DNA of 63,407 bases, filler included. It is 9 parts of 9 records of this genome, joined end to end, with 100 filler letters (N's around TTAATTAATTAA, not from the genome) between each part and the next. Parts side by side here need not be neighbours in the genome. Positions count along the whole stretch, not along the records: positions 47,365 to 52,801 come from SRR7504441_7232; 8 more parts are not named here. One strand, 5' to 3'. Shown here one piece after another: positions 1 to 63,407 of this stretch; the stretch's first letter is position 1; the number at the start of each line of letters is the position of its first letter. A model generated the notes under the pieces. That model was not told the origin of the DNA. It saw nothing but the letters and a program-made list of their open reading frames with translations, and did not search any database. The position numbers and the translations under genes were made by a program.

Positions 1-131
1 GTACTGATGTACTGATGGTGTACCAGTGGGATTGGCGCGCCGCGGGGCGGGTTCTGACAAGCGACCGCCGCTCGGGGCATCATCAGGTAATCATCAGGAG
101 TCTCAACCTTGGGTTCTAAAGCCAGAAAACG

Positions 132-190
132 CCCGCACTCCCGCACTCGCCGCACTCGGCCAACGGAAGTGCGGAGTGCGGGAGTGCGGG
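132..190. repeat. Inverted repeat of three CCGCACT units on each side of a CAACGGA-containing loop
   Basis: cccgcactcccgcactcgccgcact (132-156) pairs with agtgcggagtgcgggagtgcggg (168-190). Confidence 0.8.
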
Positions 191-454
191 AGTTCTACAA
201 GTCTCCCAGTAATCCAGTATACTATTACAAATTGTATTTACCGAGTATCATCAAGTACTTCGAGAGTAGTCTGCTCGGTAATGAACTAACTAACTACGAG
301 TATACGTACGGGTAATATTAATGTTACCGTAACATGTACGGGTACCGGGTGTATACATGTAGAGCAACATAGTCTAGTCTATTGGTGTACTAGGTAAAGC
401 TAGGCTGAAGGCTTCTGTTGGGTTGGACCAGGTGGTGGCGGGGGAAGGGCAAGA

Positions 455-1196
455 ATGGGGAGCAGCGCATCGCAGTCCATGGTGGGTGCCACGCGACGGC
501 TCCAGCTGCTCCAGTCGCTTGGCCCAGCCCCAGACCAGGCCCCAGCCTCCCCGCCTCCGCTCCGGTTTGCAGAGGGGCTGGTGACTTTGGGCAGCGACTC
601 CGAGAGCGACAGCGACTCCGAGCCGGCGGTGCTGGACGACTCATACTCGCAGGCCGGACCGCGAGCAGCGCTTGCTGGGCTGACCTGCGCGGCAGTTCTT
701 GGCCGACTCCTTCAGCAATCTGGATATGAGTCAGCTAGCCGACGACCTAGAGGCGTCCATTGGCGGCGGCTCCTCGAAAGGCAACGGACTGCGTGGGTGG
801 CTGCGGGACGGCCGGGCTCTCGCTGGGCTGGTGCGACAGTATAGTGAGCGGCTCAGACGAAAGTTCTGCGGATGTGTGCAGGCAAGCCGCCGGCGCTAAA
901 GGCCTGATACTTGGCATTAGGCAAACGATGCGGGCGACTGGAGCTTCGAGCGATGCTCGTGGGAAGCCTTCAGCGTGTTTGTGGCGGGACTCGGCCTGTC
1001 ACCCGGGCTGATGGCGCGGTTTGAAGTCAAGGCGGTGTTTGAGAGTTTTGCTGAGCCTTGCACGAGAGCCGGGGGGCAAGAGCTGCTCTGCGACAAAGCG
1101 CTTGTCGAATGCACAATCCAATGTGTTAGGGCCACATGCGAGGATTGGCACGATGTGGCTAGCAAGCTCGATTCCCTACTTGGGCCGCACAATTAA
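455..1196 (+). CDS. Hypothetical protein with possible N-myristoylation (MGSSAS), 3 exons
   Basis: GC-AG introns 653-695 and 882-920 join ORFs 455, 699 and 975 in frame. Confidence 0.6.
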
Positions 1197-1454
1197 TACC
1201 GGTCGATATTAATAAATAAACAAAAAAATATCCCGGCCGCCGTCGAGTCTACATAATTATGTCGAGTCACTACTCAATGGCATTCGGCCATTCTTGCATT
1301 CTACTAGGTAGGTACTACTCATCGTTATACTTTATTCATCCTAAACAATTCGATCTCTAATTAGGTCAATTAATTTATTTACCCTCGCGAGGCCTACCGA
1401 GGCCCAAAGGTCAGATTTTCAGAATTTTGTGAATTTCTAGTGAATTTCATGCAA

Positions 1455-3486
1455 TCACCATTCTTGCGGACAGGTGACCACAGCTGTATTGTTTCTCATT
1501 TCGGAACCCCATGCCGCGACGGTCGCAGGGTCAAGTGAGAAATTCCGCGCACCTCCGCAGAGGACGTTGTTGGAAATCTCGTTGTGCTTTGGAGTGCAGG
1601 GCTGGTCGTCCAGGATGTTTGGCAAGTCTGGGTACTTGGACCAAGCTGCCGAGGAGTTGAAAGGAACCCGCCAGAGGAACTCGTAAGGCAGCCGGCCAGC
1701 GGTGCAACAAGCTGTGCCGCCACCACCCCGCGAGTCCATCGAGATGTGCTGGGTGTCCGCCGACTGTTTGATCAGGTTGTTGACGAACTGGTTGTGTCGT
1801 CCACCGCCCAGCAGCATCACGCTGCCCGGGATTTGATCGAAGACGCAGCCTTCAATGCGCACGCTCGACAGCTGGTCGTCGAGGTACACCGCGGAAGGCA
1901 TTCCATGGGCCTTGGGGAAAATCGACGAAAGATTGGAAAAACGCGTGTTGACAATTCGGCTACCACGGTATGTCCACTCTCGGCCACTGTAGAATGCCGC
2001 GCAGTCGGAGCACTCCCGCCCAGCGTCGTGCAGATGGCAGCCGATCATCGTGTGGTCATTGCCTTGGTAGAAGACCGCAAAGTGTGGCGACCCAAAGACC
2101 TCTGAATCCTCCACCGATTGACCCACACCAGCCAGCATCACGTCAGGAGAAAAGTTCATGATCCAGCGGTGGTTGTGATGCACTGTGCAATTCCTAACGA
2201 AGTGCCTAGACGGCGTGAGAGTGATGCGATCGCCACCCGCCAGCACGACCCCAGCATCGCCGTTAGCTGCGATCTCAGAGTCTTTCACTCCGCACCCACT
2301 GCCGCCCGTGATGTTGACTCCCATCATTCCGTGGTCCGACACAGTGCACTGCTCGAGCAGCACACTGTGTGAGTCTTGAATGCGCACTCCGGCCCCTCGG
2401 CTGTAACGAATCTCAAGCTGCTCAAAGCTCACGTTGCTCACAGCCCGAGCCAGCACCACAGACCCAAGCCTCGATACCGAGTAGCTGCCATTGAGCTGAC
2501 TGCCCTCCGGTGGTAAGAAGCTCAGCTCAAGCGAATTGGGATCAATAAAGTACTCGCCAGGCGCATCAAGCATGGCCTCGAGGCCGTATGCATAGACATA
2601 TCCTCCCTGTTGTGCGGGCTTGTGCGGGTGTATCGGGCTCACATCCCGTCCGATGTCGTCATTCCCCACCGTGATGTTCGTTCCACTGATCGAGAGTAGC
2701 GGTCGGTGGCTGTCCGCCCAGTTCCACGCCCACAGCCCGTGCAGGTACGCCTGCCGCCCGGCCTCCAGTTCGGCCCGCCAGCTAGGCAACTCCGACTCGA
2801 ATTCAGCAATCGTCAAGGTCAAGTTACTCACCGAAGTCACCCCAGCCCAATCGGTGGCAGCTGGTCGCCCACCGGGTGCCCGATTAGGCGACCGCGCCAG
2901 CCAAGTCATGCCTTCCTGAGCAGGCCCGTACGCCCGGGCGCCTGCCGCCGAGTTTGGGCCAGGAGGGCGGTAGAACAGCTCGGCGGCCGATTGCTCAAAG
3001 TTGTCCACAAGGATACAGGCCTGCACCACAAAACAGCTTAGCTCAAAGCTGTACCAGCCTCGTCACCGAGCCGCCAGAGTATCCCCGGCCGGTGAGCTTA
3101 CCTATGCTCTGAGTGGTAAAGTTGTAGGCTCTCAAGTCCACTCGTATCGGCTGACTCCCGCCAGTTTGGCTCGGAAGATCAATGCGGGTGCCGCCACTCA
3201 GGATAGCGCCGGCCGCCCCCACGTAGCGGGTGTTGCTGTCGGCTGGCCCAAGCACCAGAGGGGTGGGCAGCTGGCACAGCCCGGCGACATGCACTGTGGC
3301 ACGAGGGGCTTCGGCCCGGGCCCTGTCGGGATGGCCGCGGATGGCGCGCTGGGCTCGGTGTACCGTGCGGAATGGCGCAGCGGCGGAGCCCGGTGCGGAG
3401 TCCAGTCCCCCGGCGCAGTCCACGTGGAAATGCAGCTCGGCCGAACAGTGCCAGAGAAGCAGCAGGATCGCTGAAAGCACCGGCAT
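1455..3486 (-). CDS. Secreted right-handed parallel beta-helix protein (pectin-lyase-like fold)
   Basis: Signal peptide MPVLSAILLLLWHCSA; motifs GSAAAPFRT, LDAPGEYFID and AVYLDD; one GT-AG intron 3021-3066 in phase 0. Confidence 0.8.
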
Positions 3487-3588
3487 CCTTGCAGATCGGT
3501 CCGCAAAAAAACGGAAGCTTCAACGGCAACTGAATCGCTCGCAAATGGTTTCCGTGTTGTTGTAAGGCAGGAGGGCAACAGAGGGTCC

Positions 3589-4583
3589 ATGGAGAGGAAC
3601 ACCGCAGCTAGCCGCTCCCCGAGCTCGGCAGATTATGCCGAGGCCAGCTCGTTGACGATCGCCCAGACTTACGGCACCGAGGCTCGGGCCCGAGCCAACA
3701 GCATCGGGAATAACCCGGCGGCTCAGAGTCGCAGGCTGCGTTTGGCCGAGGTGTGACGGCCGAGCGGCCGGGCGGAAGCGGACCGGGCAGGCGATGGGGC
3801 CGCCGGAGCTCTGGTTTGTGGCGCTGCTGGTCGGGTGCTCCGGGCTGGTTGTGGTATCGTGCTGGGAGGACAGGCTGGGGACCGCCGGGCTAGTGCTGGC
3901 TCAGCAGACAGTGACCGGGGTGAGCACCGGGATGGCGGTGGGCTGGGTGGCATCTGGGATGCTGCTGCCCTCCCCGGCCGACTATCTGGTCTCGTTCATC
4001 GGCTCTTGCATCTCGTGCCTGTTCGGATTCGTGGTCGGCCGCCTGATGCAGGTGCGGCTGCCTGATAGCTGTGTGCCCACCCTGCCGGCAGGACTTTGCG
4101 CGGCGGCGGCTCGCCAAAGCCGAGAAGGCCCAGCTGATGTCGGCGCTGCTCGCTGATAACCAGTTCAAGGTCAACTTTGTGTTTGCGCTCTCAGGCGCAA
4201 TCCCAGCTGGGCTCCAAAACCTACTCAACGGATGCCTCGGCACGGTACGCTGGCTGCCGTTCGTGAGCGCGTGCATGGCCGGACGGATGGGCGCGATGGT
4301 ACTTTACACGTTCAGCGGGTCTGCGTTCAAGGGCATCACCAAAGATGTGAACAGCTGGGCCGAGCTAAAACAGGCAGTTGGAAACCGGCTGGGCCAGATA
4401 CAACAAGATGCCCATCAGCAGCAAATCACCTTCATGCTCACGCTGTTTGGGCTGGTGGCGCTGGTGGGCATGGTGGTCTGGCTATCGGTTGTGGAGGCGC
4501 CTCGGATGATGAAGGAGCTCGAGGAGAAGCACAGGAATGCGCATGCAACCCAGGCGGATGAAGTTGCAGCGCGATCTCTTTAA
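3589..4583 (+). CDS. VTT/SNARE-associated (DedA/TMEM41/TMEM64-like) membrane protein
   Basis: 40-nt introns 3751-3790 and 4052-4091 keep the frame; hydrophobic segments SFIGSCISCLFGFVVGR, IPAGLQNLLNG and WLPFVSACMAG. Confidence 0.6.
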
Positions 4584-5164
4584 TCTGGACACCCATGGGC
4601 GAAAATGAGTGTCACTGTAACATCTGCCCATAATTTGATTGGTCATGGATGGATCCATGACGATCAGTAGACATCCACGAACAAGCATTTCGGGAAGCAT
4701 TCAAAATAATATCCGAGTTAAACAGCTGGATTTCCCTAGGATTTTCCCGAGGTTGTCCAGAGGTTGTAGAGGCCGGCTGTCTCAGTTGTAAGTCAATGCA
4801 CCACCTGTCCGTACGTACAGAGCGTACAGAGTGACTCGATAATTATGCACGAACTCGTGACTGCGCTATACGCACCGAGATGCCTGATGGATTTTGTTTT
4901 TGAATATTAATCGCCAATCAGTTCAATCGTGTAAACCTAGCATTAACCTAGGAGGATAGAATACAAACCCTCTAGTCTAAGAGAGGTCACGGCAATCTGC
5001 ACGTCCGCACGTCTGCAGCTGAGATGCATCAGAAAAAAGAAAAGAAAAAGAAATCAGTCAAGTCAATATGTGCACCGAGTTAGAGTTGGACGGCCACGTG
5101 TTTCGTCGAGATCTGCGCGCGCGCCGTCGGGTAACATGCTACCCTCAGGCCCTGCTCGCTACTC

Positions 5165-5264
5165 NNNNNNNNNNNNNNNNNNNNNNNNNNNNNNNNNNNN
5201 NNNNNNNNTTAATTAATTAANNNNNNNNNNNNNNNNNNNNNNNNNNNNNNNNNNNNNNNNNNNN
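5165..5264. other. Artificial contig-joining spacer (first of eight)
   Basis: N44-TTAATTAATTAA-N44, which puts stops in all six frames. Identical spacers at 9086-9185, 33159-33258, 37082-37181, 41874-41973, 47265-47364, 52802-52901 and 58832-58931. Confidence 0.97.
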
Positions 5265-5536
5265 AGTTGCCGGCGCAGCAGGCGGGCTCGCCCGGCTTGA
5301 ACATGGCCGCCAGGTCTCCGATTTGACACGAGATGCAACAGCAACCGTAGCAACACCTGAGGGTCAGTTAGCTCCTTGGGGGGAGGGGGGGGGGGCGCTT
5401 ACGTTCCGCACTCGGGCTGGCAGCAGTCGCAAAACCCGGTGGAGAACATGCCGTTCACCGGTGGGAGGGCCTGCATCCACGGCGCGATCACCGTCGAGTT
5501 CTGCACGTACACCGCCTGAGGCTGGGCTACTGCCAT
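5265..5536 (-). CDS. PLAC8-family cysteine-rich protein, 3' end cut by gap
   Basis: Spliced (intron 5357-5402) it reads MAVAQPQ...FSTGFCDCCQPECGTCCYGCCCISCQIG, the PLAC8 signature. The supplied ORF track misses it. Confidence 0.85.
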
Positions 5537-5596
5537 GGTGCCAAACAATCAGCAACGGCAGCCCGGTCGAGACTCGAGACGACAATCGCGCCACAA

Positions 5597-7063
5597 ATGC
5601 TGGGCGCCCTGGTGCCAGCCCGCGGCCCAGGGCCTGGGCCGACGCAGCGGGTTCAGGCGCGGATCGGGCTGCCACTGTTGGTGCTGCTGCCGCTGGTCCG
5701 GCCAGACGTGCGCTCGACGGGGGTCGACTGCACCACGTCCTTCATCACCGACGCGGGCACCTTCAACTTCGTCCGCCGCCTGTCGGGGCGCCGGCCGAGC
5801 CCCGGGGGCAGAACCTCTCGCCGCTCGTGTCTCGACTCACCTACGTCTTCAGGGCCAAGATCGGCAGGTTCAGGCTCGGGCAGCCGGGGGCTCACCGGGC
5901 GCAGTTACCACTATCGCTACCACGGTACCCAATACGATTACCTGGTCAATGTGTGCGACAACGTGCCCGGCGGCGGCCCGGCGGGGGCCCAGCGGCTGGC
6001 AGGTGCACGTCGACCGTCTGCACCCTGCTTGCGCCAGTCAGGAAGCCGCCCCGGCTTACCAGGTGCCCACCGCCCACTCGCTGGGCTGAGCGTTGTGCAG
6101 GTGACAGCGCCGCCGCAGAAGATCTACACCGACACATCAACCACCACGTATAACTCCAAGCGCTGGGGCGGCCAGCCAGCAACTGACTGTCGCTCAGGTA
6201 TACTCCACCGCCGCCGCCGCCGTACGATCCACAATGTTTCCGACTGGCTGATCCGATCTCGCGATCGATGATGAACTGGACCCTGCTAAACGAGACGAAC
6301 CCGGAGGAGGGTGCGGGCCGAGCCTCCCTCGGCTCAGCTGGCGGCAGGCGTCAGGCTGTCGTATAAAGGAGGGCAGCAATGCAGGAAGCGGAACACGCCA
6401 GAGGTCATCCAGGAGACCAACGAGGTCAGCGCTAGCCGCCCCTGGCCCTGACAGGGCGCAGACCTGGTACGATGCCCCGCGCCAGTTCGACATCGAACTC
6501 GAGTGCGATCGTGAGCTCGGATCCGGTGCCATCACGGCCGGTGCTGGGGGCTGAGAAGCAGGGTAGACTCGCGCTCTTTCCTTACTGACCTTATCAATTC
6601 GGGCGCCACGGTGCGAGCCGGTGCAGCGGGGGCTGACCGGGCCGCAGATCTCGGTCGAAGAGCGCTCGCCCCCGGACGAGTGCCACTACATCATGCGGTG
6701 GCGATCGCAATACGCGTGCCCTACTACCGGTCGGACTTGGGCGAGTATCGCATCCGCGCTGTTCAAGGCAGCCCCCCGGGAGGGGCGCGGCGCCAGCCGG
6801 GGGCAGTGGATGCTGGTCGGGCTGGCGGTGGTGGTGCTCCTGCTGTTGGCGCTGAGCGCAGGTTCCCTCAAGAAGCGCTTTAGGCAATACAACAATGGTC
6901 AGGCAGTCCTGCACGGGCGGGCTGAGCGGCCGGAGCAGGCGAGTTTTTGGGGTTTGCGGAGCTGCTTGGGCATGTGGTGTCGGATATGACCTTGGTATTC
7001 CGGTCCAAGGGCAGCAACTCCATGTCGCCGTTCCGGCACAAGGGCAATTCGCACATGCTCTGA
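5597..7063 (+). CDS. Type I membrane protein with a mannose-6-phosphate-receptor-homology domain (ATG27/CD-MPR-like)
   Basis: Eleven introns of about 37-41 nt. Spliced motifs FNFNLSPL, YDYLVNVC, GVRLSYKGGQQC, IELEC, ECHYIMRWRSQYAC, then one TM segment and a short tail ending HML. Confidence 0.75.
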
Positions 7064-7344
7064 GCTCCGTCTGCTCAGTATTGTGTTGCGTGCGATATTT
7101 AAAGAGTTCTTGGACACGGCTTATAGAAACAGGTTTAGGAGTAATAGAAGCAGCAGCCGCACCATCAATAAAATTCGGTTGTGAAGTACATTATATATAA
7201 AGTTCAAAAGATCGGAATCTCATAATTATGACTTCATGATACCGTCATACAATCAGGTGCACGCAATCATTATGCAATTGCCGCAACGCTAAGCTATCAA
7301 AGTGACAAGCCTGTCTCTATAAAAATGCATCCTCTGTCTAGCGC

Positions 7345-8679
7345 TCACTGGTCCAGCTTGGAACGCTCAAGAGCCTCATCTAGCGCCCTGTCTCCCGACA
7401 TATTCTTCTCCTTCTCGTCCTCGCTGCAGCTGCCCCAGATGTACATCGGCTCATGTTCTATCTCGTCCGTGAAATCTCGGATCCCCTCAAACAGTTCCAT
7501 CTGCTTGGCCAGGCTGGCATGCAGTACGGCCACGGAGGAAGCGTCCTGGTACGAGTGCAGGCAGCCCGAGCTCGGGACTGCCTCCATCCCAATCACAAAC
7601 TGATCGCGCTGGCTCACCTTGGCCAGCAATTCCCCGCGCTGCACCATCTCCACCACCAGCGCTTCGGCCGCGCGCACGTCGGACAAGCCGGCCTTGACCC
7701 GAACTTGCTCCAGTGACGCGCTCACGTTGGTCTGAGCCAGCCGGAGCACACAGCGCCGCCGGAGCGCGGCCAGGCACTGACGGGCCAGCCCGCTGTGGCC
7801 GCTCCGGTGCAGCTCATCGTGACACTTTGCCAGCGCTTCGCTGAATTTGGGCACATCCCAGCTGCTGAAAGCGTCGCAAAGGCTCTTGAGTCTCTGGTCG
7901 GCCATCTTTTCAAAAGTTGAGGAGACAGACGGGTTGGCCATGCGGACTTCGGGTGGAGTGCCGTACGCCAGCAGTGAGGCGAACACTACCATCTGGCGGC
8001 ATTGCCAGAGCGCGGCGTGGCTGCACTCACAAGGGAGCCCGAGCGCCCTGAGGAGCACGCTGCAGGCTTTCCTGTACTGCTTGACCCCCAAGTAGACCCG
8101 GCCGGCGTAGTAGAGGTAGACCAGGATGTCCTGGGGCCGGCAGCCGGTCCCCTTGCTCACTTGCGAGATGCATGGCCCCTCGATCCACCGCAGAGCCGTG
8201 TGGTACAGCCGGCCGGAGAGGCAGGCTTGCAGCAGCGCCGGGTGGGCCCCTGTGAGTTGGCCCGGGGCGGTCTGGACGTGCTCCACTGCGCGGCCAAGAT
8301 AATGCGCCGCCGCCTGGTTTCGGTTGAGCCTGTTGGCCACCCATGCGAACTTTTCACATACGGCGGCCAGCTTTGAGTAAGAGATCTCTCGGGAGCGGGG
8401 GTCGATGAGCAGCTCGCCTTTGCAGTTGTCCAGGAACAGGCTTGTCGAGTTGAAAAACGCCTCAAAGTCGCTCTCGGGTAGGTGCTGCGCCCGGGCCGAG
8501 AGCACAAAGCAAAAGCCAAAGGTGTGCACGTCCGGGGATAGCTCGCTTATGCAGGCCCACACCGACGGATCGGACTGGATCAGGGCCACCGCCTGGTCGG
8601 TCTCGCACTGCTTGGCCAGCTGGGCCAACTTCTCCGGCGCCGAGTGCGCTTTGATTTCCTGGATCATCCCGGACGCCAT
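7345..8679 (-). CDS. COPS3: COP9 signalosome subunit 3 (PCI domain)
   Basis: GQLTGAHPALLQACL, ILVYLYYAGRVYLGVKQYRKA, GLARQCL and VVEMVQRGELLAKVSQRD match CSN3. Likely start MASGMIQ at 8679; no introns. Confidence 0.85.
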   Translation of the reverse strand: MASGMIQEIKAHSAPEKLAQLAKQCETDQAVALIQSDPSVWACISELSPDVHTFGFCFVLSARAQHLPESDFEAFFNSTSLFLDNCKGELLIDPRSREISYSKLAAVCEKFAWVANRLNRNQAAAHYLGRAVEHVQTAPGQLTGAHPALLQACLSGRLYHTALRWIEGPCISQVSKGTGCRPQDILVYLYYAGRVYLGVKQYRKACSVLLRALGLPCECSHAALWQCRQMVVFASLLAYGTPPEVRMANPSVSSTFEKMADQRLKSLCDAFSSWDVPKFSEALAKCHDELHRSGHSGLARQCLAALRRRCVLRLAQTNVSASLEQVRVKAGLSDVRAAEALVVEMVQRGELLAKVSQRDQFVIGMEAVPSSGCLHSYQDASSVAVLHASLAKQMELFEGIRDFTDEIEHEPMYIWGSCSEDEKEKNMSGDRALDEALERSKLDQ

Positions 8680-8699
8680 GCCTCTTTGCCTCCCGGCGA

Positions 8700-8720
8700 T
8701 CCGTTGCGGCAACGGACATC
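8700..8720. promoter_or_regulatory. Palindromic Myb-like AACGG pair in a 43-bp divergent spacer
   Basis: tccgttgc-g-gcaacgga lies between start codons 8679(-) and 8723(+). Confidence 0.55.
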
Positions 8721-8722
8721 TC

Positions 8723-9085
8723 ATGGTGGGCCGGGCTTGCCCCTCCCTCGTATGCCACTGCCTCGCATGCTTGCCCTCCCTGAATGACCGCTGCCTCGCA
8801 GGGAGTCTGCACCTCAGCCGAGGAGGAGCAGCCCGGCACCGCCATCCGCGACCAGCGCGCTGAGCAGGCCGACCAGTTGGATGCTGCGGCGTTGGACGCC
8901 TCGACGGAGCAGCTGATGCAGTTGGACGCCGCTGCCGCCGCCGCCGCCGCCGAGAAGCCCAAGCAGACCGGCCCGGAGTGCCACGCCGCCGTGGAGGAGA
9001 AGTCTGCGCCCGAGCCGGAGGAATCGGCCGCACCCAAGCCGGACCAGCCCGCCCGGCCCGAGCCGGAGTCAGCGGCAGCGCCCGA
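8723..9085 (+). CDS. Acidic Pro/Glu-rich protein with MGxC dual-acylation-like N-terminus, 3' partial
   Basis: ATG 8723, then intron 8726-8801, giving MGVCTSAEEEQP; runs into the gap. Confidence 0.55.
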
Positions 9086-9185
9086 NNNNNNNNNNNNNNN
9101 NNNNNNNNNNNNNNNNNNNNNNNNNNNNNTTAATTAATTAANNNNNNNNNNNNNNNNNNNNNNNNNNNNNNNNNNNNNNNNNNNN

Positions 9186-12003
9186 GGAGCCCGAGCCCGA
9201 GCCGGAGCCCGAGCCCAAGATGGAGCCGCCCGAGGAGGGCGAGGAGGAGCCGGAGGCCAATCCGAACGAGCCCGAGAAGAAGAAGCGGGTGCTCAAACGG
9301 GACTTGCTCAAGCGGAGGTTTGACGAGGAAGTGGCTGAGCCGTGGGTGCAGTGCGACAGCTGCCAGCACTGGGTGCATCAGCTGTGCGTCATGTACAACA
9401 CGGCGGCCTCGTTCTCTGAGCAACAGGCTGCCGAGTCGGTGCCGTTCTACTGCCCTCTGTGCAAGCTGCGAGGCAGCCAGCGTGGCGGGAAGGGCAACTC
9501 AAATGGAGTGAGCATACCCCCTGTCCCGGCCTCGGGTGGCGCCACCAAAAAATGGTGCGCGGTGAGCCTTCCGGAGAACACAATGAGCATGTTCATCCAA
9601 GAGCGGGTGCGCAAGAGGCTTAAGGAGATGGGTGAGAGCAAGGCAGCGCCAACGGTGGTGGTTCGGATTGTGTCGACAGTGGAGAAGACGACCGATCCTT
9701 CGGAGATGCTTCGCAAGTACTTCGCCCCGCCGACTCCGGAGCAGCTGCAGGAGCAGGGTCGGATGGACGAGAACGGGCAAGTCAAAGACGTGCCACTGTC
9801 CAAGCGATATGAGATGCCGGCCGGGTCACCGCTGCCGACAGAGATGCCGTACCGGTCCAAGACGCTGCTGCTGTTCCAGCGGCTGGATGGGATCGACGTA
9901 TGCCTCTTCGCCATGTATGTGAGCGAGTATGACGCCGACTGCCCGGGTCCAAACAAGCGGCATGTGTACATAGCATACCTAGACTCTGTCGAGTACTTCC
10001 GGCCACGCACCCACAGGACCGCCGTGTACCACGAAGTACTGTGTGCTTACCTCGAGTATGCCAAACAGCGCGGGTTTGTCGCGGCGCACATCTGGGCCTG
10101 CCCTCCCCTGCGAGGCAACCACTTTATCTTCTGGAGCCATCCAGCGCACCAGCGGACGCCATCGCGTGAGCGGCTCGTCTCTTGGTATCTGGCTATGCTC
10201 ACCCGGGCCAAGGAGCTTGGGGTGGTCGAATGTGTGAGCAACCTGTACTCGACCTACTTCAAGTGCGCCTCCACATTGAAGGAGGGCGGTGTGGGCAAGA
10301 AGGTTGGTAAGGGCAAGCATGCTGCTCAGGGGAAGAAGGCAGTAGCTGCACCTGCGATAGCGGCTATTGCCCACGGGATGCCTGCTGGTCCGCCAGCAGG
10401 ACCTGACAGCTGCAGCGTCAGCATGGCTACTGGGGTCGGGGAAGTAGACGATGCTGCCAGCTGTGCCAAGTCTGGCAACTCTGGAGGAGTAGGGCAGGAA
10501 GCCTCAGGGGACTTCTCTCTGTGTGCATTTAATGCAGAGGAGGCCGCACAGCTTGGAGGCAACGCCAAGCACGCAATTGTGGACACTAAGGGGGCAAATA
10601 ACTGCCTGAATAGACCCTTCAGGTGCCCTCCAGTATTTGACGGGGACTACTGGCCTGAGGAGGCGCTGCGGCTCGAGCGAGAGACCAAGAAGCGCAAAGG
10701 GCTTGGTGTGGCGGATCGGGAGCACCTTCCAATAATAGAGCAATGCGAGGGCTTAGTTGCTGGATTGATGAACCATCCATCAGCATATCCGTTCAACGCC
10801 CCAGTTGACGCGAAAGCACTGAACATTCCAGACTATTATAAGGTAGTGACTCGGCCTATGGACCTGGGGACAGTCAAGAGTCAAATCAAGAGTGCCCACT
10901 ACACGATTGTTCAGGAGTTTGCAGACGACGTGCGACAAGTGTGGAAGAATGCTTGTGCTTATAACCCTGCGCGGCACCCAATCACTGCCATGGCATCAAC
11001 ACTCTCATCTCTGTTTGAAAAGGAGCTGCGTGCAATGTTCAACTGCTGGACTCAGAGCAAAATCAGCAAACTTGGGGCAAATACGCGCCTAGATGGGCAG
11101 AACACAATGGACGGAATGCTCGAATCTGATGATGATGACAATGGTGCCGACCCCGAGGATGATGTGGTGCTAGTGACAGAAGTGGTCAACAGTCCGCGTG
11201 AAACTGTGCAAAACAACGGCCCCACAGGGCTGGGGAACGACGTGGGCCTCTGGGGCAGCCAACCGAACAGCGGTGCGGCGAGAGGCAGGCACAGAGGCTC
11301 AAACCAGACCAAAAAGGTGACATCTGTGGTGCAAGGCCTGTCTCACCCGCGCGGTTGGGTACAGGGCCGGACTAAGAAGAAGAAGGGCACGCATGCCAAG
11401 GAGAAGGAACCGGAGATCAAGCAGAAGTATCACTCCATTGTCACCTACACGGCCAATTCGGTAAACTGCCAGGTCAATTTGTGCATAAATTTTCGTGGCA
11501 GGTCCAGTGCATGCGCGATGAGTTGCTGGTTGCTCGACTGCAACCTGTCTGCACGACTTGTGGTGAGTACTTTGTGGATGGATTCCGTTGGCACTGCACG
11601 GAGACCAACCTAGACTACTGTGGTACTTGCAAGGCGGATGTGAAGGAGCATCTTGTCCCCAACAAGGTGTCGGTTGGGGACACCAGTGATCCAGATACTC
11701 ACGTCACTGGAGGTTTTGTAGACTCTCGGCACACTTTCTTGGAGATCTGCCAGTTCCGACACTATCAGGTCTGCTTATGGTCCGACCAGCAGAATTGACT
11801 GTGGGCTGTTGCAGTTTGATACGCTGAGGAATGCAAAGCATAGCAGTGCCCAGATTGTGCACACACTGCATCAGCCATCTGGAATGACAAATGAGGAAGA
11901 GCTCAAGCAAGCTCACCGAGAGCTGCATCAGCTCGATGCTCCATCTTTTATGAATGACATGCACCTACTGCCCCCACGCGCACATGCTGTGCCCCATCGA
12001 TAA
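9186..12003 (+). CDS. CBP/p300-type (KAT3/HAT_KAT11) histone acetyltransferase with PHD-like finger, bromodomain and ZZ finger, 5' partial
   Basis: WVQCDSC, YIAYLDSVEYFRP, HIWACPP, RLVSWY, FDGDYWP; bromodomain PDYYKVVTRPMDLGTV...NACAYN; introns 11461-11501 and 11769-11814; C-terminal YQFDTLRNAKHSS. Confidence 0.9.
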
Positions 12004-12186
12004 TTCTGCACGGTGCTCTCCACTCGGTTCCATTTATTCATACAGTACGGTGCACAAGAGCAATCTAGAATCTGTTTAAAGTAAACAAGTTTGATACTAA
12101 TCTCGCCCATCTTGTACCGCACTGGCTAGCACATAAGCCTTGCCCAAGTCTTGCCCGTTCACCCCGTTGTTACATGTAGTCCGCAA

Positions 12187-14825
12187 CTAGGCTCCAATAT
12201 CGCAGCTACATCCAAGCGCGCCATTCCTCTTTGTTGCCAAGATGCCCACTTGTCCTGATCCAGAGTAGGGAATGCAGCAGCTGCACATGTGAACATCAAA
12301 GTCCTGTCCACCACCAACAATCGCAAACGACAGTTTGACCGTCTCATTTGGACTACCCATCACTTGCACCTTCAGCCCTCCGTCGTTTGGCAGCTGCTGC
12401 ACATCCGCCACGCGCTGTGACGACACTGGCACCCACTTGCTCAGTTCACCCAGTAGCACCACAGTGCCGTCGAGGATAGGTGCGAAATGCCAAAGGGCAA
12501 AGCTGATGCTGCTAGTTGAGGGCGTCAGCACGAGGGAATCGAAACGCTGGACCTTGAGTGAGGCGATGGGGACAGCACCCGGCTGAGCATAATCCAAAGA
12601 GAAGGCCAAGTATTCCTGGGCTATCGAGCCCTGTTCTGGATCCAGGCTTGTGACATCCTCAGGACGAACCGTGAAGGGCTGTTGCACAGCAGCAGCAAAG
12701 AGCATCTGCCAGCGTTTTTGTCGGATGACGGTGTACGAGCTCCAGATCTTCGGGGGCGGCGATACTGACCCAAACACGGCCTCTGTGAAAACTCGGTCGA
12801 TTGTAGTCGCTGGCCGCGCCGCCTTTAGAATTAGCCCATCGTCCCGGCAGCTGCGCTTGATGAGGCTAATGTCTGAGAATCCAATGCCATCGCCTGCCCC
12901 AGCACGTCATGTACATGTAACGCAACTAAGTTAGTTCACCAGGTGTCACTGGACCATGCGACAGCGTAGCGACACAAGCTTCGCGAACGACGTCTGGGTC
13001 GGAGGCATTTCCCACGCTGCTGTGTGGCTCCACAGCACTGCTCCAAAAATTATCTTTGAAGGGCTCCAACGCAAGAGCATGAGCCAGCATAGCCGACGAG
13101 CCCAAATGCCATTGCGTCTCGATTTTCCCAGGAACGTAGTCGTCAGAGGCCCGAATCTGAACCACAGATCCAATCTCGACACTTTGGAGCGCGTGGCCTG
13201 CACCGGCCCAACTCAGTCAAAGCAGGCTCGGATCTACGTACGAGGGTAGGGCATGCAGTACTGGATCCTCAGCCCAGCTTTCTCAGCAGCGGCACCCATT
13301 TGGAGCAACCAAGTGCGGGCTGCTGTTGCAGTTTGTGTTAGCAGCGGCACGCCTTTGAATTCATTGTACAGCCAATCTTGCTCGTAGGTGTATAGGCCCT
13401 GACCAGCAAGCCGTGTCAGACGAGATTGGCTGACCGCAGTGCTTTTAATACTCACCCATTCCTTGCTTGTGCTCATCAGCCAGTCCCAGAAGCCTTGCTC
13501 GAGCGGAACCACCATTGGGAAAGCGGCGTCCGAGAATCGCCACTGACCGCCATTCTGCTGCGCGTATGGTGTATTGTTTGACCAGTACCTGTTGTGTCCA
13601 ATGATAGGCCACCCTGTCTGCTCGTGGAAGCGCTTCAGCGCAGCATCGCCGCCGCCTGCAAAAATATCCTGCACCAGCCCAATTCAGTCAAAGCAGGCTT
13701 GGATTTACCTACCGGCCGAACGGTCCAGTTGGCCACCCCGCCGCCGTTGCCCTTGAAGTACCACCAGGAGTCGAGCAGCACGTGTCGGTAAGGTATATCG
13801 GAATGATTGGCATAATCCTGCAGCGCGAGCAGAGTTTGAGCCATGTCCTTGCCCTCTATTGGGTTGTAGTAATAAAAAGCTCCGTGGTCTGTATTGTACC
13901 CCAGGTAATTGTTTGTAAAGTCGTCCCTTCTGGCACTTGATTCGGGATCCTTGCCATACAATCGCAGGAGCTTGGCGCCCCAATCACACATCGCATTGTT
14001 CAGCCCGGAGCCGGAATGAGACACAATGAAGCTCAACACAAACCCAGCGGGCACTGATCGTACAGACCCAAGCAGCCCGGCAGCCAGGGTGCTAGAGTTG
14101 TCCAGCTTACCCAGCGAAGCAACCATGAACTGGGATGCGGCAGACAGCACAATCGCGTCCTTCCCAGTCGGATCAAAAAGAGCGAGCGGCCCGCCGTCAA
14201 CCCCAGTGGCCACCCCGCCGCTCGGCCACAGTCCGACCGCAGGCCCGTCTGTGCTCGAGTCCAGGAAGGTGCCGTGCCAGCCGACCGCCCCCAGCCGGGT
14301 GCTCCCCGCCTGGGCCAGTCCAAAGCTCGGGAAGCTGGACGAGACCTGGTCCAGCGAGGCTTGAGCGCACTTCTGCTCGCAGGCGGGCACTTTATTGATA
14401 TCACCCCCGGCGCACTCCGACTCGCAGTGCGCAAAGTCCGAGTGCGAGCCGGTGTGCCCCGTCTGGTTGATGCCGGTCACGAAGACCTGCTCGAATCCCA
14501 CCGTCGAGCCACTATCGTATTGCTTGAAGTTGGTCTGAGCTTCGAACCCACCGGCCGAGCCCCAGTGTAGAACCTGCCGGCTGAATCCGCCCAGCCCAGG
14601 CTCGTGCCCGCGCTCGGTGCGGTTGGCCACTAGTTTGAGCGAGCCGTCGGCCGAGGAGAGCCAGGTGTCTTTGACGAAGAATCGGGCGAGCGGGCCGGCC
14701 GACTGGAGCCAGGGCTTGCCGCCGACGAGCAGGCTGTACGACTGGCCGGACAGCGCGAGCTCGAGGGCGGGGCACGGTTGTAGCAGCACCAGCAGCAACA
14801 TTGCTGTGAGGGAAGCAGCCACCAT
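12187..14825 (-). CDS. Secreted glycoside-hydrolase-like protein (probably clan GH-D, alpha-galactosidase/raffinose-synthase-like)
   Basis: Signal peptide; YLGYNTDHGAFYYY, LLDSWWY, YEQDWL, IQYCMPYPRH, GPVTPGDGIG; introns 13669-13712, 13399-13455, 13198-13241 and 12894-12939. The family assignment is inference. Confidence 0.6.
13198..13241 (-). other. 44-nt GT-AG intron, near-copy of 13669-13712
   Basis: gtacgtagatccgagcctgctttgactgagttgggccggtgcag; phase 1; removal restores YPRHALQSVE. Confidence 0.88.
13669..13712 (-). other. 44-nt GT-AG intron, near-copy of 13198-13241
   Basis: gtaggtaaatccaagcctgctttgactgaattgggctggtgcag; phase 0; joins WTVRP to DIFAGG. Confidence 0.88.
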
Positions 14826-14896
14826 TGCTGCGGCCGACCTAGTCCAGCTGGAGTCTAACGGCATAATAACGGAAGACTCCTCGGGTGTGCAAAGGC

Positions 14897-15547
14897 ATGT
14901 CGTCGGGACGCAGCTTGCGGATCTGCGTCTACGGCTCGGCCTCGCCCAACACCAGCCCAGCGTACCTGGAGGCGGCCGAGCGGCTGGCCGAGCTGATTGC
15001 CGCGTCGGGGCACACGCTGATCAACGGCGCGGGTGCCAACGGGGTGATGGGCGCGCTGAACCGGGCGGCGATCCGGGCCGGCGGGCGGGTCGAGGGCGTG
15101 GCGCACGAGAACATGGTGGACGGACCGATCAGCGAGCTGCAGGCGGCTGGAATGCAGCTCCGGATCGCCCGGGGAAGCACGCTAGAGGAGCGGAAGCGGC
15201 TGCTCCGGCAGGGCTCCGACGCTTTCATCGCGCTCCCCGGCGGGCCGGGCACCTGGGAGGAGCTGTGGGAGGTGGCCAACCAGGAAAGCCTGTGGATGCT
15301 CAACCCAGTCGGCCGACCCGTGGTGCTGGTCAACACGCTCGGGTGCGCCCCTCCAAAGAATGCCGCTGTAATAAAAGGTTTTGGCAGGTTCTACGACGGT
15401 TCAGTGGCGCAGCTGGAGCGGGCGCACAAGGATGGGATACTGCGACACCCACCAGCCAAGCTGGTCAAGGCGGTGGGCACCCCCGAGGAGGCGTTGGCCT
15501 ACGTTGTCACGCACCCGACCTGCACCGCCCTAAGCTCCAAGCTGTGA
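14897..15547 (+). CDS. LOG-family nucleotide/cytokinin-riboside 5'-monophosphate phosphoribohydrolase ending in SKL
   Basis: ICVYGSA, GAGANGVMGA, ERKRLL, PGGPGTWEE; probable 45-nt intron 15343-15387. Confidence 0.88.
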   Translation: MSSGRSLRICVYGSASPNTSPAYLEAAERLAELIAASGHTLINGAGANGVMGALNRAAIRAGGRVEGVAHENMVDGPISELQAAGMQLRIARGSTLEERKRLLRQGSDAFIALPGGPGTWEELWEVANQESLWMLNPVGRPVVLVNTLGCAPPKNAAVIKGFGRFYDGSVAQLERAHKDGILRHPPAKLVKAVGTPEEALAYVVTHPTCTALSSKL

Positions 15548-15698
15548 TTGTTCGACTAAGTCATGATTCTCGATGATTGTTGACCATGAATACGTCGAGT
15601 ACAGTACAGTGTACGAGAATAGAACTCATCGGCTTCCTATAGGCCAATGACCTCATCTTAAAATTTAGTACAATGTAAGTAGAGCTACTCGTAGTGTT

Positions 15699-17471
15699 CT
15701 ACACATGCTGGTGGTCATTCTTAAAATGGGCGTGGAGCTGCTCGGCCAGCTGGCTGACTAGCTCCTTGTGTTCGGGCGCCCCAGCCAAGTTGACCGTGTC
15801 AGTCGCTAGATCCATATCTTGTCCAAGGTCGCCCTGGTGGTCGTACAGCTCCCTCCCGCCTCCGGGCCCAAAGTCGCCCCACTGATAGTCGGACCAGTTC
15901 TGCTTGTTCCAACGGACCCACTCGGTGTACCGCCACCTGTCGTTCCGCAGCGAGAAGCCCATGTAGTCCCACTCGTCCAGCTTGCACTTTGTGCACGGGT
16001 TCCACGGCTGGACCCCGTAATTACCGTACCGCTGGCTCTGCTTGCCAAACTGGCTGAACGCGGCGGTCTTGGCGGCGCCGGTGCCTTGGGTAGGAGGCGA
16101 GTCAAAGTAAGCGGCCAGGTCGTCGCCTTGGACCATTTCGCCCTGGCCACGAGGCGACGGCAGCCCGGCGAGCGCCGCGAGGGTCGGATACAGGTCAACG
16201 GCCTCGGCGAGCGCCGGGGTCTTGACTCCGTGGGAGCGGGGCTTGTGCGGGGCCCGAATAATGAGGGGCACGCGCACCCCGAGCTCCCAGTTGGTCATCT
16301 TGCGCCACTCGTTCATCTCTCCGAGCTGCCAACCTGGAGCGGGTCAGTTGCAAACAGCAGCGCGCTCTGATACCGTGGTCGCCCATGAAACTGACTACCG
16401 TCGAGTCGGTCAGGTTGAGTGAATCAAGCTCGGCCAGCACCTGCAGCCAATCGAGACGAAGGGAACATTATGAATTTACCTGCCCAACAAGATGGTCGGT
16501 GTAGCTCACAGCTGCATAGTACGCTCGACGGTACACCACAGCCTGTGCATCGGGCACGCTATGGTTGTAATCGCATGTGGGTCGGCCGAATCCACCGGGA
16601 TGCCAGGCCGCCATCGGAGAGCCCTCCGGCGGCCGATTGTGCTTGGGTGGCTTGAGCTCCGACACCGGCAGCTGGGACTCAAGGAAGTGCGCTGGGAAGG
16701 CGAAAGGGAGGTGCGGCTTGTGGAGCCCCATCCCGATGAAGAAAGGCCGCCCGGCCGGGTCGCGCTTGGCGGCCCGCAGGTGCTCGATCGTTGCCTGGGC
16801 GATCTTCTGGTCAGCGAGGGGGTGGTCACCCAGCTCAGGGGTGCGGGCCTTCACTTCTGTCACGTTCACGGCGCACCAGTGTCCCACGTCACCGGCCACA
16901 GTGGTCGGACCAGCCTGGCAGCCCATATGTGACGGGACACAGAGCACGCCGCTGTTGTTGACTGAGGCGCCGACGCATCCGTCCGGACTGACGTACGGGA
17001 ACTCCTCTGACCACGAGTAGGGCACATCCTTGGCGGGTGGCACCTCGGGGTGATACCTGCGAGGGTCGGTCAGCGCTGGCCACTGGCCACTACTTACAAC
17101 TTGCCCGCGCCCATCGCCAGGTAGCCCCGCTCCTTGAAGTACTGAGGGAGCGACTGCCAGCCCCGACCTGTGGTGTTGCGAAAGTGGTCCACGAAATTAA
17201 ACACGCGGGTGGCGTCGGGCCGGCGCCCGGTCATGAACGAGTTCCGGCTTGGCGCGCAGAACGAGTACTGCACGTATGCGCGCTGGAAGAGCAGGGCCGA
17301 CTTGGCGAATTGGTCGAGCACCGGGGTCCGCATGTATTCGTGCCCGTAGGCGCCGAGCTCGGGCCGCAAGTCGTCTACCACGATGAACAACACGTTCTTG
17401 GCGCCTCTGGGCGCGCTGGCCCCGCCGTCACGCAGGAGGACCAGCAGCGAGAAGAGCGTCAACAGGCGCAT
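15699..17471 (-). CDS. Secreted Cys-type sulfatase (iduronate-2-sulfatase-like)
   Basis: NVLFIVVDDLRP, CAPSRNSFMTGR, GKLYH, HKPHLPF, DHGWQLGE; introns 17057-17097, 16441-16479 and 16334-16373. Confidence 0.9.
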
Positions 17472-17560
17472 GGCCCACGCGGATGTGATGTCCGTTACTG
17501 TATGTGCGGGCTTCAAGCCAAGGCTTGGGCTGAGTTGGCTGCGCCCGAGCCGGGCCCGGG

Positions 17561-20500
17561 ATGCGGTGGGACTACCTGATCGGGCTGGGCTGGCTCGGGT
17601 ACGGGGCCAGCTTTGGGATCGGAATGTTCCGCCGGGCCCGCAAGTACGAAGACTCGCGTCACAGCCTCGAGCTGGAGGTGCTGAACGCTGAGCTGGCGTT
17701 CGACCAGCCCCAGCCCGAGGAGCGCCCGACGGCCGCGGCCGAGGAGGACCCGTCCCTGCTGACGGTGCTCGGGGTGCGGCCGGCCGGTGGACAGGCGGGA
17801 CTGGCCGGGCAGGTGGCGGACGTGGTGCTGCTCAACGACTTGCTCGGGGTGGAGAACAAGCGGCTGGCCGATTTCGAGCGCCGGAAGGCCTCGCTCGCCC
17901 CGCTCAACCTGCCGCTCCAGCAGGGGCCCAGTCAGCGGGTGGCCCGGAGGCGGTGGGCGCTCAAGGTGGGCCTGGGCGCGGCGGCGGATTGAGAGTTGGG
18001 CAGGCGGTGACCTACTGTGTGATCCTGGCGGACTTTTTGATGCTAAACAGCTTTGTGTTCACCAAGTCTGTGGTGGGCGACTGCTGGGTCACCCGCTGCC
18101 TGGGGCACCTCACGCTCACCCGCGGACAACTGGGGCTCGATGCGCAGTACGTGGCAGTCTGGACTCTGATGGGCGGGTTTGCGTTGCTCTGCCTGGGGCT
18201 GGCCACCTGGGGCATCCGGCGTCTGGCCATCCTGCTCGCCCTGGTCGAGGTACTGCTTATCCCGCTGTGCAATGCTTGCTTCTCGATCATGGCAGCGCTC
18301 GAACAGGACAGCGGCGCCGTCTCAAAATTCGCTGGCCACCCGGGCACCGAGCTGACGGTGGCCGGCGCGGTGCTGCTCGTGCTGCTCGCCTACGCGACCG
18401 CCATCTCCTGCGCGATGAATGCCATATTCTGGGGCTGCCGCGCGGTGTCGGTCCTGCCCACGTTTGGAGTTACAAGGATAACACTCAAGTTCACGCTGTG
18501 TGCTGTGGCCACCTGGGGCGCCGACTTGCACCCGGCCTGGATCGTCAGCCTGCAGGTGACCGCGCTGCTGCTGCTTCTGGGAGCCAACGCCAAGCTGCTC
18601 CCGTGGCTCGGCCGGTGGGTGAGGGTAAACCACGTCTACAGCGCAATGCTCGCCACTTGCCTGCTGGCCTCGATTGCCGTCTGCCTGCTCGCCCTCCTGC
18701 GCGCGCTGCGGCTGTGGGACCCGAACAAGACCCGGTCGGCCCAGCTCGCGCTGGCCGCATCTGTGCCGTGCGGACTGGTGGCCTACTGGTTCTTCAACAG
18801 CAGGACACCGTACTCCGAGCTCTCAGAAACCGTCATCTATAGACTAAACGGCAAGACGCTCGAGCGCGACCTGCCGGAGCTGCTTCGATCGATCGCCAGC
18901 CACCATGTGAATTGTCTGGCCGCTGTGCTGTCTGACGGCCGGTGTAGGTGCCTTGCAACCGGCCGCACTTTGCCCGGCAGGCGCTGCTCAAGCTCTGCCT
19001 GGGCTGGACCCGCGACCACGTGCGCGTGCTAGCGGCACGGGCGGTGGCGGTAGTGGCCAGATGCAGCATGCTATCGACTGAGCTGCTCACCGCGCTCTCG
19101 AGGGCCAGGAGGGATCCGAGCGACGCCGTGTCTGGTGCGGTCCGGACTACTCTAATTCAGCTACAGCACTACGGGCTGCTCAGGCTTAAGAAAGACCTGG
19201 CAGATGGCCAACCGGCGCTCGACCGGTCCCGGGCCTGCGAGACGGTGGCCAAGCTGGCGGGGGCGATCAATCTGGGCGGGACGGTGGTTCTGGATGAGAG
19301 CTGCTTTGACATGATTCTCGCATGTAAGCCTCTAGGTTCAGCGAAATGGAGTGACCGCTGTTGCAGGCATGTGGGCGCCGGAGGAGCGCGTGCAGGTGGC
19401 AGGCTTTGCAGCGTGCGCCGCGGTGGTTGAGGCCGGCGGCACGCAACTGATGGTCCCAATGATCAATGCTCTCCGAGCCAACAGCCCGACCATGCAGCAC
19501 GCCGCGCTGTCGCTGCTTGCGGTGGCCTTTAAGCTACGCCGACTCGCCTTCCAGGCGCTGCATCATTTAGAACTCACGTGGGCTCTGCTCACGCAGGGCG
19601 ACGCTTCAGTGTCTGAGGCGGCGGCCCGGGCGTTTGATGCTCTTCAGATGCAGCCGCACTTTGTAGAGACTTTGAGCAAGTGCCCGGAGCTACTCGATCA
19701 AATATGCGGCTCTATCGACGAGGGAGCGGCTGCTGCTGGGTATCCAGTCGCTGTCCAGCTGGTGCAGTCCTCACCTTTTGACTATTCTGAGCATTCTTTG
19801 TGCAGGCCATCTCACTTGCGATGAGCGAGCCTCCGGACCACGCGTCGGGTTGTGAGTTACTGGAGTCCTGGATCTTGTCGCGGCTGCATATGGTGCTGTT
19901 GCAGCCTGGGGGGCTTGACAGCCAGCTGCTCGCCTTAGTCACCGCGTTGCAGCACACAGAGCGTGGCCAGGCCGTGCTGCACAACTCGCCGCTTTTCAGG
20001 GCCGTTTCGAATGTCTTGGAGGAGCCACAGAGCTCATCAGCACTACAACTGGCGGCTGTGCATATCATGGCCCCCTTGTTCGAGGGTCTGGGGAACGGCG
20101 AGGCACAGCAGATGGGAGAAGCGACAGCCGGCCTGTTGAGCTCTCTTCGGTGTGTGGTACAGCACTGCAGAGCTGACGACTTCGAGATGAGGCACGCGGC
20201 GCTAAATGCTGTGTTAGCGGCCCTGGGGACGGTGGCTGGCGCCCAAGAGCTCGCCAAGCTACCGGAAGTGTGCGAGATACTAGCGCGAGGCACGCAGGAC
20301 GAGGACTCGTCGGTGCGCTGCGTGGTGGCCCAGGCCTATCACTTGGTCGGAATCTCGGCTTACACAATGGATCTGCGGATGGAGATGCCCAACTGCAGCG
20401 AGGTTGTATCCTGCTGCGGAATAGTCTAACCGGCCAGGCCAGATCATCCTTAATATGACGGAGGACGAGAACTGGTGTGTACGCTGCGCAGCAGTCTCAA

Positions 20501-22333
20501 CACTAAGCCAACTATCTGGAACGCCGTTTGGTGCGCTTCATGTGATGTAGGTGCCGTCAATTCGGTTCACAGGTGTATTGCGGGAAGAACTGCCGCTGCT
20601 TCTGCTCTCTAGAATTAGCGACGGGATCAGTGATGTACGTGTGGTGAGCTACGCAGCATTGCCTTACCCGGAACCTTCTGACCACGCTGCAGGCGGCACT
20701 GACTGCAATCTCCTTTCCTGAGGCCTGGAAGTGCTCGGAGCTGCCAGGGCTCTCCATTTATCAGCCTGTTGTAGATGTCATCATTGAGGTGTTCCAGTTA
20801 GACTCGAGGCCCAATGTGCGCGCAGCTGCTGCCTCAGCGCTGGCTGCCGCTTCGACCGGATGTGCTGTGGGCTCGTTTGAGCGTCGGATCTGTCGGTTGT
20901 TTGCGGATTCTTTGCTCGACGAGAAGTCACCTGAAGTGATGCTAGCATTGGGCCGGGCGATGGCAGGCAAGCTAGAGTCCCTCGCAGACATGCTATCATC
21001 CGAGGCGGTGCCTGTGCGAGACATGATGTCGTCCAAACTGATGACCGGGGTGAGCGCTACGGACTCCAATGTTACTGAGGAGCTACTGGCATGGCTGAGC
21101 GCATTGCGAGCAGGAGGATCCGAGCTCGTTCTGGCAGCAGTGGATTTGGCACCTGGGCTGCCCGTGCGGCTGTGGCACGACCTCAAGCTGCTGCCAGCTC
21201 TAGATTCACGGACAAATGTACTCGTGCTCATGATTGTCGAGCTGAGCTGTGCTGGCTACATGGCCCAGCTGGTGTGGGACGGGGGGGCTGCCGGGTTGGC
21301 AAAGGCGAGGTTGGTCTTAGAGCACACAGTGGGCCAGCCTGAGGTGTTCTGCCCGTTCCTCGAGGCCCTTATTAAGGAGATAGCGAGCGCAAAGGATCTG
21401 CCCCGGAGCGCAGACGATAGGGCGGGATCTACAGACAGGGAGCTGATGCTGCTCCTTCTCGAGTTGTTCCAGGCACTCTGCTGTACCATTCCGCGTGACG
21501 GTGTTTGTGCAGCATCCGGGAGAAACACAGCGGACTGCGATCACCTCTGCGTTACTAGAGCTAGTCACTGCGCTACCGCGGTTGCTTCAGGCGCTCCCTC
21601 GAGAGCCACTCCCCTCACCGAGTTTACAGGCGCTGGCTGATGCTGTTGGTGCCACCTCAGAGTCTGTGTCTCGAATCATGGGGAGGCTTGTCACTCCTGA
21701 TTCCCTTGATCTGTGGACCTGGAACAAGCCAGTTGTTTTCGGACTCTTTATGCTTGCTCAAGGTAACCATAACTGCAGCCAACCGCTGAACACCATTGTG
21801 CAGGCATGCGCTCGCCGACTGCTACGCATTCTTCGACCCACTACAGCGATTCAGCGACGACCCCGAGCCAACAACGACGGGTGCAGCAACGACGCGCACA
21901 CCGGGCGTGCACATCGCCATGGACTGACCCAGCTGTGCCTGACCGGTACTCTGGGGGCGAGAGCCCCTTTACTAGCCGCATCACGGCAATGACCGCGCCA
22001 GTAACGTCACCTACCAAGCTGTACCACCGGCCAAGCGCCGATGAAAAGCGACTTAGCTGCTGTTCGGAGGATCGAGCTCGCCGACATCTCAGTCAGCACG
22101 GTGGTGTGTCGGTGCCCCTTGGGGATTCCAATATGCCGTGGCGGGAGCGTTTATTAGAGCCATCACTCGATGTGCACCGCTACTCTGACTTAGACGATGA
22201 GCCGGATACTCCTGATATGGTGTGTGCGGCAAATCACTCACTCGATCCAAACGATACGCTACTAACAGTTGGCCAACCGTCTGCAACTGACAACAACACA
22301 ATACGGGATGTGGGGCTCATCAACACCGTGTGA
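17561..22333 (+). CDS. Large multi-pass membrane protein with a long ARM/HEAT-like helical C-terminal region
   Basis: About 7 hydrophobic segments in 18000-18800, then repeats such as DPSDAVSGAV, DEDSSVRCVVA and PNVRAAAASALA. Successive ORFs link through ~40-nt introns; exon edges are approximate. Confidence 0.55.
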
Positions 22334-22549
22334 TCATCGATATCGATCAAATATTTAATTATTCGACCAACATAGTACCAGGTATACATAAATTTATTAG
22401 AAGTACATGTACATTCTTTAGAAAGTCGCAAATTCATTAGTAGGATAATTATCCATTGGAAGTACATTTATCAAGTTGTCCGGTATTTGATTTAAAATCG
22501 AGGTTAACCTCGAGTTGTCCGTTATGTCTGCACCAAATTGCAATTGTGA

Positions 22550-24208
22550 TTAATCGATCAATGAATCCTTGTAGCTTTGCTGTATCGATACCGCTTGGTC
22601 AAAGCGGCTATGAGATTCGTGAATTCGGGACATCAGTGTCTCCTTATTGAGGGCGTCCAGCACCCGCTTGCTATTAGCTGTTAGTTGCCTCAAACTCGAA
22701 GCTTTATCCGGATTTGGCAAATCCTTCTCGACATCTTCCGTGCCGCTTCCCACCAGGCTTCGCTCGCGCTGGAGCTCGTCCTGCGTGCTGACCAGCTCGC
22801 TCTCTGCAACGCTGAGTCGACCCTCGAGTGACGCGATCCGTGCCTCGAGTCGCTGAGTTGTTGCATCAGCTGGAGCCACCGACTGGCGGGCATGCCGAGT
22901 CGGCGACGATCGTCGGGGCGCCAGATCCTGTTGCTCGAGAGTGGGCTTGGCAGCCTCGCGCTTACGTGTGAACGCAGCAATGAATTCGGATCGATCAATC
23001 ACCCCGTCACTGTTGAAGTCCAAGTCTTCAAACTCCGGCCTGGGCGCAGGGAAGACCCCTTGGCGCACACCGTGGCTCCAGCGATCCGGATTGGGGTTTG
23101 GCCGTCGCTTCCTATCCGCCTGCAGCTTGGCTACTCGCTTCTTTAACTCGGCCAGCTGCTGGTTTGCTTGGCTCAGATCCTCTTCCAAGGCCACCTGCAC
23201 CTGCATGCCAGACGCCTGGGCCTCTGCAGCTTCTTTCCAGGCCTCAGCTATCCCATCGCGCGCCTGAGCCTCCAGCTCAGTCACACGCTTCCGCAAATGC
23301 TCAATCTCAGAAGACTTTGACTTGACCTCGTTAGACTTTGCTTTCATCTCAACGGACATCGCCTCCACCTCGGCAGCTTTCGCTTCCAGTCCCTGCTGGA
23401 GCTCAGTATCTCTGCGCATGAGCTCGCTCGCGTCCCTGCGCATCGCGTCCTTCCTGCTGGCTACCAGCTGCTCCTCACACTGGCTTTTGACCGCAGCCAC
23501 TTCATCCGCTGTCTGCTGCCGTACTCTCGCAAGCAGCTGCTCCAACGCCCCTAACCTGGCCTCTGCCTCCTTGGCGTTGGCTGACTGGTTGGCCGCCTCG
23601 GTGCGCCAACGGTCACACGCCGCCTGCAGCTCGGCCTGTAGCTCACCCTCGCCCTGCAGCAGCAACACTGCCTTCTCGCACTCTTGCACCATGTCTTCCG
23701 CGTCCAGCCGCGCCACCTCGGACGCCTGGAGCTCCGACCTTAGCGCCGCGCAATCGGCCCGCTCGGCGCCCAGCTGCTCCCGGGCCTTGTCCAGTTCGTC
23801 TTCGAGCGCCAGGATGGTCTTGCAGGCCACAGTCAGGTCCTCGGCCAGCCCGGCCCGCTCCCGCTCCACCGCCTGGCCGCCCCGGAGCTCCTCGCAGAGC
23901 AGCTGGTGGTCCGCGACAACCACCAGCCACTGCTCGTGCCACTGCCGCCGGGCCGACCCGAGCTGCTCCTCGAGCCGCCGGGTCCGGAGCGAAATCTCAC
24001 GGCTGGCTGGCTCGGGCTGCCCTGCGGCCAACTCGCGCAGCTCGGCGGCCAGCTCGGCGGGCTGATCGTTGGGTAGCGGCAGTGCCGCGCGCGCCTCGCT
24101 GGGCCACGGCGGCGGGCTGGCGGCCGGGGGCGAGCGCCTGGACATCAGCTTAAGCAGCTGTCGCTCGCGCGCGTGCAGGCTCTGCACTCGCTGCTCCGCA
24201 GAAGCCAT
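22550..24208 (-). CDS. Coiled-coil protein with a C-terminal EF-hand-like loop
   Basis: Long E/A/Q/L/R heptad region; DLDFNSDGVIDRSEF. Confidence 0.65.
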   Translation of the reverse strand: MASAEQRVQSLHARERQLLKLMSRRSPPAASPPPWPSEARAALPLPNDQPAELAAELRELAAGQPEPASREISLRTRRLEEQLGSARRQWHEQWLVVVADHQLLCEELRGGQAVERERAGLAEDLTVACKTILALEDELDKAREQLGAERADCAALRSELQASEVARLDAEDMVQECEKAVLLLQGEGELQAELQAACDRWRTEAANQSANAKEAEARLGALEQLLARVRQQTADEVAAVKSQCEEQLVASRKDAMRRDASELMRRDTELQQGLEAKAAEVEAMSVEMKAKSNEVKSKSSEIEHLRKRVTELEAQARDGIAEAWKEAAEAQASGMQVQVALEEDLSQANQQLAELKKRVAKLQADRKRRPNPNPDRWSHGVRQGVFPAPRPEFEDLDFNSDGVIDRSEFIAAFTRKREAAKPTLEQQDLAPRRSSPTRHARQSVAPADATTQRLEARIASLEGRLSVAESELVSTQDELQRERSLVGSGTEDVEKDLPNPDKASSLRQLTANSKRVLDALNKETLMSRIHESHSRFDQAVSIQQSYKDSLID

Positions 24209-24237
24209 CAACCAGACCGCTCCCTCAGCAGAAGCTG

Positions 24238-25867
24238 ATGAGCATTGCGGAGCCGGACCGGCTGACGGAGGTACGTTGAAAGTGGCCCGTGCTCCTGGCC
24301 CGTCCTCAGTGGCCCGTGCTCCCTGATGGTGCGGATTCAGTTGCTCTCAAGTTCGTTTTTGACCTCGCCCCAGTCGGTGAGTCCGGCCGCAGGCTTGGGG
24401 ATGTTCCGCCCGGGTGTGTGCCGCCAGTGGCCTCCGCCGCCGCACGAGCTCAGCCCGCCGCCGCGGCTGCACTCATGGCCAGTGCCGCCACCGCTCCTGC
24501 CCCGGCCGCCGCCGCCTCCCGCGGTGCCCACCCGGACCGGCAAGAAGGCGCTGGCCGCGTTCTGGGAAGAGGTCCGGCGGTTGGCCGAGCCCAAGGACGA
24601 GTCCGAGTCCGAGCAGGAGGACGAGGAGGAATACGACGAAGAGTCGTCTGGTCAGGACGGCGCGGACCCTCTGGACGAGGTCGAGATCCGGTGGGCCGGG
24701 TGCCGGCGGGGACTGAGCGGCGGGTCAGGCTGGCGGCCAACCGGGCGCGGCAGCAGCGGCTGAAACAGGAGGAGGAGTCGTGACTGGCCGGGTCGGGCCG
24801 GGTTGCCAGCGCGGGTGCAGGCTGGAGCAGTTATGGGAAGCGCGGCTCAAGGAGGCCAGTAGGACTCCCGCGGCCGCGAGTGTGCGCCGCACGCGCCCAG
24901 GCCCTGGCCAGCTGGGGCAGGGCGGGTGGGATACGCCTCGGATACAGATGGAGATCGGGGTGCGTGTGGACAGGCGAGCGGCCGGCCGGGTCCTCTGAGT
25001 GGGTGCGTCAGGATGAAATCGGACCTGACCCGAGAGCTATGCAAGGAGCTGGCCCGGGTGCGAGACCAATCCGGCCTGCAGCTCCAGTCGGCGCTGCACC
25101 AGCCGGACGGCTCTTTCGATCAGCTTTCGGATGATATAGAGCAGCTGCGGTCGGCCAACCAGCAGCTGGAGGAGCAGCTGCAAGGCGTCCCGGCAGTAGG
25201 AAGACAGGACGGGCCTCAGCTTGAACGGGAGCTAGCCAACGCTCAGCTGGTGGCCTCCAGCCTGAGCGACCGCTGCTCCGAGCTGGAGGCCGAGCTCGAA
25301 CGTGTAATGCACACGAGCAAGAGCGATGCGGTGTCGCTATCCCAACCAGCCGTGCAGCAAGACAATCGAGTCGTTGTGTACAAGGACAGTGGCGAGTGGG
25401 CACGGTCACCAGCGCGCTCTGTGTCCAAGGTCCCGCCAACTACAACCAAATCAGCAAAGCCCGAGCCGGTGTCGCCCGAGCAGCTGGCAGCGGCAGGGCA
25501 GCTGGACCTCAAGGTGCAGTCAGCCCAGCGCAGCCTCGACATCGCACAGCTCGCGCTAGATAAAGTGAATGGGATCAGCCTAGCCGACCAGCCTAGCGAG
25601 CCTGCTGACATCGGGACCGAGTCTTGTGAGAGGTTGATGCTGCATTGGCGCGAGATGATTGAAAACCGGCGGACCGGGCACAAGCAGTTGGCCCAGGCGG
25701 CGGGCGAGGCCGACAGGCTGGCGAATAAGCTGCGAGCTGAGAAGATGTGGCTCGGGGAGGCGGTCGCCCGGCAAGCCGAGCAACTGAGGGCAGCAGCGGT
25801 AAAAAAGACCGAGGCTCTCGCTTTATGGGAATCGACGCAATACCCAGGTTTGGAGATGGGTGCTTAA
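24238..25867 (+). CDS. Hypothetical Pro-rich/coiled-coil protein
   Basis: ATG 24238, intron 24272-24340, then further short introns link ORFs 24326 and 24926. Confidence 0.5.
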
Positions 25868-26146
25868 TTAATGCGTGTGCACAATCATGCAAGATGGAGT
25901 CAGGACTCTTAAAATGATAACATTTAAAATGATTCTTGAAAGCCTCAATTATTAGATAAGCTTGCACTTTGAGGCACCCCTCGACACGCCTCGACCCCAG
26001 GCACTTCGCCACTTGATCATGACTCGATGACTCCAGCTGATTCATGATCACTTGACCAGACAGATTGTGAGAGCGGAGACAATCATCTTTTTTGAGGGAA
26101 CTTGTAAATATTTGTTTAATGTTTGTATACGAGTGCTATACGGGTG

Positions 26147-27434
26147 CTAGTTCTCAGCTTGAAACCACAACCACCAGTGCAGTATCTCCGACTTATCGGG
26201 GTTTGCGCTATCAAACTGCATCATCCAGCCCTCGCCCATAAGCCACAACAACCTAGGAAACCAGCTCGGGTCCACCAGACAGTTGATGCTAAGTACGGCC
26301 AGCTTTTGAAAGGTCAGCTCGAATCTATGCCGACCAAAGTGCGCTGGGTTGAGCTCGCTCGTTTTGAGATAGTCCAGGGTCGTATCTTTTCGACCGATCA
26401 GCTTGAGCTTACATCTTTCAGCCGCCCCTACCAGCTGATCGTTTTGGGCCCCCGGATAGGAACCGCTGTGAAACTTGTCTAGAAGCCAGCACATGTAAAG
26501 GAACCGCACCGTCGCGAGCGAGGGCACCCGACACCTGCCGGCTAGGCTACTTTTGATGTGGATACACGAAATCCAGATTCGCCGGCACCCGGTCTCTGCG
26601 CCAGGGCGCATGCACTTGAGTGCCATCCGGTACATATCCTGCCACGCACCGCTGATCAGTGCGGCCCTCAAGCACGCCCACCGTGTACACTCGGTCTTGC
26701 ATCTCTAGCTGGCCGTTCATCGAGCTCGGTACGTAATGTTCCACTGTATCCCAGAAGCTGACAGCGTCAAATCTGCCATACAGCCGCAGTTGGAGTTCTG
26801 TCGATCGGCATATCTGCTTCCAGTCGGTATATTCGACCTGCAGCCCGCGAGATCTGCAAATCTGGACCTGCGACCAAGACAGATTAATCCCACACACTTG
26901 GATGCCCCGCTCTGTCCTCAACCAGTCCATCCAGTCGCCACACCCGCATCCACAATCGAACACTCGCATTCCCGGTTTGAGCCCCAGCTGACTGAACGCG
27001 AACTCAAACTTATCGAGCTGCGCCTGCGCCCTCGACTTGGAGTAATCGCCGTCATAGAAGTTGAAGCCGTAATCCAGACCATCCCCAGTACCGTCCGAAT
27101 CCAGCCACCGGGATAGAGCGTATCCGCTCTCGATGCAGCCGGTCGCGCTGAACAGATTGCAATGCAGATAATAGTTGCCAAACTCGATGCTGATGAGGAT
27201 GGCAGGGTAAAGCAGCAGCATTCGCCAGCCGGTGGTGTTGATCGCCCAGCCGACGCCGGCCAGGATGGCCAGGTGCACAATCGTGTTCCACGGCTGCCAG
27301 AGGTCATAGACGACTAGCGGCACATCGCGCAATTGAAGCCCCGTTGCGGCCTGCTCCTTCGTGGCAGCACACGTCGGGAGCAGGCTCGGTCGCTTTGTCC
27401 GAACGCGATGTCCGTTGTTATCCCCGACATCCAT
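26147..27434 (-). CDS. SAM-dependent methyltransferase, cyclopropane-fatty-acyl-phospholipid-synthase-like, with N-terminal TM segments
   Basis: AQLDKFE, LGLKPGMRVFDCGCGCG, GINLSWSQ, FDAVSFWDTVEH; at least one intron; start uncertain. Confidence 0.7.
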
Positions 27435-27439
27435 CAACA

Positions 27440-28956
27440 ATGAAGCGCCTGGCTGGTGCAGTTCGGGCTCGGTGCCAGCGGCGGGCTCCTGCCTCTGGTG
27501 GCCGGCTGCCAGCGAGGCAGCTGGCCATTCAGCGCAAATCTAAGAGTGCCCAGCCCATCCCGGCAGTGACGGCCACCGACAAACTGACCGGCAAGTCGGC
27601 CGCACTGGACATCGCGCTGCAGCAGATCACCCGGGCGCACGGCAAGGTCAGCCCGACCGCCCTCCGGCCCGTCAGGCCGGGCCAGGGCGCACTGATGCGG
27701 CTCGACTCCAACGACGGCGTGAAGGACGTGCCAATCACCTCCACCGGATCGCTCGGGTGGGTCCGCTGCCGGGCCGGGCGGGAGGCCCTGGTGTCAGACT
27801 GGACATCGCGCTCGGAGTGGGCGGAGTCCCGGGCGGGCGGATCACAGAGATATTCGGTACCAGCCGGCGGGGGCGGCGCTCAGGCCCGGCAGGCCCGGAG
27901 GCGTCGGGCAAGACCACACTTGCACTGCACGTGGTGGCCGAAGCCCAGGCCAAGGGTCCACGGCCCCTACCACCGGGCGCCGAGCAGGCGGGCAGGCGGC
28001 ACTTGTGCGTTCATCGATGCGGAGCATGCGCTGGATGCCGAGTACGCGGCTGCTCTGGGCGTTGCGCATGACAAGCTGTACGTGGCTCAGCCGGACTCCG
28101 GAGAGCAGGCGCTCGACATTGTAGACACGCTGGTCCGGTCGGGCGCGGTGGACGTTGTCGTGGTTGACAGTGTGGCGGCGCTCACACCCCGGGCTGAGAT
28201 CCAGGGCGACCTGGGCGACCACCACATCGCGCTGCAGGCCCGACTTATGGGGCACGCGCTGCGCAAGATCACATCCTCTGTCTCCAAGAGCAAGACCACG
28301 CTCATCTTCATCAACCAGCTCCGCGAGAAGGCGCCCGGCCCGGCTGCCGGGCGTTTACATCGGGGCTCAGGTAGGGGTAGTGTTTGGCAACCCGGAAGTG
28401 ACGCCGGGTGGGAAAGCTCTCAAGTTTTACTCTTCAGTGCGGCTGGAGATTCGGAGGACTGGGCCAGTCAAGCGGGGGGACGAGATCGTGGGCAATGCGG
28501 TCAGGGTGAAGGTGCCCGGGGGCAACGGCGCGGGTGTCACTGGTCTCAGGTGGCTAAGAACAAGCTCGCGCCACCGTTCAAGCAGTGCCATTTCGATATC
28601 GAGTTCGGGCACGGCATTTGTCGTCTGGGAGAGACGATCGACATGGGCTGCGCCCAAGGAGTGCTAGCCAAGGCGCTGCCGGCCCGGAAGACTGGGCTGA
28701 GTGCGGCCAGGCTGGAGCTTGGATCCACTATGGCGACATTAGCCTGGGCCAGGGCCGCGAGAAGGCCAAGGATTATCTGCGAGAGAATCCAGAAGTTGCC
28801 AGAGAGGTGACCGAGTCTGGGCCGCTTCGCTCACCGGCTGGGCAGCTCGAGGAGGCCATACGGGCCCAGCAGCAGCCGGAACAGCCCGTCCCGAGCTTGG
28901 AGGAATCGGAGCAGCTTGAGGCTAGCGAGGCGCCTGGTACTGATGAGACCAAGTAA
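27440..28956 (+). CDS. recA: Nuclear-encoded organellar RecA (Arg-rich presequence suggests mitochondrion)
   Basis: [74 protein letters not shown]; eight spliceosomal introns of about 36-41 nt, two of them GC-AG (28331-28370, 28673-28710). Confidence 0.95.
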
Positions 28957-29308
28957 CCTTGAGCAAGGCAACGGTGTGCTAGAATATCGGCAAAATGTCG
29001 GCAGATAGTCGTAAGATAGTCGGTAGAGCTCATAGTTCAAGTGTTTTATCGCCTCCGGCTCAGCACTAAGCTTAGTTCAACACTAGCTCAACGCCGGTGA
29101 GACACCGGTACCTTACCGGTACCTAGATAATTATCGTAAGATTACAATTATCATGCAGTGCACCGTCGTGATACATGTACAATGAATTGTCATGATTGTA
29201 AAGGTCTGACATCCAGCTCAAGATTTATAAACAGAAAAGACAAAGAAAAGACTATAATCCTTGAGGACGGCGTGCGACGTTTGTGCCATCGATGAGCCCC
29301 AAATAGAA

Positions 29309-31170
<1,862 letters not shown>

Positions 31171-31519
31171 CGTCAGGGCATCCTCTGCAGCGACGCTGCT
31201 CGTTTGTTCAGCGAGCCGAGCCCCGAGCTTCAAACGGATTTTCAACGGACTCCAGTGAGCAGAGTGACAGTACAGCCGTACATAAATTGCAATCGCGTGA
31301 ATCCTATTCAAGTGTACATGTATACGAGTCTCGTACACGCATACCAGTTACATACCGGTATGTACGTGAATCCGTAAATAGAAAGCAAATTCAATTCCGC
31401 AATCCAATTGTCTGTACACATTACGAATTCAAATCTAGCGGGTGTTGCTCGTATTGAAGGTCAGCAAAGAACTGCTCTAGCCCACTTGTCAACGTGGACA
31501 CTAGTTCAGCCTGACACAA

Positions 31520-33158
31520 TCAGACACTCAAATAATAAAACTCAGGGATTGAATTAGGATCGAATGCCTGCAGCTTGCTCGGGTCGGCCTGCTTGCTGGG
31601 CGAGCGCTGCTGATGCGCCACCTGTACACCCACCGATTGCAGGCCAGAAACCCAGTTGCACTCATTACAGCTACAGTCTTACACGGTTGGAGTGAGTTAC
31701 CGCCTCTAAGTGCTGCTGCTTAGCACGCGCCTGACCAAGCGCTGCCTCCAGGTCGACCTGCATTCCCTGAATCAATAGTTTACGGATGAGCGCGTCAATC
31801 GCCTGCCGGGCCAGTGCTTTCCTTAGTGCAGCCTGCAGGGACACGGTACTGCCAGCCTGCGCCTGGATAGAGGTGAACCCCTGTTTTCAAGACCAGATCT
31901 GACCTCCAGTTGGCTGATGCGTGCTTCGCGCTCCCTCAGCTGCCCAGCCATGTTACTTTTAGTTACAAGGCAATCGTGTCACCTGCTGTTGAGCAGCCTC
32001 GGCCGACAGTGTTAGCTGCGTGAGTTGCTGCGAAACACCTTCCAGCTGCCCCCACATTCAATTCGAATGAGCATTGTCGTCAGACCTTCTGCTCCAGCCC
32101 AGCTGCCCGCGCCTCGGCCTGCCAGTCGGAGTCACGAGCTGTCTTCGATGTATCAACTCGCCTGTGCAAATCGGTCGGCTGCTTGCTGCCGCTCCTCAGC
32201 CGCCGCGTGTGACTGAGCCTAGCCAAGCCAATGACGAACGAATGGCTGAGGATCGCCTAACTAGGACTGACCTGCTCTGCGGCCTGAGCAGACCCTGCCT
32301 CAGCCACTTTACTCTGCAATCCGCAATGTCAGACTCGGAACTAAGAGGTGTGCTCGCCTCGAGTTGTTCTATCAATTCGGAGATCCGGCGGTCGCGCTCC
32401 GCCAGCCCCTGCTCCCGAATGGCGATCAGATCAATTCACAGGCGGCCAGTTGCCTGGTTTGGGAAGGCCTCCTGTCTACGCTCAGTCCGTGCCTGGGCCA
32501 GTTCCGTCTGCAATGATTCCACTCTCTGCTTCAGATACACGACCTCCTCGCCCTCCTCAGCCTGCCCAGCCATGCTTGAGTGGAACGTTCGAATCAAACC
32601 TTGAGCTTGCTCAGCTCGATCAAATACTCCTGTTGGCACAGAATCAGAACCTTTTTAGTATGATAAGCTAGTAATACCAACCTGTGCAATCAACCGCGCC
32701 TCGTGTGCCTCAGCCTTGGCCTGAAATAGCGGTTGTTAGGCAAGTGTGACCCACTCTACCAGCAGCCTGGGCTACTACAATATCCAATGGACCAAACCTG
32801 CTTGACCAACGGTTTGGCTTTTCTGTTGAGCACCCGAGCTTGGTCAAACTCGGCTACACCCCATAGCACACCCGACTTAGTTCCATCCATAGGCAGGCTG
32901 GCACCCTGCAGCTTGTGGAGTCGAGACTCTAATTGCGCACACCGGCCGCACGGCAACGCTACTGCTGCCACCGCTGATGTCTCTTCCTCTTCCTGCTCCT
33001 CTAAAGCTGGCTTCTGCGGCCGCAGTGCTGGAGCAGGCGCGCTCTTATCAGCTGCAGGAGTTGGCACAGCTGGGGCAGCCTCCTCCTCAACTGCAGGGGC
33101 CGTCACTACTGAGAGTACCCCCTCCTCGGCTCTGGGTGTGGGCTCTGCCGAAGCAGCC
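31520..33158 (-). CDS. Coiled-coil hypothetical protein, 5' partial
   Basis: Minus-strand E/Q/L/A-rich exons separated by short GT-AG introns; boundaries approximate. Confidence 0.45.
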
Positions 33159-33258
33159 NNNNNNNNNNNNNNNNNNNNNNNNNNNNNNNNNNNNNNNNNN
33201 NNTTAATTAATTAANNNNNNNNNNNNNNNNNNNNNNNNNNNNNNNNNNNNNNNNNNNN

Positions 33259-36200
33259 CCGGAGGGCCTGGCCGGCCGGGGTGGGCGGATACTGCAGCTG
33301 TGACATGATTCCGCAACCGCGCAGAGAAAACGGCAGCTGGCGGCAGCAGTGAGAGGAGACACCATGCCTGTGCCCTGGGAGGTCCAGCGGGGCTGGATGG
33401 AGGCCGTGTGGCTGGAGGACATCCCGCGGCTGGAGCAGCTCCTCGAGACCGGCCAGGCCCGCCCTCCCCGCCGGCCGCCCGCCAGCCCCGCCACAGGTCC
33501 CCATCGACTGCCAGCTGCCCTCCGTCAGCGCTGTGGGGGATGTCCCAGGTGCCCGCTCGGCGCTAGGACGCTCCCCGGCCGGCTGCTGCGCGGCCTGGAC
33601 TGGCCGGTGTGACTGGGGCGGGCGCAGAATTTATTCCGGAGCCTACTCTAGTTCGATGGAAGACTGGTGACCGCAGACTGCAGCGCTGACAGCAGCCCTC
33701 GGGGTGCAGGCGACACCGCGCTGCACTTTGCGCTGCGACAGCAGAAGCGGGCGTCCGTCGAGGTCGGGCCAGGGCTCGGGCGAAGGGTGAGCCCGGCGCA
33801 GTTGCTGGTGCGTTTGGGGGCGACCAAGGAAGGGGCGACCGTCACCAACGAGCACGAAGAGGATCCGAGGACTGTAGCCCAGACGATCGACGACTATTTC
33901 GACGCTGCCTCGACCGGCGACTTTGAGTCGATTGAGCCTCTTCTCGACCCGCACGACGAGGTGCGCCGCTGGTCGGGCGGACAGTCGTCAGCTGAGGTGT
34001 AGGTGCGGGTGGCGGTGTCAACTCTCGATCAGAATGATGCCTCCAAGCTGTTGGTGATCGCATGCAGGCTCGGCAGGCCTGCTCGCCCGGCTGAGAGTGC
34101 TGCGGCAGGATCGTTGCTGCCGATGCGCGTGCCTCAACAGCTAAAGTGCGCCCCGCTGATTATCGATCGGGCGAGCCATTGGCAGGTCCAAGTAGCAGCA
34201 GACACGGGCCAAAGCTTCGGCGAGAAGGTGGCCGTGAATGCCCCTGCAGCCTGATCGGATCCGGGCCAGGTTGCCAGGAGCATTCCTGCCAAGTGGGATG
34301 TGGGCTGCCAGTCAAGTCGGGTCTTTGACTGATTGCAGGTTCACGAGCTGCTTGTAGACCGGCCCGAAGGCGGCAGAATCGCGTTCGACCCCTCCACTAG
34401 CAGTGCGTTTGCCCAGCATAGCTGCATCTGGCCGGTGATTGTCTGTGCAGCCCGCACTTTGGAGCAAATGGACTTCCATTCGGGGTGCGTTGTCTTCCTA
34501 GTCCGCAAGCCACGGCCGCTCAAGATCGTGCTGCGCGGGTGCGCTGCAGGCTAGGCCCGCGCCCGAGCTTGTTCACCGCAGATGGGACGCGATGGCCATT
34601 GCGACCATGAGCTCGCCCTCGGCCCCATTCGCCGATGCCCAATTCGAGTTCAGGGCCCATCTCGTAAGCCAGTGCTAATGCCAGCGGTGCGCGGGCTAGC
34701 GGTCGGCAGGTACATAAATATTCCTGAACTGTCGGAGGAGCTGCCTGCAGACCCAGTGCGAAAGCTCACCGCTGAGGTGGGCACTGCTGTGCTACTGCAG
34801 ATCACGAGCCTGGGGTAGGTTGAAAGCCAGTTTGGGATAGTGCCTTTGGATCAGAAGTTGATGGCCCAGCTGATGGAAACCGACAACGCCCGACTGGCCA
34901 GGCACCAGGGCTGCAACGGCCTGCCTGATTCAGTGCAGGCTGAGAGTGGCGTATGAGGCGGCTGTTGAGTCCAAGGACAAGCATGCCGAGGACATGGCCA
35001 AGCAAGCTGTGGATACCTGCCAGGAGGCAATCAAGGCCCAGGCCGACCTGTTGTATGACAAAATCGAGGGCGACGGCGAGCAGGCATTTGACGGTGGGTG
35101 TTTTGTGTTCAATCTGTTTGCCCCAGCGATAGCCCTAGCCCTGACCCTGGCCCTGCCATTTTGGTGTGAATGGTCAGCGCTGCGGTTTGGGTATAGAGTT
35201 AGCGTTAGGGTTAGCAGGCGTTCAGATCTTTGACGGTGGGCTTGTTGCGTCGAATTCAGCGGGTCGGCCAGGCTGACTGGTGGTTGGTTCAGGGGAAGTG
35301 ATGCATCAGAAGAGCTTCAGTGATTATGCATTGATCAATTATCAAGAAATCCTAATCGAGCCTATCAAACTGTCAGTATTATCATGGCTAGTATAGCTAT
35401 CAAGAGCCCTGTGGCTCACTGAGCCATTGCTAGGGGGGAGTACAGACAGCCTGTGGTGGATGACGAACCAGTAGTGCAGAGCAGCAAAGAGACGCAGCTG
35501 GTCGAAGAGGTAGCCAGTGCTGTGCCTTGCTGGTTGGCTCACAGGCACACCCTAAAGGTTGCCCCACCGCTGCCACCACTCAACTACGGAGTCACACCTG
35601 GCGACAATGCGGGCGCTGCATTTGTCAAGTCACGATACTCTGAGAGCTTGGCGGTACCAGCCGCTGTGCCACCGCCCGTCTGGAGTGGTAAGCGGCTGGG
35701 TGGATGGTGATTGAGGCTGGCTGTAGACGAAGAGATTGTGGCTTACGGGAATCTGAGCACAAGCCACTGGGAAGAGCAATTGCTGCACAACCCTCAGGCG
35801 CCTTCTTAAACGAGCAAGCCCCGCGGCTTGGCTTGCTTGATCAGGAGCTGATCTCTTTGCGTGCAGGACGCGTACGCAATGCGCCGTTTGGGACGAGGGT
35901 ATCTGGCCTGTGGAGAGCAGACTAAGGCAGCCGAGCTCTTCAGCCAGGCACGCCCTGCTCGGTTGCTCCAATGCAAGCCTCTGCTGCAGGCACTCGCAGT
36001 GGACCCGGAATATTTCTACGCCAAGCGCGACCTCGCAATCGTCAAAGCGCTCCAGGGCGACAGCACCGAGGCACTGTTGCTGCTAAGACAGGTTCTGGGA
36101 GCGCTGTAGTCGATGATTCAGGAGTCAGGTTATATCTGATCACGATGGCCGTTACGCGCAAGCCTGGAGCGACATAGGGGACATCCTGGCATCTGAGGCC

Positions 36201-36805
36201 GGCTGTGGTCGGGAGTTTGCTGAGTGATGATCTGCAGGGGGACTGGGATGGTGCACGGGAGCACTACTCGCGCGCTATCGAGCTGGATCAAGGCAGAGAG
36301 CTGTCCACTACAGCTACTGTCGTGCCGACTACAAGTGCGGAGCCGGATCTGGGCGGCTGCTCAAGGGAGGCCAGGTGGACGGGTGGCGGCGCTGCGTGGA
36401 CTAGGTTGCTGCGAGTGCGCGAGCATGCGTGTGGAACAGGGAATACAACTGCTCGAACAGGCGACTGGCCCGTGAATTATTGTTTCCTTGCACAGACAGT
36501 CTTCTAAAACATTGGCGCAGGCGCTTCGGGAGGCTCCAAACGACCACGCCACGCGCCAGATGCTCGAAACGGCTCGTGGCCGGACTATGCAACTGGGCGA
36601 CCAGGGTTGGCGGGACCAGAGAATGCTTGCGCTGCTCGCTAGTCAGATGCTCGCGGTGGATCCGACCAAGGCAGGGCTAACTGCCAATTTGATGTCAACT
36701 GGGCTACGGACGGGGAAGGAGGATCCTGCGACCATGCTCCGGCTGGGTAGCGCCCTGTTTTTGAAGCAGGGCTCTGCCAGTGCCCCCACAGAGACTCTGT
36801 TCTAG
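33259..36805 (+). CDS. Ankyrin-like plus TPR-repeat protein, 5' partial
   Basis: GDTALHFALRQ (ankyrin-like); ALAVDPEYFYAKRDLA and GDWDGAREHYSRAIELD (TPR-like); many short introns. Confidence 0.55.
35087..35240 (+). repeat. Duplicated splice-donor region flanking degenerate telomere-like repeats in both orientations
   Basis: tttgacggtggg at 35087-35098 and 35229-35240; CCCTRN x4 at 35133-35156; TTAGGG-like run at 35186-35214. Confidence 0.65.
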
Positions 36806-37181
36806 AGTTCTATACGCGCATTAGAGGGTTCAACTAATTACTCACTAATTACTTACTTACAAGTACGCATGATTGTAACTGACATGTAACTGACCGAATT
36901 AGGGCTCCCGTGGTTTCATAACCGTCCTTGTAAATCAAAGAGCCAAACCAACAATTGATTCTTCTCAATGTTTAATAACGTTGCTTTTACGTATTAAAGT
37001 GCGTAAACTTATTATACAAACTTGAGCACGCTCAGCGGTCAGCACTTTCGCTCACCGATTATCCACAGCCCCCGCCCCGAANNNNNNNNNNNNNNNNNNN
37101 NNNNNNNNNNNNNNNNNNNNNNNNNTTAATTAATTAANNNNNNNNNNNNNNNNNNNNNNNNNNNNNNNNNNNNNNNNNNNN

Positions 37182-37924
37182 GCGGATTCAGAACCATGAA
37201 CTTGCCTGGCCAGCCCAGCTGGCCCGGAGCCACTCCAGTGGCGCACCGTGCGACTTTGACTCGCGAGCCAGCCCAATCAGCCGCTCGAGAGGCTCCTGGT
37301 GCAGCGCAGCGGCCGCAGCGGCCATCTTCTCTTTGGGGAAGGCCATCTCCATCATAGGGGCCCGCAGCCGGCGCGGCAGCCGCTCCAGCGCCTGACCCAC
37401 CTGCCGCCGACTCAGTTGGTGGCACCGACCGGCCACTGCACCTCGGCGGCGCCTCGGCACTGGCGGAGCCACGTTTTGATGTCGGCGAGTGGCATCAGTT
37501 TTGGGTCCATTGACGCCCGCTGCGAGGCTGCCCGGTGAGACGACCGGTTGGTCATCGGTGGGGCCGGCTCGGTCTTGCTGGTCACCCCAGCGGCGGCCAG
37601 CGGCACGGCTGGCACGCGCCGGCGGGCCTCGTCGGGTGAGGGTGGCGGGTCGGTCCGGGGGGTGCGGCTGGCGGCCTCGGCCTGCTCGAGGGCTTGCCGG
37701 AGCTCGACTGCCACCTCGGCACGGGGGGACGGGTTGGCCATGGTGTCGGGCTTAGGATCCCGGAGCCGGTCATCCTTCCCGAACGTCGTCATCTCTCCCC
37801 GCAGTCTCCCCCCATTCTCGATCCTGTTCCAAATCAGTCGAACCCTGAGCTCATGCAATGACCAGCTGACGGGGATCCCGGCGGCCGGCGCATAATTATG
37901 GGCGAACATTGGAGGGGGTGGCAT
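37182..37924 (-). CDS. Hypothetical protein, probably 3' partial
   Basis: ORFs 37412-37993 and 37188-37472 link through a short intron; start uncertain. Confidence 0.35.
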
Positions 37925-38084
37925 ATGAGTGTAGTCTCTATGTAGCCTCGGCGGGACAGTTCGGTCTTGGAATCGACACTGCTGTCGGGGCAAAACCGAC
38001 GGTAACCCGGCCGGAACTTCCCCAACTTTGCTATTGTTTTAAGGCGTCGCTTACGGTGACACATTTTATTTCGTAATAACCGCG

Positions 38085-38993
38085 TCATAACTGCAGGCCG
38101 CCGTCGATACCGATCACCTACCGCCACCACTCGAGGCGTGGCCGGGCCCGGTTCGGACCTGCCCGTTGATATACCTCGCTGCCGGCGAGGCCAGAAAGCA
38201 GGCGAGCTCGGCCACCTCCTACCAGTCCCGCTGGCCGTAGCAAGCCCGGTCGGCGCACCTCGGCCTCCCCGAACCGCCCGGCTGGGATTCTGCCCCTGAT
38301 CGCCTCCTTGGCCTCGTCTGACAGTGCTGCCAGCCTAGTTGATTGCGTCATGCAACCGGTGCACCGTCGGTCATGTCAGTGGCGATGAACCCCGGCCGGA
38401 CCAGATTGCACCGGATCCCCCAGTGCCCCACCTCGGTGGCCAGCGCCCGAGTCAGCCCCTCCAGTCCAGCCTTGCTCGCCGCGTATGCCGCTTGCCCAGG
38501 GCTGCCCCCGCCTGCCCCGCGCGTCAGCCTCCTCTCCGCCAGCGGACGCACCGGCAACCACGCTGCCCAGGTTGATGATCGCGCCGCTCCGCTGCCGCAC
38601 CATCGGCTTGAGTGCGGCTCTGCACAGCCACAGCGGCCCGGCTAGGTTTGCGGCCAGCGTCTGCTCGATCAGCTCCGGGGCCCCTCGCACCAGCAACCCA
38701 TCGTGGCACACCCCCGCCGCGTTCACCAGGACGTCAATCCGCCCGGCCGCCGCCAGAAGCTCCGCCACCGCGGCCTCCGCATCGGCCCGGTCGGCGACGT
38801 CGAACGCCACGCTTCGGTGCCCCGCCGACACGCTGGCCAGCCGGTCCAGGCTGGCAGCCAGGGCCGGGCTCGGCCGGCGGCCAGCCAGCGTGACGGTGGC
38901 CCCCGCCTGTGCCAGCCGGAGCCCGATCGCCGCCCCGATCCCGCGCGAGCCCCCGGTCACCAGCGCCGTGAGCCCAGATAGAGGCTGCAGCAT
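38085..38993 (-). CDS. Short-chain dehydrogenase/reductase, 3-oxoacyl-ACP reductase (FabG/CBR4)-like
   Basis: [41 protein letters not shown]; four short introns. Confidence 0.9.
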
Positions 38994-39073
38994 TGCAAAA
39001 GCTGTCCGCGGCCGTCAATTTTTTTTTATTCACGCGCGGACAACCTGCTGTGCACCCCACGCGCGGGAGTCAG

Positions 39074-41873
39074 ATGGCGGCAGCGGATGACCTGCCGGTG
39101 CGAGGGGGGGCGCGGGGCGCGGGCTGAGGGGCCGGGCAGAGCCTGCAGAACAAGATCAAGCGAGACCCGGAGTCTTACGAGGACGAGTTCACCGCCCAGT
39201 ATCGGCACTTTGAGAGCAGCCTGGAGCTCACCCGGCTCAAGCCGCACGCCGCCAGCAAGGAGTTCGCACTGCTCGTCATGTTCTGCTGCCACGTGCCCCG
39301 GACACCCGTGCGCCCGGCCCGAGCCCGCGGGGGCAGCTGGCGCCGCACTTTCGGGCGCTGACGGAGGGACTGGCTGCCGAGCTCACAGAGCTACTCGAGG
39401 CGCACTCAATGGTGCTGCCCTCGCGCGTCCGACGCGACCTGTGCAGGCACCGGCCGGGCGCGGGCTGGCCCAGACCGGGCCGGGCAGTGGGCTGATTCTG
39501 CTCCGGAACCGTGGCATGCTAGATCCTGCCGAGCTGCTGCCGCTGTTCTTCCGGCTGTTCCGTTGCCCTGACAAGGTGGCCTGATGCGGGGGTCGATCGC
39601 GAACGGCTGTCGGGCAGCCGCTGCGGACTCAGCTGTTCCAGCACATTGTGAATGACGTGACAAACATCAACAAGAAGCACCAGAATAACAAGGCGAGCGC
39701 CGTGCTGGAGGCTGGCTGAGCGCTAGTGACAGGTCAACTCTGTGCTGCAAAACTTCATGTTCCGTATGGTAACCGACAACAACGCGATTGCTGCCCGCTA
39801 CTCGCTCAAGGTGGCCCGACCGAACCGCTGCTGTGAGCCTGGGTAGGTGATCACAACCCTGTACAAGCGTAACGTGTGGACCGACGCAAAGACGGCCAAC
39901 GTGGTGGCGGCTGCATGCTTCTCCAAGGCACTCACCACTTGACACCGGTTGAGCGGCCGGGGGCAGCACTCGGTGCTGCTGATCAGGTCTCTGAGGTTCT
40001 TCCTGGGGGCTGACGATAGAGATGAGGACGAGATGGATTCACAGGACGAGGAGGAGGCGGCCGAGGTGCGCTCCATCCCTCATTCCAGGCAACACTGGCG
40101 GACAGGTGGTGGCAGTGGCGCGCGATGCGTACAACATCCACCATAAGAATACTGCTCCGAGCCACAAAAAGGCATCTGCGCCAGCACAAAGATCTCGGTA
40201 ACCAAGGGAGACAGGTACGTAACTACAAGCGCGCCCTCAAGAAAGTGAAAGCAAACGCCAAGAAAGAACGGCGAAGCAAGCCGGTGCACACTTCAACCGC
40301 AATGAAGCTGCTGCACGACCCGCAGAGCTTCTCAGAGAAACTGTTCAGCAAGCTCAAAAGCTCGAACGAGAGGTTTGAGATCAAGCTGATGATGATGGAG
40401 CTGATCTCGCGCTGCATCGGCACCCACGAGCTGCTGCTGCTCAACTTCTACCCTTTCCTGCAGAAATATCTCTCACCCCACCAGAAGGAGGTCACCAAAG
40501 TGCTAGCTGCGGTCGTACAGGCCAGCCACGCGATGGTGCCACCCGACTGTCTCACGCCGATTGTGGTCACCCTAGCTACCAAGTTCGTTTCAGACCGTTG
40601 CTCCAACGAGGCGATGGCGATCGGACTCAACACCATTCGCGAGGTGGCTTGCGAGGGGTCTGTGTGTTGATGGGTCTGGTAGATATGTGCGAGGCAGGCG
40701 CTTGTGATCACTGAGGAGCTGCTGCACGATCTAGCACAATACAAGAGTACTAAAGAGAAGGGCGTGGCTGCTGCAGCTCGGTCATTGATCGCGCTGTTCC
40801 GGGAGCTTTGCCCGGCTCTCCTGCACAAAAAAGACCGCGGGAAAGGCAACAGCAGGGTGTTGCTGCTGTCTGATCGGGTTTACGCAGGGCATGAGATGGA
40901 TAGGAAGCTCAAAGGGTATGGCGAGCTGGATGTGCATGATAACGTGGACGGGGCCGAGCTGCTGGATGAAAATGCCGGGCCAATCGGTGAGCTGCTGGCG
41001 ACCTAACCAAATTGAAGCGTGTTTGCAGCCGAGGAGGAGGAGGAGGAGGAAGAGTTTGAATTGGATGATGGGCAGGACGGAGAAGAAGAGGGCAGTGAAG
41101 AGGCGGATGACGAGGAGGAGGAGGACGCAGCGCAATCTGACGGCGAGGAAGTAGACGAGGGCGAGGACGACGAGCAGGTGGGCGCAGATGACGCTGTGAA
41201 GGACAAGGCCTCAGAGGCCCAGGCTCCAAAGCGGAGCGCTTCAGACATTATCGGGGATCGCATCTTGACTGAGGAGGATTTCGCCAAGATCAGGCGGCGA
41301 AGGTTGATGCAGCAGGTCGCCAAACTCCGAGGGGCCAATAAGATCCAGGGAACCAAGCGCAAGCTGGACGAGGTGTGTGCCTGCTGCGCTGCCTGGTAGC
41401 AAGCGGCGTGTGGCCAGTTGGAGGACATGGACGAGGCAGAGCTCGAAGAGGAGATCGGCGACACGGATGCTGTAGGCAAGCCATCCCTGCGCGTCGATGC
41501 GTCAGAGCTGCATGGGTGGCACGCCAAGAAGAAGCTGACTAAGGCGGAGCGAGTAGCATGTATTATGGAGGGCCGCGAGGTAGCCAGCGCGCTGTCAGCC
41601 AGCCGGGAGCCTATGGTTACAGGGGCGTGAGAAGTTCGGAAGAAAGAACACCAAAGGCGGTGGCAGCACCAATAAGGCGAAGGCAAAACGGAAGAATCTT
41701 ATGATGGCGTTGCAATCCGACCAAGTGCAAAACAAGTCAAAGCGCACCCAAAAGGCTTCCAAGGTTCGGCTGTTTGGGCTTGTTATTATTAAGGTAATCG
41801 GCTGGTCGCAGATGGCCAAACTCGAGCACCGGGCAAGGCAACGCTCCAAGGCACGGACCAAGCGGAATGACAC
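39074..41873 (+). CDS. SDA1: SDA1 ribosome-biogenesis protein, C-terminus cut by gap
   Basis: LPSLQNKIKRDPESYEDEF, LLHDPQSFSEKLF, ISRCIGTHELLLLNFYPFLQKYLSPHQKEVT, RILTEEDF; about 14 short introns, four with GC donors. Confidence 0.93.
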
Positions 41874-41973
41874 NNNNNNNNNNNNNNNNNNNNNNNNNNN
41901 NNNNNNNNNNNNNNNNNTTAATTAATTAANNNNNNNNNNNNNNNNNNNNNNNNNNNNNNNNNNNNNNNNNNNN

Positions 41974-42057
41974 CTCGCCGGTGTAGGTGCCCGACGGCGC
42001 CGCCCGGGCTAGCGCTAGCACGGCTGCCAGCAGGATGAGTCTCGAAGCGCCCAGCAT
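41974..42057 (-). CDS. N-terminus of a secreted protein, truncated
   Basis: MLGASRLILLAAVLALARAAPSGTYTGE, a signal peptide running into the gap. Confidence 0.5.
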
Positions 42058-42249
42058 GTTTACGATGTGTTCTCGAGCTGTTCGCCCCGTGAGCGGACAG
42101 TTCGTTAGTTCAGCGTTACACTTTCATTGTTTTAATCTCCAGCGACAGTACGGCTCCAGATTGAAACAATAATAATTGCGTTCGAAGTGAAATAATTTTA
42201 ATTGGACCGGCTTGAGCACCGGCGTTGTGCGGATCCACCGCTCTAGATG

Positions 42250-43731
42250 CTAGATCACCAAGTTGACGCTGATCCGATCAATTTGGTCCGATGGATCCTC
42301 CTCATCATTTTGATCGGTGGCCGGAGGTGGGAACCGGCGAGGGCTTTGTGCGGCGATCGGATTGGTCTCAACCACGTTGGTGGTAGCCACGCCGCCCATG
42401 GTGGGCAACTGCAGCCTGGGCACCTGTTTCTTTGAATCTAGCGCCACAGTGACCGTCTTGCCCGGCGAGAGGCCCCAGTCGCTCTTGGGGCTGTCCTTGT
42501 GGCTCGGGAGCGCCGGAGAATTCTCCGCTGTGGGTGCGCGCGAGCAAGGGCGCGATAGCGTTTTGTTCTTGAGGCAGCAGACCGCGAAGACGGCCAGGAA
42601 GGCGCCGCGAAGCTTGGTCCTGGGTGGGGTCTTGGCCAGGTTGCGAGACTCAGTCACAGCTGACAGGACAGCCACCCCCAGGCAAATGACCACCACGCCA
42701 ACGAAGAACAAGCCGAGGTAGAGCGCCGAGAGGTCGTCGAATTCTTCGAAGAATATTGCGCCGGTGAACACCGAAAAGACCACCAGAGTGACCTGGAAGA
42801 GTGGCACGCAGTACATAGTGGAGAAAAGATGGAGCGCCTGCACCGAGTGAGCCCAGGCCCGCTAGAACGGGGGCACCTTCTGGCGCCAGTACTCCATGAA
42901 GAAATTGAAGGCCACGAACAGCACGAAGAACAGGTAAGTCTCCCACTTAGTGAACTGGTTCTCCCCGTCGCCTGTCTCAGCAAGCGTCTCTGCAAACATT
43001 TTGCCAAACAGCATCGTATACCCGCCCATCACACCCTTGGTCGAGGTGTAGGTGAGCGCCAATGTGATCGCCCCGCGCGGCTCGAGCGATCCGTCCATCC
43101 GCACATCGTCTCGCCTGTTGATGTGCTCAATGTACTTGGCAACCACGTAAGCGATCCCGGTCGCACTCCATATGCAAGCGCTCCAGACCACAAACGGGGT
43201 GCGAGTGAACCGGTCTAGCATCTGGCTGGCGGTGTACGTCTCGCTGGTGTGTGGTCCGAAGAAGATGACCACCACGGTGCCGACGATGATGATGGCCGTG
43301 CCTACGATGTCATACACTGTAAGCTTCTCGTCCAGGCAGGGCGGGCTCGAGAGCGTGTTGGCCACCAGCGTGAGCCCCTCCATCGGGTTGAGCAGCGCCG
43401 ACGGCCCGAACCCGAGCGAGGCCACGTGCATCAGACTGCCGACCCCGTAGGTGGCCATCCCGAGCCACCACTTGGGCTCGCGCAGGAAGGCCGCCTGCAG
43501 GCTGGACGAGCCGTCCTTCTTGGTCTGCCGGCGAGTCTCCTCTCCCCGCGGGCTGAGCATTTTGCTGCCGGCGCACTCTTTCTCGCGCAGTTGCATGTAC
43601 TTTTGAAGTGCCTTGGTCAGGATCTTGGCGTTAGCCGCCTGGTGGCCGATCTTCATCCAGATCATGCCCCAGGCGTTGATGATGTTGCCCACGATCGAAA
43701 TGACCAGCGCGATGATCACCGTCGAATCCAT
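42250..43731 (-). CDS. NIPA-family magnesium transporter-like protein
   Basis: WWLGMATYGVG, FGPSALLNPMEGLTLVAN, VPLFQV, GAIFFEEF; intron 42838-42876. Confidence 0.88.
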
Positions 43732-44012
43732 CCCCGCTACCAACTCCCGGGCCGCTACGCTCCTGCTTAACCGACACTTATCTCCATCCCGGCGAGTGCG
43801 GTTGGCCGTATTATTACGTTGGCGCGCTGATGCAGCTGAGCGTGAAACAAGTGTTAATCGTGAACCTAATATTATATAATAAGCGGGTGAAACGGTGAAA
43901 TTGTGTAAGTTCCCTAGATCAAATAATGCTAGCTATCTTGCCACCAACAAAAGACTGGTTGCGCCTATAAGATGCTCTTGACTACTGCTTGATTGCGAGC
44001 TCGCTCCGTCGC

Positions 44013-45150
44013 CTATGCTGGCATCACGATCTTGGCACCGCGGCCTGCCACGCACACTCAGCCCGGCTCAGCTGCTCGGCCCACCACGCCCGCGCCCACG
44101 CCCGCGCGCAGCACCGCGCCCGCGGCCTCGCCCTCGGGTCACGCCGCGGCCTCGCCCTCGGCTAGCGCCTCTTCCACCTAGAGCGGGCTGAGGGCCTGGC
44201 TAGCCGGCAGCCTCACGTGCACTGAACCGAGCACTGAGGGTGGCCTTGGGCTGTCCGCGCGCCTTGGCGGCCTGGTTGCTCCGGGCATTGGCCCGGCGCT
44301 GCTGGACAGTGCCTTGCATCCGCTGGCCGAGCGTGTGAGCTAGGTTAGGGCTAGTGCAGAGACCTGCTGCCGGTTGACAGGCTGCTTCTGCTTGACGCCG
44401 CCCCTGGGCTTCTTCCCAGCGGCTGGCTTGACCGAGTTGTTCTGGAACGAGATCTTGATGTCGCGAGGGGTGACTCGCCCGCCGCCGCGCCCTCCGCCAC
44501 GACCGCCCCTGTGCCTGGGCTGACTTGCCGCGCCAGCGCTCCCCACCGTGCTTGCCCGCGCCCACGTCCACGGCCCCGTCCGCGCCCCCGAGGCGTGGCC
44601 GGTTTCCCGCGCATCTGGTTCTTCTTGGCGGCCGACATATTCTTCTGTCGCTGGGCCGCCGATCCCAGCCGCTTCAGCGCCGCCGGAGTCCTGCCTCCAG
44701 TCGGCCCCGCCAGCCGACCGGGCGCACTTCTTATTGGCCGCCCGCCCCGTCGCAGCTCCGCCGCGTCCGCGTCCACGGCCTCGTCCGCGGCCGCGACCAC
44801 GTGCTGGAGTTGCGGCGCCCTGAAGACCCAAAGCTGTCGACTGGCGGCTTTGGGGGGGGCGCACCGCCTTGGCCTTGCCGCCGCGACCGCGACCGGCCTT
44901 GGCTTTGCCACCGCGTGCTTTGACGTTGATCTTGCCCCCGCGGCCCTTCTTCTTGCCCTTGGGTTTGTCCTTCTCTGAAGTGATGATGTCGTCTGCCCGC
45001 CCAAGCCCGCTCAGCCGCCCAGCCGGTGCAGCCGTGGGGCAGCCGGCTGGCAGGGCGAGGGAGCTCACCGAGCGCCATGTCCATCTTGGCCTCTGTGGTG
45101 CCCACAGCGAACTGCATCTGGCCAGCTGCCCCGAGTGCTGCGAGAGCCAT
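44013..45150 (-). CDS. RG/RGG-rich protein with an N-terminal UAP56-binding-like motif (ALYREF/UIF/CHTOP-type export adaptor); no RRM seen
   Basis: Spliced KMDMALDDII, several (RG)n tracts, DIKISFQN; about five short introns. Confidence 0.6.
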
Positions 45151-45200
45151 AGTTCAACCGTTGCTGGGACGGAGAGGCTGGGCTGGTGAGAGGCGGTACC

Positions 45201-45857
45201 ATGACTTATGGGATGCCGGATACCGGTGTGGACATCGCGTTCATTGGGATAGCCGACGCACTGGGCCTGCTCCGCTCCGGCCGCGGACTGTTTGTTGACT
45301 GCCGGGACCCAGCCGACTTCGAGGCCTCACATATCGCCGGTGCGATCAACATCCCGGGCTTTGCCATGTGCGCGGCGCGTGGGCGGCCGTGCTCAGCCGG
45401 GGCAGGGTGATGGGCACGCTGTCAGCGGAGCTGCAGGCGGCGCTGGAACAGCTCTGTCGGGAGGCCACGCGGGACGGGCGGCCGGTGGTGCTGTACAGCG
45501 ACACCGCCGGGCGCGCGGCCGCCTGAATGGGGCTGAGCTGAGCGGCAGGCTGCAGTCTCGGTGCAAGTTCGTCGGGCAGTACTTGCACGAGACCGGGCTG
45601 CACCACGCCTGGCGGCTGTGGGGCGGATTGAACAACTGGAAGGCAGCCAGCCACCCGGTGCTCGGCGACCAGCGGCCGTACCTGGCCGGGTGATCCATGC
45701 CGCGCCCCCTGCTGAGCGGCGGGGCAGCAAGCTGCACGGGACGGCCCTGCCAGAGCTGCCGATGCCAGGCCACAGCCCGGATCTGTTCGATCAGCAGTAC
45801 GCCGTGCTGCTCGCAAGCAGTCGCGACCAGCAGGACGACTTGAGCTACTTCCTTTGA
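45201..45857 (+). CDS. Rhodanese-like domain protein
   Basis: FVDCRDPADFEASHIAGAINIP, VVLYSDT, LWGGLNNWK; three ~38-nt introns; the usual catalytic Cys position appears to be Ser. Confidence 0.75.
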
Positions 45858-45887
45858 GGCCACGCTAACCCTAACCCTTTGAGGCCA
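45851..45887. repeat. 12-bp direct repeat flanking telomeric CTAACCCTAAC filler
   Basis: cctttgaggcca at 45851-45862 and 45876-45887; ctaaccctaaccct at 45865-45878. Confidence 0.8.
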
Positions 45888-47364
45888 AGCTCTGCCGACG
45901 CTCGCCAGCAGGTCCGACCGAGCTCGAGCTTGGCTACCACAGCACCGGGTCCAGTAAGCAGAGGCACTTGCAGGCATCCTTGATGCCCTCGCTTGACTCG
46001 ACCCGATCCTCAGTAACATCCATGCTGAGGCTGTAGCAACGCTGGCAGCCGATATACCGGACGCCGTGTTCTTCTTCGGTGCGGGATCGACAAGACTAGT
46101 GACTAGGGAGCAAATCAGCGATGCCAGTGGTGCCCACTGGCGTCTAATGAATCTAAGGTAGCTCGCGTCTGTGCAACCATCATCTCATCTAGCCACATAA
46201 GTAAGGTTATGTCACATAACCTTCAAAGACACCAACTAAAAGAGCATTAACTCTAATAGATCAGTCGGTGTCTCGGCCTCAACATGTAAAATCGTTCTAG
46301 GACGGCCTCTACTCCGGAGAGGAGGTAGTAGCCACTGGAGAGCATAACTCAATCAACGGTAGCAGCCGTAGCACTCGTTCTAGGCGGACCAGTAGCGGAC
46401 CAGGAGGTCTTCTCACACACTCAAGTCTATTAGTAGTCATAGTCACGGGAGTCATATTCGCTGTCTGAATACGTGTATGAGTGCGTGCTTTCAGTGTAGC
46501 CCTGTCCCTCGGAGCTGAGCTCACTTTCCTCCTCCCCAGGGTCGCCATGACCATAGTCGTACGTATACTCAGTTACTCACCACACTTATGGAGCCAGCTT
46601 GTGCTCCTGTCATGCTCCGGTGTGCTGTCAGAGTAATCCTGTCCTTCAGCGGCCAAGCAATCTTTGTGGCTATTCAATGCACCCTGTAACAACACGTTTT
46701 CCATCTCAGCCTCTTCAGCTCTGTCTTCTGCCTCGCCCATTGCTCCAGACATCACTTTAACACCACTGACGGCCGGCCGGGTCCATCGGGGCGATTGTTC
46801 CCGGCCAGGGGGGTGGTCGTTGACTGGCGTCCTTCGGGCGTTGGGCGGTGTCAGCATCCCCCTCCGTAACTAGTGGGGGCTGACCACGCCCCCTCCGTAA
46901 GCCACGTCGTACACGCGCTACAGGGAGCCCCCCGCGGGTACCCCGCGCGCATGCTTCCGCGTATTTGCCCTTGTCCACATTTCATCAATTAATTTCTCTG
47001 CACACTATCTGCATGTGGATCCTCCTCTGAAACCATTTTCTCGCAATTTCGCCATTTCAGCCTGCTCTGGAGATTGCAGAGTAATTGCACAGAATGCAAG
47101 TAGAATTCTAGTAAAATTCTAGTACCTAGTACTTTACTGGTACTTAAATACAAATGTACATGTATGCAAATATAGTTCATTCAAATAAACTGCATTGGAA
47201 ACTGTGCCGAGTGTGCGACCTTCAGCTTTGACTTTGCTGTCGCCGAGTGCCCCTCATCCATCTCNNNNNNNNNNNNNNNNNNNNNNNNNNNNNNNNNNNN
47301 NNNNNNNNTTAATTAATTAANNNNNNNNNNNNNNNNNNNNNNNNNNNNNNNNNNNNNNNNNNNN

Positions 47365-48086
47365 AGGGCCACCGCTTGGTACGACCCGTCCGCGCGCCAG
47401 TTGGTGGCAAAGCCGACAGGGGTGCAGCAGAGCTCGCGCTTGCTCTCGTTCCGGGGGGCCAATGTTCTGCTGCACGCGCCTAAGGGTCCGGGCACCCTTC
47501 AGAGAGGATCGAGCCTTGTTGCCACCATCACCGCTCCTCTAGCAACAAATCCAGACCCACGCCAGGTCCGGGCTCAGCCAGCCGGTTAGGGCCAGTTACC
47601 TAGGTATAATGTGCTGGCCCGCAGGCTGTGCACACTGTGCTTCTGGTACCGGCAGACTCAACGGCGCTAGGCCAAGAGATCAAAGCGCTGATGGAGCCCA
47701 ACGGCCCGAGTTCTTTTGCGGCCTCATGCGAGACACTAGACCAGGCTGACCACCGTGCTCAGTTGGAGTGTATCTGCGAAGCTGGAACGGTCGGTTTGGT
47801 TCTGGTGCTCGACAACAGTGGCAGTGGCAGCTTTTGGCTCGAGAGCGTGTTGGCTCGTCGCGTCTCTGGGCTGGAGGCTACGCTCGGCCAAGCTGTGGTC
47901 CTGGATCAGACCAACGCCTTGTGGGCTCCTGTAGCCGGAATCTGCCAGCGCAGTCTCGTGGTGTCCCTCCCCCTGTCACGCAGAGGCGCCGATTCGGCCC
48001 TCAAAGCACTCGATGTTGCGCTGCCCCGCGATTTCAAAACGCTCTTCAGCACAGATGTCACAGCGTGCCTCAATAGCTTGTTATAA
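47365..48086 (+). CDS. Hypothetical protein, 5' partial
   Basis: ORFs 47401 and 47628 link through a probable intron and end at an AT-rich 3' region. Confidence 0.4.
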
Positions 48087-48301
48087 AAATGCAAATTCGA
48101 AGGCACGTAAGGTGGGCGTCTACATTGTAGGAATTCCTACATAGCGTACTGTCGCCGACTTGATTCAGTCGTTCAGTCACGGTTTAGTTTGGCCCTGTGA
48201 GCAGTCCGTGTGAGCCGTTGACCCAACAAAGAAATCAGCACCACGCCCACGGTGCCTGCGCGGCTGGTGACTGGTTGGCCGTCCGCCCCGACGAGTTCTG
48301 G

Positions 48302-49369
48302 ATGCCGGTCTACTCCATCTGCATTTTCCTGCGCACCGAGGAGAAGGTCGAGCCGCCTCGCCGCCCCTCGTGCGAGCCCGCCCCGCAGGCGCTCGTCCTC
48401 TCCCGGCGCGAGGAACTCTCAAGCTTCAGCTTCTTGTGGCGGTCCAAGGTGGCTGACTTCGTCAGATTCGCCAGGTAGGCTGGCTCCCGGGCCGTGTGTG
48501 AGTGCGTGTGCCCAGCCGCCAGGCGGCCCAGCACGTCGAGCCTGGCGCGTGCGAGAGCATAGTGCCCGACGAGCAGAACGATCGGCTCCAGTACGTCTGC
48601 CACGCCAACGGCGAGGCCTCCGGGCTGTTCACCGCGGTGCGGCCCGGACGCCTGCAGCTGTTTAGCCCGCGTGGCAGACGATGATCACAGACATGGAATA
48701 CCCGGCCAGAATCTGCTACAGGCTCCTGAACCAGGTGCCGTGTACAGCCGCCGCCCGGCTGAGCCGGTGGCAGCTGCTCGTCCAATTCTCAGAGAACTAC
48801 CGCGATAGGATCGTGTCGAGCCCTAAACCAATTAGCAAAGACCTGGATCTGGACTTCCCCCCGATGGCGGTAGCATCCGATTAGTGGCTGCGCTGCGATG
48901 CTATCAGCCGACCGTCCAGCGGCCTATAACCCAATCCTCGCAGGAGTTCCTGGTCAAGTACCAAGATCCGCGTAAGGCCGATGTCGCATTCCAGATTTTG
49001 CAGGTGTTTGCATGCCGTAGGCTTCGTGTATATAATCAATGTTGCAATGAGGCGCTAGTTGTGCAGCCTCCCGTTGCATTCGCAGCCCCCCACGATGCGG
49101 CTCTGATTCAATTGCTTACAGGACCTGGATGCAACAAAAGAGGTCATGTACAAGAGCATCGACCAGGTGCCTCATGCACTGGGTGGGGCGTGTCTGATCC
49201 AACGAGATAGGTGATCAAGCGCGGCGAGAGTCTAGAAAGCATCATGTCCAAGTCTGAGGTGCCCGGCCACTCGTACAGGCTCCCAGCTCGGCTGTTTCAG
49301 GATCTGTCGGGTGCGTCGATGAAGTTCTACCAAACTAGCAAGAAAACACGTTGTTGCACCATTCTATGA
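48302..49369 (+). CDS. YKT6: YKT6 longin R-SNARE
   Basis: ELSSFSFLWRS, ITDMEYPARIC, FLVKYQDPRKAD, VIKRGESLE, C-terminal CCTIL prenylation box; eight introns. Confidence 0.92.
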
Positions 49370-49751
49370 TGCACAAATGGGAACTTGACCAGTTGTCGCT
49401 CTCAACTTCATCATTGCATTTAAAGTCAGTAGCCACACTCGAGGGCGTACAAAGAGCACGCCTCAAACTAAAAATTATAGTGTTTTAGTTAGCTTTGGTT
49501 CACAGAATTCATTTGAAAGTGCTCATCTCTGGACTCAAATCGCTACTAATGCAAACGGACGTGTGTCTAGAAAATTCATCATGGTGGCTCGTAGGACTAA
49601 AGGGGCTGTCGTCCTGCAACCAACACAAATTGATAAGCAATCCCGGACAATTGAATGCCCTCACCATTATGGTGCTACTTTGCCCCTTGTACTGCGTCAA
49701 GTGGCCGAGTCCACAAGCTTCGAGCACCGGACCGTGCACCTATCGACACAG

Positions 49752-50783
49752 TCATCTAGCGTCGGGGCAATCAGGAGCCACCTCGGGAGATCCAATGTAC
49801 ACATGAATCCGGTGCATGTCGACTGTGGCAGTCACATCGACCACGTGGACCTTGGGATCCACCGGCCCGCTCGGCCCCGTGTACCCCAGCGCCTTGGTCT
49901 CTGCTTGAGGCCGCAAGTCCATTAAACCTGGCAGCACACCCTAACCCTAACCCTAAAGTCCATTAAACCTGGCAGCACAGCGACCAACGGGAGCGCCCTG
50001 CGCAGCACATCGTCTCTACGCGAGTAAAACACTACTAGCGACTGGGCCGCCACTCTGTGCGCTGGAAACTCTCCGCGCTCTCCTAAACAATCTGAGGCCA
50101 CAGCAGCCGCGGCCATGAACAGCTGGCCCATGCTGCCCTCGCCGTACTGAAATAGTCCTGAGTCCAACAAGCCAGCAAGCGCCACCCGGCATCCCAGCGA
50201 GTGCGCAAATACGTGAACCCGGTTGCCCCTAGCCAGCATGTACCTCAGCGCCAGCCTGAGCCGTTGGCCAGCCTCGGTGGCGTTGTTGCGGGCCTGTGCG
50301 AAGGCCACGTGCTTCACGTGCGCCGGCCACAGGAATCCGACCACCGTGAGCTGGTCCTGGGTCCGGTTGCGCAGGTGGTCCACAGTCCGATACACCTGCC
50401 CGCCAGATTGCCGCGCCAGTGCCAAGCCGGGCCGCCTTTTCGTAGTTCTGGCGGAAACCGTGGACGTAGAGCAGCACGGTGCTGTTCTGAGGGAACTGCG
50501 AGTCCGCCGTGACCAGGCCGCTCGCGGAGCGCTCATCAATCTCAGTCTGGTTCCGTACAACCGTCTGCTCCTCGCGGTATCCCTTGAGCTCGCGATCGTG
50601 GCTGAACTCGTACGAATTGGAGAGCAGCCTGGTGTCCGGCTGGAAGAGGCTAGTCGAGTCCGAGAATCTATCACAGCCGGCAGAGAACGGTCTGCAGGCG
50701 ATCATCCACAGGTTGGTGCAGAAGACCGGCTCCGGGGTCCCCTCGCCAGGACCGCAGTCCTCGGCTGCAGCGGCATTGCCCAT
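49752..50783 (-). CDS. Alpha/beta hydrolase (DUF900-like)
   Basis: LLYVHGF, VGFLWP, AHSLGCR nucleophile elbow, YSRRDDVL, ALGYTGP...VDV...H..Y; one GC-AG intron near 50398-50437 plus the telomeric intron 49928-49968. Confidence 0.8.
49915..49979. repeat. Perfect 24-bp direct repeat flanking (CCCTAA)3
   Basis: aagtccattaaacctggcagcaca at 49915-49938 and 49956-49979; (CCCTAA)3 at 49939-49956. Confidence 0.97.
49928..49968 (-). other. Predicted 41-nt GT-AG intron built from duplicated exon sequence plus telomeric repeats
   Basis: gtttaatggactttagggttagggttagggtgtgctgccag; removal joins ORF 49922-50674 to ORF 49752-49937 in frame. Confidence 0.78.
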
Positions 50784-51081
50784 CACGAGCTTCCCGCCGA
50801 GTGCTGTAGTCCCGCGGGAGCCGAAGGGTCAACGAACATCACATGGACCGTGATGGACGTGGCGATTGCCAAGATTGTAAACAGTTATAATAGCTACAGT
50901 ACACGTAGCTGCTTTTGATTGTGTTCATTTACTCGATCCCAATGGGCAGCTATCGTTACTGCGCCTCGCGCTATTTTTCTCAATCCTTAAATCAAGCGGC
51001 TCCCCGTTATCGACGGAAGTGCCACCGTCATGTTGCTGCAAGGCGATGCGTTGGAGCAACATTCCAGGCTTCGTTACGCCA

Positions 51082-52631
51082 CTATGCATGGTCGAACTCA
51101 AAGAAATACAACTGCCACAAGCCAAGGGTGTGAAGCCCGCGATAGGCACAGCACCAACCTTGAATGCAAGCGCCACGCCGAGATGAAGGACGGCAAGGAC
51201 TATGCAAGCAATCGTGCCCTGGGCCACAACAAAGTAAAGAGCTCAGCACAACCTGCGGGAGATCACCCGAGCAGGCATCGAGGATGCGACAATTGGGGCC
51301 AGATTGCCCAAGAGCGCACCGCCCGACACTAGAAAGCCGAGGCCAATCACTATCCATTTGACCAGTTCCGAAGGGATGGTACACAAGATCTGATCAACGC
51401 AACTCAGCCCAGAATGGCCCCAAGCCCACCGCTGCAGGGATGAAGATGACCATCACATAGCCATATATGCAAAGCAGGTAAGACAGCGGTATCCCCTCGC
51501 CCAGAGTGTGCAGTGTAAGGTAGAGCAGCAGCGGCACTAGGGTGCAGTAGCCTGCAGGACGCACCACTCAAGCCTCCCGACCCAAATTGGTGCCCTGGCT
51601 GCTAATTGGTTTACAGCTACTGGCAGGTACCGTACACCATGGCGGCTCCCAAAGTGAGCTTCTTGAAATCATACTGCCACACATCCTGGCCAGCTGTCAG
51701 CCTATCCTAGCGCGCATGCTAAGCCCGAGAATGCGCCATGGCCACAGTCAGCCAACTAGCATGCGCCGCCAGTCACATCACTGCTTGAAGAGAAATAGCT
51801 CGCCAGGTTGCCACACATTCCAAAAGCAAACACCAAAGTATTACAGCCCCACAGCGGTCCATACCTATCCACCAATCAACCGCTTGCCCTGCAGACCCGC
51901 CCACATGTCTGGCTTGTTCCCTATCGTCTCGTTGAAAGAACTGTTGAAAGGCGTCACAGCCTTGATTGTGCGCGTTAGAACATCAATCGTGTCCACATCG
52001 AAAAACGACCGCCAGAAGTCGAGCCTGCCCCCACCAGCCGAATCGGCCCAGCTCTGGCAGCCGAGCTCACTTGTAGAATGGCGCCTCGGGGTCAAACGAC
52101 GGCGCTGGTTTGTCGGCATCGACCGGTGCGGGCGCGGGCTGCGGCTGGCCAGGGAACGGTGCGCTCTGCGCCCAAGCTGCCCGCTGGTGAGCCAGGATCC
52201 TGCGGCCGGCCCCATACCGCTGTCGGCCTGCGGAGGCTCGAGCAGCTGCGTGTCTTGACTGGACTTTTGATCCAGCGGGTTTCCTGGGGCAGGTTCAGCC
52301 CGGCCGGCACTGGCCGGGCACCGGAGGCTCCCAGCTGGCCCGGCAGGGGTATGGCCTCGACCTGCTCGACCAGTCAGCCGCCGCCATCCAGCCAAGCGCA
52401 CGGCGCTCCCGTCGTCGATCCCCGCGAAGATCTGGCAATCGCTCAGCGGCGGGCCGGCCGGCGGTGGCACCGCGTCGCCGATCGGGTCGGTCGAGGTGGG
52501 TAGCGAGCTGTCTACGAGCGACGGCACCGCGGACTGGCCGCTGCCGAGGCTGTCGCCTGGGGCCCCGGGTTGGCCGGGCGGCTGAGCCCAGGGTTGCCTG
52601 ATGGAAGTGCCTCGAACGGGTTGTCGGACAT
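51082..52631 (-). CDS. Yip1-domain protein (YIPF1/2-like)
   Basis: FFDVDTIDVLTR, NKPDMYGPLW, LCIYGYVMVIFIP, HLGVALAFK|LYFF; multiple short introns. Confidence 0.8.
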
Positions 52632-52901
52632 GGCAGTAGTTCCGTTCCAACGGACACCACTGCAGCATCATGGACCGGCTGACCGGGTCTCCTGGATCGG
52701 GGAGCTATCGGGGAGCTCCCTCCTCCAGCAAGGGCGGGATATAACCGACGGCGGACCTCATTCATGTCATGAATGACTCTCACCGGATGACTCTTATATT
52801 TNNNNNNNNNNNNNNNNNNNNNNNNNNNNNNNNNNNNNNNNNNNNTTAATTAATTAANNNNNNNNNNNNNNNNNNNNNNNNNNNNNNNNNNNNNNNNNNN
52901 N

Positions 52902-53303
52902 ATGCTCAACCGGAAGCTGTCCATGGCCTGGGAGCAGTGGCAGCAGGTGGCTGCGGAGCTTGCCCGTCAGCAGTATCTGTTGAACGGTGCTATGACCCGG
53001 CTGAGGAACAGGCTGCTGTCAATGGCGTACAATAAGTGGAAGGATGCGTTGGCTGATGCCCGGCACCAGCAATACATGATGACGCAGGCACTTGTCTCGT
53101 GGTGTCTCCGCGACTTGGTCCGGGGGTTCAACACCTGGCGGGCAGTGGCCTACCATTGGCGATACCGCAAGGTGCACGCTGAGCACAAGATGCGGGTCAG
53201 TGTCAAGGACGCCTACCCGGTGGAGTGTTGGCTGCCGACTGCGCTACCGGAGCTGAGCACACCGCTTCCAAAGCTGCCGGCGTTGCCTGCTTGTAATCTG
53301 TAA
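52902..53303 (+). CDS. C-terminus of a protein with Sfi1-like Trp repeats, 5' partial
   Basis: LSMAWEQWQ, LSMAYNKWK and LVRGFNTWR repeat at about 33-aa spacing. Confidence 0.55.
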   Translation: MLNRKLSMAWEQWQQVAAELARQQYLLNGAMTRLRNRLLSMAYNKWKDALADARHQQYMMTQALVSWCLRDLVRGFNTWRAVAYHWRYRKVHAEHKMRVSVKDAYPVECWLPTALPELSTPLPKLPALPACNL

Positions 53304-53611
53304 ACATCACCCATGGCTATCATGGTGCTTGCCTCAGAAAAAAAAATGTGTCATTCGTCTACTACAGTATGTACGAGTAATCTTATGTACCCGTAATGGC
53401 ATATGCTCGCGTAAACGTGCCGTGCCCTTACCGTGCCTTAGTATAAGCCTTTCGTGGAAGCAACTCCGCAGCTCGTCGAGTCTACGCTTAATTCAAGCTG
53501 CACTGACGTACGCATCGCTTCAATCGCTCACGCGCTCATCTAATCGTCCGTAGTGACTTAGTAGTGACTCCGCACCGATGCTGAAACCCTGGCCAGGCAT
53601 GTGCTGCAGCT

Positions 53612-56600
53612 ATGCTGCAGCATGTGGAGATATCCAACGGCAACAACTCGGCGCGGCTGGTACATTGGGCCAGCACCGCCGGGGGATTAGCCACGGTAGA
53701 TTGGGCCAGCACCGCCGGGAGATTAGCTCGGCCGGGGCGCGTGTGTGCCATGTACCGCCCAATCGACGACGCACTCGCCCGTCGGAAGGATCGGGAGACT
53801 CCCCACTGGCTGTGCGAAGACACCGAGTCCGGAGCAAACGCCTTGGAGCGTTGGCTGGGAATCGCCGGCGAGGAGTCGGAGGACACAGAAACGAGCTCTG
53901 ACACGGAAGACGAGTCTGAGCAGGCGGCCAATTCTAGTGCCAGGCACTCCAAGTTTGTCGTGAGTAGCTCGGGACGTGGCCTGGAGGCGATCGTCGGGCT
54001 TCAGCTCGATGCGCTCAATGGCGAGCCCCTCGATGGGGGCAAGTCGGTTTCTGAGCTGTGGGCCATGATTCAGACTGCACCGCGGCCGCTGGTCTTCCAC
54101 TTGAAAGGCCTGATGCCGCTGCACATTGCGGCAGAGCTGGAACCGCTGCCGAGTGCCACGGATCAAGCAGAGCTCTGCATGGCTACAGCCGGTCTAGCCG
54201 GGCTAGAGCTCGAGAGCAGCGACGACGAACAACTAGTCCAGGAGGTCGAAGTGGAATTCCGATGGAGTGGCTTGGGTCTGCCAGAATTCTCACTCGAGCC
54301 AGCTGGATGTCGTGGGCTGGAGCCAGCGGAATTCGCTCATCACCAGCACGAGATTCTCTCTCGAGTTCTGGAGGCAATGCACCCGTCGACTCAACAGCTC
54401 GCCAGGTTACTGCCGTCCTCCTCGCAGAGTTGTGACTTCTACTGACAGGCTTCGAGCCGTTTCGCCGAAGTGGCGCCAGACCTGCAATCTTGTCTTATCT
54501 TCATCTCTGCTTGAGCTGGGCTTGCGGCAGCCACAACCACAGACGCGCTCTCTCGAAGCCCTCGCAGCGCTGCCAGCCGCCGAACTGTATCAGCTGCTGC
54601 TGGCGTACAACGTTCGCTATGATGAAAGCTATTCGCGGAAGCAGCTCGAGACTAGGCTGCACTGCGCATCGCCCATCTGGCTGCAAGACCTCTCCCTCTG
54701 CGCCGTCAGCACCGATGCTGAAGCCCTGGCCAGCTTGGCGATGCTGCCATCAGTGTACGGTATTGTCATCAATGGGGCTAACGGGCAGGGCGAGCGAACG
54801 ACAGTCGGTCAGTTGATGTTCAGCGATCGCCTCTTAGCAGACCTGCCGCTCACGCGAAAGTTGGAGCGGTGCCGCATAAGTCGGTGCTCAATTGGCGAAA
54901 CAATCGTGCTCGTGAGCCAGCTGGGCGAAAGTGACAGCATACGGAGCCTCGAACTAGATTGTCAGAGTGACTGCCCCGCTGGCCAGCGAGCTGACTGCCT
55001 GGGGTGCAGGTCTGACAACAGCCAAAAGTTCTGAGGATGCCCACGCCAGGGCACAGCTGGGATCGGTTCTTGTGCAACGAGTAGCTGAACTGGAGTTGGG
55101 CAACCTGAGCTGGCTGGAGCTCACGGGCGCTGGGATCGATCCAGCGGGGCTCGGGGTCCTGAGCGAGATGCTGAATAGCCAGTTGGGCCAGCTTCGGATG
55201 CTCGACCTCAAAGACAATGTGCGCTTGCGTGCCGCCCGGCTGACCGAGTGCGTGTCGTGTAGTATTTGATTGGGCCCCACTGGAGAGCACTGACGCCCAG
55301 CCCAGATATCCTGGTGAGCTCCTTGCTGGATACAGTGCTGTTTATCTGGTGGTATGTCGCAGCAAATCAATGGGCAGAGCATCACCATCAATCAAAACAG
55401 CGTTGGCCTGGCTAGCCTGCTTGCTTCTGTGGGCACCCACCCATCGCTGACATGTCTAGACATTCGTTTCAACCATCTTTCCTGTTTGGAACTGGCGGAT
55501 CCAATTACATCAATGATCGATGCAGCGCTTGAGAACCCCTCCTGCCGGCTCCAGAGCCTCGGGCTGCCCGCCGAATGCCACATGAGCCGAGGCCAAGCAC
55601 AGAGTCGAAGTCAAGCTGCGGCGGCTGAGCGACTTGGCCAAGCACTGGGAAAGTTCCTTCGAAGTGACCATCCGTGCGATTTGACGGGCCGGCCCCAACT
55701 GATGCTGACCGATGCAACCATCTTCTACGATAAGTCGTCCCCCCCGATAGCTGCTTTCACAGGCAGCAAGCACCATCTCACGCTCATTGATTCACTCTCT
55801 GGCTCTGGCAACCTAGTGAAAATGACGATCTATATGCAGACATCAGCCACTTATCTCCAGACCTTGGACTTACGTTGCACGCATATCTTCGAATCGGGTC
55901 TCAGGACTATCGTGCGAATCCTGATGGACACTGAGCTTTACAAGGCGCCAGTAAAACGGCTGCTTCTGGGTGCTGCGGCCATAACCAATGTGTGGACTGA
56001 CAAGCTGAAGTCTAGTACTCGCAGAAACAGTAAATTCTACAATCGAGAGCGGTACTCCGTCGCTGCCGTGTTCCATCTGGCCATTGCTCTACGTACCCAC
56101 CCCACTATTGAGGAGCTGGACCTGAGTTACAATTGCCTTGGTGTGACAGGCGCTGCTGCAGCAGCAGTGATACTCCGTTCGGGCAATTTGAAGCTTCTCG
56201 ACCTCTCGCATAACGAGCTTTCAGGCGCAAGGAGCCACCCATGCAGTGTGCAGTCGGACCAGCATGCTTGCTGCGGCATTCCAATTTCGGGACTGGGCCA
56301 GCCATCGCCGCTTGAAGTTGAAACCGCCTCCAGCTCGTTCAATTTTGAGGGGCTCGCTGCAATGAGTGACAAACTAACCAGTAACACCGTTTTGAGGACC
56401 CTGGACCTCAGTGGCAACCGCCTCGATGACAGCGAGAGCACTGGCTCGCGGATGCTTGCGAAAGCGCTGTTGCACAACCGCACTCTACAGACACTGCTAC
56501 TAACAGACTCAGCCTCGGCAGGCTGCCAGCGCCATGGCTGGGAGCAGGAGACGCCCATTGCCGAGCGGGGCATTCCTGTGCAGCAGCTGCGGTGCTGGCG

Positions 56601-57240
56601 CTCCAAGATCGACCTGCAAGGCCGCAACCTGTCCGTCAGCGATGGACTATTTATTGCGCACTACTTGGAGCTGCTATGGGAAGAGAAGCAGCCTACCAAA
56701 GAGATGGTGATCAACCTGTCTGATAATAGACTCAGAGGCGTGGAATTCTGGAGGAGTTATTGCTTTTGGCACGACCGGCGCCTGTTGAGTAAGGAGTTCG
56801 TGTTCCTGTCGGCCCTTTTCGACGTCGAACAGATGGAGCCGCACAACCTCATCTCGGAGTTCTGCTTTGAGGATCCGGGAGACGCCATAGCACGGATCGA
56901 GAGCTGGCTGATCCATGGTGGCGGCACCGAGCCCCAGTGCTACTCGGCCTACTGTCTGCTGCATGCGATGGCTACGATGGTCGAGATGCCAACCATTGTC
57001 AGCCCGCCACCAGAACTCTGCCTGCAGAGCAACAGCTTTCGTCAAGATGTTTTCCATCTGATCGATTTGATTGCTCCAGAGCGGTGTGGGAGCTATTCCG
57101 CGAAGGCCGAAGTTGCACTGCGCCGAGTGACGACACTAACTAAACGGCAAGTCAAGTTTGTCCTCGACCTCAAGCCGCCGATCATTCCTGAGGTGTGCTT
57201 GTTCCGTTACGTTCAGGCCAATCGGCTCGAGACAGCATAA
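53612..57240 (+). CDS. Leucine-rich-repeat protein (ribonuclease-inhibitor-like) with a possible F-box-like motif
   Basis: LTCLDIRFN, IEELDLSYNCLG, LKLLDLSHNEL, LRTLDLSGNRL; spliced HEILSRVL...LARLRAVSPKWR. Confidence 0.65.
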
Positions 57241-57393
57241 GCCCCGTTTAAGCAAGGCATTCCGATAATCAACGTTAAGAAAGACTCAGCAGTCTGTCGA
57301 CTTGTGTAGTGCTACAAGCGGCCAGCTACCGAGTATTCAAGGCTTTAATAATTGATAAGTAGACTCTAATCAATCGTAAAGTAATTAGTTGTG

Positions 57394-58159
57394 CTATCCT
57401 TTGCCTTCGTGCGTGTCAATCGACCCCGTGTGTGCCAGCACCGTGCACAGCCACTGCATCGGCTCCTTAAGCGTCCGCGCGTCGGCTGCCCGCACTGAGT
57501 AGCAGTTGGCCGCCATCACCTGACCGGGCTCAGCCTTGCCAGAAGCCCCCCGCACCAACGAGGCCGTCCACTTCATCTGGACCGCCGTCTGGTTGGCCGC
57601 CTCAGCCACCACCCCCTGATAGTCATCCTCGCTCTGCTTGTCCTTCCGTAGCGTGTCTACCCACGCGGTTCAGCCGGCTCGCTGCCGGGGCCCACCGGTC
57701 TTGTTCACCAGGTAGAGCACCGCCGCGTTCTTGCAGCCCCCCTTCATCATCATGGTGCGAAGCACCCGCTCGAGCGCGGCGTACTCCTTGTCCTTGAGCC
57801 GGTAGTCCGACCCCAGGTCCTTGGCGTCGAGCACCACCACCAGCGCGTCTATCCCGCCCATGTGGAGCCCGAGCTTGCCGAACACCTGCACCGGCTCCGC
57901 ACCCAAACCGAGCCCAGCCCACCGCGCTGTCGCCCAGGTCGGCCAGCTGCACCCGGCCCAGGGTGAGTGCCATGCCCTCGGCGCTCAGTTGGCTCACGGC
58001 CACCGTCTTGCCGGACATGAACGCCTGGTCCGACCCGGGATCCTCGGTGCACCCGAACGCCTCGTTTAGCGCCGCGATCACCGTCTTCTTGCCAGCCTGC
58101 TTGGTGCCGCACACCACCACATTGGCCCGGCGGCGCAGCTCGGACGGGGAGTTGCCCAT
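57394..58159 (-). CDS. Divergent Arf/Arl-like small GTPase
   Basis: MGN start, VVVCGTKQAGKKT, IDALVVVLDAKD, VLYLVNKTD, EPMQWL; two introns. Confidence 0.65.
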
Positions 58160-58530
58160 GCGCTGCGAGAATTGCCCTCAAGACCCGGCCGTCTCCAGTG
58201 CGGCGCCGCCGCTACCAGGCGTGCCCCAGATCTGCCAACGGACTTGATCAGTTCTTCGCCCAGATGGACTGAGGCCAACGAACAGCAGCCTACGTGTGTA
58301 TTGTAAATATTGCGTCTACAGCTAGAGTCGAGAGTCGAGAGTCGAGCTTTGAATCAAGGCTCAAGTAGTAAAGGCTACAGTAGGTGGCACCCGATCGAAC
58401 ACCAAGCGGCTCCGGCCCGCAATCATATGCATGTGTGAACACAATCATGATCTTTAAACACATGATCTTTAATGTTAGATCATCTTGCCGGCCCAGCCAT
58501 GCATGTTAATGTAATCGTGCCTAAGCTTAG

Positions 58531-58831
58531 TTACATCAGGTCAGAGTGTACACGGTCGTAAACCACTTCCCGCGGAATAAGGTCAGACTTGAAGCTGATG
58601 ACTTGCGGATCAGAACACGTCTGGACTTGATGTCGCGTCTCTGCTCGCAGAGACGCGACATCGAGTCTAGCAAGCAAGAACATCGAGATAGCAAGCAAGC
58701 ACGAGAGCAGCACCAGCGGCCCGATACCAAACTCTAGGTCAACCATCACAAACATGGCCATCCCGCTCCCCAGCACAACAGACAGGACCACGAACATCCG
58801 GACCGGCACCTGCACTAGTGCACGCCTGGCC
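58531..58831 (-). CDS. C-terminal fragment with two TM segments, 5' partial
   Basis: Hydrophobic ORF 58531-58815 preceded by an acceptor-like site. Confidence 0.4.
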
Positions 58832-58931
58832 NNNNNNNNNNNNNNNNNNNNNNNNNNNNNNNNNNNNNNNNNNNNTTAATTAATTAANNNNNNNNNNNNN
58901 NNNNNNNNNNNNNNNNNNNNNNNNNNNNNNN

Positions 58932-61900
58932 CACTGGCCAAAGAGGAGTCGCAGAAGGCCGCCCGAGTCAGTGCTGCATTATTTGGCAGGTGCAGGCTGC
59001 GCCACATTTCTTCTACCGTCGACGAAGCGACCGATGAGTCGCCACCAGGCATAACAGCGCGCAGCATGTGCGTTGCCTCGCCACGCGAGAGCGCTCCCGA
59101 TTCATTGGCGTCGAAAGCGTCGAATATGGCTCCAGCCTGCCAGTCACCCTTAATTGGCGTGTCGTAGCAGTGTCGAGACCTTCTCAGTGTGCGTACCGCC
59201 GGTGCAAATGAGCGCCATGCCTACCTGGAACTCCCGCCAGTCCACTTGGCCATCCCCATTGGTGTCGAAAGCGTCGAACAGCGACGAGAGCAGTGCCGCA
59301 TTCCCACTAGGCCCAGCCAGTCGGCTGCACAGGCTTTGCATGGCAGCTGCAAGCCCAAATAGTAAGTCGCTGCCTGAAATCTCAGTCTACCTCGGTGCAG
59401 CTTGCCGCCTTTGGACCGCGAGGCGAACGCGTTCTTCATCGCCTTCCAGTCCAGCTGACCCTTCATGTTACTAGATGCTGTGCCCGGTTGGCTCTTGAGT
59501 TGGTGCAGTGTGATGGCGTAGGAGCCGTCAAATCGGTGCATCGACTCGGTGCCCGGGCCGTTCCTGTCAGCGTGCACGCGCTCTTTGTGTGCCTTAATCC
59601 GCAGCGCAGGGCTCGTGGGTGGGGATCCTTGGTCAGGCGATGGGTGCACAGCAATCGGGCTTGAAGGGGCCGACCAGGAGGCCGAATTGATTAGTACCGG
59701 CGGCATCACGTTCAGAGCGGGCAAGCGAGCAGCGCTGGTTAGTCGTTGCTTGAGCCGGTGGGCCCGCTGCTCCAACAGGTCGAGAGCTGGGCTGGTCACC
59801 TGACCACAGGCTCACCCGAGGCACCACGAGCGTGATGGCACCATGCCGCGATAAAACTGGTGGAGCGTGAGCTGGGGAGTATGCTGGAACAGGCGGCTAC
59901 ATAGCCTGGGCAGACTGTCGTCGGGCTCGGTGACCTGCATCTGGAGCATTCGGGTCACGTCTTGCTGCTTAAGCAGGCCGTCGCAGTCAGCGTCGAATGC
60001 CTTGAACACGATGGCTAGTCTGTCTCTTGTCGAAGCTCGACACAGCAGCGCAAGCATTGCTTTAGCCTCTGCCACATCAATCACACCCGTGCCTTTGCAG
60101 TCTAGCGCTTGCGACAGCCCTGCTAGCGCAGCAGTTTTCAGCCCGAGCACCGAGGTTAGTGCCTGCCCACCAGTCTCCAGACGCCCAGGGAGAGTCACCT
60201 GGCTGAATCGGCCATGCGACATCCGAGGCTGATTAGCCCTGTCGAGCGCAACGCACACTGCCGAGATGTCCCAGGACTCAATAGTCTTGCCCTGGATCAG
60301 CTGGCTGTCACTGCCGGAGGCACAATGGCTCGGGTCCCTGAGCTTGACTAGCTTCTGGTGCACCCACCGCTCTACATCTTTCTGCAATTGGCATGAGCGG
60401 AAGCTGTGCAGGCTAATCGCCCCGGAAGCACCGCACTCCTTCATCGTATCATCCACAGACTGGGCCACCAGCGAGCTGTGCGACGCCTCGGGCAGCAGCG
60501 CCTGGATCAGTCCGTGCATGTCGCTCCTTGAAATCGCCCCATCCCCGTCCTGCTTGCAAAGTCAGCCAAGCGAGCCAGTGCACACCCACCAGGTCGAGTA
60601 ACTCAAACAGCAGCACAAGCTTCTCGTGCGTCCCACCTGCGCCCCGCTCGCCCACCAGAGCCACCTCCAGGCCACCGTTCGAGGCCACCCAAAGCACCCC
60701 ACTAAAGCTGTCCCACGGCACCGCAGCCTTGCCCCTGCCGGCCGCCGCCACATTGAACATTCGCTCCACCAACACATCCATGTCTCGTGTGCTGCTCATT
60801 TGAGCCTGCCCACAGGCTCAACCAGTGCCCAGAGCCTGGCCACACCAGTTCGCGCACGGCTTTGCCAAATCCATCCAGGTCGAGCTTTGTGGCTCCAATC
60901 TTGCAGCTTTTCTCAAAGCTGGCTCGCACCTTTTGGTACATCGGATCTGACCAGCAACAGCTCCAACTGCACGCGAGCCCCACCGGCCGGCTGACACACC
61001 CGGTGAGCCGCCAGCCCATCCCGCGCTCACCGCGTTGGCAGCTGCGCAGCAAGTCGTCGGATCAAATCAGCGCAGTCGTTGCAGAATCGCGTGAGCCACC
61101 GACTCAGCCTTGGCTCGCCAGTGCCCCAGGCTTCGAGCTTCTCGAGCGACATCTGGTCGCCCATCGCGAAGAAGGCCTCCTCAACCATCCCGGTCAGCCC
61201 AGCCTTAACTGCCTCCCGCTCCCGCTGCAGCCGACCGGCCACTCCGCCGCCCCAAAGAGCCGCATCCCCCGCCCCGACACACAGCGCAGTGAGCATCCTG
61301 TGCAGCTGCATCTGATTAATCTGGGCGCTTGGACCGGCCAGCAGCTTGAATATGGCGCTCAGCCGTTGCACGTTGGTCCCATTAGCTGCCGCTAGCAGAA
61401 CCATCATCGCTTCGACAGGTGAGGCAGTCCGGTCATGATGCGTGTCGAGTGCTGAGAGCAGCAGCTGCCCGAGCTCCTGCCTGTCGCCACGCTGGCTGCG
61501 GGCACACTTGGCATGCGCACCGGGCCGGTTCGTCCTGGATTATCTCTAGCCGGCGCAGCAAGCCCTGCAGCTGTGCGAGCCCCCTGCCCACCATCCGACA
61601 CAGCCCCCTGAGCCAAACACACACCATCTGACTCCGCCTGCACGCTCGGCCGGCTTGTCGGCCGCCAGCACTTGGGCCACAGTACAAGCCGCCAGTGGGT
61701 TGCGCCCGGCCTCCGCCTGTGCTTCGGCCTCCTGCCCAGTGGCTAGGCTACGGGCTGCAGGTCTGGAATACCAACGAATCTAGCGAATCGAGCCTTTGCT
61801 TGGCTAGTCTCTTCACCTTGTCAGCCACCTCGCGCTCCTGCACCGTCTGCCACCGGCTCAGCCCCCCCCCTCTCTGCCAGCCACCTCGAGCAGCGCCTGA

Positions 61901-62958
61901 TCCACTGCCAGTCCGACCCTGTCGCCCGACCGCGGCTGCAGCCTGGCAAGCGTGTTGCCGATCTGCTGATCGAGCTCGGCCTGACTCGACTCGCGCCGGC
62001 GCACAGCTGCCCCCAGATGCAGCCGGCACGCGGACGACACACCTAGCTGCGTGCATGCCTGCTCGGCCAGCTCCTGCCTGACTGCTTCCAGCACCAGCTG
62101 GAGCACGACTGGTTCATTTGGGTCACCGTTCGGCTCTGGGTTGTGGCTCGTCTGCAACCAACTCACCCGGGCCGTGGGCAGGCGCGCACCCAGACGTGAG
62201 GTGACTGGACTGGCTGGTGCGTGGGGACTGCGCCGAGCCATGCAGGAGCCGCCTGCTGCCTCTGCCCGAGTGCTAGCTGCATCGAGAGCGCTGCTACCCT
62301 CCGCTCGAGCAGCGCAGCAGCAGCGTGCTCCGATAGCGGCGGCGGAGCGGCAACCGCCGGCGCCACAGCCGGGGCCGGCTCCGGCGCGGCCGCTTGCTGC
62401 TCGGCGGCAGCCTCGACTGCAGCAGCCGCTTCGGCTGCAGCCGCCGCCTGCTCTGCTGCCTGCAGCTTGGCCGCTCTCAGTTGCTCCGCTTGACGCCGGG
62501 CCACCGCCTCGGCCTCCGCCACTAGCCGCGGCTCCAGCTCAAGCGGCAGCCGCCAGGGCGCGCCTACGGCTCAGGTCAGGCCAGGTAGTAGGTGCCGCAC
62601 CAGTCGGCACCGCCAGCTCGACCAGGGCACAGAGCGACTGGACCGCAGCCTGCCCCGGGCTGGCCGGGAGGTCGGGCCGGCGCACCGCGACTGTGGGCCG
62701 CTTGAGCAGCAGCTCGGTCAGCACAAAGCTGACAGTCTCGACACCCGACAGCTCGGCATCCGCAGCCAGCTCGCGCTCAGGCGCCACGGCAGGGTAATTG
62801 GCCCGGAAAGCCTGGAGCACACGCTGGGTGCTGTGCGGCCCAGCCCCGCGCTCGAACGCCCGGCACAGCCCGCCGAGCTGCTTGAGATTCAGTTTGCCCG
62901 TGAAGATTGTGCCAGCCATCCTGGCTTGGTTCACCATCCGTGAACTCATACCGGTCAT
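58932..62958 (-). CDS. Large multi-EF-hand protein (recoverin/calcineurin-B-like repeats), 3' partial
   Basis: FDADCDGLLKQQD, FDTNGDGQVDWREF, FDANESGALSRGE, EKLVLLFELL; many short introns; start uncertain. Confidence 0.65.
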
Positions 62959-63339
62959 ACAAGTACGATAGAGTTAGGAGTAGAGCCAATACCTATAGTC
63001 AGTACCGGTACTAAGACTCGGACCCACCTCGGAACTCGACCCCTATGGGAGGCCGGGAGGCCCGCACCGATTATAGGCGACGTGGGCCTGAGGGGCACTG
63101 CGCATGCGGCGAACGATTAAACGATGGCGACGGGCATGGCGACGGGGGCCGGGCCTCATCCCGACGGCCGGTGATGGGCTGATGCATGCCTCGGACCCAA
63201 TGAGCTTGCCCCGCGGCCGGCTGGCTGCGAGTTTGTGAAGATATGATTGTGAAGATTCATCATCACAGAAAAACGGCAAAGCCGTTACGGATTCGCCAAG
63301 GAGTCGCCACGCGAAGTGAACAGGCAGGAAGCGGCTCCA

Positions 63340-63407
63340 ATGGCGATTCTAGTGAGTGGAGCCAAGTCGCTCGTGGGCAAGGCCCTGGCCGAGTTCTTCG
63401 CCATGAT
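63340..63407 (+). CDS. Possible gene start cut by the window end
   Basis: MAILVSGAKSLVGKALAEFFAM could be a Rossmann-fold or a MIP-family N-terminus; too short to decide. Confidence 0.35.
   Translation, partial: MAILVSGAKSLVGKALAEFFAM

What the first reader, a model, noticed from the sequence alone, without database searches (positions are those of the whole stretch)
13198..13712. Two near-identical 44-nt introns at unrelated sites of one gene (introner-like copying)
Seen: introns 13669-13712 and 13198-13241 match at 39 of 44 bases. They are in different phases (0 and 1), and identity stops at the splice sites (one shared exonic G at most) with non-homologous flanking exons. I see no terminal inverted repeat or target duplication, and I noticed no similar intron elsewhere in the window. 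Established: introners are families of copied introns known from Micromonas, Aureococcus and some fungi. Inference: either a very small introner family, or local intron transposition by reverse splicing into the same transcript, which would explain two copies 427 bp apart.
Basis: partly seen in the sequence, partly recalled or inferred. Interest (0 to 1): 0.78.

Follow-up and report, generated by a model that had tools for sequence, protein, structure and literature searches.

The report
Copied 44-base intron within one gene
One gene of an unidentified marine protist carries two almost identical 44-base introns at unrelated positions, a rare natural trace of an intron being copied, although without the whole genome it cannot be said whether the copying was local or part of a wider mobile-intron family.

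Summary
On the minus strand, 13712-13669 and 13241-13198 are GT..AG segments identical at 39 of 44 bases. The 60-base flanks match at chance level, 16 of 60 and 15 of 60. Among 393 GT..AG 44-mers in the window, the next best pair matches at 26 of 44. Both segments interrupt an 828-aa gene in phases 0 and 1. Removing them improves the alignment to 66 of 67 and 67 of 67 homologues. The flanking exons are not homologous. There are no terminal inverted repeats, no target duplication and no third copy in the 63 kb window.

So one intron is a copy of the other, or both are copies of a third. An intron-exact unit, sense orientation and a 427-base spacing fit spliceosome-mediated transposition within the gene, as proposed for four Oikopleura intron pairs. 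A dispersed introner family cannot be excluded: no genome is held and two metagenome scans found nothing. No transcript of this organism across either intron was found. I rate this a new member of a known kind, of moderate interest.

The parts
13669..13712 (-). Intron copy B: 44 nt, GTAGGT...GTGCAG, phase 0, between codons 384 and 385 of the host gene
   Evidence: It is 39 of 44 identical to copy A. No tblastn HSP of any of 67 homologues runs through it, and 48 of 67 show a frame-switching HSP pair at it. Removing it raises the alignment score for 67 of 67 homologues, median +633. An RNA contig of a relative (under 90% alike) leaves the window exactly at 13712/13713 and continues with exon-2-like coding sequence.
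13198..13241 (-). Intron copy A: 44 nt, GTACGT...GTGCAG, phase 1, splitting an Arg codon (residue 508) in the conserved PRH motif
   Evidence: Of 67 homologues, 30 show a frame-switching HSP pair here with a residue gap of -2 to 3. Another 31 give one long gapped frame-2 HSP that passes over it, which is possible because exons 2-3 and exon 5 share a frame. Removing it raises the alignment score for 66 of 67 homologues, median +362. A DNA contig of run X4 covers 13173-13321, the intron included, with 2 other letters.
13399..13455 (-). Unrelated 57-nt intron (phase 0, in frame, no stop codon) lying between the two copies
   Evidence: Removing it improves 66 of 67 homologue alignments, median +29. 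It shows no similarity to the pair.
12894..12939 (-). Unrelated 46-nt intron (phase 1)
   Evidence: Removing it improves 66 of 67 homologue alignments, median +184.
12187..14864 (-). Host gene. Five exons (14864-13713, 13668-13456, 13398-13242, 13197-12940, 12893-12190) plus the stop codon at 12189-12187. It encodes 828 aa with a hydrophobic N-terminal stretch (a signal-peptide reading is by eye only, not tested) and belongs to a conserved family that has no Pfam model.
   Evidence: Gene model. HMMER found 1345 relatives at E<=1e-3. The closest named ones are Salpingoeca rosetta PTSG_04123 (43%) and Diplonema papillatum DIPPA_32060 (39%). There was no Pfam hit. An AlphaFold model of the Salpingoeca homologue (pLDDT 92.4) resembles GH36 alpha-galactosidases: Foldseek E 2.9e-22, TM 0.65-0.70, 12% identity to 7exg. 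RNA contigs of run X2, 99% or more alike, cover 12508-12782.

Best explanation
The two 44-nt segments are ordinary-sized spliceosomal (GT-AG) introns of one gene, and one is a copy of the other. The copied unit is exactly the intron, from the G of GT to the G of AG. It carries its own donor site, a TGAC/CTGAG branch-like motif and its own acceptor. The most likely route is spliceosome-mediated intron transposition in cis. In that route the excised intron, still held by the spliceosome on the gene being transcribed, is reverse-spliced about 370 nt away (in mRNA distance) into the same nascent transcript, or into the displaced DNA strand of an R-loop at the same gene. It is then fixed in the genome by reverse transcription or repair synthesis with a short recombination tract. 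Shown: copy relationship, intron status by homology, intron-exact boundaries, non-homologous flanks, same gene and same orientation, and no transposon marks. Inferred: the reverse-splicing step, the direction of copying, and that the event was a gain rather than a replacement of an older intron at that position.
For: Copy relationship: 39 of 44 identical against 16 of 60 and 15 of 60 in the flanks, with 26 of 44 the next best among 393 GT..AG 44-mers. Among 11 mapped introns of two genes, the pair scores 34 and the next best pair 11. Intron status: removing either segment restores collinearity with homologues, for 66 of 67 and 67 of 67. Residues of P0003 run 334|335 and 458|459 across the two sites. 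The frame changes 3>2>1>2 along the gene. Not a repeat in the protein: BLASTP finds no alignment at E<=100 between the exons upstream of each copy or between those downstream. No DNA-transposon marks. Only two copies in 63 kb, both in one gene and both in sense. [quoted passage not shown] An R-loop model and two transpositions caught in yeast are cited in PMC11146597 and PMC4540971. A length of 44 nt is normal here: 11 mapped introns measure 38-57 nt.
Against: The genome is not available, so other copies elsewhere cannot be excluded. No RNA of this organism spans either intron. Laying four runs gave no joint. The only RNA contig at the copy B junction comes from a relative under 90% alike, and that organism may simply lack the intron. 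The copies differ at 5 of 44 positions, so the event is not very recent, or the copying was error-prone. An unrelated intron (13399-13455) survives between the copies. A classical full-length cDNA recombination would tend to erase it, so a short conversion tract, an unspliced template or the R-loop route must be assumed. Neither insertion site is a canonical MAG|R protosplice site: they read CCG|G and CTC|G. Reverse splicing into a new site has never been shown in vivo for natural genes (PMC3443670).
Confidence: 0.55

Rival explanations
1. Both introns belong to a dispersed introner family of the RNA type, without inverted repeats or target duplications, like fungal introner-like elements and some algal families. 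Further copies would lie elsewhere in the genome, and two of them landed in one gene.
For: Similarity that begins and ends at the splice sites and falls at non-homologous positions is the operational signature of introners (PMC9860276, section 15 read). Introners are over-represented in aquatic species, 39 of 230 against 35 of 1367. Family median lengths run from 30 to 654 nt, so 44 nt is within range (PMC9860276). The 11% divergence suits an older family. The window samples only 63 kb of an unknown genome.
Against: There is no third copy in 63 kb, even with nhmmer run without filters. That stretch holds intron-rich genes: 7 or more introns in the RecA gene alone, none of them similar. If a small family were spread at random, its only two sampled members would rarely fall 427 bases apart in one gene; this is inference. 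There were 0 exact hits of the 22-nt core in JGI metagenome contigs and 0 in viral contigs. The single hit in 596 Gb of prokaryote genomes is a Vibrio contig, about what chance predicts by my arithmetic.
Confidence: 0.3
2. The copy arose at the DNA level. A double-strand break or replication template switch in the gene was repaired using the nearby intron as filler template, and only an insertion that happened to be a complete intron survived selection.
For: Filler DNA is usually copied from nearby sequence, which would explain the 427-base distance. Intron gain during break repair has been proposed for Daphnia and others (PMC3443670, Table 1 passage).
Against: The copied block matches the intron to the base at both ends, which break repair does not predict. 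There are no short direct repeats or microhomology at the junctions; the longest flank repeat is 3 bases, at inconsistent offsets. The flanks are unrelated.
Confidence: 0.08
3. There was no copying of an intron as such. The similarity would reflect an old internal duplication of a gene segment, convergence of very short introns under splicing constraints, or an assembly artefact.
For: Very short introns share donor, branch and acceptor signals. The window is a concatenation of short contigs from a fragmented assembly.
Against: The flanking exons are not homologous, and the protein is collinear with homologues of about 750 aa without any extra segment. Unrelated GT..AG 44-mers reach at most 26 of 44, and other introns of the same gene score 11 or less against 34. 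The copies differ at 5 sites and lie in unique sequence. An independent or source DNA contig spans copy A with its flanks.
Confidence: 0.04

Closest known systems
Nearly identical intron pairs (NIIs) of Oikopleura dioica (Denoeud et al. 2010, known to me only through passages of PMC3879977, and PMC3443670)
   Same: A pair of nearly identical spliceosomal introns at different positions of the same gene, with no family elsewhere reported, interpreted as reverse splicing of an intron into its own transcript.
   Different: The host here is an unidentified marine protist with ultrashort introns (38-57 nt), not a tunicate. The copies are 89% identical rather than nearly identical. Absence of further copies is shown only for 63 kb. 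I did not see the original Oikopleura data, so intron lengths and distances cannot be compared.
Introners and introner-like elements without transposon marks (Micromonas IEs, fungal ILEs; PMC3879977, PMC4540971, PMC9860276, PMC11146597; passages read, plus section 15 of PMC9860276)
   Same: Sense-oriented introns with similarity confined to the intron, at novel positions, lacking inverted repeats and target duplications, short and non-coding. A spliceosome-mediated spread has been proposed for them.
   Different: Published families have at least 4 or 5 and up to more than 2,000 copies per genome, whereas only two copies are known here. The fungal elements are described as longer than regular introns with stable predicted structures (PMC3609843, abstract in the listing). 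These copies have the ordinary intron length for this organism and no significant fold, z = -1.09 and 0.16.
DNA-transposon introners (families with TSDs and TIRs; PMC9860276, passages)
   Same: Insertion creates a spliceable intron and leaves the mRNA length unchanged.
   Different: Terminal inverted repeats and target-site duplications were looked for and not found. The similarity ends exactly at GT and AG, rather than recruiting a splice site from a duplicated target.

Membership tests
Spliceosomal GT-AG intron | GT...AG boundaries on the coding strand, with removal restoring an open frame that is collinear with homologues | tested here: met
   Searches give the boundaries, the phases and an 828-aa open product; removal is better for 66 of 67 homologues (copy A) and 67 of 67 (copy B); 30 of 67 and 48 of 67 show frame-switching HSP pairs at the sites.
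Spliceosomal GT-AG intron | Spliced out of the mature RNA of this organism | tested here: inconclusive
   no joint in 4 of 4 runs laid. RNA contigs 99% or more alike cover only exon 5. One RNA contig of a relative (under 90% alike) passes from exon 1 straight into exon-2-like sequence at the predicted junction.
Same-gene nearly identical intron pair (Oikopleura type) | Two near-identical introns at non-homologous positions of one gene | tested here: met
Same-gene nearly identical intron pair (Oikopleura type) | No further copies elsewhere in the genome | tested here: inconclusive
   None in the 63 kb window. The genome is not held. Metagenome scans were empty.
Introner family (operational definition of Gozashti et al. 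2022, PMC9860276 section 15) | Intron-intron similarity that starts and ends near both exon-intron boundaries | tested here: met
   identity covers intron positions 1-44, and the flanks match at 16 of 60 and 15 of 60.
Introner family (operational definition of Gozashti et al. 2022, PMC9860276 section 15) | At least four introns in the family within one genome | not testable with these tools
   Only 2 copies in the window, and no assembly is available. The definition was read.
Introner family (operational definition of Gozashti et al. 2022, PMC9860276 section 15) | Host proteins of the similar introns are not similar to each other (paralogue filter) | tested here: not met
   Both copies lie in the same protein, so as I read the method that pipeline's protein-similarity filter would drop the pair. 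The exons flanking each copy are themselves not homologous.
DNA-transposon-type introner / MITE | Terminal inverted repeats and/or a 3-9 bp target-site duplication | tested here: not met
   the best terminal inverted match is 6 and 7 of 12 over 169 offset combinations. The longest flanking direct repeat is 3 bases, at different offsets in the two copies.
Internal tandem or segmental duplication of the gene | Homology extends into the flanking exons, and the protein has an extra repeated segment | tested here: not met
   Searches show no flank homology. Searches show collinearity with homologues of about 750 aa.

The most novel reading that the evidence does not exclude
An ordinary resident intron copied itself once, in cis, into a second site of its own gene through the spliceosome. 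That would be the elementary step from which introner families are thought to start, caught before any genome-wide spread, in a lineage whose introns are only 38-57 nt long. If so, this gene and its orthologues in related marine populations offer a natural before-and-after pair for testing reverse-splicing or R-loop models of intron gain.
Probability: 0.4. Interest if true: 0.65.

Novelty: new member of a known kind. Interest (0 to 1): 0.45.

Why it matters
How new spliceosomal introns arise is a long-standing open question. Transposon-type introners explain many gains. Spliceosome-mediated transposition rests on very few natural traces. By one 2012 review, 14 events in Mycosphaerella and Oikopleura had been identified (PMC3443670). 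Two events captured in yeast are cited in PMC11146597. A clean same-gene pair, with intron-exact boundaries, no transposon marks and non-homologous flanks, adds one more such trace from a different branch of eukaryotes. Published introner screens remove intron pairs whose host proteins are similar. In my reading that filter would also discard same-gene pairs, so such events may be under-counted. The value is limited because the organism is unidentified, the genome is not at hand and splicing is supported by homology only.

Tried and rejected

**Collection scans.**
- The 22-nt intron core gave 0 hits in JGI metagenome contigs and 0 in viral contigs.
- It gave 1 hit in prokaryote genomes, a Vibrio contig (L001). 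By my arithmetic about 0.3 chance matches are expected, so I treat it as chance and did not follow it.
- The search for related loci with exon 1 on metagenome contigs matched 53 pattern stretches, none confirmed by tblastn.

**Sequencing runs.**
- All 23 listed runs hold at most 0.10 of the sampled words.
- Four were laid. No joint appeared, no cover of copy B by a contig at 95% likeness or more, and no RNA of this organism over either intron.
- This says nothing against splicing. No habitat or strain claim is made from these small shares.

**Weak third copy.** The candidate at 34910-34954 (64%; nhmmer E 0.32) was rejected because it starts with ATAC.

**RNA structure.** The fold z-scores of -1.09 and 0.16 are not significant. 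Rfam gave 0 matches on 12900-14000 at E<=1.

**Organism identity.**
- The CSN3 search returned 2 unnamed hits.
- The RecA search returned mostly unnamed or alphaproteobacterial-like RecA.

- The search of earlier findings returned nothing for this genome or sequence, and only unrelated group II intron notes by words.

**Pfam with the full spliced protein.** Single exons given by reference had 0 families.

**tblastn 'read-through' at copy A.** In 31 of 67 homologues a single HSP passes over copy A. I consider this an artefact of exons 2-3 and exon 5 sharing a frame, and one search supports that view.

**Unseen sources.** I did not see the supplements of the cited papers or the original Oikopleura paper. 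They may hold details on same-gene pairs.

Full report
**What is there**

The window is eukaryotic DNA. It was assembled from nine short contigs joined by runs of N around a TTAATTAATTAA linker. The finding lies in the contig spanning about 9187-33157.

The gene is on the minus strand. From the ATG at 14864 I built a five-exon model with four GT..AG introns:

| Intron | Length | Phase |
|---|---|---|
| 13712-13669 (copy B) | 44 nt | 0 |
| 13455-13399 | 57 nt | 0 |
| 13241-13198 (copy A) | 44 nt | 1 |
| 12939-12894 | 46 nt | 1 |

The spliced product is an open 828-aa protein.

**The observation**

- The two 44-nt introns are identical at 39 of 44 positions without gaps.
- Four of the five differences are transitions.
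- Identity covers the intron exactly. The 60 bases upstream match at 16 of 60 and the 60 downstream at 15 of 60, which is chance level. Only the first exonic G after the AG is shared.
- A degenerate 44-mer with up to three mismatches finds only these two sites, and 0 of 100 shuffles reached two matches.
- Among all pairs of the 393 GT..AG 44-mers in the window, one pair reaches 39 and the next best reach 26.
- nhmmer without filters gives E about 4e-13 and 5e-13 for the two copies and 0.32 for the next hit. That hit, at 34911-34945, starts with ATAC and is not an intron copy.

**Are they introns?**

No Pfam family matches any exon. The protein nevertheless has 1345 relatives at E<=1e-3 in the HMMER library.

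I ran tblastn with the 67 relatives of 700-900 aa against the gene:

- In P0003, residues 27-334, 335-458, 459-547 and 547-739 map to 14741-13713, 13668-13240, 13195-12935 and 12891-12241, in frames 3, 2, 1 and 2. The homologue runs without a break across both 44-nt segments.
- At copy B, 48 of 67 homologues show such a frame-switching pair of HSPs, and none reads through.
- At copy A, 30 of 67 show a frame-switching pair, with a residue gap of -2 to 3.
- Another 31 of 67 give one long gapped HSP in frame 2 that passes over exon 4. This is possible because exons 2-3 and exon 5 share a frame.

To settle this I scored each homologue against the product with all four introns removed and against products that keep one intron. 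Removing copy A is better for 66 of 67 (median gain 362). Removing copy B is better for 67 of 67 (median gain 633).

Direct RNA evidence is thin. Of the 23 public runs holding a small share of the gene's words, all are marine or seawater metagenomes or metatranscriptomes. I laid four of them:

- No joint was seen.
- RNA contigs 99% or more alike cover only 12508-12782.
- A DNA contig of run X4 spans 13173-13321, copy A included.
- One RNA contig of a relative (under 90% alike) matches 13712-13766 and then leaves the window exactly at the predicted exon 1 end. Read by hand, its next 30 letters encode DIFPEHGGGD, against DIFAGGGD at the start of exon 2. That confirms where the coding sequence resumes. 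It does not show whether that organism has an intron there.

**Not a protein repeat, not a transposon**

- BLASTP finds no alignment at E<=100 between the exon parts upstream of the two copies, or between those downstream.
- The protein is collinear with relatives of about 750 aa.
- The ends of the element have no inverted repeat: the best match is 6 and 7 of 12 over all offsets tried. No flanking direct repeat is longer than 3 bases.
- Neither copy folds better than shuffles, z = -1.09 and 0.16.
- Rfam has no match on 12900-14000.

**Context**

- Introns in this organism are very short. Besides the 44, 57, 44 and 46 nt introns here, spliced fitting of the neighbouring RecA gene to a RecA protein gave seven introns of 38-41 nt with 72-82% GC. 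Two of them have GC..AG ends.
- So 44 nt is an ordinary intron length here.
- Among these 11 introns the pair scores 34 in global alignment and the next best pair scores 11.
- The CSN3 gene aligns in one frame over 434 residues, so intron density is uneven.
- The organism could not be named. The closest named relatives of the host protein are from Salpingoeca rosetta (43%) and Diplonema papillatum (39%).
- An AlphaFold model of the Salpingoeca homologue (pLDDT 92.4) resembles GH36 alpha-galactosidases (Foldseek E 2.9e-22, TM 0.65-0.70, 12% identity). The host gene is therefore probably a glycoside-hydrolase-like protein; its hydrophobic N-terminal stretch looks like a signal peptide by eye, which no tool tested.

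**Mechanism**

The facts shown are:

- The copied unit is exactly the intron.
- Both copies are in sense orientation in one gene, 427 bases apart in DNA. That is 370 nt apart in spliced mRNA, by the exon lengths.
- The flanks are unrelated.
- There are no transposon marks.

These are what intron transposition by the spliceosome predicts. [quoted passage not shown] An alternative route is insertion directly into the displaced DNA strand of an R-loop at the transcribed gene (PMC4540971, passages; PMC11146597, passages). [quoted passage not shown] Each pair lay within one gene, and they were ascribed to reverse splicing (PMC3879977, passages).

Several points count against this route or remain open:

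- The unrelated 57-nt intron between the copies survived, so a full-length spliced cDNA cannot have replaced the region.
- The two sites (CCG|G and CTC|G) are not classical protosplice sites.
- The 11% divergence means the event is not fresh.
- It could have replaced an older intron rather than created a new position.

**The main rival**

The main rival is a dispersed introner family.

- For it: similarity bounded by the splice sites is the working signature of introners. They are enriched in aquatic species. Family median lengths of 30-654 nt include 44 nt (PMC9860276).
- Against it: there is no third copy in 63 kb that includes intron-rich genes. It would also be unlikely, by inference, for the only two sampled members of a scattered family to sit 427 bases apart in one gene.
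- The decisive test, a search of the whole assembly, could not be run. Two scans of metagenome contigs returned nothing.

Templated break repair is a weaker rival because it does not predict base-exact intron boundaries, and no junction microhomology is seen. Internal duplication, convergence and assembly error are close to excluded.

**Verdict**

- The interpretation as intron copying is supported. The choice between local transposition and a small family stays open, and I lean towards local (0.55 against 0.30).
- It is a new member of a known, rare kind, not a new kind.
- The published introner pipeline removes pairs whose host proteins are similar. As I read it, this would discard same-gene pairs, so such events may be under-reported.

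Noticed in passing
window about 5165-5265, 9087-9186, 33158-33258, 37082-37182, 41873-41973, 47265-47365, 52801-52901, 58831-58931: Eight N-runs of about 100 bases, each with TTAATTAATTAA in the middle, show up as the largest 'repeat family'. They look like artificial joins between contigs, so the window is nine concatenated contigs and gene order across these points means nothing. Only the join at 9087-9186 was read as sequence.
   Followed up: partly
window 27509-28962 (+), RecA-like gene: A bacterial-type (alphaproteobacteria-like) RecA gene is broken by at least seven ultrashort introns of 38-41 nt with 72-82% GC. One more in-frame intron of about 39 nt near 27850-27900 was not resolved. 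Two introns (28331-28370 and 28673-28710) fit best with GC..AG ends and share their first 15 or so bases; 47 of 2000 shuffles scored as high, so the similarity is weak.
   Followed up: partly
window 12187-14864 (-) and relatives P0151, P0003, P0152, P0159: The host protein belongs to a conserved family of about 750 aa found in diverse eukaryotes and some bacteria. It has no Pfam model and no sequence match in the PDB. An AlphaFold model of the Salpingoeca member resembles GH36 alpha-galactosidases. The invariant DSWWY-type motif lies just upstream of intron copy B.
   Followed up: partly
window 13198-13241 and 13669-13712 (-), intron positions 13 and 37: Two of the five differences between the copies (G13/A13 and C37/U37) fall on one base pair of the hairpin predicted for copy A. 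That pair would be G-C in copy A and A-U in copy B. With only two sequences and non-significant fold energies, this may well be chance.
   Followed up: no
window 14864-14900: The host gene's ATG (14864, minus strand) and the first ATG of the divergent LOG/lysine-decarboxylase-like ORF (about 14897, plus strand) are only about 30 bases apart. That implies either a very compact bidirectional promoter or a different true start for one of the genes.
   Followed up: no
window 12000-14000 against its neighbours: The 2-kb bin holding the two introns has the second-lowest GC of the window (0.542, against 0.55-0.69 for most bins). The four introns of this gene have 48-59% GC, whereas the RecA introns have 72-82%.
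   Followed up: no
window 53569-53613 / 54706-54750 and 53659-53727: Two further short direct repeats were listed: 45 nt at 78% identity, 1137 bases apart, and a tandem 33-nt pair at 94%. They lie within ORFs at 53585-55034 and look like coding repeats. I did not examine them.
   Followed up: no

Follow-up and report, generated by a model that had tools for sequence, protein, structure and literature searches.

The gene for a DUF900-type alpha/beta-hydrolase, read from the minus strand of marine protist DNA, carries a 41-nt insertion that is best explained, in our assessment, as a telomerase-filled repair scar acting as a newborn intron, an account that we favour on balance rather than hold with confidence. 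It is seldom possible to say where the sequence of a new intron came from; in this candidate, 24 nt of duplicated exon and 17 nt of telomere repeat account for all bases. The parts of this account differ in strength. The insertion itself is almost certainly real, and it is very probably the scar of a repaired break with telomeric filler, for which telomerase is the simplest source. Splicing of the 41 nt, which would make them a new intron, is predicted from their sequence and context, and seems to us modestly probable. Inferred in this account are that the break was staggered, that telomerase took part and that splicing occurs.

The window (the whole stretch of DNA analysed, 63,407 nt including filler) consists of nine contigs joined by eight N44-TTAATTAATTAA-N44 linkers, and the site lies within the contig at 47365-52801. 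Runs that match parts of this contig are exclusively marine or seawater metagenomes or metatranscriptomes, with shares of at most 0.16. The genes encoded are those of a eukaryote (COP9 subunit 3, a KAT11/bromodomain/PHD protein, a bacterial-type RecA); an Atlas search with the COP9 subunit resolved no further than 'Eukaryota', and Rfam gave no matches in the whole window.

In gene sense (minus strand) the site reads ...GTCGC[TGTGCTGCCAGGTTTAATGGACTT]TAGGGTTAGGGTTAGGG[TGTGCTGCCAGGTTTAATGGACTT]GCGGCC... A repeat search identifies a 24-nt direct repeat with 100% identity and a spacing of 41 (copies at 49915-49938 and 49956-49979), and TRF identifies a period-6 array of 3.2 copies at 49938-49956, with 100% matches. 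Both agree with the initial annotation, which had described a perfect 24-nt duplication with (TTAGGG)3 between the copies; strictly, 17 nt (TAGGGTTAGGGTTAGGG) lie between them, the exact (TTAGGG)3 being made up with the final T of the upstream copy. The filler consists of exact, in-register telomere-type hexamers and nothing else (17 nt, period 6). The repeat search found no inverted repeats in 49000-51000. The elements of the insertion are as follows, a slash marking the proposed exon-intron boundary.

49956..49979, minus strand: upstream copy (gene sense) of the 24-nt target TGTGCTGCCAG/GTTTAATGGACTT, 100% identical to the other copy by repeat search; its first 11 nt close exon 2, and GT at 49968-49967 is the proposed donor.
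49939..49955, minus strand: 17-nt filler TAGGGTTAGGGTTAGGG, G-strand in gene sense (sequence, TRF, shuffle and permuted-unit controls).
49915..49938, minus strand: downstream copy of the 24-nt target (repeat search); CAG at 49930-49928 is the proposed acceptor, and the last 13 nt open exon 3.
49928..49968, minus strand: candidate new intron, 41 nt, G/GT...CAG/G, phase 1, GC content 0.49; its removal gives the single-copy coding sequence.

The first 13 nt of the candidate intron match the first 13 nt of the next exon perfectly, and its last 11 nt match the last 11 nt of the previous exon equally perfectly. Read from the sequence, only the CAG/GT position within the duplicated unit gives both a GT start and an AG end, and hence a unique 41-nt excision that restores the mRNA. 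Such an arrangement could have arisen from a staggered break within exon sequence of the hydrolase gene. Both 24-nt overhangs would have been filled in at repair, giving a 24-bp target duplication, and, before the ends were joined, one of the 3' ends would have gained about three telomere repeats, for which telomerase is the simplest agent. Because the target contains CAG/GT, the scar carries a putative GT donor in copy 1 and a putative CAG acceptor in copy 2, 41 nt apart. The spliceosome would then remove the 41 nt and regenerate the original mRNA, and the insertion would persist as a phase-1 intron instead of a null allele.

The gene around the insertion was modelled from homology, alignment and RNA.

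50436..50783, minus strand: exon 1, 348 nt, ATG at 50783 (tblastn with P0001, alignment, RNA contig X6 record 16).
50396..50435, minus strand: intron 1, 40 nt, GC..AG, GC content 0.78 (absent from RNA contig X6 record 16).
49969..50395, minus strand: exon 2, 427 nt, with the DUF900 match, the GHSLG-type Ser and the DDVL Asp (Pfam, P0001 match, conservation).
49782..49927, minus strand: exon 3, 146 nt, LMDLRPQAETKALGY...MHRIHVYIGSPE, with a near-invariant His (alignment, orthologue colinearity).
49740..49781, minus strand: putative intron 3, 42 nt, GT..AG (orthologue colinearity).
49665..49739, minus strand: exon 4, 75 nt (tblastn, orthologue colinearity).
49614..49664, minus strand: putative intron 4, 51 nt, GT..AG (orthologue colinearity).
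49509..49613, minus strand: exon 5, 105 nt, stop TGA at 49509-49511 (tblastn, orthologue colinearity).

Exon 2 matches Pfam DUF900 (PF05990) at 1.4e-9, with 38.2 bits against a cut-off of 20.5; the match reaches profile position 168 of 232 and ends short of the junction. A full HMMER search returned 263 relatives, headed by P0001 with 70% identity across 142 of 142 residues, and a word-index search added three more full-length relatives at 72-75% identity. These four (P0001 and P0151-P0153) comprise two named Trinity transcripts and two sequences on 1.4-1.6 kb contigs; all are uninterrupted reading frames, and thus uninformative on introns at this position. Across 58 aligned homologues, Ser185 and Asp247 (numbered as in P0151) do not vary, and conservation of His300 is 90% or more; this His belongs to the MHRIH motif of exon 3, which lies downstream of the insertion. 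Judging by the alpha/beta-hydrolase fold class, these residues would form the Ser-Asp-His catalytic triad. A PDB sequence search with the DUF900-like protein gave no matches. Among 5.8 billion protein clusters, queries with exon 2 and exon 3 found no same-species protein across the junction, the best matches reaching 70-75%; the exon 3 search also missed P0151 despite shared words, so these blanks are weak evidence. No genomic loci of the relatives were found in metagenome contig scans.

When four introns including the candidate are removed, the coding sequence comprises 1101 nt and 366 codons, and aligns with P0151 over residues 1-364 of 366; the alignments with P0152, P0153 and P0001 are similar (60-70% identity). 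The junction ...AVLPG/LMDLRPQAETKALGY... (...AVLPG/LMDLRP...) is gap-free against the orthologue ...AVLPGLMDMRPRAETKALGY... (...AVLPGLMDMRP...), and none of the four orthologues has extra residues at the insertion site, an absence seen at the protein level only. These alignments support the view that the insertion is derived and sits in exon sequence of a conserved gene. With the 41 nt kept, the frame reads ...AVLPGLMDFRVRVRVCCQV and then stops (...LMDFRVRVRVCCQV); the stop, at codon 274, precedes the near-invariant His. Two claims of the initial annotation are thus upheld: that removal of 49928-49968 restores the frame (it is colinear with four orthologues), and that the unspliced reading frame stops early and loses the segment with the His (stop at codon 274; alignment of 58 homologues). 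Downstream of the insertion there is no decay: identity to P0151 is 37/48 in exon 3 and 109/143 in exon 2, so that exon 3 is conserved like exon 2, and both downstream introns keep GT..AG.

How closely the candidate resembles local introns was judged against nine introns of the same contig, seven supported by RNA and two by homology (42 and 51 nt). The RNA-supported ones (runs X6 and X8) are 39, 74, 40, 47, 48, 79 and 40 nt long; the corresponding joints in the RNA contigs are GT..AG or its complement, with one GC..AG, and DNA contigs retain the skipped part for two of them. Altogether the reference introns span 39-79 nt, seven of the nine falling within 39-51 nt. They start with GT in eight cases and GC in one, end with CAG in seven and TAG in two, and have G at -1 in 8/9 and G at +1, after the acceptor, in 7/9. 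The candidate, GTTTAA...TGCCAG, has all of these features (GT and AG ends, G at -1, a CAG end, G at +1), and its 41 nt place it in the main length group. Decoys of the form G/GT..(36-55 nt)..YAG/G number only 2 in the 1098 exonic nt of the DUF900-like gene. Positions +3 to +6 of the donor are TTAA and resemble no particular motif, but the reference introns share no consensus there; these likewise have no sharp branch-point consensus, the best A of the candidate, by our own reading, lying in GTTAGGG, 14 nt upstream of the acceptor. A narrow intron size range of 36-46 nt, as originally proposed, proves too tight given RNA-supported lengths of 39-79 nt, but the placement of the 41 nt in the main group stands. 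So does the statement that the 24-nt duplication alone would be shorter than any intron, since it is 15 nt below the shortest of the nine references (39 nt).

A count of frame-bridging introns showed no length peak. A dynamic-programming intron histogram was dropped, since it over-chains at low penalty and recovers 0/7 RNA-supported introns at penalties of 12-18; its reference set also held two wrongly placed homology introns.

As to expression, the 40-nt intron 1 is missing from RNA contig X6 record 16 (joint at 50394/50435, both=3), which departs from the window at two positions, 50345 and 50556. Run X6 therefore shows transcription of the DUF900-like gene from a closely related haplotype, with intron 1 spliced; given the two differences, the contig may derive from a haplotype without the insertion.

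An exonic telomere-repeat insertion is normally expected to kill the gene. The main rival to a newborn intron is a young unspliced null allele: the same repair scar would stay in the transcript, and the gene, a dispensable one, would carry a recent frameshift (null or hypomorphic) without having decayed so far. We regard this as a serious possibility, though on the unlikely side. As the two copies are identical, the event could be so recent that decay downstream is not yet visible. Against a null allele stand the conservation of exon 3, which is like that of exon 2, and the intactness of both downstream introns. No RNA contig covers 49928-49968, runs X6 and X8 having zero depth over 49731-50276, a span that includes the candidate intron; on the other hand, the gene family is conserved and the closely related haplotype is transcribed. 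By our estimate, AGGT is present in about 8% of 24-nt windows, so a splice-competent duplication alone is not improbable for a non-functional scar, but the length and the boundaries of the candidate also fit the local introns, and decoys in the exonic sequence of the gene are few. The insertion is moreover the allele assembled both in the window and in a second haplotype, from run X1, whose sole nearby difference is synonymous (CTG>CTC, at 49887). As far as the available portion of PMC7215372 goes, no human interstitial telomeric insertion lies in an exon, which fits harm, and an effect of such insertions on splicing is left open there.

That the filler is telomere-like by chance was addressed with two controls. 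For the exact 12-mer TTAGGGTTAGGG, shuffled versions of the window give an expectation of 0.12 occurrences, against 4 observed, a count reached in 0/100 shuffles. Under a search with six rotations and at most 1 mismatch, nine permuted hexamer units yielded between 0 and 4 twelve-mer loci apiece, of 14 nt at most, and the telomere unit gave 4 loci, three of them spanning 18-21 nt; its bare locus count is thus unexceptional, and it is the length that stands out. As for the duplication, a flanking direct repeat of at least 11 nt occurs at 9/2903 random sites, the longest being 12 nt (3/2903), compared with 24 nt here, and the 24-nt pair is the longest among 28 local exact direct repeats in the window.

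Two further telomere-like insertions lie in other parts of the window.

45851..45891, no strand assigned: second telomere-like insertion, CCTTTGAGGCCA twice (16 nt, one mismatch), period 25, around CGCTAACCCTAAC.
35075..35255, no strand assigned: third, older-looking case, a 39-nt direct repeat with 72% identity and period 142, containing the exact 12-nt core TTTGACGGTGGG.

At the second locus, in G-strand orientation, the target AGG (3 nt) is in register with the repeat, and a flank repeat as long as this one is found at 9/2903 random sites. The third lies inside the end of a plus-strand ORF and encloses degenerate CCCTAG/CCCTGA/CCCTGG arrays plus GTTAGCGTTAGGGTTAGC, with both C-strand and G-strand arrays, an orientation more readily expected of a captured fragment ending in telomere-like sequence than of a pair of healed ends. 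Pfam searches on ORFs around the two loci gave nothing usable. The duplication lengths at the three loci vary (24, 12 and 12-39 nt). That about 62 kb hold three scars of this kind hints at a recurrent process. It is conceivable, though we consider it unlikely, that telomerase-seeded filler and long target duplications recur in this genome and meet a lax spliceosome (G/GY, ~40 nt, YAG/G), such that exonic scars would be born as working introns. If true, this would amount to a transposon-free, enzyme-templated form of intron gain that could feed the dense population of ~40-nt introns in the host.

These loci bear on a further alternative, in which the structure is real and may be spliced, but the filler was copied or captured from repeat DNA, by polymerase-mediated or alternative end joining, or was made by another reverse transcriptase. 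At the main site the register between target and repeat extends to just 1 nt, a weak microhomology signature for priming by telomerase, and the arrays at 35075-35255 are oriented like a captured fragment. Against such an origin, the filler at the main site is exact, in register and nothing but repeat, and the 3 nt (AGG) in register at the second site constitute the signature that is enriched at mammalian loci (Table 6 in the available portion of PMC7215372). We consider a source other than telomerase improbable. No terminal telomere array was found within the window.

The DNA evidence for the insertion does not come from the window alone. In run X1, a DNA contig of 235 nt (record 1, 49770-50004) holds the whole structure with 0 gaps and 1 difference, the synonymous one at 49887. 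This contig reaches 49 letters to the right of 49955/49956 and more than 100 to the left of 49938/49939, but only 25 beyond 49979. An adjacent X1 contig of 898 nt differs from the window at 15/898 positions and retains two introns, and so identifies X1 as DNA of another haplotype. The genomic check proposed in the initial annotation has thus come out in favour of the insertion, with the whole duplication and filler contained in the X1 contig without gaps. No empty allele, that is, one without the 41 nt, was found among the contigs of X1 and other environmental runs at the site or in metagenome contig scans. Separately, a DNA contig of run X2 fits the window from 49997 rightwards and then continues with 255 unlike letters, possibly as a paralogue or from another species; one piece of run X2 had less than 90% identity to the window, and the contig was left out of account.

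An assembly or amplification artefact is very improbable. It is true that the window was strung together from short contigs of an environmental assembly, that X1 has a depth of only 2, and that its independence is partial, since it may share a study with the assembly of the window. However, a separately built contig from a different haplotype reproduces the structure base for base, which makes an artefact unlikely; with its 31-letter words, the assembler cannot form a loop from repeats of only 24 nt; and chimeras do not place telomere repeats between precise duplications. Most improbable of all is an old intron common to relatives, with the repeats secondary: the relatives, being uninterrupted reading frames, are silent on introns at this position, but nothing in an old intron would give reason for both flanking exons to be mirrored perfectly in it (13 nt and 11 nt).

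The event had initially been called recent on the strength of the identity of the copies. The identity holds, but the bound that it provides is loose: only 24 nt are compared, so zero mismatches exclude only ages beyond about 10% neutral divergence (our estimate), and any age up to that is compatible. The insertion is common to two haplotypes, those of the window and X1, which differ at 15/898 nearby positions.

Whether the 41 nt are removed decides what the site stands for. If they are not, the site is a young null allele of the ordinary kind, whose repair scar is instructive. If they are, it would be a natural case of an exonic telomere-repeat insertion neutralised at birth by the splicing machinery, and telomerase would join the known sources of intron sequence.

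The closest parallels for the insertion itself are found in mammals. According to the available portion of PMC7215372, mammalian short interstitial telomeric sequences arise in one step at breaks, and 3 of 66 horse loci show telomere-repeat insertion at staggered breaks with duplication of the flank. The insertion of telomere repeats at repaired breaks, which the initial annotation had called established, is a documented repair outcome, including the flank duplication at staggered breaks (PMC7215372). The mammalian insertions (primates, rodents, horse) resemble the present one in their short, exact, in-register repeat and in the occasional flank duplication; target nucleotides in register with the repeat, described for them, number 1 at our main site and 3 at the second. 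They differ in that ours is a 41-nt insertion in a conserved coding exon of a marine protist, poised for splicing, and in that a one-step origin, which an empty allele or a sister species would prove, is presumptive here.

On the side of intron gain, introns from tandem duplication of AGGT, as described in the available portions of PMC3265369 and PMC4974935, likewise take their donor from copy 1 and their acceptor from copy 2, and restore the exact mRNA. In contrast to these, the duplication here is only 24 nt long, and the 17-nt telomeric filler brings it to 41 nt. A pure AGGT tandem-duplication intron is ruled out, as 17/41 nt are non-duplicated filler and lie outside the duplicated segment. 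New introns of Daphnia (PMC4202315, in the portion available) share with ours an insert flanked by a direct repeat of the exon end and an origin in staggered-break repair, but their repeats measure 4-12 bp and their insert is mostly of unknown source, whereas here the repeat is 24 nt and the filler evident. The string 'telomer' occurs 0 times in the main text of that paper; its supplementary list of new introns could hold a case. Introners (PMC11282704, in the portion available) are alike in that a target-site duplication supplies a splice site at birth. Unlike introners, the present insertion has no transposon body, terminal inverted repeats, multi-copy family or fixed duplication length, and 'telomer' occurs 0 times in the available text of that paper. 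An introner or another transposon-derived intron was rejected on the basis of 0 inverted repeats in 49000-51000, an insert made of telomeric repeat only, and duplication lengths that differ between loci.

In the literature outside subscription journals and supplementary files, as far as its texts were available, we found no description of a telomere-repeat-filled duplication acting as an intron. Telomeric insertion, AGGT duplication and intron gain by break repair are each known separately, and their combination, which did not turn up elsewhere, is new as far as we found. If the 41 nt are spliced, the site would tie these three together: interstitial telomeric insertions as in mammals, splice sites supplied by duplicated AGGT, and the gain of introns through the repair of breaks as in Daphnia.

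The window carries eight identical linkers, each of the form N44-TTAATTAATTAA-N44, and is a chain of nine contigs whose order does not imply adjacency in the genome.

Linkers (N44-TTAATTAATTAA-N44) in the window
5165-5264, first linker
9086-9185, second linker
33159-33258, third linker
37082-37181, fourth linker
41874-41973, fifth linker
47265-47364, sixth linker
52802-52901, seventh linker
58832-58931, eighth linker

Within a gene set that is otherwise eukaryotic, the ORF at 27242-28807 has a strong match to a RecA domain of bacterial type (2e-61); this RecA is presumably targeted to an organelle.

Close to the 24-nt duplication in the DUF900 hydrolase gene (49915-49938 and 49956-49979), a DNA contig from X2, one of the public marine runs matched to contig 47365-52801, follows the gene from 49997 rightwards and then continues with 255 letters unlike the window. 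The break lies 18 nt from the duplication, and the diverging contig could come from a paralogue or from another species, or could reflect a structural variant. Further upstream in the same minus-strand gene, intron 1 (50396-50435) is 40 nt long, has GC..AG ends and a G+C content of 78%, and is missing from an RNA contig. Taken with the variability of donor positions +3 to +6 among the nine reference introns of contig 47365-52801, this intron suggests that the organism's 5' splice-site code is very loose.

A tandem duplication is also present at 53659-53727 (period 36 nt, 1.9 copies, 93% matches), with an exact core of 20 nt, ATTGGGCCAGCACCGCCGGG.

The window contains a second telomere-like insertion, at 45851-45891, where two copies of CCTTTGAGGCCA, repeated directly with a period of 25, enclose CGCTAACCCTAAC; the copies match exactly over 12 nt, or over 16 nt if one mismatch is allowed. 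Because the first copy holds the terminal TGA of a plus-strand ORF (45537-45857), this insertion may sit at the stop codon or in the 3' UTR. The lone 12-nt telomere-like match at 44343-44354, GGTTAGGGCTAG, is probably due to chance; a search for direct repeats flanking it found none, the longest being 5 nt. At 35075-35255, close to the end of a plus-strand ORF, a diverged direct repeat (39 nt, 72% identity, period 142, exact core TTTGACGGTGGG) surrounds arrays of CCCTAG/CCCTGA/CCCTGG/CCCTG and GTTAGCGTTAGGGTTAGC in inverted orientation, and may be either a captured fragment with telomere-like ends or an older example of such a telomere-like insertion.
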